Below, one piece after another: positions 1 through 28,356 of a stretch of DNA of 28,356 nt. The translations under genes and the position numbers were made by a program. Each line of letters begins with the position of its first letter. Positions within the stretch are counted from its first letter, which is position 1. The stretch is from the IMG/VR virus record IMGVR_UViG_3300032167_005167. The stretch is one strand, 5' to 3'. The notes under the pieces were generated by a model. That model was not told where the DNA came from. It did no database searches and saw only the letters and a program-made list of their open reading frames with translations. Source of the DNA: an uncultured virus (IMG/VR IMGVR_UViG_3300032167_005167). Its lineage: Duplodnaviria; Heunggongvirae; Uroviricota; Caudoviricetes.

Positions 1-13
1 AACAAGGGTATTG

Positions 14-22
14 TGGTAATAT
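14..22 (+). promoter_or_regulatory. Putative extended -10 promoter of the rpn gene
   Basis: TGgTAATAT lies upstream of the RBS (GAAGGTG) and the ATG at 48. The -35 region is outside the window. Confidence 0.4.
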
Positions 23-47
23 AAAGTCGTGAAAGAAGGTGAGTTGA

Positions 48-857
48 ATGGACGAAAAAAGTTTTGCACGCCAGCGTGAAGAAGATCTCCAGAGGTTGAG
101 GGGACTTCGATTGCTGGATGATGACTTCATGACTAAGGTCTTTGAAGATAAGTCGTGTGCTGAACTTCTTTTACGGATTATTCTGAAGAAGGATGATTTG
201 GTAGTCAACGAGGCGTATAGTCAGTATACACTTAAGAATCTACAAGGCCGTTCTGCTCGCTTGGATGTGTTTGCTTCAGATAGCACGGGCAAGGTATACG
301 ACATCGAAGTGCAGCGTAGTGATCGTGGTGCGGTAGCTAAGCGCGCTCGTTACAATGCAGCACTGATTGATGCAAACATTACTGAGCCAGGTGAACAGTA
401 TGAGGCACTCAATGAATGCTATGTCATTTTCATTACTGAAAATGACGTGATTGGTGCTGGTTATCCAATCTACCATGCAGAACGTATGGTGTTTGAAACT
501 GGAAAGCCTTTTGATGATGGGCAGCATATCCTGTATGTGAATGCACAGATCACTGATGAAACGGAGCTTGGCAGGCTCATGCATGATATGTGGTGCGTTG
601 AAGCAGAAGATATGCATTACGAAATCCTGGCTGAACGCGTCAGGTATTTTAAAGAAGATGAGGAAGGAGTGGCAACTATGTGCAGGGCAATGGAAGAAAT
701 GAGAAATGAGGCCGTAAAGCAGGCTGATTTCAAAAAGAATGTGGAGCATATCCTCATGGCGATCAAAAAGCTTGGCTGGACGAAAGAACAGGCGCTTGAG
801 TTTTATGAGATTCCAGAAATCGAGTATCCCAAGTATATGCCGCTTCTGACGGTTTAA
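48..857 (+). CDS. Rpn family recombination-promoting nuclease/putative transposase (PD-(D/E)XK nuclease, PDDEXK_2-like)
   Basis: N-terminal LLDDDFMTKVF, catalytic RLDV...YDIEVQ, KRARYN and YVIFITEND motifs, and a C-terminal EEGVATMC...EEMR helical tail. Confidence 0.85.
   Translation: MDEKSFARQREEDLQRLRGLRLLDDDFMTKVFEDKSCAELLLRIILKKDDLVVNEAYSQYTLKNLQGRSARLDVFASDSTGKVYDIEVQRSDRGAVAKRARYNAALIDANITEPGEQYEALNECYVIFITENDVIGAGYPIYHAERMVFETGKPFDDGQHILYVNAQITDETELGRLMHDMWCVEAEDMHYEILAERVRYFKEDEEGVATMCRAMEEMRNEAVKQADFKKNVEHILMAIKKLGWTKEQALEFYEIPEIEYPKYMPLLTV
678..857 (+). CDS. Putative internally initiated small Rpn C-terminal protein (RpnS-like antitoxin), 59 aa
   Basis: In-frame ATG at 678 (codon 211) with Shine-Dalgarno GAAGGAG at 663-669, 8 nt upstream. 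Confidence 0.55.
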   Translation: MCRAMEEMRNEAVKQADFKKNVEHILMAIKKLGWTKEQALEFYEIPEIEYPKYMPLLTV

Positions 858-872
858 AGACCAAATACACTT

Positions 873-911
873 AAGCATCCTCTCTCTTGTAGAGAAGGGT
901 GCTTTTATTTT
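873..911 (+). terminator. Intrinsic terminator after rpn
   Basis: Imperfect stem AAGCATCCTCTCTC / GAGAAGGGTGCTT followed by TTATTTT. Confidence 0.65.
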
Positions 912-932
912 GCCTGAAAGGAGGAGATTACG

Positions 933-3900
933 TTGATATGTGTCTACGCTCCCGATTGCACAGACTTCTCAAATAACGGACTGGGCATCGTTTCACCCCA
1001 GGCATGTACGGTGACTGAGACACTCAATGGCGAGTGGGAACTGACTCTGGTGCATCCGATTGACGAATATGGCAAGTGGCAGCGGCTTACGGAAGGCTGC
1101 ATTTTACGAGCACCGGTGCCTGCAGCCATGACTCCACAGATTAAGCTGGTAACCCAGCAGTACCAGACCAATACTTATAATGTAGAAATCTATAAAATCA
1201 CGACCAGTAGTGATCCGTTGAGACTGCGCTCCGGTACAGGCACGAGCTATCGGATTCTGGGAAAATACAAAAAGGGCTCAGAGGTTATTGTTCTGGAAAA
1301 GACGACTTCTGAGTGGTATGAAGTGACTTGCCCGGACGGCAAGCATGGCTATATGTCTGCTGAGTATCTGACCTATGAGCGAACGGAGCAAGAGAACGTC
1401 CAGACAAATGTCGGTTTTAGCAACAATATGGTAGAAGCTAGGCAGCTGAGAGATCAGCCGTTTAGGATTTATCGCGTTGTACCCGAACTGGACAAGGTAA
1501 CGGTGTACGCCAGGCATATCTTCTACGACCTGCTCGATAACATGCTCAAGTCGGTGACGCCTGCTTCGGATGCTGTCGGCGCTTCTGTTGTACGGAGTAT
1601 TTCTGACAGGTGCCTGTCTGCGCATGGCTTCAACTTTTACTCGGATCTGGAAACCTCCGCATCGGATGTAGCTTTTGAGAACATCAATCCTGTTGAAGCT
1701 CTGCTTGGTGACGATGGTTTGACCGGGAAATATGGAGCCGAATTGGCAAGGGATTGGTTCGACGTGTTTCTTGTCAGCCGGGTGGGCAATGTCAGTGATG
1801 TCCAGATCAGAGAGAAGAAGAACCTCACCGGCATCTCGTTTGATGTAGATGAAACGGATGTTGTCACTCGCATCATGCCTACGGGACAGGACAAAGACGG
1901 CAAGGTGATGTATCTGCCGGAGCTCTATCTGGACAGCGCGAATATTGGAGCCTATGCGCACCCTAAGTGGATCCATCTTGCCGTATCGAGCGCAAAAGAA
2001 GTCACGGAAGGAGACAATCTAAAGACCGTAAGCGAGTGCTACGAGGAGATGCGCAAGGCAGCTCAAGCAGAATTCGATGCGGGATGTGATTTGCCGACCG
2101 TTACACTCAAGGTTGACTTCGTGAACTGTAAAGACACAGAGGAGTACAAACAGTTTGCAGCCCTCTCAGATATTTTCCTGGGCGATTCTGTTCGAGTGAT
2201 CGCAAAGCGCATTGGCATTGAAGTCAGCATGCGCATGACCCAGTACACCTATGACTGTCTTACCAAGAAGTACACCTCGGTGACGTTGGGTACTGCGGCT
2301 GAGGCGTTGGAAGGCACTACGGTATCTGCGAGGCAATTGGCTTCCGGTTCTATCACGGGCACAAAGCTGGCGCTTAACTCAATCGGAAGCGGTCATCTCC
2401 AAAATGGCTCTGTCGGTAGTCTGCAAGTGAAGGCTGCCGCCATCCAAAGCGCACACATCCAGACTGCTGCCATTACGCAGGCGCATATCGCTGAGGCGTT
2501 GATTGAAACGCTGAACACAAACGCGCTGAATGCTGTGACAGCAAAGATCAAGGAGCTGGCTGCTGGCCAGATTACCACGGATGAGCTGTATGCGTCCATT
2601 GCAATGATCTCGGTTGCGCAGCTTACGACTGCAAACATCATCAATGCTGACATCGAGTGGGCACAGATTGAGTCGTTGGCTGCTGATATCGCCACGATTT
2701 CCAAAGCGCAGATCACAAGTGCAAACATCGACGAGGCCAATATTGACTGGGCGGCAATTTCTACGCTTACTGCGGCGGTTGCCAGTATGGTCAAGGCCGA
2801 TATCGAGACTGCTGATATCGATTGGTCGCATATCAAGGATCTGGCAACCGATACGGCGATCATCACGCAAGGCACGGCTGGAGAATTGTACATTGCAAGG
2901 TTAGCAGTAACCGAAGCGAATATGGTGGCTTTGACCGTCGGTGAGCTAGTAGTGAAAGGCTCAGACGGTCATTTCTATTCCGTAAGTGTGGACGAAGAGG
3001 GGAATATCGTCTCGAAACTGAAGCAGGTTGTAAATGATGATGTTGCTGATTTGTCTATCCATGGAACAGAAAAGCTGATCGAGGGGTCTATTACAGCCAA
3101 AACGCTGAATGTGCAGGAGATCTTTGGTGACAACGCGACGATCCGAAGTCTTATTGCCGCCAACATCGATGTGGATACCCTGTTTGCCAGGGAAGCTACG
3201 CTCAACGCGATCAATGCCATGGACATCACGAGCAACACGTACCTCAAGCTCATGGTGTCCTCTAAGGCTGATCAGACTGCGGTTGATGCACTTGGTGAGC
3301 GCATGGACGCAGCGGAACTGAGAATTACAGAAGATGCCATTGTCTCCACTGTGACCGGATCGCAGAAGTACAAAGACGATTTGGCATCGATCTCAGTGTC
3401 TGGTGGTGGCCCTGAGTTTATTGCGGGTACGCAGACGGCAGCTACAGCCGCATGGACTGGACAGGCCAACCTTACGAAGCTGGTAGATGGCCAGCAGATC
3501 ACGTATTGGTTGCCTTATAATGGCGCAAGCAATGTTACGCTTGAGTTGACGCTGGCAGATGGCACGAAGACCGGTGCGATTCCTTGCTACTACAGTCAGA
3601 ATACGAGACTCGGTACACAGTATACAGCTGGTAATATTCTGCATCTGACATACAGGGAGAATGCGACGTTCAATACTACGACCATTGCTAAAGGCTGGTG
3701 GGCTGATGCTAATTACAATACGGATACGTATGATCGAATCAAGGGCGGTTCCATTCGCGCAAAAGAAACCATTAACTATTTCCGGTTTGCGGTAGGCGAT
3801 GATGAAGGATACTTTCAGTTGGATGCGGGGAAAAGTTTTGATATCAGCAAGCCGATTCTGTGGGTGACTAGCACAGTAACCGCAGGCTATACGACATCCA

Positions 3901-6506
3901 ACGTCTATCTGGCTTATTCAAGCCTGTATGTTCCCTATCATGTATCGAGTTTTTCTGGCGCTCAGGCTGCTTCTCTGTATCTGGTTGGTTACTTGGAAGG
4001 AAATGAGTTCACGCCGCTGGATGTATACCTGACCTGTACGCCACCCACAGAGGAGGATGGTCTCACATATATGCTGCTGGGCACCATGACCTCTACATAC
4101 TATGTCATGCTGTTCCCAGAGCATCCCTTGTATCGTTTTGTCGATGGGGTATTCCAGCCTCTTGCTCAGGTTGCTTATCAAGCGTATGCAGAGGTCGGAA
4201 CGCTTCGTACGGAAACTGAAACAGCCATCGAGCAGACGAATGCAGCGATTGCACTCAAGGCGGACAAGACGACAGTCGATTCGTTGTCCGAGCGAATGGA
4301 CACGGCGGAGCTTAAGCTTGAACCGGACCAGCTCTTAAGTACCATCAAATCAAGTGAGTTGTATCGGTATGAACAATATGCTGGCCGAAACTATGCGCTT
4401 GATTCGAGTGTTGAGTGTTGCTTCACCGGAGGCTATTACACGTACAGTTCAGGTACGGTATCGAGCTATACCGGTGTTCAGGTGAGCGTTTCGGATGATC
4501 TTTACGATCATTCAAGGAACTGTGCGAAAATCCGTATTTCTTTTGACATCAAGAGAACCAATGTGGAGGCAGCTTCAGCAGCGACGGCTAACGTGTATAC
4601 CGGCATCTGGATCTATTATAAGTATTACGACTCATCTTCTGGCACGACGAAGACGACTGGCCGAGGCTATTATCTTAGGACTACAGATTCTGATTTTGCG
4701 GCGACCGATAGCGATTGGGTACGGATTACCAAGGGGCCACTGAACATTTCAAGCTATTCGCCGACAGGTATAGCATACTTCCTTTACGGTACTTCATCTG
4801 CTGTAGGCTCTACAGGCACAGTGCAGTTCAGGAATGTCAAGCTTGAAGTGGGTGATGAGTTTACCTCATGGTCTGCTGCACCTGAGGACTTAAACAATCT
4901 GCCGGATCGTATGACCTCGGCGGAGTCGTCGATATCGCAGCAAGCAAACCAAATCGCCTTGAAGGTAAGCACGTCAACGTATGCTTCTGAGAAGGTGTAT
5001 AGAGGATCTACGGCACCAACTACACTTTACACGAACATGCTTTGGCTCGACACTTCAACCAGTCCGAATCTTCTCAAGAGGTATACGGGCAGTACATGGG
5101 TAGTCGCAGGCGCACAGGAGGTAAAGTCGAGCGGTATCTACATCGGTTCAAACCAGGTATCGATCACAACTGAGAACTTCCTTCTGCAGCTTCTTGATCC
5201 ATCGAACAATGAAAATGTTCTGATGGAAATGTCTGCATCGGGCAATGTAGGCTTTAAGGAGCTCTATGCAGATACGGTCATTTCTGACTCGGTGGCTCAA
5301 GCGTACGCTGGACCGACAAGCATCTACATCAATCCAACTTATACAGGCTCTTCAACAACGTATTACCGATCTTTGGGTGAGGCTGCAAGATCGCTGAATT
5401 ACAGATACCTTCGGTCAGACGTGGTGATCTATTTGCCCTACGGAACAGAAACGTATGAACCTGCTGGTGTTGTGTTTGAGGGAATCTCAGGCCCAGGGAG
5501 ACTGACGATCTACGGCTATACCAGCAACAGCATCATCAATACGTATATTCGGATCAAGGGATGCTTTGCGCATATCTATTTTCAGAATGTGCATCTTCGC
5601 GAGAGCCGATCGCTTAATGGCAGTAATATGCAGTCGTATCTGATCGAATTACAGATGAACCATTATATCGAGTTCTATGGCTGTACTTTGGATGCAAACA
5701 GCATTACGTATGACTCAGTCTATAACAAAGGCTCGTACGTATATATGAACAGCTGTGGCCTGTATAACGCGCAGCAGGGATTGGAGGTCTTTGCTGGGCA
5801 AGCCTTTCTGCTCAATTGCAAGGGAAGCTGTTCATGGGCGATCGTCTCTTATGCAGGTGTTGTGATCGCAGCAGGTACAGTGCCGGCTGGCAGTATCGGC
5901 GCAGGCAATAATGGACAGGTCTTCTGCAACAATGTTACATCTGACTATGGCACAGCGATTCCGACAGTGACGCCGGATCAGAACGGCTTGATCTACGCGA
6001 CAACGACGAAGACGTGGCAAGGCAGCTGGCGATCTGATACCGTGGATGTCATTCAAGGCGTGTATTCGGATTCGGGTTACTATTCGAGTTTGAACTGGAA
6101 TCGAGGCTGCATGTGGTTCTCTCTTGCAAAGAATGTTCTGTCTGGCTGTACGGTTAAATCTGCAACGTTAACCCTTCATAGAAAGACTGGTTCTGGTTCA
6201 GGCTCTGCCAAAACGGTATACCTGTGCGCCATCTCCAATACCTCGGCGAGTGGTACACCGATCATTGCTGCCAATTATGGCGCGATCGGCACCATTGGCA
6301 GGGATAAGCAGGTTACATTTGCAATTCCTGCTGCTGCTGTACAAGGCTTGGCAGACGGAACATATGGCGGCCTTTGCTTGTATGAAACGCCGTATGCATT
6401 TGGCTCTGCGAACTGGTCCGATGCCTATATGCGTATGAGTGGTACTGATACGAGTTATCAACCTTATATCCAATGTGTATATAGCGGCAGCACAGCTGTT
6501 GGCTAA
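933..6506 (+). CDS. Phage tail spike / minor tail host-specificity protein (1857 aa)
   Basis: TTG start with RBS GGAGGAG. Prophage tail N-terminus (CTVTETLNGEWELTLVHP, QPFRIYRV, LGDSVRV), an inserted SH3b domain, an Ala/Ile-rich repetitive shaft and beta-rich C-terminal domains. Confidence 0.88.
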   Translation: MICVYAPDCTDFSNNGLGIVSPQACTVTETLNGEWELTLVHPIDEYGKWQRLTEGCILRAPVPAAMTPQIKLVTQQYQTNTYNVEIYKITTSSDPLRLRSGTGTSYRILGKYKKGSEVIVLEKTTSEWYEVTCPDGKHGYMSAEYLTYERTEQENVQTNVGFSNNMVEARQLRDQPFRIYRVVPELDKVTVYARHIFYDLLDNMLKSVTPASDAVGASVVRSISDRCLSAHGFNFYSDLETSASDVAFENINPVEALLGDDGLTGKYGAELARDWFDVFLVSRVGNVSDVQIREKKNLTGISFDVDETDVVTRIMPTGQDKDGKVMYLPELYLDSANIGAYAHPKWIHLAVSSAKEVTEGDNLKTVSECYEEMRKAAQAEFDAGCDLPTVTLKVDFVNCKDTEEYKQFAALSDIFLGDSVRVIAKRIGIEVSMRMTQYTYDCLTKKYTSVTLGTAAEALEGTTVSARQLASGSITGTKLALNSIGSGHLQNGSVGSLQVKAAAIQSAHIQTAAITQAHIAEALIETLNTNALNAVTAKIKELAAGQITTDELYASIAMISVAQLTTANIINADIEWAQIESLAADIATISKAQITSANIDEANIDWAAISTLTAAVASMVKADIETADIDWSHIKDLATDTAIITQGTAGELYIARLAVTEANMVALTVGELVVKGSDGHFYSVSVDEEGNIVSKLKQVVNDDVADLSIHGTEKLIEGSITAKTLNVQEIFGDNATIRSLIAANIDVDTLFAREATLNAINAMDITSNTYLKLMVSSKADQTAVDALGERMDAAELRITEDAIVSTVTGSQKYKDDLASISVSGGGPEFIAGTQTAATAAWTGQANLTKLVDGQQITYWLPYNGASNVTLELTLADGTKTGAIPCYYSQNTRLGTQYTAGNILHLTYRENATFNTTTIAKGWWADANYNTDTYDRIKGGSIRAKETINYFRFAVGDDEGYFQLDAGKSFDISKPILWVTSTVTAGYTTSNVYLAYSSLYVPYHVSSFSGAQAASLYLVGYLEGNEFTPLDVYLTCTPPTEEDGLTYMLLGTMTSTYYVMLFPEHPLYRFVDGVFQPLAQVAYQAYAEVGTLRTETETAIEQTNAAIALKADKTTVDSLSERMDTAELKLEPDQLLSTIKSSELYRYEQYAGRNYALDSSVECCFTGGYYTYSSGTVSSYTGVQVSVSDDLYDHSRNCAKIRISFDIKRTNVEAASAATANVYTGIWIYYKYYDSSSGTTKTTGRGYYLRTTDSDFAATDSDWVRITKGPLNISSYSPTGIAYFLYGTSSAVGSTGTVQFRNVKLEVGDEFTSWSAAPEDLNNLPDRMTSAESSISQQANQIALKVSTSTYASEKVYRGSTAPTTLYTNMLWLDTSTSPNLLKRYTGSTWVVAGAQEVKSSGIYIGSNQVSITTENFLLQLLDPSNNENVLMEMSASGNVGFKELYADTVISDSVAQAYAGPTSIYINPTYTGSSTTYYRSLGEAARSLNYRYLRSDVVIYLPYGTETYEPAGVVFEGISGPGRLTIYGYTSNSIINTYIRIKGCFAHIYFQNVHLRESRSLNGSNMQSYLIELQMNHYIEFYGCTLDANSITYDSVYNKGSYVYMNSCGLYNAQQGLEVFAGQAFLLNCKGSCSWAIVSYAGVVIAAGTVPAGSIGAGNNGQVFCNNVTSDYGTAIPTVTPDQNGLIYATTTKTWQGSWRSDTVDVIQGVYSDSGYYSSLNWNRGCMWFSLAKNVLSGCTVKSATLTLHRKTGSGSGSAKTVYLCAISNTSASGTPIIAANYGAIGTIGRDKQVTFAIPAAAVQGLADGTYGGLCLYETPYAFGSANWSDAYMRMSGTDTSYQPYIQCVYSGSTAVG

Positions 6507-6520
6507 GAAAGGAGAAGCAA

Positions 6521-7249
6521 ATGAAAGTAGTGATCCCCCTGGCGGGGCTTGTCCGGATGTGCATCCGATCACCTTACGTCGTAGCACGGCGTAACGACGC
6601 AACACATTATGACCTGACCGGTGAGTCCTTCAATCTGATGAAGGTGACTGCCGATCAGGTCTTTGTATTTCCGGATGAAGTGGACGTGACCGAAGGGCAA
6701 GAACTCAATGATGAGCTGATCATGCAGGCATTGCCGCTTGAACAGTTTATCCGAGTAACTTCTGAAGAAGCGCTTCCGCAGGCTTTGGGCTTGCTTTTGC
6801 GACTGGCGATCGCGGATGGCCGACTTACGGATGCCGAACTTCTCAGTATTCAGCCCGCACTTGAAGGGCGGCTTTGGCAGCCTGGTATTGAGGTGAAAGT
6901 CGGTGATGTCTATACGTTTGGCGCTTTCTTGTGGCGTTGCCTTCAGGATCATACGACGCAGGGAACCTGGGCACCGGATCTTGTCCCGGCACTCTGGCGT
7001 AAGGTCGAAGTGATCGACGAGGATGCTGTTCGTGTTTGGGCTGCAGGCATCGATTATGTTGAGGGCGATGAACTGGCGTACCCTGATGAAAATGGCGAGC
7101 TCTATACATGTTTGCAAGCACATACCTCGCAGGATGGCTGGGAGCCGCCTGTAGTCCCCGCATTGTGGCAGCTTAAAGGCTCAGAGGATGATGCTGGTGA
7201 GGGAGACACGACTGGCCTTGTGAATGACGATAATCAGACGGAAGTTTAA
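6521..7249 (+). CDS. Phage protein with two tandem CBM5/12 (ChtBD3-like) carbohydrate-binding modules
   Basis: Two copies of W..G.....GD...(W/Y).CLQ.HT.Q..W.P..VPALW; RBS AAGGAG. Confidence 0.75.
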   Translation: MKVVIPLAGLVRMCIRSPYVVARRNDATHYDLTGESFNLMKVTADQVFVFPDEVDVTEGQELNDELIMQALPLEQFIRVTSEEALPQALGLLLRLAIADGRLTDAELLSIQPALEGRLWQPGIEVKVGDVYTFGAFLWRCLQDHTTQGTWAPDLVPALWRKVEVIDEDAVRVWAAGIDYVEGDELAYPDENGELYTCLQAHTSQDGWEPPVVPALWQLKGSEDDAGEGDTTGLVNDDNQTEV

Positions 7250-7258
7250 CAGAAGCGT

Positions 7259-7283
7259 AGGCTGCTCAATGGGGCAGCTTTTG
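7259..7283 (+). terminator. Small hairpin, possible terminator between the tail and lysis genes
   Basis: AGGCTGCTC-AATG-GGGCAGCTT followed by TTG. Confidence 0.4.
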
Positions 7284-7311
7284 CTATATCAAAACTAAGG
7301 GGGATAAGAAG

Positions 7312-7770
7312 ATGCGTGATTTTACTATTGATCTGATCTGGACGAAGATCCAGGTCGCCGTAACCGCACTGGGCGGATGGTTCGGCTACATTGTTGGAGG
7401 CGTGGATGGTTTCATGACGGCACTAATTGTTCTTATGGTCCTCGACTACATTACCGGCATCATGTGTGCCATCGTGGACAAGCAGCTTTCCTCTTCTATT
7501 GGATTCAAGGGGATCTTCAAGAAGATTCTGATCATCATGCTTGTTGGTGTTGCGCACGTTGTGGACATGAATGTTGTTGGTTCGCATGATGCGCTGCGTA
7601 GTGCGGTGATCTGCTTCTATGTGTCTAACGAAGGTGTTTCTGTTCTGGAGAATGCTTCTAGGCTGGGTCTGCCTATTCCGGAGAAGCTCAAAGCCGTACT
7701 GGCTCAGCTTCACGACAAGAATGTGTTGCCTGAAGCGGGCACTACGAACAAATTGGGCGACGGCGAATAA
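7312..7770 (+). CDS. Phage holin (Phage_holin_4_1 / toxin-secretion holin family)
   Basis: GG.DG...ALIVLMVLDYITG, LSSSIGFKGIFKK and NEGVSVLENA..LGLPIP motifs; hydrophobic segments; lies directly before the lysin. Confidence 0.92.
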   Translation: MRDFTIDLIWTKIQVAVTALGGWFGYIVGGVDGFMTALIVLMVLDYITGIMCAIVDKQLSSSIGFKGIFKKILIIMLVGVAHVVDMNVVGSHDALRSAVICFYVSNEGVSVLENASRLGLPIPEKLKAVLAQLHDKNVLPEAGTTNKLGDGE

Positions 7771-7800
7771 CCGCCGCCCTTTCCTTTATGGAGGTATGCG

Positions 7801-8877
7801 ATGAGTAGGATCAACACACCGTTTACAAACGAACACTTTGCAGATTTCTGCTTGAAGATGGTTGGTCAGCCGTATTGGTACGGCACTTGCATTTACAAAT
7901 GCACGGAGAGCTTGCGAGCTAGAAAGGCAGAGCAATATCCGTCCCACTATAAGGACAATAGGACAAGTCAGTACCGTCAGGATATTGATGAGAAGAAGGT
8001 TTGTGCCGACTGTGTCGGAGGCTGCAAAGGCTATGCTTGGACCGGCGGTGGACAGGGCGTAGTGGAGTCTATTGGCACGGATAAGACCTATTCCAGCCGT
8101 TATGGTGGAGGGAACTGCCCAGATAAAAGCGCAAATGGCATGTTCTCTTATGCTAAGAGCAAGGGAATGGATTGGGGTACAATCGACACGCTGCCGGACA
8201 TCGCTGGTCTTGTATTGCATAAGGATGGCCATGTTGGCTATACGGTTGGCGATGGCTATGCTGTGGAGTGGAAAGGCTTCAGCAGCGGATGTGTAAAAAC
8301 CGAGATCAGTGAGCGCGGCTGGGTGAATTGGTTCCGGCTTCCATTTATTGACTATGGCGACGCTGTGATTGTTGGGCCCACCCAAGAGGCAGAGGCGGTA
8401 CTGGGTTCTCGTACGCTCAAGAAGGGGATGAAGGGCAGTGATATCAAAGCGATGCAGGAACTGCTTCTTCAGCTTGGGTATGAGCTTCCGAAGTATGGCG
8501 CGGATGGAAAGTTTGGTGCAGAGACGCAGATGGCTGTATTAGCGTTTCAGGCGCATGAAGAGCTTGAACAGGATGGCTTGTATGGTGATCAGACACATGC
8601 AGCCCTGATGGATGCAGTAGCAGACCATGATGAAGGCATGAACGACAAGCCGCAGGAAGAGGAAAAACCAGAGGTGGAAGACAAGACTGTTCTGATCGTA
8701 TCTGACGGTGGTAAGGTAAACATCCGTCAAGGCAATAGTACCAGTTTTGCGCGTATCAGCTCTGTTGCTCCGGGAACGAGACTTACCTATGTGGCAACGG
8801 CTGAAAATGGATGGCATGCTGTGGTCATTGGCGCGAAGGTCGGTTGGGTGTCGGGTCAATACAGCAAAATCGCCTAA
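7801..8877 (+). CDS. Endolysin: NlpC/P60-like (Cys/His) catalytic domain, PG_binding_1 domain and SH3b domain
   Basis: GQPYWYG...ADCVG...GHVG...AVE; LKKGMKGSDIKAMQELL..LGY...ADGKFGAET; C-terminal VNIRQG...GW...GWVSGQY. Confidence 0.85.
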   Translation: MSRINTPFTNEHFADFCLKMVGQPYWYGTCIYKCTESLRARKAEQYPSHYKDNRTSQYRQDIDEKKVCADCVGGCKGYAWTGGGQGVVESIGTDKTYSSRYGGGNCPDKSANGMFSYAKSKGMDWGTIDTLPDIAGLVLHKDGHVGYTVGDGYAVEWKGFSSGCVKTEISERGWVNWFRLPFIDYGDAVIVGPTQEAEAVLGSRTLKKGMKGSDIKAMQELLLQLGYELPKYGADGKFGAETQMAVLAFQAHEELEQDGLYGDQTHAALMDAVADHDEGMNDKPQEEEKPEVEDKTVLIVSDGGKVNIRQGNSTSFARISSVAPGTRLTYVATAENGWHAVVIGAKVGWVSGQYSKIA

Positions 8878-8894
8878 CAGCAAAGCAAAACGAT

Positions 8895-8945
8895 AAAAGC
8901 GGCGGTATTCGTGGGAAGGCATCCCTCGAGTATCGCCGCTTTTTT
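8895..8945. terminator. Probable bidirectional intrinsic terminator between the convergent endolysin and recombinase operon
   Basis: AAAAGCGGCGGTATTCGTGGGA / TCCCTCGAGTATCGCCGCTTTTTT, a ~22-bp imperfect stem with A and T tracts at its ends. Confidence 0.85.
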
Positions 8946-9008
8946 GTGCCCACAATTTGGGATAAACCAAAATGTAGGCGTGATTATTGAAAATGTAGGA
9001 GCAATGGG

Positions 9009-9848
9009 TCACTCCTCAGAATCCTCGTCCGCATCTTCATCGTCGGACTCGTAGTCGTTGTTGCTTGTACCATATAGCTTTTTTTGTGAGAGCTTATGCT
9101 TGCATTTGCGATTATAGATGTTGAGCATTGCTTCAGCAAAACCAAGCGAACCAGGATGGCGCTCTTTGGCAGTACGGGTTATTGCTTTGGGGGATACCAT
9201 GCTGAGGCGCTCCTTGAAGAGATCCTCTTGAAGCCTGTCACCAAATACAACAATCAGCTTTGCTACACCGTTCAGCATGTTTGCAGACAGTGAGTTCTGC
9301 TCGCCTTCCCAAGTGCCAATGCATAGACGGAGTACTTTATCAAGCACATGAAAACCATAACGATCAAAGATACCTTCGACAGCTGCTATTGCGCAGATGG
9401 CGTTCGACTTTTTCACTGAAGTAATCTCGAGGTTATAAGAACGAACGAGGTCATTGATCATGTGGTGCTTTTTGCTGCCTGCTTCCAAATGAGCTGTAAA
9501 GGTTTCGATGGGAACCAACGCACGAGAGTGTTTTTGCTGTTCCGCGAATATCTGTGCTTCATGCTGGTATTCGAGGCTGTCATAGATCATGCACCATACA
9601 GGTGTATCACGGGACATCGACTTAGCTGCAACGATCTCGATCGTGTGCTGACCGTCAAAAACGTAGTTGATGCCGTTTCGGCGGCTGACCTTGACGGGAT
9701 TGATTTGGTAGAGATCAAAATCAGCGACAGCTCTTAGAATTTGAGATTCCGATAGTCTGCGTTGATACTCCTGGTTGGAAACGAGATTCTTGATGGGGAT
9801 CTTTTCAAAAACAACTTTAGGGACATAGGGGCTGTAATCCGTGGCCAT
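9009..9848 (-). CDS. ParB/Srx-fold protein with a DGQH motif (DUF6551-like)
   Basis: YQR...NPVKVSRR....YVFDGQHT...VWC and EAQIFAEQ motifs; acidic tail. Confidence 0.7.
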   Translation of the reverse strand: MATDYSPYVPKVVFEKIPIKNLVSNQEYQRRLSESQILRAVADFDLYQINPVKVSRRNGINYVFDGQHTIEIVAAKSMSRDTPVWCMIYDSLEYQHEAQIFAEQQKHSRALVPIETFTAHLEAGSKKHHMINDLVRSYNLEITSVKKSNAICAIAAVEGIFDRYGFHVLDKVLRLCIGTWEGEQNSLSANMLNGVAKLIVVFGDRLQEDLFKERLSMVSPKAITRTAKERHPGSLGFAEAMLNIYNRKCKHKLSQKKLYGTSNNDYESDDEDADEDSEE

Positions 9849-9851
9849 GGC

Positions 9852-10835
9852 TTACTCCTTGCTTAATACCGCTAAAAGCTCCTCTATGTTGATTTGCAGT
9901 TCCAGAAGAGCTTCTTCCAGTTCTGATTTGGCGCGAAGAGAAACAATTTCAAGGTTCGAGTGGTTGCGTGTTCTTTCGATAGAGCTTGTCCATGAAGGAA
10001 TTGTCAATGTTAGTCCTGTAACTTCTGCATCAGGATCAAACTCTGGCATTGTTTTGATGTTGGTATGCAGGACGATGGGCGGGGGAGCAGGCTGGGATAG
10101 GTCGCTCATGCTGCTGCGGGCGACGCTATACGGAACAAAGGGTTGGGCTTTTTTCTCAAGCAGCATTTGTTGATTGAACTTCTTGATCTCGGGACCGCTC
10201 ATTTTGGAAAGCGCGACAATGTTTCTATGAGATATCTTGTAGCGTCCTGAGAGGATTCGAGGCATCATGGATGGATCCTTTTGAGCGATCTTATCGAGCG
10301 CTTTGGAATACGTTCCATATTTCTCTACTGTACCGTGAGCTAAGTGGTATTCAGCCGCCAAGCGCTCTGATGTACGAAGAGAGTCACTGGATGGCTGCGA
10401 TTGTGTCGAGCGTTGTGTGGAATCATAGGTTTCATATGGAAGGTTTTCTTCGTCTGGTTCGGGTGTATATTGGTTTGCCCCCTTTGAATTCTTACGGTAA
10501 CTAATGATTTTCTCAGCTTCATAGCGCTTACCAATTAAGTACTTCCTTGTTTCCTCAGAAATATTGCGCCGCCCAAGCTGATTAGCGCATATCCATGCAA
10601 TCGCTTCTTCCCGACTAGAAAAATCATGTGTGACGGTGGAGAACGGTATATGATGGCGCGTACAGATCTCATACCGGTTATGACCATCTACAATCACGCC
10701 ATTCCAAATGGTGATCGGATCCCTACAACCGTCAGAAAGAAGATTTGATTCAAGTGTAAGGTATTCATCCTTTAACAGAGGACGAACTAGCTCTCTAAAC
10801 TCGGTGTCGATTAACAGTTTCTGGATCTCGGTCAT
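9852..10835 (-). CDS. ParB-like protein with N-terminal ParB domain and probable HTH
   Basis: IDTEF...L..DG.RDPI..W.G.IVDGHNRYEIC...NQLGRRN box motifs; probable HTH at TSERLAAEYHLAHGTVEKY. Confidence 0.75.
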   Translation of the reverse strand: MTEIQKLLIDTEFRELVRPLLKDEYLTLESNLLSDGCRDPITIWNGVIVDGHNRYEICTRHHIPFSTVTHDFSSREEAIAWICANQLGRRNISEETRKYLIGKRYEAEKIISYRKNSKGANQYTPEPDEENLPYETYDSTQRSTQSQPSSDSLRTSERLAAEYHLAHGTVEKYGTYSKALDKIAQKDPSMMPRILSGRYKISHRNIVALSKMSGPEIKKFNQQMLLEKKAQPFVPYSVARSSMSDLSQPAPPPIVLHTNIKTMPEFDPDAEVTGLTLTIPSWTSSIERTRNHSNLEIVSLRAKSELEEALLELQINIEELLAVLSKE

Positions 10836-11221
10836 AGCGTAACCTCATCGCATTCGACTCTCTGAAGCGTACTCAATGGAAAGCGCGCCGCGCGCATAGA
10901 AGGGATAATACTGCCGGTAAGGCGATACACATGATTTGGCTCTATTTCGGGTTTTAGTGTTCGAAGTTTGCGAAGAAACATTTTGCTGTGGATATCAACG
11001 CAGTTATCAGCGCGTAGGTTCTTCGGATTAAGACGGATTTCTTGGCCACCTGGTACTTCGCAATCAGGACAGACAATAGCAACGATCATATCTTCGGGGT
11101 TGAAAAGCAATTGAATCAGTACCGGATTGCCCAGCAGATGAATGGTCGGCTTATGGATGCGAATACGGTGTTTCTTCATATCGAGCGCTATGCTGATCGT
11201 AGGATTCATCTGTTCTGCCAT
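10832..11221 (-). CDS. Hypothetical protein; stand-alone copy of the domain repeated in the two upstream genes (possibly AbrB-like beta fold)
   Basis: RIRIHKPTIHLLGNPVLIQLLFNPEDMIVAI; overlaps both neighbours; RBS GGAGGTG. Confidence 0.7.
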   Translation of the reverse strand: MAEQMNPTISIALDMKKHRIRIHKPTIHLLGNPVLIQLLFNPEDMIVAIVCPDCEVPGGQEIRLNPKNLRADNCVDIHSKMFLRKLRTLKPEIEPNHVYRLTGSIIPSMRAARFPLSTLQRVECDEVTL

Positions 11222-12003
11222 GAGGAATCACCTCCATTTTGCGTATCAGGCATCAAGGGTGGCTGCGTTGAAGAAGAGGATGACGGTGCTGCTGCAGGCT
11301 CAGTATTCTTTTCTTTGAGACCATAAACAGCATAATTGTCAAATATGTTGATTTGAAGTGATTTGCGATGTTCCTCATAGGGGATGCCGAACTGATCCTG
11401 CCATTCTGCAGGAAAGATTGGGGTTTTGCTCGTCTTCGGCTTCTCACCTTCTTTTACAATGCGTTGGTACATTTCTGTTGAAGTCAGATCGAAGACAAAC
11501 AGGTATTCACCATTTGCACGGATGAGCTTCCCAAGAATCTTATAGCGATAATCGGGATTCCAACCCATAAGAGCACAGATCTTCATAAAAAACATCTTAC
11601 CGGTGACCTGTCGAGGTTTGCGTTTGCCGCCGCTGTTGGTACACCATTGGAAGGAATGAAGATCGGATTCCTGACAAGGCCGAACAGCCAGTTTGCGTGT
11701 CTGTCGGTTGACGAGAAACTGAATATAGTCAGTCTGAGGCAGCCTCTTTATGCAGCCGGAGTTCAAACCGATCTTGTAGTTGCTGAATGTGATTGAGGGC
11801 TCAAATACGTGGGAGAAGAATTCTCTTCGAACGACCTGGTATTTGTCCAGAGAAAACGAATCATCATCCTCGATGATTTCGTCTCCAATGGGCGAATACA
11901 CGTGGGCCAGCTGGCTATCTGTTGCTTCAGGTGTGGGCAGAAGGTCAGGACTCGTAGGTTGATGCGAAGGGAAGAGGGGTTCGTTGAGCATGTAATCGTT
12001 CAT
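11206..12003 (-). CDS. Hypothetical recombinase-accessory protein, paralogous to the C-terminal domain of the serine recombinase
   Basis: Aligns by eye with recombinase residues ~390-570 (KLAVRP/KLAIRP, PRQV/PRQI, GWNPDYRY/GWNPGYKY); ATGA overlap; RBS GGAGG. Confidence 0.8.
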   Translation of the reverse strand: MNDYMLNEPLFPSHQPTSPDLLPTPEATDSQLAHVYSPIGDEIIEDDDSFSLDKYQVVRREFFSHVFEPSITFSNYKIGLNSGCIKRLPQTDYIQFLVNRQTRKLAVRPCQESDLHSFQWCTNSGGKRKPRQVTGKMFFMKICALMGWNPDYRYKILGKLIRANGEYLFVFDLTSTEMYQRIVKEGEKPKTSKTPIFPAEWQDQFGIPYEEHRKSLQINIFDNYAVYGLKEKNTEPAAAPSSSSSTQPPLMPDTQNGGDSSWQNR

Positions 12004-13868
12004 AATTCAACCTCCTGGGGCTTCCAGTCGCCCAATTCTTGCTGGATGAAACTACGTAGTGTGTCGTAATCGGTCACATGAAGCTTCATACCGATATTGC
12101 ATAGTTGGCCTTCAACATGAAGTTGCCATTCTTCACGTGTTTGTTTTGCTAAAACTGAGAAGGGACGTTCCAAGTAAAAGTCATTGCCGAACGTATCGGT
12201 TAATGAAGCTGGAACTCCAACAACCCGATTGTAGACTTTATTCATGGGCTGGATGGATTCCGGCGAGTGCGTATCATTTGGGCGCTGTATATCATGTGGC
12301 TGGAATAGAATGGTGGCTTCTTTAGCATTGAAGATATAGACTTCTTCTGTGCCGTTTTTTACTAGAGAACTGTACATCCGGTATTTATAGCCTGGATTCC
12401 ATCCAAATAGAGAAAACAGCGTATGAAAAAATGCTGCGCAAGAAATCTGTCGAGGGTATTTTTTATCACCAAAGGTTTTTGCCCAAATAACTGCATTGCG
12501 ATTGTCCTTAGAGGTAGGGCGAATAGCCAGTTTCTGCTGTGTAGGGTGAACCAGAAGCTCAACATAAACATCAGAGTTCATTCGGCGAACGCATTCTGCG
12601 CTGAACTTGATCTCTTTATCAGAAAGGGAAACGAATGGGACATGACCGACATCGAATAAGTCGGTATGCGCAATCTCGAACCCGCGCATATCAAAATCAC
12701 CTGCTTCAACCTCAATGCAAACTTCAGAATTGACTGCATCCAGCTCTTCCTTAGTGTAGACCGAAGCAGAAGCTTTGAGGTATTCCAGTTCCTTAAAGCC
12801 ACTCCAGCGAGGATTGATGATCACATATCCTTTGAGCAAACCATTCGGTATAACACGAAGCTCAGGTAAAATGGATTTGTTGCCATATTTGGCATTTTTG
12901 AGCATGTGCTGAACAGCGATGAAATCGTCGTGCGAGATAATGGCATCGTGCTCATCGTAGTAGTGGCTTCGGGGCCGCTCGCCACGATTCTTGACGGAGC
13001 GATGAGAAAGAACATCTGGCGTATATGTTTTACGGGTATAGACATCGCCGCAATAGCGTTCGTTACGCATCGTTGTGGCGACTCCATTTGCTGTCCATTT
13101 TGCATTTCCCTTGTAGGTCTTTTTGCCTAGTTCGGTGAGTGTATCGGCAATTTGCTTAGTTGAGTAACCATATAGGTACATATAAAACATCAGCTTGGGA
13201 ATGTGTGCTGTTTCAGGATCGGGGATTAGTTTGCCATCATCGTTGTGTGTGAAGCCAAGGAGCTTTGGTGTTAGAGGAAGTCCGTGATCTAGGCGCATGC
13301 GCAGAGAAGTCTCCATGCTCCGGCTCTTGTTTCTCGACTCTTCCTCTGCCATGGTTGCCTGGAAGGACAACGCCATGTTTGATGTTTCATTGAGTGAAAA
13401 GATGTTCTCTGCTTCGAAGAAAACGCCGATGGGAGGAAAACGCTCAGATAGCATGCGGACCATTCCAAGAAAGTCGACAACATTACGCGCAAATCTCGAA
13501 ACGCTTTTTGTGATGATCAGGTCGATTTTTCCCGCGCGGCAGTCTGCAATCATTCGATTGAACTCGTCGCGATGTTTGAGTGATGTGCCGCTGATTCCTT
13601 CATCAGCATAGATACCAACAAGCTCCCACTTGGGATGCCGGATAACGAAGTCCTCATAATACTTCTTCTGCAGCTCGTACGACGTGGTCTGACGGACGTC
13701 GTCCGTTGAAACGCGGACATAGACACCGACTCGTTGAGCGACATCATTATCATAGTAGTTGGGGTCTTTTCGCTCGGGATAATATCTGTAATTGTTCTCA
13801 TCAACCTGAACCCGTACCCTTTGACGAATACGATCTTTTTGCTCCTGATTGGTATAGCGGCGACTCAC
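12000..13868 (-). CDS. Large serine recombinase (resolvase and recombinase domains with an atypical C-terminal domain)
   Basis: YVRVSTDD catalytic Ser, YADEGISGT, TKSVSRFARN, AEEESRNKS; recombinase domain with NERYCGD and HDAIIS; GTG start with RBS GAGGTG. Confidence 0.93.
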   Translation of the reverse strand: MSRRYTNQEQKDRIRQRVRVQVDENNYRYYPERKDPNYYDNDVAQRVGVYVRVSTDDVRQTTSYELQKKYYEDFVIRHPKWELVGIYADEGISGTSLKHRDEFNRMIADCRAGKIDLIITKSVSRFARNVVDFLGMVRMLSERFPPIGVFFEAENIFSLNETSNMALSFQATMAEEESRNKSRSMETSLRMRLDHGLPLTPKLLGFTHNDDGKLIPDPETAHIPKLMFYMYLYGYSTKQIADTLTELGKKTYKGNAKWTANGVATTMRNERYCGDVYTRKTYTPDVLSHRSVKNRGERPRSHYYDEHDAIISHDDFIAVQHMLKNAKYGNKSILPELRVIPNGLLKGYVIINPRWSGFKELEYLKASASVYTKEELDAVNSEVCIEVEAGDFDMRGFEIAHTDLFDVGHVPFVSLSDKEIKFSAECVRRMNSDVYVELLVHPTQQKLAIRPTSKDNRNAVIWAKTFGDKKYPRQISCAAFFHTLFSLFGWNPGYKYRMYSSLVKNGTEEVYIFNAKEATILFQPHDIQRPNDTHSPESIQPMNKVYNRVVGVPASLTDTFGNDFYLERPFSVLAKQTREEWQLHVEGQLCNIGMKLHVTDYDTLRSFIQQELGDWKPQEVEL

Positions 13869-14524
13869 TCGAGATCACCTCGGCTTTCCGGCTCATCAAG
13901 AAGCAGGTCCCAGCTACCCGAGGGGAGAAAGCCAGTTTCGTGCAAATCACTCTGGTAATATGACGCAAGCGTAAATATGTCTTCAGAAATGAAATAAATG
14001 CCTATTGGCTTTGGTTGGGCAGCAAGAAAGCGAGCACAGAACGTTATTTCCTCAGGAGTTCTAGTTACATTGCTAACCTTCTGTGTGATGATGAGATCAA
14101 CTTTGCCGTCCATACAGTCCTGAAGAAGACGAGACCAGTTCTTTGCATTCTCCATATAGGGAGCGGTTTGGCCTTCATCGACGTAGAAGTCATAGATCGA
14201 CCAATTGGGGCAAAGGGCAATGGTGTCAATGAATTCCTGCTTGTGGTAGGCAAGGTAATTGGGATACTTGGTTTGATTGAAGTATCGAATGTATACTCCG
14301 ATACGATAGTGCTCATATGGGCTAGGGTATTCGTGAGGGATACTGTCCAGCCAGAGTTTATGCCGTGCAATCGTTCGACGATGGGCCTCGGTTTGCGGGT
14401 CTCTAGCGAATGGACTTTCCTGTGTACCGTATCGCATTGCATCCCACATGTTCGTTTGACCAATTTGCGCTGTTTGCATGGGTTCCAACAGCTGCTGTTC
14501 CGTTTCATCTACGAATTCGCGCAT
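13865..14524 (-). CDS. Resolvase-domain protein, predicted catalytically inactive
   Basis: Resolvase-like GVYIR...W.IYDFYVDEG...RLLQDC..GKVDLIIT...IGIYFISEDIFTL, but YxRxS reads YIRYF and SRFAR reads SNVTR. Confidence 0.8.
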   Translation of the reverse strand: MREFVDETEQQLLEPMQTAQIGQTNMWDAMRYGTQESPFARDPQTEAHRRTIARHKLWLDSIPHEYPSPYEHYRIGVYIRYFNQTKYPNYLAYHKQEFIDTIALCPNWSIYDFYVDEGQTAPYMENAKNWSRLLQDCMDGKVDLIITQKVSNVTRTPEEITFCARFLAAQPKPIGIYFISEDIFTLASYYQSDLHETGFLPSGSWDLLLDEPESRGDLE

Positions 14525-14552
14525 AGCAACCTCCAGGTATATTTATGCGAAT

Positions 14553-14616
14553 ACTATATAATCAAGAGGCATGAAGTACAATAAACCAGAAGTCAAGTGC
14601 ATGACTCCTGGTTTAT
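14553..14616 (-). promoter_or_regulatory. Sigma-A-like promoter of the recombinase operon with an adjacent 15-bp inverted repeat
   Basis: Minus strand TTGTAC-17-TATAGT (14581-14553). Inverted repeat ATAAACCAGAAGTCA / TGACTCCTGGTTTAT (14581-14616), 14/15 match. Confidence 0.55.
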
Positions 14617-14635
14617 GATCAATCATTTTTGTAAC

Positions 14636-14662
14636 AAAAAAGTGAGCATTATCGCTCACTTT
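14636..14662 (-). terminator. Intrinsic terminator of the minus-strand XRE gene
   Basis: AAAGTGAGC-ATTATC-GCTCACTTT perfect 9-bp stem, with a T-run on the minus strand, just after the stop at 14667. Confidence 0.75.
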
Positions 14663-14666
14663 GGGT

Positions 14667-15026
14667 TTACTGGTTATTGTGAATGCTTCGCATAGCTGCT
14701 TTTAGATTCTTAGTTGTTGTGAGGAGCATTTCCATTTCAGCGGGAGTGCAATCAGAGAGGATTTCGCTAAACTCGTGTTGATATAGATTATTTACGGTTG
14801 GTACATCGGCGCGAAGAATTGAGTCTGAAGAAACCTGGAGTGCTTCAACAATGCGCTTGAAACTGGTGACCAGCATTTTTGACCTGCCATTCTCGATGGC
14901 ATTCATTGTGGGCAAAGAAATGCTAGCTTTTTCTGCAAGCTCTGCTTGGCTCATATTCAGCTGAATGCGGGCAGCGCGAATGCGAAGTCCAATCAGTTCT
15001 GGTTCGGTCATCTGGTTTTCGCTCAC
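14667..15026 (-). CDS. XRE-family HTH transcriptional regulator
   Basis: IGLRIRAARIQLNMSQAELAEKASIS....NAIENG; GTG start with RBS GAGGTGG. Confidence 0.9.
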   Translation of the reverse strand: MSENQMTEPELIGLRIRAARIQLNMSQAELAEKASISLPTMNAIENGRSKMLVTSFKRIVEALQVSSDSILRADVPTVNNLYQHEFSEILSDCTPAEMEMLLTTTKNLKAAMRSIHNNQ

Positions 15027-15177
15027 GTTACCACCTCGTAGAGACTATAATTTAGCTTGGACACTATATACAAGTATATTCTATCTTTTTCTGCACGCAA
15101 ATAATATAAAGTAGTGGCTTTATTGAAGTAAGTAGACGTAAATAGAGGTGCAAAAAATTTGTTAGGAGGGCCATACA

Positions 15178-15540
15178 ATGCACCTAAATTACGCAGTCAT
15201 CGGAAAAAGAATCAAGTTGATCCGAACAGAACAGAAACTCTCGCAATTTGCACTGGCGGAGAGAATTGGAAAATCACCGACCTACATTAGTCATATCGAG
15301 AATGGATCTAAGAGCGCGAGTTTGGAGACGTTGGTAACGATCGCTAACGCATTGAAAGTGACAACTGACATACTTCTAGCAGAGTGTCTCGAACATAACA
15401 AAAAGCTAGTGAATTATGAATTCTCAGCTCTGCTTGCTGACTGTAATGAGTATGAAAAGCGTGTGATTATGGAGAATGCGAGAGAGCTCAAGCGGATATT
15501 GAAAGAGAATAGCCATATATCGCATAAGCGCATACGATAA
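15178..15540 (+). CDS. XRE-family HTH transcriptional regulator
   Basis: IGKRIKLIRTEQKLSQFALAERIGKSPTYISHIENG; RBS AGGAGG. Confidence 0.92.
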   Translation: MHLNYAVIGKRIKLIRTEQKLSQFALAERIGKSPTYISHIENGSKSASLETLVTIANALKVTTDILLAECLEHNKKLVNYEFSALLADCNEYEKRVIMENARELKRILKENSHISHKRIR

Positions 15541-15733
15541 GAGTAGACTGCAAGGGAAACGAATCTAGCTTGGTTGTTCTGAGGGTGACTTACAGTTTTG
15601 ATTCTGTATTTGTCATATTGAGTCTTACATTTCCAGCAAACGCTCTTACGTTTCCGAAAATACCAACATTTCATAAAATCTCTGTGATATAGTTAAGCGC
15701 ACAATTGGAAGAAAGCTGGGAGGAGGGGGTTCG

Positions 15734-16405
15734 ATGATCTATGTGATGTCGGATATACATGGACAGAGAAAACAGTTTGAAGAGATGATGGAACTGATTA
15801 ACTTGGAAGATGACGATCACCTTTATATTCTTGGGGACATCGTTGATCGAAATCCTGATGGTATTTCTCTTTTGCAGATGGTCAGACGCATGAAAAACGC
15901 AACAATGCTGCTTGGAAACCACGAACTCATGATGATTGATGCAATCCGAAATCCTGATGATGAGTTTTTGTGGAGACTCTGGTTTCAGAATGGTGGTATG
16001 ACAACCTACGATCACTATATGGAGCTTGAACCGGAGGAGAGAGACGCAATCATTGAGTACATTGATGGACTCCCTGTCAATATTGACATTAGTGTGGGCG
16101 GCGTGAAGTATCTTCTGGTTCATGGAGTGCCACTTGAATCGTGTAAAATCACCAGAAAGAACTCCAATCTTCGTTCTTTATCGGTCTGGTCGCGGATAGA
16201 GACCTGTGATAGCTTTCCGGAAGGAAAGGTGGTTATCTTCGGGCATACCCCGACTGAGAATTATTCGGATGAGGAGACTATGAAAATCTGGCATAAAGAT
16301 TACCTGATCGGGATTGACTGTGGCTGCGCTTATGGAACAAGGGGCAGGCTGGGATGCTTGAGACTTGATGACATGCAAGAATTCTACTCGTCAGGGATGA
16401 TCTGA
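15734..16405 (+). CDS. Metallophosphoesterase, Ser/Thr protein phosphatase (PrpA / lambda NinI-like)
   Basis: SDIHG, GDIVDRNP, GNHE, VHG, FGHTP and IDCG motifs. Confidence 0.9.
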   Translation: MIYVMSDIHGQRKQFEEMMELINLEDDDHLYILGDIVDRNPDGISLLQMVRRMKNATMLLGNHELMMIDAIRNPDDEFLWRLWFQNGGMTTYDHYMELEPEERDAIIEYIDGLPVNIDISVGGVKYLLVHGVPLESCKITRKNSNLRSLSVWSRIETCDSFPEGKVVIFGHTPTENYSDEETMKIWHKDYLIGIDCGCAYGTRGRLGCLRLDDMQEFYSSGMI

Positions 16406-16417
16406 AAGGAAAGTAAT

Positions 16418-16804
16418 ATGGGAAAGTATTCAGATGAGCTAAAACAGGATGCGCTATACATGGCCATAACAGAAGGGTTTTCAAAAGCGCAAAGAAAGTA
16501 TCAAGTTCCGCAATCTACATTGAGACTGTGGCACAAAACAGCGAAAGATTCCGGGCGGCTGCCGGAAGGGTATGCGGATAAAGCGCCAGAGTTAACAGAG
16601 GGAAGTGGAGCACAAGCATCTGCTACGTTTGAGGCTGAGATGGATGAATGCTGTGATGAAGTGCCGGAACAGGATAAGCCGGATGCTATCGCGACAGCCA
16701 TGGCTCTGCTGGTGATCGAAAACATGCGCCTCAGGGAAATGAATCATCAGCTGCGAAAAACGATAGAGACCTTCAAGACGCGAAATGGCCTAGATGAAAG
16801 CTGA
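16418..16804 (+). CDS. HTH plus coiled-coil protein resembling IS3-family OrfA, with no OrfB
   Basis: KYSDELK...AQRKYQVPQSTLRLW HTH and a C-terminal ENMRLREMNHQLRK zipper. Confidence 0.55.
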   Translation: MGKYSDELKQDALYMAITEGFSKAQRKYQVPQSTLRLWHKTAKDSGRLPEGYADKAPELTEGSGAQASATFEAEMDECCDEVPEQDKPDAIATAMALLVIENMRLREMNHQLRKTIETFKTRNGLDES

Positions 16805-16825
16805 AAATACGAGAAGAGGTTCGAC

Positions 16826-17569
16826 ATGAACGCCAGAATCATTATGTGCCAACCCTTGACTGAGGATATGAGCAAAGAAGAATCTATGCAAATTTCTGAT
16901 TTGCGGGGGTTTGTTTGCTTTATTCCTTCGGTTAATATTGGACAGCCCATGGAGATCATGTCTTCAAACATGGTTTCTACCCGGTACAAGGCAGGTCTTG
17001 TGATCCGAGTTGAAGAGGAAGAACAGGGAAGATACCGGATCGCAACGGAAAAAGCCACTTTTGAAGTGCTTAATTTGGAATATGGAAGAAAAAAACCGGG
17101 ACGCATCAAAGCAACCCGGTATATGGAGAGTAGGATATGTCATACGCCGTTGCGAGTAGAGACAGATCCAGATGGTCATTTATTTGCTGATGGTGTTTTT
17201 CCTACGAAGCTCTTTGCTTCTGATTTGCCGGAGCACTTTGTATATGGGTACATGTATAAGAGACACGGATACATCTCTGCAGCAGGAGTAAAGCATTTGC
17301 TCTATGTGCCGAACTATGTCTTCAATCATCGTCATAAGGACGATACGCTGTATATCTCATATGACAGTCCAATTTGGTCAGAGACGGATACATTTGGGAT
17401 ACACTACGCAGGATATAAGCATGCCGTTAGCGGATGGCTGATTGTAGACTTTGTCAATGCTGCAGAGAAGTATTCAGGATATGATGTGTCTGAAATCAGG
17501 CTAGAGATTCAGAAAAAGAGTGACTGGTTTGATGAGAAGTACGGACGCGGAGATAGACTGAATGGGTAG
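16826..17569 (+). CDS. Hypothetical protein (247 aa)
   Basis: Long ORF with RBS GAGG in a co-directional gene string. Confidence 0.7.
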   Translation: MNARIIMCQPLTEDMSKEESMQISDLRGFVCFIPSVNIGQPMEIMSSNMVSTRYKAGLVIRVEEEEQGRYRIATEKATFEVLNLEYGRKKPGRIKATRYMESRICHTPLRVETDPDGHLFADGVFPTKLFASDLPEHFVYGYMYKRHGYISAAGVKHLLYVPNYVFNHRHKDDTLYISYDSPIWSETDTFGIHYAGYKHAVSGWLIVDFVNAAEKYSGYDVSEIRLEIQKKSDWFDEKYGRGDRLNG

Positions 17570-17831
17570 GGCGGACATATTGGAGTTCTTGAACCTAGAG
17601 AATATCCTCACAGTCACTCGTGAACAACTGATAGAAGATACGGACAGCATCCTTGAGCAGATTGATCGTGGATCCGGTCCGGTGATGGTCATCGCAGAAG
17701 GAAAACCGGACTTGATGCTGTTTGCATGGGAAGACTATAAGCGGTGCTTTTCTATGATTTGCCCGCTGGATGAATTCAAGCGGCTGGAGAATATGTTCAA
17801 GGAGAACTGTGATGGAAGTCGAGATCAATGA
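17562..17831 (+). CDS. Phd/YefM-like antitoxin-fold protein
   Basis: VTREQL......ILEQI....GPVMVIAEGKPDLMLFAWEDY matches the Phd pattern (PV.IT..GKP..VL...E.Y). Confidence 0.55.
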   Translation: MGRADILEFLNLENILTVTREQLIEDTDSILEQIDRGSGPVMVIAEGKPDLMLFAWEDYKRCFSMICPLDEFKRLENMFKENCDGSRDQ

Positions 17832-18024
17832 CGAGGGGAAACTGGCTGTAGTATGGCTGAGCAAGAACGAGGGTAAAGAGATGGCACAACCAGTCATAGA
17901 TCAGTATCGAGGAAGTGGTTATAGAGTAGTTATTTTCCGATCAGGAAAAGCTGATCTAGTGCAGAGCACCGCTGCGCTCCTAAAGCACAATAAAGAGTCG
18001 CTTGCAAAAGAGGCAGTTGTTTAA
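17812..18024 (+). CDS. Small hypothetical protein (70 aa)
   Basis: ATG at 17812 with RBS AAGGAG; overlaps the upstream gene. Confidence 0.65.
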   Translation: MEVEINDEGKLAVVWLSKNEGKEMAQPVIDQYRGSGYRVVIFRSGKADLVQSTAALLKHNKESLAKEAVV

Positions 18025-18036
18025 ACTAGCGGTTCA

Positions 18037-18065
18037 ATGACATGTAGCAACATATGGACTATGAT
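18037..18065 (+). promoter_or_regulatory. Sigma-A-like promoter for the 213-aa gene and downstream RNA
   Basis: ATGACA-17-TATGAT; near-palindrome ATGTAGCAACAT covers the spacer start. Confidence 0.55.
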
Positions 18066-18096
18066 ATAGCCAGAAAGAAACGAAGGAGTGAAAGTA

Positions 18097-18738
18097 ATGA
18101 ATCTGAAAGAAGCATTCCGCTACCAGAATAAGCTGGGAGCACTGATGACCGATGCAGAGATGATCTTGGAGCGTGAACCCAATATCACTTCTGTCAAAAA
18201 CACTCATCTGCGAAAGAAAGTGTTTGAAAGCGCAGAGAATGAGACGACCGTGGACGAACCGATCACCGAGTTTGCAGGTAACATTACTGAGCTCGCCAGA
18301 TTCGTTGTTCATCTGATGCAGGAGCGTGAAAAGCTCAGCAAGGCGATTCGTGAAGCAAAACAGAAGCTGCCCATTGATATGGACAGCGAAGTGAGCCTCA
18401 ATGCAAAACGGCAAGAAATTGTCCGTGTTTATAAGCGCATGTTGGAGGTACGTAACAAAGAGGTGCTGGTATCCGGTGGTGGCACGGGGTATCGCTTTAA
18501 CCAGGAAGGGAATCAGGTTACCTATCGCTATGACATCCAAAGGGTTACTACGATCAATTTTGATCGGAAGATTGTGCGTAACATTGCTGCTGAGATGACC
18601 AGAAAAGCAGATGAAGTATCTGCTGAACTGGATCGCTGCCTGGTCAACTCCACGGTCGACTATGCGCCAACCTTTGGAGTGAACGACAGTTTTGCAGAGG
18701 TCTTTAAGGCATACCTTGGCGGCCAAGCTGACGAATAA
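18097..18738 (+). CDS. Uncharacterised helical/coiled-coil protein (213 aa) with a central beta-hairpin-like segment
   Basis: ATG at 18097 is 8 nt after AAGGAG (the ORF track starts at GTG 18088). Long amphipathic helices flank GTGYRFNQEGNQVTYRYDIQRVTTINFD. Confidence 0.85.
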   Translation: MNLKEAFRYQNKLGALMTDAEMILEREPNITSVKNTHLRKKVFESAENETTVDEPITEFAGNITELARFVVHLMQEREKLSKAIREAKQKLPIDMDSEVSLNAKRQEIVRVYKRMLEVRNKEVLVSGGGTGYRFNQEGNQVTYRYDIQRVTTINFDRKIVRNIAAEMTRKADEVSAELDRCLVNSTVDYAPTFGVNDSFAEVFKAYLGGQADE

Positions 18739-18744
18739 TCATTC

Positions 18745-19127
18745 GCTCAGCCGCTTTGGCTACGACGGGATAGGGGAATTCGGATATCGGTTCAGGTGCA
18801 GATGAACTATAAGGCTGCACATTCTCCTGATGAAATAGACGGCAGGCCAACCATAACTGGTCGTTGAAAAACAATCCCCGTTTCGTTCATCGCTTAACAA
18901 CAACCGGAATCACCCGTCATCTCGCTAATTTGTCAAATCGAACACTCATCCACACGCCTCCGTGCAAGAACGTGGCTAATCACCACAAATAATGCTTTTA
19001 TGCTTACGGGCATTCTCTGTGACAACTGTACCGGTGGAAGCTTCGATTGAAGTGACCTTAGGCACAAGGAGTCATCTCAAATGGTTGAAGTGTTCTCCGA
19101 TTCCTGTCGTACCCAAAGCGGCTGAGC
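18745..19127 (+). ncRNA. Candidate ~385-nt structured non-coding RNA closed by a long terminal stem
   Basis: The 5' arm 18745-18778 pairs with the 3' arm 19093-19127 (first 15 bp perfect, two G-U wobbles on the + strand). Internal hairpins at 18792-18830, 18991-19014 and 19047-19080; G-poor periodic core. Confidence 0.6.
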
Positions 19128-19423
19128 CAAAAATGATTCGAGCAGCAGGGCTCTTCCTGCTGCTCAAGCATGATGATATTCGATTGAGAGCTTCTCGAAA
19201 CCAGGATTTCATCCATGGGGACTTCGAGCAAAGCTCCAAGAGCGTACAGGTTGTCGACAGTGGGAAGACTCTTTCCGCGCTGCCACTTGTAAATAGCCTG
19301 AGGTTCTTCAAAGCCAAAGTAGGCTTGCAGATCTCGAACACTCATACCGCGCTGCTCACGCAGGCGCATGATGTTCTTGCCGGTTTCGACCATATCGATT
19401 ACCGGGAAAGGCTTCTGTTGCAT
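19058..19423 (-). CDS. XRE-family HTH regulator (121 aa), convergent on and overlapping the candidate RNA
   Basis: ATG at 19423 with RBS AAGGAGG; TGKNIMRLREQRGMSVRDLQ...PQAIYKWQRGKSLPTVDNL; upstream TTGATA-17-TATAAT promoter. Confidence 0.88.
   Translation of the reverse strand: MQQKPFPVIDMVETGKNIMRLREQRGMSVRDLQAYFGFEEPQAIYKWQRGKSLPTVDNLYALGALLEVPMDEILVSRSSQSNIIMLEQQEEPCCSNHFWLSRFGYDRNRRTLQPFEMTPCA
19140..19165. terminator. Perfect 10-bp hairpin (terminator or processing signal) just downstream of the candidate RNA
   Basis: GAGCAGCAGG-GCTCTT-CCTGCTGCTC; no clean U-tract on either strand. Confidence 0.5.
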
Positions 19424-19514
19424 GGCTTTCGCCTCCTTTGCAATATCGTGTCCTATCATTATATCGCCATAACAAGAAGATATCAAGACATTTTGCACCA
19501 GAGGAGGTGTTTTT

Positions 19515-19901
19515 ATGGGCTGCTGTCAGCAAAAGAACTATATAAAGTTTGAGAGCCTCTCATTTTTGTATGATCACTATGCATTTGTTGATGTCCCTCA
19601 ATACTATGCCGATCAGTTGTTCATAAAGCATGAGGTTACCGTCCGGTTTGGAAGGGAGTACAGCCATCCAGAGCATCCATTCATCGTCATCTTTTGCAAA
19701 GTAAGCAAACGCGACAAGGAACGGTTCCTGTCAGCTCTTGAAGAATTAGAGCGAAAAATGATTCTGTGCGGATATCCGCAATACAATCAGTTTTGTCAGG
19801 GCGTTTTAGGTAAGATGGGAGTAAGGTCAAATGCTGCCCAGAAAAAGGGGAGTGATCACTATGACAAGTGCGCCACTGATGAAACAGAGCAAGCGTGCTA
19901 A
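19515..19901 (+). CDS. Hypothetical protein (128 aa)
   Basis: Strong RBS GAGGAGGTG; open frame. Confidence 0.75.
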   Translation: MGCCQQKNYIKFESLSFLYDHYAFVDVPQYYADQLFIKHEVTVRFGREYSHPEHPFIVIFCKVSKRDKERFLSALEELERKMILCGYPQYNQFCQGVLGKMGVRSNAAQKKGSDHYDKCATDETEQAC

Positions 19902-20037
19902 GAAAGAATACTATGCAAGTCGTCGAGGCTCTTGGAATGGCGTAGTGCCTGTGACCAAGGTGATACCGGACAAGAGGGCGTATGATCGAAAGAGAGCAAA
20001 ACAAGCAGATCGCGGTTTCCGAAACGCAGCTGAATGA
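19861..20037 (+). CDS. Small basic hypothetical protein (58 aa)
   Basis: RBS GGGGAG before ATG 19861; Lys/Arg-rich SKRAKKEYYASRRGSWNGVVPVTKVIPDKRAYDRK. Confidence 0.6.
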   Translation: MTSAPLMKQSKRAKKEYYASRRGSWNGVVPVTKVIPDKRAYDRKRAKQADRGFRNAAE

Positions 20038-20344
20038 CTTGTTTCCAACAGAGTCGAATTGGCGCAGAGGGCGGTCTTACAGACGATCGATGAAGAAACG
20101 CGAATTCGATCGGTTGTTTAGAATTGTAACACGAAGCTATGTCCCGCATGCTGGATATGTGGACTGGTCTTACGTAGATGATCAGTGGAGGCCGACTGGT
20201 AGATACATTAAGTATCCTAAAAACAGCAAAACACAACGCTGGTGTAAGCGGACATCCTGTGCAAGGGTTAGAAAGTATAAGGAACTTCCGCACAAGGGGA
20301 ATGGATATCGCAGAGTTTTCGATTATTGGTGGACAATATACTGA
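19982..20344 (+). CDS. Basic hypothetical protein ending KGNGYRRVFDYWWTIY (start uncertain)
   Basis: Arg/Lys/aromatic-rich ORF filling the gap between neighbours; no clear RBS. Confidence 0.55.
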   Translation: MIEREQNKQIAVSETQLNDLFPTESNWRRGRSYRRSMKKREFDRLFRIVTRSYVPHAGYVDWSYVDDQWRPTGRYIKYPKNSKTQRWCKRTSCARVRKYKELPHKGNGYRRVFDYWWTIY

Positions 20345-20355
20345 GTGGAGGATAT

Positions 20356-20973
20356 ATGGATATTATCGAAAGTGCCATCATCCAAAGAGATGGTTCGCTT
20401 CCTTTACCAGCCAAAGTGGCTGAGCATCTGAAGGTGGGATTTCCGGATGAGGTCACTTTTTCCATTGAAGGTGATTCGGTGGTCATACGAAAGAAACCGA
20501 AGGAGATACCTCTGGAAATCAAACACTATTTGGATAACGGATATGATCTTCTTGCCGCTATGTATCTGGCTTCACGAAGGAAAAAGCTGGTGGATGTGAC
20601 ACCGCATTTCGACTACACGCTGACTCTAATCTATGAAAACAATGAAAAAAGAAGGTTTGACTGCAAGCCGCTTATGGCGGAAGGCGGTCTGTTTTCGCAT
20701 CTTCGAAACTATGGCAGTGTTTTTGTGAATGCAAAGGTAGAAAGCAATGCCGTATGCTGGAGCCTCGGAAAGGGCTACGACAACATTAAACTTGATGCGG
20801 ACACCTGCTATATCAGAAGCATTCCGGATGGCATACCGGATCTTACACGCGAAGAGATGTTGGAAGCAAAAATGGCTTCGCTAGGCATGGGTGTTGAACT
20901 CGAAGAGGAGGAGGCTATAGCTGGTTTTGCGGTTTCACGTCGCATATTGGGCTTGAGCAGGAGGGGAAGATGA
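20356..20973 (+). CDS. AbrB/MazE-like domain fused to a DUF2442-like domain
   Basis: N-terminal IQRDGSLPLPAKVAEHLKV...DEVTFSIEGDSVVIRK; central VDVTPHFDYTLTLIYENNEKRRFDCKPL...F..L...VCW; RBS GGAGG. Confidence 0.7.
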   Translation: MDIIESAIIQRDGSLPLPAKVAEHLKVGFPDEVTFSIEGDSVVIRKKPKEIPLEIKHYLDNGYDLLAAMYLASRRKKLVDVTPHFDYTLTLIYENNEKRRFDCKPLMAEGGLFSHLRNYGSVFVNAKVESNAVCWSLGKGYDNIKLDADTCYIRSIPDGIPDLTREEMLEAKMASLGMGVELEEEEAIAGFAVSRRILGLSRRGR

Positions 20974-21662
20974 TTTACCTTACTGGGGATACACATGGGC
21001 GTTTTGAACGAATCGAGCATTTCTGTGAGAGGATGCAGACTAGTAGAGAAGATATTCTGATCATCCTAGGTGATGCAGGGCTAAATTTCCATGCGGGAAT
21101 GCTCGATATACTCCGTAAAGAGTATCTTTCCAGACTGCCCATCACAGTTTTTTGCATTCATGGTAACCATGAGCGACGCCCAGAAAGCCTTGGAATATAC
21201 ACTGAACAGGAATGGCATGGCGGCATCGTATATGTAGAAAAGAGGTATTCAAACATCCTTTTTGCCAGAGACGGAGAGGTATATGATCTGAAGGGCAGAA
21301 AGGCCATAGCCATTGGTGGCGCTTACAGTATCGATAGAGCGAGACGTGTTGAAGGCGAAAGCTGGTGGCCAGACGAGCAGCCATCGCCAGAGATCAAAGC
21401 TAGAGTGGAAAAGAAACTTGATGACCTTGGATGGAAGGTTGACGTGGTTTTGTCACATACTACTCCGCTCAAGTATGAGCCGGTTGAGGTGTTTTTGCCA
21501 TGGGTTGATCAATCGAAGGTAGACAAATCCACGGAGCAATGGCTTGACAGCATTGAAAGCAAGCTTGAATACAGCCAATGGTACTGCGGACATTATCATA
21601 CTGAAAAGAAAATAGATCGGCTGCAGATTATGTATAATGATTACGCGGCCTTTGACGAATGA
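20970..21662 (+). CDS. Calcineurin-like metallophosphoesterase
   Basis: GDTHG, LGDAG, HGNHE, SHT and GHYH motifs. Confidence 0.9.
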   Translation: MIYLTGDTHGRFERIEHFCERMQTSREDILIILGDAGLNFHAGMLDILRKEYLSRLPITVFCIHGNHERRPESLGIYTEQEWHGGIVYVEKRYSNILFARDGEVYDLKGRKAIAIGGAYSIDRARRVEGESWWPDEQPSPEIKARVEKKLDDLGWKVDVVLSHTTPLKYEPVEVFLPWVDQSKVDKSTEQWLDSIESKLEYSQWYCGHYHTEKKIDRLQIMYNDYAAFDE

Positions 21663-21675
21663 AAAGGAAGTCTAT

Positions 21676-22131
21676 ATGAGTAAGGAAAAAAGCGAACATA
21701 AATACATGCTTCTGCTCAATGAGGACCAGGCACGACTTGTATCGAGGGCTTGCGAGTTCTATTGCAGGCTGCATATCGGTCAACTGGATGAGATTAGACA
21801 TGAGCTTCTTCTCAAAGAAACCAAAGAGAAGATAAGCGAGCGCAGCCAAGAGGCCGAAGCGCTTCTGTATCGTCTGAAGCGACTCTTTTTTCCATCTTTG
21901 CATGGGCACGGGCACTCCTATGGTGTAGGACATGATAGTTTGTCTGATCGGGCATGGAATATTTACACGGCACTCCGCTATAAAATCGCATGGTACAATC
22001 ATCCGGAAGGCGGTATTGGCGTGAATTTCGATCCGCCGATGCAGCTTTCGGATGAGCCAATTCCTCACTGTGAGAACGTCTATGTGAAGGAGAATGGTGA
22101 GTTAGTGCGTGAAAGCGAGAGACGACGGTAA
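21676..22131 (+). CDS. Hypothetical protein (151 aa)
   Basis: ATG 21676 after AAGGAAG; co-directional string. Confidence 0.7.
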   Translation: MSKEKSEHKYMLLLNEDQARLVSRACEFYCRLHIGQLDEIRHELLLKETKEKISERSQEAEALLYRLKRLFFPSLHGHGHSYGVGHDSLSDRAWNIYTALRYKIAWYNHPEGGIGVNFDPPMQLSDEPIPHCENVYVKENGELVRESERRR

Positions 22132-22381
22132 GAGAATAGATATTATTGTTTATTACCCGGGAAGCCAAGAGGATATGAACGAGCTAGCAAAGCGTGTGGG
22201 TAGCATTCATGTAGACGCTGTAATGAGTTGTGTCCGAAGGCTAAAGTGTCCACATAAACAAAAGATGGCTTTGTTAGATTCGGTGATTGAATGGCAAAAA
22301 CAGATGCTGCAAACAAGTGGATCGTCGCTGATCGGCAGAAGGGATGAAAGGGCATATGCTGAAAAGAGAAACCTTTGTTGA
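22109..22381 (+). CDS. Hypothetical protein (90 aa)
   Basis: GTG start; overlaps both neighbours; helical IIVYYP...ELAKRV..IH.DAV...LKCP..QK.ALLDSVI. Confidence 0.6.
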   Translation: MKARDDGKRIDIIVYYPGSQEDMNELAKRVGSIHVDAVMSCVRRLKCPHKQKMALLDSVIEWQKQMLQTSGSSLIGRRDERAYAEKRNLC

Positions 22382-22694
22382 TGCGATACATGCAATACAA
22401 AAGCAGGAAGAACTCACGGATCGGCTAAATGAAGTTTACACAGAGTTGACAGATGGCTGTGGTAGCCTTGTGCTGGGAAGTTTTACGGGCAATGCACTTA
22501 TCCGTACCCTTGAAGATGGTATGGATGATCAGTATGGCTATATTGCTTGGTGGCTTTATGAGGCACCGGATGGCGATAAAACTGTGATCTGGGAAGAGGA
22601 CGGGAAAGAAATTAGCGTTGATCTTTCTGATATGAATGACCTTTATGACTATCTTGTGCAAAATGCAGAAGAAGGAAGAGGAACAGCGACATGA
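22356..22694 (+). CDS. Acidic hypothetical phage-like protein
   Basis: YIAWWLYE...DLYDYL; ATGA overlap with the GNAT gene. Confidence 0.7.
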   Translation: MLKRETFVDAIHAIQKQEELTDRLNEVYTELTDGCGSLVLGSFTGNALIRTLEDGMDDQYGYIAWWLYEAPDGDKTVIWEEDGKEISVDLSDMNDLYDYLVQNAEEGRGTAT

Positions 22695-23227
22695 ATTCAG
22701 AAGCGTTATCTGCACGTCTGCTATTTAGGTCTCCAACTATAGATGATATAGATTTCATGCTTGCTCTTATCAGGAATGACGATGTGGTACGTTACATTCC
22801 CGGCATTACTACGGAAAGAGAACATATTCGTGGATGGCTGCTTGAACTCGGCAACATCAATAATGGAAATAATGAGTTTCTGATTGTTCGCAGAGATACG
22901 GGTGAGCCTATTGGTGAGTGCCGAATGACCCCTCAGGATAGGGGAGAGTCTTGGGAAATCGGGTACATGCTGATGCCGGAGTATTGGAAACAGGGGTATG
23001 GAACGGAAACAGTTCAGTGGATGATTTGCAGGGCAAGAGCCGCAGGAATTACAAAACTGACTGCCATGGTTCACGCACAGAATAAGGTTTCTGATCATCT
23101 GCTCCAGAAAATGGGTTTTATGCAGAATGCTGTTTGCTGGATGTTGGTTTATGTTAATGATAAGCTGGAAGATGTTCCAATGAACGGTTATGCTTTGGAG
23201 TTAAAAGTGGATGGGCTATGCGAGTAG
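22691..23227 (+). CDS. GNAT N-acetyltransferase (RimJ/RimL family)
   Basis: RLLFR, EIGYMLMPEYWKQGYGTE and N..S..LLQKMGF motifs. Confidence 0.9.
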   Translation: MNSEALSARLLFRSPTIDDIDFMLALIRNDDVVRYIPGITTEREHIRGWLLELGNINNGNNEFLIVRRDTGEPIGECRMTPQDRGESWEIGYMLMPEYWKQGYGTETVQWMICRARAAGITKLTAMVHAQNKVSDHLLQKMGFMQNAVCWMLVYVNDKLEDVPMNGYALELKVDGLCE

Positions 23228-23263
23228 ATAGAAGAACAATGTTGGTAGAAAAGAAATGGATAA

Positions 23264-24268
23264 GTGAGTTGTGCAACAATGGATCATTTGTTGATTGAGG
23301 AAGTAGATCGTTATCTTGAGTATTGCATAAGCAAGCAGCTGAGGCCTAAGACGATGAAAGCATATGAGCAAGGCCTTCGGTTGTTTTGCAAATGGGCATT
23401 TGATTGTCAATCGTATAAATACTGCGAAGAGATCACGGAGACAGTTATTAGACGTTATATAGTTGAGCTGCAGAAGCGAGGCAAGTATACATTCAATACT
23501 CGGGAAGACGATGAGCTTACAAATTATCCATGGAAAAGGAAAGACTTCAGAGAAACTGTCAGTAACACAACGATCAATAACTATGTCAGATACCTGCGTG
23601 CTTTCTTTCTATGGCTGGAGTATGAGGGGATTATAGAGAAAACCCCTATGCGGAGAGTACGGACCCTTCCCGATCAGAGAAAGCCCAAAGAGTATCTTGA
23701 GGATGATGAGGTTAAGCAGCTTCTTTCGGTTTTAGACAGGAATAATTATTGCGAGTATCGCGATTTGATGGTAATGCTGCTCATGCTTGACTGTGGCACA
23801 CGATTAGGAGAAACGCTTTCAATTGAAGACACGCAGCTTGACCTCGCTGAAAGAACGGTATTCTTGCCATCTGAAAAGACGAAAGGAAGAAGAGGAAGGA
23901 CTGTCTTTTTTTCGAGAAAGACTGCAGGTGAGATGAAAAAATGGCTGAGATATAAAGGGAAGAGTAGACCATCCGTATACACTTTTCCATTGAGCACTGG
24001 GGCTGAAACGATAAGCGTATCTAGCTATGAAAAGCGGTTTAGGGCATATCTGGATCGAACATCTATAACAAAGCATGTTACGCCGCATACCTTGAGAAAC
24101 AACTTTGCAAAACGTTGCTTGCTTTCGGGTATGGATATTTACACTCTGAGTCGAATATTGGGTCATTCTAGCGTAACAGTGACGGAAGAGGCTTACTTGG
24201 ATGTACGTGATATAGAGCTTAAAGGGCGGTACCAGAAGCATAGCCCGATCAAGAATATTTGGGGTTGA
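23264..24268 (+). CDS. Tyrosine recombinase/integrase (XerC/D-like)
   Basis: SAM-like N-terminus and catalytic residues R (CGTRLGE), K (KTK), HTLR, LGHS and Y (EAYL). Confidence 0.92.
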   Translation: MSCATMDHLLIEEVDRYLEYCISKQLRPKTMKAYEQGLRLFCKWAFDCQSYKYCEEITETVIRRYIVELQKRGKYTFNTREDDELTNYPWKRKDFRETVSNTTINNYVRYLRAFFLWLEYEGIIEKTPMRRVRTLPDQRKPKEYLEDDEVKQLLSVLDRNNYCEYRDLMVMLLMLDCGTRLGETLSIEDTQLDLAERTVFLPSEKTKGRRGRTVFFSRKTAGEMKKWLRYKGKSRPSVYTFPLSTGAETISVSSYEKRFRAYLDRTSITKHVTPHTLRNNFAKRCLLSGMDIYTLSRILGHSSVTVTEEAYLDVRDIELKGRYQKHSPIKNIWG

Positions 24269-24270
24269 GT

Positions 24271-24444
24271 ATGGAAAAAACTTACGGCTGGGAAGATGAT
24301 ATTGAAACAATATGGCTATGGTATATAAATAAACTGGTGTTAGCAAACGGGATCATAACACAAGATGAGTATCTAAAAATAGAAGCAGAGATTACAAAAC
24401 GCAAGGTACAGAAAGAAAATGAAGATATTTATTGCGGGATCTAG
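24271..24444 (+). CDS. Small SHOCT-like protein (57 aa)
   Basis: LANGIITQDEYLKIEAEI matches SHOCT L..G.IT.EEY...K..I; ATG lies just after the integrase stop. Confidence 0.5.
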   Translation: MEKTYGWEDDIETIWLWYINKLVLANGIITQDEYLKIEAEITKRKVQKENEDIYCGI

Positions 24445-24874
24445 GGACATTAGCACACTGGATAATTACGCGCAAACAAAACTCGACAGCATTTGCACAA
24501 AAGGTTATGATGTGCTGATTGGAGATTGCTATGGAGTGGATGCCCTTGTGCAAAGCTATCTCAGCTCGCGTAAGTATGAGAAAGTGACCGTATACGCCAG
24601 CATTAGCGTGGCACGGAATAACCTAGGGAATTGGAATGTAAGAAGGGTCCCGCCTCCAAAGGGGATATACGGATATAGGCTTTATGAGATGAAGGATATG
24701 GCAATGGCAGATGATGCTGACTTTGGGTTTATGATTTGGAATGGCAAAAGCAGAGGGACACAAAGGAATATTGAACGATTGCGTCAACAAGGCAAGAAGG
24801 TTCTTGTTCATCTGCCAGAGTATAGGCAAACATACATGGTTCATGGGAGACAAAAAACAGCTCCACAACACTGA
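24419..24874 (+). CDS. SLOG-superfamily protein (YspA/DUF2493-like)
   Basis: MKIFIAGSR, GDCYGVD and WNGKSRGT..NI motifs. Confidence 0.75.
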   Translation: MKIFIAGSRDISTLDNYAQTKLDSICTKGYDVLIGDCYGVDALVQSYLSSRKYEKVTVYASISVARNNLGNWNVRRVPPPKGIYGYRLYEMKDMAMADDADFGFMIWNGKSRGTQRNIERLRQQGKKVLVHLPEYRQTYMVHGRQKTAPQH

Positions 24875-24899
24875 TTGGTTGGGAACTGCTTGATTCTGT

Positions 24900-25115
24900 T
24901 TATTCTTCTGGATCGTCTTGAAACTCGAAGACTTCTTCGACTGTTTTTCCAAATACCTTTGCAATATCCATAGCTAGCTTCAGTGAAGGGTTATAGCGAC
25001 CGCTTTCGAGTTTAACAATCGTCTCTCTTCTCACGCCAACCATTTCCGCCAACTGAGACTGTTGGAGCTTCATATCTTTACGTAACTCGTGAATTCGGGT
25101 TTTAAGGGTTGGCAT
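24900..25115 (-). CDS. Small XRE-family HTH regulator
   Basis: RIHELRK....[31 protein letters not shown]. Confidence 0.92.
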
Positions 25116-25117
25116 GA

Positions 25118-25525
25118 TTATTCCTCCTCAACGCGTTTGAAGAAGATGCCGGTCAAGACTTCAGGTAAACCGACAAGGAAGACGAACGCGGGATAGATGA
25201 TCTTGTCCCATTCGATGAGCGGCATGGTTTCATCAGGGATGAAAATGATAATAATGGTGATGATGAGAAAAAGGATACGAGTCAAATCCAGAGACATGGA
25301 TTTTGCCCAGCGTAGATTATCTATTGCCATTTCATCGGATTTCTCAAATTTGCCAAAGATGGCAAATGCCTGACTGAGAATAGCCAGTGTCAAAAGGATG
25401 AGATAGATGATCCGACAGGGACGATTATCAAAGAGCCAGAAAAAAGCAGCGATACACCAGAGTAGTCCATTGATGGTTTCTCTAAATGCGATCTGAGTAC
25501 CATACTTGAAAGGTCTGTTTTTCAT
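25118..25525 (-). CDS. Membrane protein with about four TM helices, co-transcribed with the XRE gene
   Basis: Four hydrophobic segments; RBS GGAGG; KSDEMA..NL..AK motif. Confidence 0.8.
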
Positions 25526-25536
25526 ATCGTACCTCC

Positions 25537-25617
25537 ATGTGATGTATTTCTCACTTATGAGACAATTATATCACATGAATATGGAATGTCAATAGAAATG
25601 TGAGAAATAGATCACAT
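25537..25617 (-). promoter_or_regulatory. Consensus promoter with three palindromic operators
   Basis: Minus strand TTGACA-16-TATAAT (25592-25565). ATGTGA-N8-TCACAT-like boxes at 25537-25556, 25557-25576 and 25598-25617. Confidence 0.8.
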
Positions 25618-25654
25618 TTTCCAAGGGGGAATAACGGAAGGTGAGGATGGACGG

Positions 25655-25906
25655 ATGTGCTATGTGATTGCAATAAGCAAATGCTTGGAAGGGTGCATTG
25701 GTTTAAAGATGCAGCCGGGCAGAGAGCTGGTAGAGCTCAAAAAGGAGATCTATCGAAAAGTAGGGAATGAAAGTGTAGAACTGGTGACGATCAGCAGGCC
25801 AACTATATATGGTGAGTATGCCCCTTACAGGATCGTTGAGACAATCGAGGAATTCAAGCAAGCCGCTTTTCAGATTTCTTGCATGCAAAGCTCCGATTTT
25901 CCTTGA
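25655..25906 (+). CDS. Small hypothetical protein (DUF6718-like)
   Basis: MCYVIA...GC..LK...G.ELVELK...VELVTISRP..YGEYAPY; family recalled from motif, not verified. Confidence 0.6.
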   Translation: MCYVIAISKCLEGCIGLKMQPGRELVELKKEIYRKVGNESVELVTISRPTIYGEYAPYRIVETIEEFKQAAFQISCMQSSDFP

Positions 25907-25982
25907 CTGATTGACGAATAGGCGCGTATATGGTCGTACGCAACTGTATATTGAAAGTGTTGTGATGAAAGGAGGAACATGA

Positions 25983-26357
25983 GTGTCAACAGTGTATTAT
26001 GTCTGCACGAAAGAAGAACACGAACGATCCAAAGCGATCGCTGATTACATTGAGCAAATAAGGGGGACCCTGCACAGTTATCTGGATATCTCGCTTCCAC
26101 CTGAGCTGAAAGATGAACTCCAGATAACCGATGATTTGGAGAAAGCCGTATTGCCGATGTGTAGTAAACTGGAAGAGTATATCGGCTACGATCCGCAGGA
26201 GCGCCTATGCACCATTACCGGACGAGGAATCGTTTGGCATAATCAAGATGTCGATGAAGTAGCGATTCGAAGAAACGACAAACTCGTGGTCATTGATGAA
26301 TACGGGCAGGAAATGGAAAAAGATGAGTTTCTGATAGCAATAGGACGATTAATATAA
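25983..26357 (+). CDS. Hypothetical protein (124 aa)
   Basis: GTG start after RBS AAGGAGG. Confidence 0.7.
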   Translation: MSTVYYVCTKEEHERSKAIADYIEQIRGTLHSYLDISLPPELKDELQITDDLEKAVLPMCSKLEEYIGYDPQERLCTITGRGIVWHNQDVDEVAIRRNDKLVVIDEYGQEMEKDEFLIAIGRLI

Positions 26358-26433
26358 CTTGACTTCTGAGCCGTTTAGAGCGTATATGTTCATGCGCTGA
26401 TTACCAGCGACAAAACCGAAAGAGGTGCAGTGT

Positions 26434-26640
26434 ATGTATTACAAGGACATTGAGAAGCTCGTTGAGGGCAAGGAGCTGCCGGTGGGTGGCACTAATGCGG
26501 AAGGTGAAGCGGTTATTATCGAAGCCGGATGCCTTGATGGAGTTCGGTTCTTCCATGTGACTACCTCCCAGAACAACGATTGGGTACGGCATAATTACTA
26601 CTATGAAAACGGCGATAGTGAAGAACTCTTTGAGAAGTAA
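26434..26640 (+). CDS. Small acidic hypothetical protein (68 aa)
   Basis: ATG 26434 after AGAGGTG; followed by a terminator. Confidence 0.65.
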   Translation: MYYKDIEKLVEGKELPVGGTNAEGEAVIIEAGCLDGVRFFHVTTSQNNDWVRHNYYYENGDSEELFEK

Positions 26641-26665
26641 GAAGCATTAACAATCCATAAGCAAT

Positions 26666-26713
26666 AGAAGCTCAGAGACCTAAGAGAAAGGAGGCCTCTG
26701 AGCTTCTTTCTTT
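26666..26713 (+). terminator. Intrinsic terminator
   Basis: AGAAGCTCAGAG / CTCTGAGCTTCT 12-bp stem followed by TTCTTT. Confidence 0.8.
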
Positions 26714-26983
26714 GAAACGAATATGCAATAAACTACTGATTTATGGAGTATGTGTCATATGAGTCAAAAAAGCAGGTATAAATCACAGGTTTGTTGTGGT
26801 GATAAGAGCGAAGAAAACGATAATGGTGGGTAACGGATGTTTGTTTGATAGCGGTAATTTGGGCTATACATATAACAAATTGTGGGCTATAATAATATAG
26901 GGATGGTTATTTCGGAATACAAGAAGAATAAGAACGCGTGATATTGTGCTGAGTAGTGTTTTTGGGGGGGCAATGGAGGAAAT

Positions 26984-27322
26984 ATGAGCAGATCAGAGCG
27001 TGCGCGGATTAGGAATAAGCGAATTCCAGCGGACGACTATTTTACCAATGGAGTCTTTGAGGTTGCACGCTTTGGAAAAGACGTGATCTTAAGGAATAAT
27101 CGCACTCCGGAGCAACAACTTGAGCATATGGAGTATTTAGAAACACAATATACTGTTCAGTATGAAGCGCTGTTGCGAAAAATCAGAGAATTTCATTCTT
27201 CCGTTTTGCAGTGTGATCCGTTTAAGCTATTGAGGCATCAGGAAGTCGTTTGGAAACAATTCCAAAGAAGGTGTTGTTTGCAGTTTTGTATTCTGATGGG
27301 ACGCAGCGGAATGAAAAGGTAA
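26984..27322 (+). pseudogene. Probable N-terminal fragment of a larger protein
   Basis: Strong RBS GGAGG. The first ~83 aa look globular (DDYFTNGVFEVARFGK...CDPFKLL) and the tail looks spurious. Confidence 0.45.
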
Positions 27323-27642
27323 ACTACCTTAAGCCGGAGCAAGTGGTGATTTCCAGCACGAATATGGAGCACCTTCGTCTGGCGCGCAAGTATTCTGACC
27401 GTGTATTCCTCCATCACATCTTTTCGGATGAAATGTCGATCAGAGAACTGGCGCGGCTGAAGCCTGCCGGCGTTTCGCTCAACTATGCGGATCCGGATGC
27501 GTTTGATTCCCGGTGGGTGGATATTGTGCACGAATATGGCCTGAAGCTTTGTCTGCGTGTCGGAGATCATGCACAGCAGGTAGAGCGAATGAAAGCGCTG
27601 GAACTGGATTATATTCTGACCAACTGCTATAAACCGGAATAG
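27323..27642 (+). pseudogene. 3' part of a glycerophosphodiester phosphodiesterase (GDPD) gene lacking its N-terminal catalytic region
   Basis: QVVISS.N.EHL..AR...WVD.VHEYGLKL......V..M..L.LDYILTN is the GDPD C-terminal half; no HRG or E.D motifs upstream. Confidence 0.75.
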
Positions 27643-27669
27643 GATCAATAAAGAACAAAAGGGATATAT

Positions 27670-27705
27670 AAGACACTCTGCAGATTATTCTTGCAGAGTG
27701 TTTTT
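27670..27705 (+). terminator. Intrinsic terminator after the GDPD remnant
   Basis: AAGACACTCTGCA / TGCAGAGTGTTTTT. Confidence 0.8.
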
Positions 27706-27805
27706 GCTGAGGAAGAACGGGCAGAAAACAATGTCTCAATTTGCAGGAGGATGAATCTGAAACGGTGAATTATGACTGTTAGAATACATTTGTCATGAGG
27801 TGCCT

Positions 27806-28356
27806 ATGAAGATTCTGATTGTACGTCATGGAGAACCCGACTACAGTATTGACTCGCTGACGCCCAAGGGCTGGCGTGAGGCTGAGCTTCTGTCTCAGCG
27901 CTTGATCAAGCAGCCCGCCGACGCTTATTATGTATCTCCTCTGGGCAGAGCGCAGGATACCGCCAAGCCGACGCTTGAAAAGCTTGGCGCACAGGCCACT
28001 GTGCTGCCGTGGCTGCATGAGTTCAGCGCGAAGGTGATCAACCCGCGCACGGGTGAATCGATGATTCCCTGGAATCTTTCCCCGCAGTACTGGACGAAGC
28101 AGAGCGAACTTTATGATAAGGATGCATGGGTGAATAACGGCCTGTTCCGCACGGGCGATGTGGAAGAGGTTTATCGGGAAACGGTCAAGGGCATGGATGA
28201 GCTGCTGGAAACCTGGGGCTATGTGCGCGACGGCGCGATCTACCGCTGCGAAAAGAACACGGACGCCACGATCGTGCTTTTCTGTCATTTTGCGCTGGGC
28301 ATGGTGATTCTTTCGCATATGCTGGGCGTTTCGCCGTCGGTCATGTGGCAGGGCTT
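27806..28356 (+). CDS. Histidine phosphatase (phosphoglycerate mutase family), runs off the right edge; missing from the ORF track
   Basis: MKILIVRHGEPDYSIDSLTPKG...VSPLGRAQDTA...LHEF...LFCH; RBS GAGGTG. Confidence 0.92.
   Translation, partial: MKILIVRHGEPDYSIDSLTPKGWREAELLSQRLIKQPADAYYVSPLGRAQDTAKPTLEKLGAQATVLPWLHEFSAKVINPRTGESMIPWNLSPQYWTKQSELYDKDAWVNNGLFRTGDVEEVYRETVKGMDELLETWGYVRDGAIYRCEKNTDATIVLFCHFALGMVILSHMLGVSPSVMWQG

Follow-up and report, generated by a model that had tools for sequence, protein, structure and literature searches.

A six-gene serine-recombinase operon beside the cI/cro switch of Ca. Heliusvirales phages: a possible multi-subunit integration/excision cassette

Introduction

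Phage serine integrases normally need only the integrase and one directionality factor, and ParB normally pairs with a ParA ATPase. A 28,356-nucleotide stretch of DNA from an uncultured virus (IMG/VR IMGVR_UViG_3300032167_005167), referred to throughout as the window, carries a serine recombinase gene in a tight row with five others, two of which had been labelled ParB-like, and this raises the question of what a recombinase with such a set of partners does. An initial annotation of the locus, made from the sequence alone, had proposed a multi-subunit integration/excision machine. The reading favored here, at a probability of roughly 0.4, is that the six genes and a palindromic site (site A) form a self-contained heteromeric serine-recombinase cassette within the lysogeny module of Ca. 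Heliusvirales, most likely for integration and excision. The multi-subunit nature of the recombinase is well supported. Its role in integration or excision is no more than plausible, since canonical serine integrases are also present in most relatives.

Organization and distribution of the operon

Positions 9009-14524 hold six minus-strand ORFs, O1 to O6 (Table 1), whose junctions consist of overlaps of 4, 4, 16 and 4 nt and then one 3-nt gap, in agreement with the gene order and spacing first described. A Shine-Dalgarno motif of the GGAGG/GAGG type is found 6-10 nt 5' of each start. The hairpin situated 3' of O6, with 22-nt arms of 86% complementarity and A and T runs alongside, is likely from its sequence to be a two-way terminator closing the operon, and a second hairpin, followed by a T-run, parts the cI-like gene from O1. 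Owing to these hairpins at both borders and to the Shine-Dalgarno motif at every start, O1 to O6 are regarded as a unit of their own.

Table 1. Features of the operon and of the adjoining switch region, in window coordinates
Feature	Position	Strand	Description
O1	13865-14524	-	219 aa, predicted catalytically dead paralogue of serine-recombinase catalytic domain
O2	12000-13868	-	622 aa, GTG start, serine recombinase
O3	11206-12003	-	265 aa, domain X protein
O4	10832-11221	-	129 aa, stand-alone domain X
O5	9852-10835	-	327 aa, probable ParB/Srx fold, weak support
O6	9009-9848	-	279 aa, DUF6551 (ParB-CTPase-fold fusion)
cI-like HTH_3 repressor gene	14667-15026	-	Pfam and PHROG profile matches
cro-like HTH_3 gene, divergent from cI	15178-15540	+	Pfam match
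Site A, 36-bp palindrome	14581-14616	.	Inverted repeat I12
Hairpin between convergent O6 and endolysin genes	8895-8943	.	Inverted repeat I1
Terminator-like hairpin and T-run 3' of cI-like gene	14639-14662	-	Sequence scan

Synteny was surveyed across 36 viral contigs together with 80 relatives kept of 557 in species-representative genomes. All six genes occur in the same order at 86 of the 91 loci that span the block, and their junctions, compared across 30-36 viral loci, are mostly overlaps or gaps of at most 20 nt. The arrangement is far beyond chance; the genes are co-inherited, and the early suggestion of a coupled unit is borne out. The carriers are Ca. Heliusvirales phages and Clostridia genomes, with copies found in the chromosomes of isolates and in large contigs. 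Several large contigs and prophages have the block in their interior, flanked on either side by phage genes and with lysis or further phage genes directly 3' of O6; in one widespread lineage, the left end of the element lies 7.2 kb from O2. Additionally, the cassette and its regulator can stand alone between cellular genes, where the ORFs of these solo copies are intact (L082, L075 and L090). At a further locus (L100), host genes start 37 nt past the O6 stop, and relatives that are 95-96% identical carry on with other DNA.

The serine recombinase O2 and its paralogue O1

O2 matches both the Resolvase (PF00239; E 3.8e-24) and the Recombinase (PF07508; E 1.5e-20, residues 218-324, after alpha-E) families of Pfam, and the residues R52, S54, R125 and R128 are invariant among 19 aligned sequences (alignment A1). 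Judged by these signatures, O2 is a catalytically intact serine recombinase of predicted activity, as it had been named at the outset. The structure model and Pfam together delineate a catalytic domain at residues ~45-160, alpha-E at 163-192, the Recombinase domain at ~201-325 and a further domain, termed here domain X, at ~410-525, beyond which lies a poorly modelled tail. No Zn_ribbon_recom match was obtained for O2 from Pfam at E <= 0.01, alignment A1 has no conserved Cys pairs past residue 330, and the structure model has no long coiled coil, with domain X there instead. The best NCBIfam neighbors of O2 are CcrB, CcrC and XisF, with scores that fall far under the family cut-offs (77.8 vs 900 for CcrB; 46.8 vs 375 for XisF).

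O1 aligns through its residues 74-186 with residues 46-159 of O2 (32% identity, E 6e-20), while its score against PF00239, at 20.4 bits, is under the cut-off of 23.3. In all 17 of the O1 proteins aligned, F or Y takes the serine position of the YxRVST motif, where the sequence reads YIR(Y/F)(F/Y)NQT, and O1 has neither the long alpha-E helix nor a DNA-binding domain. On this alignment evidence, O1 is a conserved, catalytically dead paralogue of the O2 catalytic domain, which agrees with its description as a dead resolvase, and it is clearly under constraint although dead. In three runs of a fold model of O1 with residues 40-200 of O2 the ipSAE was 0.84, the best control reaching 0.01, where the mark applied is reached by 116 of 157 solved complexes and by 2 of 215 mismatched pairs. 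The runs had at least 79% of contacts in common, with a partner pLDDT of at least 84, and placed the interface at O2 residues 150-176. The modelling thus supports the binding of O1 to O2, in line with the contact between subunits for which the initial annotation had suggested structure prediction, although the result may come from resemblance to solved resolvase dimers and not from real binding.

Domain X in O2, O3 and O4

The C-terminal domain of O2 is new, and it recurs in the two genes that follow. O3 matches O2 residues 372-514 (BLASTP, E 2e-23), and O4 is matched by hhalign both to O3 (probability 95.7%, E 9e-9) and to O2 residues 415-522 (probability 96.6%, E 5e-10), so that by homology the three copies of domain X are paralogues. 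The O3 family comprises 2064 clusters at 50% identity; O3 itself has a disordered N-terminus, domain X at ~65-195 and a conserved C-terminal WxxQFG motif (alignment A2). The sequence of domain X matches no Pfam or PDB entry. Its model in O3 (pLDDT 85-91) consists of two beta-beta-alpha-beta-beta repeats, an order that fits the swapped-hairpin barrel of MraZ/AbrB. Structure searches yielded no Foldseek match at E <= 0.001 and no match with Z >= 5; the best structural match is a weak one to MraZ (1n0e_A; Z 4.4, rmsd 4.8, 91 residues aligned), similarly weak matches to B3 domains have Z values of 3.5 and 2.9, and Foldseek instead lists sliding-clamp domains at E >= 0.012. As modelled, domain X therefore most resembles, if weakly, the DNA-binding barrels of MraZ/AbrB and B3 type.

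The ParB-like proteins O5 and O6

O6 is the best-conserved protein of the block. It matches DUF6551 (PF20188) at E 2.2e-31, scoring 109.6 bits against a cut-off of 26.8 over model positions 4-235 of 242, as well as the PHROG 'ParB-like partition protein' at E 8e-12, and it has an invariant G-Q-H-T motif; its earlier label as a DGQH ParB-like protein stands accordingly. Phage DUF6551 fusions are reported in a preprint to bind CTP or ATP (bioRxiv 10.1101/2025.10.10.680097). An identity of O6 with DndB, the DGQHR protein of Dnd defence, was rejected, as the match to TIGR04172 is weak, with 17.5 bits against a cut-off of 450.

For O5, the ParB-like label has weak support. The N-terminal domain of O5 contains a conserved DGHNR motif and three conserved Cys residues; the middle of the protein has an HTH-like stretch, and its C-terminal part the conserved motif FDPDA...LTIPSW. 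O5 matches phrog_498 at E 8e-4, and the nearest Pfam-bearing Atlas cluster is ParB_N (0.96, 179 features). Against these likenesses, 0 of 19 family members match the ParB models of Pfam at E <= 1, and a profile comparison with O6 by hhalign gave no match. The N-terminal domain is probably, on weak support, of the ParB/Srx fold. As had been remarked early on, a ParA-type protein is missing: the scan of window ORFs against Pfam and PHROGs turned up none, and a ParABS partition system was rejected for the cassette on this ground.

A palindromic site at the cI/cro switch

Site A is situated 56 nt upstream of the O1 start and reads, on the minus strand, ATAAACCAGGAGTCA-tgcact-TGACTTCTGGTTTAT, with 15-nt arms of 93% complementarity. 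The palindrome is absent from the initial annotation. Relatives have at the same position the consensus ATAAACC-N4-GTCA(A)-N4-7-(T)TGAC-N4-GGTTTAT, and this is the only conserved cis site found. It may serve the cassette as an operator, as a recombinase binding site or as both. Phage contigs, prophages and solo copies all have site A intact, and thus it is not a consumed attP; being unsplit, it is also unlike the att site of an integrated prophage. In some lineages among the relatives, a second palindrome (site B) is found past cro, 60-100 nt from its 3' end.

These sites raise the possibility that the cassette controls the switch, not the movement of the element. It would bind or recombine sites A and B, which flank cI and cro, and set lysis-lysogeny by rearrangement or by ParB/KorB-like clamp loading and spreading. 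This alternative is unlikely, yet it draws on several observations. An unbiased palindrome scan of 1.85 Mb showed the palindromes almost confined to two positions, with 44 of the 62 distinct sites directly 5' of O1 and 13 past cro; both sites are present in 20 of 76 non-redundant loci; the outer motif changes by lineage (TAAACC to TCGACC) in both sites of one element; homology between relatives can start exactly at site A; and a cI- or cro-like gene adjoins the cassette in all loci, even those of solo copies. On the other side, most loci lack site B, of which this window has a degenerate half-site only, and the two sites have unlike spacers (6 nt vs mostly 7), as would suit an operator better than a crossover partner. 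Moreover, the cI-cro cassette was inverted as a unit between A and B, or deleted, in 0 of the 76 non-redundant loci (in L035 and L082 the cro-like gene alone is on the opposite strand), and the palindromes could be plain operators of cI- or Cro-like proteins.

More speculative again is the proposal that the cassette is a new lysogeny controller. In it, a recombinase restrained by a dead paralogue of itself would work together with the spare DNA-binding domains and the two ParB-fold proteins, switched by NTP, on the palindromes that bracket cI/cro, and would either rearrange the switch or silence it by clamp loading. If this improbable reading were true, the lysis-lysogeny state in one of the commonest gut phage orders would be determined at the DNA level, beyond repressor concentration alone, and a cassette freed from its phage would survive as an autonomous element in bacterial chromosomes.

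Proposed function and alternatives

Under the favored reading of a heteromeric integration/excision cassette, O2 would be the sole catalytic subunit, in which domain X stands in for the usual zinc-ribbon/coiled-coil domain. O1 would dock on the O2 catalytic core and the start of alpha-E, and would thereby control the timing of active O2 dimers or tetramers. O3 and O4, as free copies of domain X, would bind whatever DNA or partner the O2 tail binds and serve as accessory or directionality subunits, while O5 and O6 may be NTP-switched DNA binders of the ParB/Srx fold that arrange the DNA substrate; the part first suggested for ParB-like clamps in synapsis or in maintaining the excised circle is hypothetical. 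Expressed from its own promoter on the repressor side of the switch, the complex would act on the palindromic site in a site-specific recombination needed for lysogeny; integration and excision would be the likeliest reactions, with resolution as an alternative.

The multi-subunit half of the original proposal is strengthened by the paralogy of the parts to O2 and by the modelled O1-O2 contact, whereas a simple integrase reading meets contrary evidence. In most relatives, one to three more large serine recombinases of canonical type are encoded nearby, which are simpler integrase candidates, and among complete Heliusvirales records each of the 16 with a full-length O2 has three or four recombinase places. 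The position of the block inside prophages counts against a simple integrase as well, as does the unsplit palindrome. The relatives compared yielded neither a recombination product nor an att junction or empty site. The integrase reading is kept alive by two partial phage contigs in which O2 is the sole recombinase found (G006, 72% complete; G009, 77% complete) and by the solo copies between cellular genes. The place of the block beside cI is, in addition, the usual one for an integrase.

A doubtful alternative is a role in exclusion or defence: the prophage would encode the module, the lysogen express it, and bacteria retain it once the prophage has decayed. The cassette does sit on the repressor side, its solo copies do retain intact ORFs, and ParB/Srx domains of the DGQH(R) type are found in defence proteins such as DndB and the GmrSD type too, weak as the TIGR04172 match is. 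Nonetheless, 0 of the 6 proteins match PADLOC models at E <= 0.01; defence cargo tends to vary, but the block belongs here to the fixed core of the lysogeny module throughout a phage order; and a fully conserved recombinase with its own cis site fits DNA rearrangement better.

It is similarly doubtful that the operon is a multimer-resolution and stabilization module, comprising, in the manner of Tn3 res/tnpR or RK2 parCBA, a resolvase, a res-like site in its own promoter and accessory or ParB-like helpers, which would resolve dimers of the phage genome or replicon and aid segregation. The single palindrome directly 5' of the operon, found intact in every setting as a res site would be, and the presence of ParB-fold proteins accord with such a role, but the absence of ParA among the scanned window ORFs, the copies in isolate chromosomes and large contigs, the large Recombinase domain of O2, which is typical of integrases and transposases and not a resolvase HTH, and the one dyad in place of a three-subsite res do not. 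Finally, it is very improbable that O2 alone matters, as an ordinary integrase with five unrelated co-transcribed passengers: phage serine integrases normally integrate without partners, but here O1, O3 and O4 are paralogues of O2 parts, the six genes are co-inherited in fixed order, the dead O1 is clearly constrained and an O1-O2 contact is predicted.

Comparison with known systems

Several known systems share individual features with the cassette. Among ParB-CTPase-fold proteins (ParB, KorB, DndB and phage DUF6551 fusions), O6 is a DUF6551 member and O5 has a ParB/Srx-like DGHNR motif, although O5 fails the Pfam models of the ParB family. Unlike ParABS, the cassette is without a ParA partner among the scanned ORFs and without a known parS, and its ParB-like genes are coupled to a recombinase operon. 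For domain X, with its two beta-beta-alpha-beta-beta repeats, the nearest structures are the barrels of MraZ/AbrB and plant B3 proteins, both weak matches (Z 4.4 and 3.5).

Tn3/gamma-delta resolvase-res and RK2 parCBA likewise have a dyad-symmetric site directly in front of the recombinase operon, in its promoter region; they differ from the present case in that O2 has a large-recombinase architecture, one dyad is seen here and the accessory proteins come from other families. CcrA/CcrB of SCC elements, and XisF with XisH/XisI, are likewise serine-recombinase systems that need more than one protein. Both Ccr subunits are active and full-length, whereas O1, the second 'subunit' of the cassette, is a predicted dead catalytic domain alone. 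The phage serine integrases (phiC31, Bxb1 and TP901-1, with their directionality factors) share with O2 the Ser/Arg set of the Resolvase domain, the long alpha-E, the Recombinase domain and a location in the lysogeny region of temperate phages. In contrast to them, O2 has domain X in place of the zinc ribbon and coiled coil, together with five fixed partner genes, three of which are paralogous to parts of O2 itself.

Organization and genomic setting of the O1–O6 block

The O1–O6 block is best supported as a heteromeric serine-recombinase cassette that carries its own cis site. In this arrangement, O2 would be the one catalytic subunit and O1 a dead paralogue of its catalytic domain docking on it, while two free copies of the O2 C-terminal domain (O3 and O4) and two ParB-fold proteins (O6 and, putatively, O5) would complete the cassette. 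We place at roughly 40% the probability that this machinery carries out lysogeny-related site-specific recombination for the element itself, be it integration and excision, or resolution.

The six minus-strand genes are as the initial annotation had them, with successive overlaps of 4, 4, 16 and 4 nt and a final gap of 3 nt, and a GGAGG- or GAGG-type motif lies 6–10 nt 5' of every start codon. The hairpins located after cI and between O6 and the endolysin gene indicate that O1–O6 are transcribed as a separate unit, on the repressor side of the prophage switch.

Features of the cassette and its surroundings in the window
Feature	Position	Strand	Remarks
O1	13865-14524	minus	219 aa
O2	12000-13868	minus	622 aa
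O3	11206-12003	minus	265 aa
O4	10832-11221	minus	129 aa
O5	9852-10835	minus	327 aa
O6	9009-9848	minus	279 aa
Holin and endolysin genes	7312-8877	plus	one flank of the block
Long hairpin	8895-8943		between the convergent O6 and endolysin genes
Site A (palindrome)	14581-14616		36 bp; 56 nt 5' of O1 start
Hairpin and T-run	14662-14639		3' of cI
cI-like gene	14667-15026	minus	other flank; divergent from cro-like gene
cro-like gene	15178-15540	plus	divergent from cI-like gene
Inserted segment	22695-25980		absent from closest relative L005
Tyrosine integrase	23264-24268		334 aa; within inserted segment; phrog_1, E 7.5e-53

The window is assigned to a Ca. Heliusvirales-type phage by the taxonomy of 27 phage records related to it at the DNA level. 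In the human and animal gut these phages rank with the most widespread of the temperate phages, and the block is central to their lysogeny module. The main Heliusvirales paper reports integration genes in 97.9% of complete genomes. Besides its tyrosine integrase, the inserted segment encodes an acetyltransferase-like gene and a GTP-binding-domain protein, and seems to be a small element or moron acquired within the phage early region. Elsewhere in the window, a transposase-like ORF at 48-857 (phrog_3300, E 1.1e-20) directly precedes a 1857-aa protein of tail or minor-head type (933-6506). Contig depth climbs from about 7x to 15-68x over 17780-19771 of the early region in four feces metagenomes, probably because other organisms or phages that are more abundant in these samples also carry this stretch.

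Conservation and spread

Scanning viral contigs with O2 returned 36 loci, and scanning species-representative genomes matched 606 stretches, of which 557 were confirmed as relatives and the best 80 of the 557 analysed. The genomic relatives come from Oscillospiraceae, Lachnospiraceae, Christensenellaceae and other Clostridia, and the isolates that carry the block include Anaerotignum neopropionicum DSM 3847 as well as strains of Flintibacter, Flavonifractor and Pseudoflavonifractor. All six genes occur in the same order in 86 of the 91 loci that span the whole block; the exceptions are two loci without O1 only and three that are truncated or interrupted. The wider order of cro, cI and O1–O6 is constant, with junctions that are mostly overlaps or gaps of at most 20 nt (30-36 viral loci).

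Individual loci vary. At L094 (about 12029) and L049 the block ends after O3, and at L094 a further serine-recombinase gene comes immediately next, perhaps through insertion into the cassette. The cro-like gene of L082 (Anaerotignum) and L035 lies on the strand of the O1–O6 operon, unlike at all other loci. In L035 and L033, which are without O1, the palindrome stands directly 5' of O2.

A conserved palindrome as the candidate cis site

Site A, which was absent from the initial annotation, has the dyad form ATAAACC-N4-GTCA(A)-spacer-(T)TGAC-N4-GGTTTAT and is found at the same place in most lineages. A scan of 111 loci (1.85 Mb) on the 14 conserved positions only, with at most one mismatch and N4 left free, yielded 62 distinct sites. 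Of these, 44 are immediately 5' of O1, 13 lie 60–100 nt past the 3' end of cro (site B) and five are elsewhere, including two 5' of O2 in loci without O1. The variable N4 blocks stay symmetric: site A copies with 0, 1, 2, 3 and 4 mismatches number 7, 19, 13, 5 and 0, where we reckon that chance alone would give about three. Additionally, a change of the outer motif in the TCGACC lineage is found in both sites. The palindrome was also considered as an RNA hairpin, a reading that was rejected, the plus-strand mismatches (G-T 39, A-C 26) being free of strand bias.

An intact site A is carried by phage contigs, by prophages and by solo copies (the cassette and its regulator between cellular genes), and in some relatives homology begins exactly there. 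Both sites are present in 20 of 76 non-redundant loci and thus bracket the cI-cro cassette; the window has site A and, beyond cro, just a degenerate half-site. Control of the adjacent switch by the cassette, acting via the two palindromes, is a reading that we consider unlikely. Extra single half-sites (TAAACC-N4-GT[CG]A) occur at 14656-14669 and 24718-24731 of the window, one of them within the cI terminator stem; they may be due to chance, the five matches comparing with 1.27 expected and 3 of 100 shuffles reaching that number.

The ParB-fold protein O6 and the putative ParB-fold protein O5

O6 is a DUF6551 protein (E 2.2e-31) that also matches the PHROG "ParB-like partition protein" (E 8e-12), with G-Q-H-T invariant. 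According to a preprint, phage proteins in which a ParB-CTPase fold is fused to DUF6551 bind CTP or ATP (bioRxiv 10.1101/2025.10.10.680097). O5 is conserved in a DGHNR motif, three cysteines and, strongly, a C-terminal motif, and its middle is HTH-like. None of 19 O5 family members matches the ParB Pfam models, and profile comparison of O5 with O6 gave no match. The ParB/Srx label of O5 is weakly indicated by phrog_498 (E 8e-4) and an Atlas lead (ParB_N cluster, 0.96, 179 features).

That the block is a resolution and stabilization module we judge improbable. Exclusion or defence is a reading to which we give the same low weight; none of the PADLOC models matches any of O1–O6.

The probable catalytic subunit and its inactive paralogue

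Site-specific recombination by a heteromeric cassette would have O2 at its centre. This protein matches the Resolvase (E 3.8e-24) and Recombinase (E 1.5e-20) models without a zinc-ribbon match, and its residues R52, S54, R125 and R128, invariant across 19 aligned homologues, mark it as catalytically intact. Its AlphaFold model (mean pLDDT 66) is composed of a catalytic domain (about 45-160), helix alpha-E (163-192), a Recombinase domain (about 201-325) and a confident beta-rich domain (about 410-525), with neither a zinc ribbon nor a long coiled coil.

O1 is a paralogue of the O2 catalytic domain (32% identity, E 6e-20). The serine position is occupied by F or Y in all 17 homologues, within a conserved YIR(Y/F)(F/Y)NQT, and the alignment has a mean column identity of 49%. 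O1 is thus a conserved pseudo-enzyme. The sole complex modelled, O2 residues 40-200 with O1 residues 50-219, each given as an alignment, scored 0.84 in three of three runs against 0.01 for the best control. Among solved complexes 116 of 157 attained that mark, as did 2 of 215 mismatched pairs. The runs had at least 79% of contacts in common, with a partner pLDDT of at least 84, and placed the interface at O2 150-176, including the start of alpha-E, and O1 157-170 and 180-202. The model supports binding of O1 to O2, although this score may partly stem from likeness to resolvase dimers, since such dimers have already been solved. That O2 acts alone, with the other five genes as passengers, sits poorly with a predicted O1–O2 interface in a block of constant order, and is very improbable.

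Resolvase-domain genes are abundant in the Clostridia genomes (G002, G005 and others), with 44 matches in Angelakisella and 22 in Anaerotignum neopropionicum; several of them, 635 aa long, may be additional enzymes of the O2 kind.

A domain shared by O2, O3 and O4

The C-terminal domain of O2, termed domain X, is present three times in the cassette: residues 28-172 of O3 align with 372-514 of O2 (27% identity, E 2e-23), and by profile comparison O4 matches both O3 (probability 95.7%, E 9e-9) and O2 residues 415-522 (probability 96.6%, E 5e-10). Domain X is without a match in Pfam, PHROG, NCBIfam or PDB sequences, the O3, O4 and O5 sequences gave nothing at meaningful E-values against PDB chains, and the Atlas search with O4 returned unnamed clusters only. 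The O3 family is nonetheless large, with 2064 representative clusters at E <=1e-3 and 385 at E <=1e-30 in a 50%-identity library.

In the O3 model, residues 65-195 are confidently predicted (pLDDT 85-91) and fold into two beta-beta-alpha-beta-beta repeats. Foldseek found nothing for domain X at E <=0.001, its weak matches being mostly sliding-clamp domains. An independent structural search placed MraZ (1n0e_A) on top (Z 4.4, rmsd 4.8, 91 residues aligned), followed by B3 DNA-binding domains (Z 3.5 and 2.9), with no chain reaching Z 5. From these weak matches, domain X is a probable DNA-binding barrel of the AbrB/MraZ/B3 kind.

Companion recombinases, solo copies and element ends

Most relatives encode one to three more canonical large serine recombinases, usually convergent with O6 and between O6 and the lysis genes, and each of the 16 complete Heliusvirales records in which O2 is full-length has three or four recombinase places. 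In the lineage to which the window belongs (L003-L006, L039), no such recombinases lie beside O6. No serine or tyrosine recombinase besides O2 was found in the contig of the window's closest viral relative (72% complete), and the same holds for another contig (77% complete).

The solo copy of Anaerotignum neopropionicum DSM 3847 has six intact ORFs, with an NRPS-like cluster on one side and nitronate monooxygenase and permease genes on the other. That of L090 lies between a LysR gene and RecD2 and UvrD genes, while at L075 the side checked carries FeoB and PucR genes. The flanks of L108 and L114 are of mixed kind and common to no other locus. At L100, a rhamnosidase gene follows O6, and homology to 95-96% identical relatives stops 37 nt past the O6 stop, at the end of a terminator hairpin.

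No empty site was definable for the Anaerotignum copy among 15 genomes of the genus; the NMO gene is conserved in 14 of the 15, and homology begins only about 80-130 nt upstream of it, the other flank not being syntenic. Breakpoints between close relatives fall +6 to +161 nt past O6, for L098-L100 at the terminator-hairpin end, and share no att motif. A direct repeat downstream of O6, CCTACATTTT, was rejected as within chance (an equal number of matches arose in 19 of 100 shuffles).

Logan contigs from feces metagenomes cover window positions 4500-24400 as short unitigs at about 7x depth, and no read-level junction was found in them. Apparent joints, with sides of just 20–40 nt, were rejected as rearrangements and are taken as cross-matches of relatives, some linking paralogous parts (O3 with domain X of O2; O1 with the O2 N-terminus).

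Both ends were not found for any element compared. The L024-type lineage (L024, L042, L043, L050, L054-L057 and L064; 85-99.6% identity, several genera) has a common left end (…TGGAGTGTAAGACCAATTGAG…) about 7.19 kb upstream of the O2 start, sharp in eight genomes. The host flanks differ, and in most of the nine loci the flank closes with a terminator-like hairpin immediately ahead of the junction. This suggests insertion beside hairpins, at numerous separate loci instead of a single attB. A search for a terminal repeat of the left end found none, and the right end was not located; rightward homology among three genomes extends for >80 kb, up to a tRNA-Met gene, so that several elements are probably stacked there. 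Comparison of G002:C6 (about 369.3-460.8 kb), G029:C1 (to about 94.65 kb) and G027:C4 (to about 89.6 kb), from different genera, showed >27 kb of 99.9-100% identity to the right of a shared terminase gene. This identity ends within the tRNA-Met gene, with a partial tRNA repeat beyond it in Angelakisella, and the region looks like a stack of recently transferred elements. The Angelakisella copy contains a tet(M)-like gene (phrog_6880, E 3.8e-245) and a tyrosine integrase.

Relation to known recombination systems

In the open-access papers searched, no description was found of the O1–O6 block, nor of a large serine recombinase paired with a ParB-like protein, nor of a catalytically inactive paralogue of a prophage serine recombinase. 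Site-specific recombination by the cassette, if true, would bear on the integration, stable maintenance or switching of gut prophages, and on the design of regulated serine-recombinase tools. The named models nearest to O2 are CcrB, CcrC and XisF, and it scores far under their cut-offs. O2 would work as the large serine recombinases do, yet without their defining zinc-ribbon/coiled-coil domain. If heteromeric, the enzyme would be the first serine recombinase to combine a pseudo-subunit of its own with ParB-fold partners and with a DNA-binding domain that is not a zinc ribbon and is provided in cis as well as in trans.

What the first reader, a model, noticed from the sequence alone, without database searches (positions are those of the whole stretch)
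18037..19423. Candidate protein + large structured ncRNA + convergent HTH module
Seen: a promoter drives a 213-aa helical protein. Six nt after its stop, GCTCAGCCGCTTTGGCTACGACGGGATAGGGGAA (18745-18778) begins; it is complementary to 19093-19127 (reverse complement GCTCAGCCGCTTTGGGTACGACAGGAATCGGAGAA). Two of the differences are G-U wobbles only on the + strand, which favours selection on an RNA helix over a DNA repeat. The enclosed ~315 nt contain further helices: TCAGG/CCTGA plus GTGCAG/CTGCAC (18792-18830), ATCGGT/ACCGGT (18786/19035), 18991-19014 and 19047-19080. I see no credible ORF of its own on the + strand and recognise no known RNA class. Inference: a co-transcribed ribonucleoprotein system (oligomeric coiled-coil protein plus scaffold or antitoxin RNA, loosely like type III toxin-antitoxin systems), controlled by the adjacent XRE gene. 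The MNLKEAF start is faintly like DIP1984/DUF6847-type proteins; this is unverified.
Basis: partly seen in the sequence, partly recalled or inferred. Interest (0 to 1): 0.85.

Follow-up and report, generated by a model that had tools for sequence, protein, structure and literature searches.

The report
Uncatalogued phage RNA with partner protein
A long, intricately folded RNA that always sits directly behind one particular small protein gene in viruses of gut bacteria looks like a previously uncatalogued RNA-plus-protein module whose job is still unknown.

Summary
Directly after the 213-aa ORF (18097-18738) lies a ~400-nt element closed by a long helix (18732-18778 with 19093-19140). It is not a chance repeat. 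A closing helix follows the homologous gene in 248 of 267 related loci. A search with the RNA core motif alone found the protein gene directly upstream in 64 of 64 loci. Both arms co-vary, and a 36-nt pseudoknot core co-varies (98.8% of cells paired, 0 of 500 shuffles as good). G.U pairs outnumber A.C 169 to 45, so the + strand folds. No Rfam family matches. The protein matches no sequence family, but its confident model (pLDDT 97.4) resembles PDB 3KDQ (Z 11.5).

Best reading: a new class of phage structured RNA, made as the 3' continuation of the protein's mRNA, probably cut out at the closing helix and working with that protein. Binding, processing and function are inferred, not shown. A type III toxin-antitoxin analogy, a retron, a MITE and an invertible DNA segment are not supported. 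The XRE gene is a neighbour only in the window's subfamily. Its ORF runs through a terminator-like hairpin into the RNA's 3' arm.

The parts
18037..18065 (+). Promoter-like site upstream of the protein gene (ATGACA-17-TATGAT)
   Evidence: Consensus scan, 10 of 12. Only 2 sites were found in the region against 2.2 expected, so this is weak.
18097..18738 (+). 213-aa acidic protein of an unnamed family. Helical bundle plus a long beta-hairpin (residues 121-151) with the conserved tip motif FNxEGNQ.
   Evidence: Homologues: 3740 at E<=0.001; 843 representative clusters. No Pfam, NCBIfam or PADLOC family. AF2 pLDDT 97.4. Closest solved fold 3kdq_A, Z 11.5, 145 of 152 residues aligned. Family median pI 5.19.
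18732..19140 (+). Whole structured RNA element, from the outer end of one arm to the outer end of the other
   Evidence: A closing helix follows the homologous gene in 248 of 267 loci; 157 unique elements of 327-537 nt. Fold z-score -5.0. No Rfam match.
18745..18770 (+). P1, 5' strand of the closing helix. In the window, pairing extends out to 18732 and in to 18778.
   Evidence: 28 of 36 consensus pairs show compensatory changes.
19102..19127 (+). P1, 3' strand of the closing helix. In the window, pairing extends in to 19093 and out to 19140.
   Evidence: G.U 169 against A.C 45 over 87 representatives.
18778..18789 (+). P1b (18778-18781) and P1c (18786-18789), 5' strands; partners 19090-19093 and 19082-19085
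   Evidence: RNAalifold on A3 and A11 with covariation; window coordinates.
18790..18820 (+). H-type pseudoknot core. S1 is 18790-18793 with 18804-18807. S2 is 18796-18801 with 18815-18820. One extra covarying pair joins 18803 and 18812.
   Evidence: 59 distinct cores, 98.8% of cells paired, 0 of 500 shuffles as good. S1 pair G-C 49 / C-G 10. Extra pair U-A 48 / C-G 11. None unpaired in either. The core is present in 81 of 84 close loci.
18952..18964 (+). Conserved single-stranded-looking block (window CACACGCCUCCGU; most relatives CUNACRUCUCCAU)
   Evidence: Conserved columns in A3; 8-mer counts. No partner was identified.
19002..19011 (+). Small hairpin (GCC-UUCG-GGC in relatives)
   Evidence: Subgroup consensus of 10 sequences.
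19018..19076 (+). 3' domain: outer helix 19018-19023 with 19071-19076, and an inner hairpin 19040-19044 with 19049-19053
   Evidence: Subgroup consensus with compensatory changes; the window's own cells are imperfect at some pairs.
19079..19090 (+). Conserved block AAAUGGUUGAAG, whose GGU pairs with 18786-18789
   Evidence: Conserved in A3 and A11; 8-mer counts.
19138..19167 (-). Hairpin just outside the 3' arm (stem 19140-19149 / 19156-19165). On the - strand it is terminator-like, inside the XRE ORF (encodes EQQ..CCS).
   Evidence: Variants such as EPQ..CGS and ERQ..CRS keep the pairing while changing the amino acids.
19058..19423 (-). Convergent XRE/HTH_3 gene. Its ORF has no stop before the hairpin and runs through the RNA's 3' arm.
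   Evidence: PF01381 E 2.6e-09. The tail is read in different frames in different loci. 48 of 50 convergent ORFs run 20 nt or more into the element.
19458..19486 (-). Promoter-like site for the XRE gene (TTGATA-17-TATAAT)
   Evidence: Consensus scan, 11 of 12.

Best explanation
The segment 18732-19140 encodes a member of a large, previously uncatalogued class of phage and prophage structured RNAs (about 330-540 nt). Each member is paired genetically with the gene of an acidic ~210-aa protein of 3KDQ-like fold that lies directly upstream.

Comparative analysis shows four things:
- The + strand folds.
- A 25-45-bp closing helix joins the two ends.
- Just inside it sits a conserved H-type pseudoknot.
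- RNA and protein gene occur together in both directions of search.

The rest is inferred:
- The RNA is made as the 3' continuation of the protein's mRNA, from the promoter-like site at 18037-18065, by read-through of the short hairpin that overlaps the 5' arm in many relatives.
- The long perfect-ish closing helix serves as a double-strand-specific (RNase III-type) processing stalk, as for rRNA precursors, and releases a stable RNA.
- That RNA acts together with the protein as a ribonucleoprotein, or as a protein-controlled RNA, during phage early or accessory gene expression.
- In the window's subfamily the convergent XRE gene is an added regulatory layer, not a core part.
For: Coupling:
- A closing helix of score >=15 starts within about 80 nt of the stop codon in 248 of 267 loci. 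Observed median is 24.7 and minimum 16.3 among 157 unique elements. Reversed-sequence controls give median 9.9 and maximum 17.4.
- This includes proteins only about 30% identical to the window's.
- Conversely, 64 of 64 viral loci found by the RNA core pattern alone carry the protein gene upstream on the same strand, ending 62-149 nt before the core.
- No other neighbour is conserved.

Structure:
- 28 of 36 consensus pairs have compensatory changes.
- Pseudoknot: 98.8% of cells paired, against 88.7% in shuffles and at most 51.3% when slid.

Strand:
- G.U 169 against A.C 45.
- All tRNA genes beside the module are co-oriented, in 15 of 50 loci.
- A + strand gene with an SD-like motif starts within 70 nt of the 3' arm in 20 of 84 loci.

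Not coding: XRE tails cross the arm in different frames, and no inner ORF is conserved.

Not a known RNA: no Rfam match.

Expression, a weak hint only: contigs of RNA libraries near-identical to the window cover 18794-19018 (depth 31.8) and 18802-19097. Many other contigs carry relatives' cores.
Against: - No experiment or raw-read data shows a discrete RNA, its ends or its strand. The RNA-library evidence is contigs only, which cannot show strand, ends or level, and may include DNA.
- The protein family is acidic (median pI 5.19, net charge -6). It has no recognised RNA-binding domain, so physical binding is unproven.
- The closest fold, 3KDQ, has no known function.
- In 55 of 87 representatives a local hairpin, terminator-like in some loci, overlaps the 5' arm. 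It could stop transcription before the RNA is made.
- Two locus types, L105 and L113, have the protein gene followed directly by another ORF and no element.
- The interior structure is only partly resolved.
- RNase III processing is inferred from helix length alone.
Confidence: 0.5

Rival explanations
1. A purely cis-acting 3' UTR or intercistronic element. On this reading the big fold only stabilises, insulates or processes the polycistronic mRNA, or tunes expression of the protein gene and whatever lies downstream. It has no trans-acting RNA product and no protein partner.
For: The element sits inside + strand operons: a next gene with an SD-like motif follows within 70 nt in 20 of 84 loci, and tRNA genes follow 9-345 nt after the 3' arm in 12 of 50 loci. 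The 5' arm overlaps a local hairpin in 55 of 87 representatives. The protein is acidic, with no RNA-binding domain.
Against: A 330-540-nt fold with a nearly invariant pseudoknot core is far more elaborate than known stabilisers or processing sites. That core is better conserved than the protein: 100% identical over 36 nt where proteins are about 57% identical. The downstream genes differ between subfamilies while the upstream protein never does.
Confidence: 0.25
2. A type III-like toxin-antitoxin or abortive-infection pair, in which the protein is a toxin and the RNA its antitoxin.
For: A protein gene and an RNA are tightly linked with a hairpin between them, on mobile elements.
Against: There are no tandem direct repeats in the RNA. 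The RNA lies downstream of the protein gene, not upstream. The protein matches no ToxN, AbiQ, CptN or other PADLOC or Pfam model. Its closest fold is 3KDQ, not an endoribonuclease. In large phages the module sits among tRNA genes, an unusual place for a TA pair.
Confidence: 0.07
3. A retron-like template RNA (msr-msd with long a1/a2 repeats) used by a reverse transcriptase encoded elsewhere.
For: The end-to-end inverted repeat resembles a1/a2. In L002 a retron-type RT (PADLOC RT_II-A, E 6e-51) and an AAA ATPase lie directly upstream of a distant homologue that also carries the element.
Against: BLAST with the L002 RT found no relative in the ORFs of the other 82 loci then held. None of the 33 window ORFs scanned has an RVT domain. 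The arms (25-45 bp) and the RNA (330-540 nt) are well beyond usual retron sizes; that comparison is recalled, not tested.
Confidence: 0.05
4. A DNA-level feature: an invertible segment, a MITE or transposon remnant with terminal inverted repeats, or a replication or packaging site.
For: There are long terminal inverted repeats. Recombinase genes exist elsewhere in the window, at 12000-14524 and 23264-24268.
Against: Mismatches between the arms are strongly one-sided: G.U on the + strand 169, A.C 45. A double-stranded DNA site would not show this. The pseudoknot covaries. The arms differ widely in sequence between loci but always match each other. No recombinase is a conserved neighbour. There is 1 extra arm copy among 157 elements. 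The position is fixed relative to one gene.
Confidence: 0.03

Closest known systems
OLE RNA with its Oap proteins (OLE RNP of Gram-positive anaerobes and extremophiles)
   Same: A large, highly structured RNA of unknown biochemical function whose dedicated protein partner genes lie next to the RNA gene. OLE is described as a ~600-nt RNA forming an RNP (abstracts in the listing: PMC9723947, PMC10898510, PMC7936274).
   Different: No Rfam match to OLE. The new RNA is phage-borne and smaller (330-540 nt). Its partner candidate is an acidic soluble 3KDQ-like protein encoded upstream. Binding is not shown here.
ROOL and GOLLD RNAs (large ornate phage and prophage RNAs)
   Same: [quoted passage not shown] Here 15 of 50 loci have co-oriented tRNA genes within 1.5 kb, 12 of them just after the 3' arm.
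   Different: No match to their Rfam models. The new RNA is smaller. ROOL has no known protein partner, whereas this RNA is invariably tied to one protein gene.
Type III toxin-antitoxin systems (ToxIN, CptIN, TenpIN)
   Same: A protein gene and an RNA gene in one transcription unit on mobile elements, with a hairpin between them.
   Different: No tandem repeats. The gene order is reversed. The protein is not a ToxN-like nuclease by sequence or fold.
Retron msr-msd RNA
   Same: A non-coding RNA closed by pairing of its two ends; one distant locus has a retron-type RT nearby.
   Different: No RT in the other loci examined. The helix and the RNA are much longer.
rRNA precursor processing stalks and phage early-mRNA RNase III sites
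   Same: A long helix formed by sequences flanking a large structured RNA inside a longer transcript. This is the basis for the processing inference, and rests on recalled textbook knowledge.
   Different: No cleavage has been shown here. The enclosed RNA is not rRNA-like.
PDB 3KDQ (unknown-function protein of Corynebacterium diphtheriae; recalled as the DIP1984 family) and Pfam DUF6847
   Same: Same overall fold: Z 11.5, rmsd 3.5, 145 of 152 residues; Foldseek probability 0.99. A structural neighbour cluster carries DUF6847 in 14% of its members.
   Different: No sequence-level match to any Pfam or NCBIfam model. The window protein is about 60 residues longer. The function of 3KDQ is unknown. 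That 3KDQ is DIP1984 is recalled and comes from no call.

Membership tests
Any Rfam 15 RNA family | Score at or above the family's gathering threshold | tested here: not met
   0 matches in the whole window. At E<=10, only chance-level hits (mir-15, sR46, Erse) on the window's and L043's elements. In 12 diverse loci only tRNAs and one drum RNA matched, none on the element.
Type III toxin-antitoxin | Antitoxin RNA made of tandem direct repeats | tested here: not met
   The repeat finder on 18000-19600 found only scattered 10-21-nt two- or three-copy matches and no tandem array.
Type III toxin-antitoxin | Toxin of the ToxN/AbiQ/CptN/TenpN endoribonuclease families | tested here: not met
   No PADLOC or Pfam hit for the 213-aa protein. 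No consistent Pfam family among 113 family members. Best fold match is 3KDQ.
Type III toxin-antitoxin | Protein toxicity neutralised by the RNA | not testable with these tools
   Needs expression assays.
Retron | Reverse transcriptase gene adjacent to the ncRNA | tested here: not met
   No RVT_1 among the 33 window ORFs scanned. BLAST with the L002 RT hit only itself among ORFs of 83 loci. L002 is the single exception.
Retron | Inverted repeats a1/a2 at the ends of the ncRNA | tested here: inconclusive
   An end-to-end helix exists, but at 25-45 bp it is far longer than I recall for retrons. The branching-G context was not examined.
DIP1984 (NCBIfam) / DUF6847 (Pfam PF20935) protein families | Match to the family HMM above its cut-off | tested here: not met
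   NCBIfam at E<=1 gave only chance-level hits. Pfam at E<=0.1 on 113 members listed no DUF6847 among the 25 most frequent families.
3KDQ-like fold | Structural similarity over most of the domain, standing above background | tested here: met
   VIA-align: Z 11.5, rmsd 3.5, 145 of 152 residues, next best Z 8.9. Foldseek probability 0.99, TM 0.63 by target. The tool warns that for helical proteins a Z under about 13 can be a common arrangement.
XRE / HTH_3 regulators (the convergent gene) | PF01381 above the gathering score | tested here: met
   37.4 bits against a cut-off of 23, E 2.6e-09.
MITE or other multi-copy mobile DNA | Many dispersed copies with conserved terminal repeats | tested here: inconclusive
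   The window's own genome is not held. Within the loci there is 1 extra arm copy among 157 elements. The arms differ between loci and the position is fixed behind one gene, which argues against this.
Invertible DNA segment | Site-specific recombinase as a conserved neighbour, and both orientations present | tested here: not met
   No conserved neighbour other than the protein. In all 64 loci found by the core pattern, the core has the same orientation relative to the gene.

The most novel reading that the evidence does not exclude
This is a new class of phage ribonucleoprotein. A ~400-500-nt pseudoknotted RNA is excised from an early transcript and bound by a dedicated acidic protein of 3KDQ-like fold. 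The pair is spread across prophages of gut Clostridia and large tRNA-rich phages, and is used to take over or evade the host, for example by acting on the translation or tRNA machinery or on an RNA-sensing defence. It would rank beside OLE, ROOL and GOLLD as a large bacterial or phage RNA class. Unlike ROOL and GOLLD, it comes with an obvious protein handle for experiments.
Probability: 0.4. Interest if true: 0.88.

Novelty: categorically new. Interest (0 to 1): 0.8.

Why it matters
New classes of large, highly structured bacterial or phage RNAs are rare, and the functions of the known ones (OLE, ROOL, GOLLD) are still open.

This class is abundant. The protein family has 843 representative clusters at 50% identity. 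The RNA has 87 clusters at 85% among the loci sampled here. It occurs in prophages of prominent gut commensals, including cultured Faecalibacterium strains, and in large phages next to tRNA arrays.

Because it is tied to one small, confidently modelled protein, the question of what large phage RNAs do becomes directly testable. Pull-downs, cryo-EM of the pair, and prophage deletions are all feasible. It also gives a first functional lead for the 3KDQ/DUF6847-like fold.

Tried and rejected
Searches that led nowhere:
- The window's own assembly is not held, and the nearest virus record, G001, has no match.
- The phage GenBank collection gave one 194-nt, 70% match to the XRE part only.
- An exact 26-nt core search in viral contigs found only L001's contig.
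- ARAGORN found no tRNA or tmRNA in the window.
- A PDB sequence search with the family profile gave best E 0.18. BFVD gave only uncharacterised phage proteins.
- This scan's earlier findings: nothing by place or by sequence.
I used three narrower alignments on viral contigs instead.

Literature:
- DIP1984, 3KDQ and DUF6847: no paper held any of them; all 37 hits came from the fourth term of that search, 'septicolysin', 20 listed.
- DUF7873, PF20935, PF25283, NF038048: 0 papers.
- General searches for phage structured RNAs turned up no description of this element.
- The Minerva preprint (outline) and the Aca paper (passages) concern other RNAs.
- The 15-nt core was not found in the searchable supplements of PMC10690425 and PMC8040213. 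Several large files there were not searched, so it could still be among their unnamed candidates.

Structure:
- Anchored re-alignment of the interior gave no consensus structure.
- The type B core pseudoknot was read by eye only. The 14 cores picked were chosen using pairing itself, 3 of them look mis-picked, and I did not count them.

Third arm-like copy: the copy at 20409-20425 was considered as a trans target of the RNA. It was set aside because relatives have no such extra copies.

RNA libraries:
- X1 and X2 have no contig on the flanking genes.
- A joint skips 18821-19079 in X4 and X6.
- Contigs cannot show ends or levels, so I draw no conclusion from either point.

Homo-oligomer prediction of the protein never ran.
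Full report
THE WINDOW. Pfam scans place the finding in a prophage of a Firmicute type: tail protein, holin, endolysin, two serine-recombinase ORFs, and a divergent pair of XRE genes at 14667-15540. The finding lies in the early or accessory gene region to the right of that switch. The window's own assembly is not held, and the nearest virus record has no match to the region.

THE OBSERVATION. The 213-aa ORF runs from 18097 to 18738. The repeat finder reports complementary arms at 18732-18770 and 19102-19140: 39 nt, 85% complementary, 331 nt apart. Pairing continues inward to 18778 / 19093. The 15-nt arm core occurs three times in the window at up to 2 mismatches, against 0.07 expected. The third copy lies at 20411-20425. 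A promoter-like site sits at 18037-18065. It stays open to 19058, running through a hairpin at 19140-19165 and the whole right arm.

THE ELEMENT TRAVELS WITH THE PROTEIN GENE. The protein has 3740 homologues at E<=0.001 among 4018 candidates, and 843 representative clusters at 50% identity. None is named.
- A scan of one genome per species found 227 relatives; the best 80 were kept. They are mostly Oscillospiraceae, Faecalibacterium and other Clostridia, including cultured strains.
- A core motif lies downstream of the gene in 81 of 84 sequences at up to 3 mismatches.
- In many loci a 36-nt stretch is 100% identical while the proteins are only about 57% identical.
- A long-range helix closes the element in 79 of those 81. 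The two failures are loci whose DNA ends shortly after the gene.
- Three further scans used alignments of distant subfamilies (30-40% identical to the window protein). They added 200 viral loci, 100 of them unique, many from contigs of 60-215 kb.
- Over everything held, 248 of 267 loci with enough downstream DNA have a closing helix of score >=15 starting near the stop codon. That gives 157 unique elements of 327-537 nt.
- Observed scores have median 24.7 and minimum 16.3. Reversed-sequence controls have median 9.9, 95th percentile 12.5 and maximum 17.4.
- Even L002, whose protein is 32% identical, has the helix.
- The exceptions are truncated contigs, two loci with an insertion between gene and arm, and the L105 and L113 locus types, where another ORF follows directly.
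- The converse also holds. A degenerate 24-nt core pattern found 64 viral loci, and all 64 have the family's gene directly upstream on the same strand, ending 62-149 nt before the core.
- No other neighbour is conserved.

IT IS A FOLDED + STRAND, NOT A DNA REPEAT. The arm sequences differ widely between loci, but the two arms of each locus always match each other.
- On 47 representatives, RNAalifold predicts 36 pairs, 28 of them with compensatory changes.
- Mismatches are one-sided. In the outer 24 positions of the closing helix of 87 cluster representatives there are 1827 Watson-Crick pairs, 169 G.U, 45 A.C and 47 other. 67 elements have more G.U than A.C, 10 the reverse, 10 are equal.
- Both strands of the window's copy fold well (z -5.0 and -5.4), so the strand call rests on the comparative counts.

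THE PSEUDOKNOT CORE. Just inside the helix lies an H-type pseudoknot. In the window, S1 is 18790-18793 with 18804-18807, and S2 is 18796-18801 with 18815-18820.
- I counted it on 59 distinct cores: the window plus 58 of the 60 that a pattern picked from the 157 elements. L008 was left out as identical to the window, and L125 by oversight. The pattern left the covarying positions free.
- 98.8% of cells pair, against 88.7% in shuffles (0 of 500 as high) and at most 51.3% when partners are slid.
- The S1 closing pair is G-C in 49 and C-G in 10. An extra pair (18803 with 18812) is U-A in 48 and C-G in 11. None is unpaired in either.
- A second core type occurs in some subfamilies. It is a different pseudoknot-like arrangement followed by a hairpin with the loop AGCGAU. 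I read it by eye only.

THE INTERIOR. It is only partly resolved. A 10-sequence subgroup gives P1b, P1c, a small hairpin (19002-19011) and a 3' domain (19018-19076). No ORF is conserved inside. The XRE tails cross the arm in different reading frames in different loci, so the nucleotides are what is conserved there, not the peptide.

NOT A KNOWN RNA. Rfam 15 gives nothing at gathering scores in the window. At E<=10 it gives nothing relevant on the window's or L043's element. In 12 diverse loci it finds only tRNAs and one drum RNA, none on the element. My literature and supplement searches found no description. Some large supplement files could not be searched.

THE PROTEIN.
- No Pfam, NCBIfam, PHROG-with-function or PADLOC family fits, and no PDB sequence relative was found.
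- With a 113-sequence alignment, AlphaFold2 gives pLDDT 97.4 and pTM 0.81. The model has long helices plus a beta-hairpin (residues 121-151) whose tip carries the most conserved motif.
- The only solved structure that stands out is 3kdq_A, an unknown-function protein of Corynebacterium diphtheriae: Foldseek probability 0.99; VIA-align Z 11.5, 145 of 152 residues, next best 8.9.
- The ESM Atlas lists a structural neighbour cluster in which 14% of members carry DUF6847.
- The family is acidic: median pI 5.19, net charge -6. That is not what one expects of a simple RNA binder.
- Oligomeric state could not be tested because the complex-prediction queue was full at every try.

GENOMIC SETTING AND TRANSCRIPTION.
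- In 20 of 84 representatives a + strand gene with an SD-like motif starts within 70 nt after the 3' arm.
- Of 50 loci scanned, 15 have tRNA genes, all on the module's strand. In 12 of them a tRNA gene starts 9-345 nt after the 3' arm.
- ROOL and GOLLD are likewise described as phage and prophage RNAs often near tRNA islands (passages of PMC12286853).
- In 55 of 87 representatives a local hairpin joins the last bases before the 5' arm with the arm's first bases. In some loci it looks like an intrinsic terminator. Making the RNA would therefore need read-through, and the long helix would then out-compete the short hairpin.
- Six RNA runs from two studies hold small parts of the stretch. I laid four of them. 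Many contigs carry only the conserved core and then diverge; these are relatives. Two contigs near-identical to the window cover 18794-19018 (depth 31.8, 3 differences) and 18802-19097 (6 differences). These are contigs, so they show presence in RNA libraries but not strand, ends or level. I treat this as a weak hint.

MECHANISM. Shown: a conserved + strand fold with a pseudoknot core and a long closing helix, strictly linked to one protein gene. Inferred:
- co-transcription with that gene;
- excision at the closing helix by a double-strand-specific nuclease, by analogy with rRNA precursors;
- action together with the protein.
I put about 0.9 on 'real structured RNA coupled to the protein', and about 0.5 on the full statement including a trans-acting, protein-associated RNA.

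RIVALS.
- The main rival is a purely cis-acting intercistronic element (0.25).
- Type III toxin-antitoxin fails on repeats, gene order and protein family.
- Retron fails on the absence of an RT in all loci but L002.
- DNA-level readings fail on the one-sided wobble pairs, the pseudoknot covariation, and the lack of extra copies or recombinase neighbours.

THE XRE GENE. It is convergent and adjacent in 54 of 83 close loci, but it is not part of the module in distant subfamilies.
- Its ORF has no stop before a hairpin that scores as a - strand terminator (19167-19138, tail ATCATTTTTG).
- In 48 of 50 convergent loci the ORF runs 20 nt or more into the RNA element.
- The hairpin itself covaries at the expense of the encoded amino acids.
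- Transcripts ending at that hairpin would lack a stop codon. + strand transcription through the RNA would run antisense into XRE. Either could couple the two genes. Neither is tested.

VERDICT. The element is best described as a new class of phage structured RNA with a dedicated partner protein gene, of unknown function.

Noticed in passing
window 19058-19423 (-), hairpin 19140-19165: The XRE ORF has no stop codon before a terminator-like hairpin that it encodes itself (EQQ..CCS). It continues into the RNA's 3' arm, in different frames in different loci; 48 of 50 convergent loci do this. Transcripts ending at the hairpin would be non-stop mRNAs, which may be a regulatory device.
   Followed up: partly
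window 20409-20425 (inside ORF 20326-20973, DUF2442/AbrB-like): A third, 17-nt copy resembling the RNA's 3' arm, with one difference from the arm core. It could pair with the 5' arm. Relatives show no such extra copies (1 in 157 elements), so it may be chance.
   Followed up: partly
L002 428-6251: A viral contig carries, in order: a retron-type RT (PADLOC RT_II-A, E 6e-51), an AAA/STAND-like ATPase, a 32%-identical homologue of the 213-aa protein with its own ~440-nt closed element (3396-3834), and a 680-aa protein with an RdRP (PF05183) match.
   Followed up: partly
L114, L116, L120, L121, L142, L146, L154, L156 and others, about 50-90 nt after the stop codon: A second type of 5' core replaces the window's pseudoknot: a different pseudoknot-like hairpin followed by a hairpin with the conserved loop AGCGAU. 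It was read by eye and not counted.
   Followed up: partly
L146 207-3590; L122 1351-3598; L100, L128, L134, L172, L174, L179, L195, L200, L208: In large phage contigs the module sits at or inside co-oriented tRNA gene arrays. L146 also has a drum RNA (RF02958) at 3208-3317.
   Followed up: partly
L105 2136 onward; L113 2118 onward: In two locus types the protein gene is followed directly by another ORF (beginning MAFGKK.. / MAFSRK..) and no closing helix is found. These are possible RNA-less variants.
   Followed up: no
window 15734-16405 and 20970-21662: Two metallophosphoesterase genes flank the region. A homologue of the second recurs downstream of the module in L001 and L042.
   Followed up: no
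window 12000-13868 and 13865-14524 (-): Two overlapping ORFs both hit the serine-recombinase (Resolvase) domain, the second only weakly (E 0.00059). They may be two genes or a split one.
   Followed up: no
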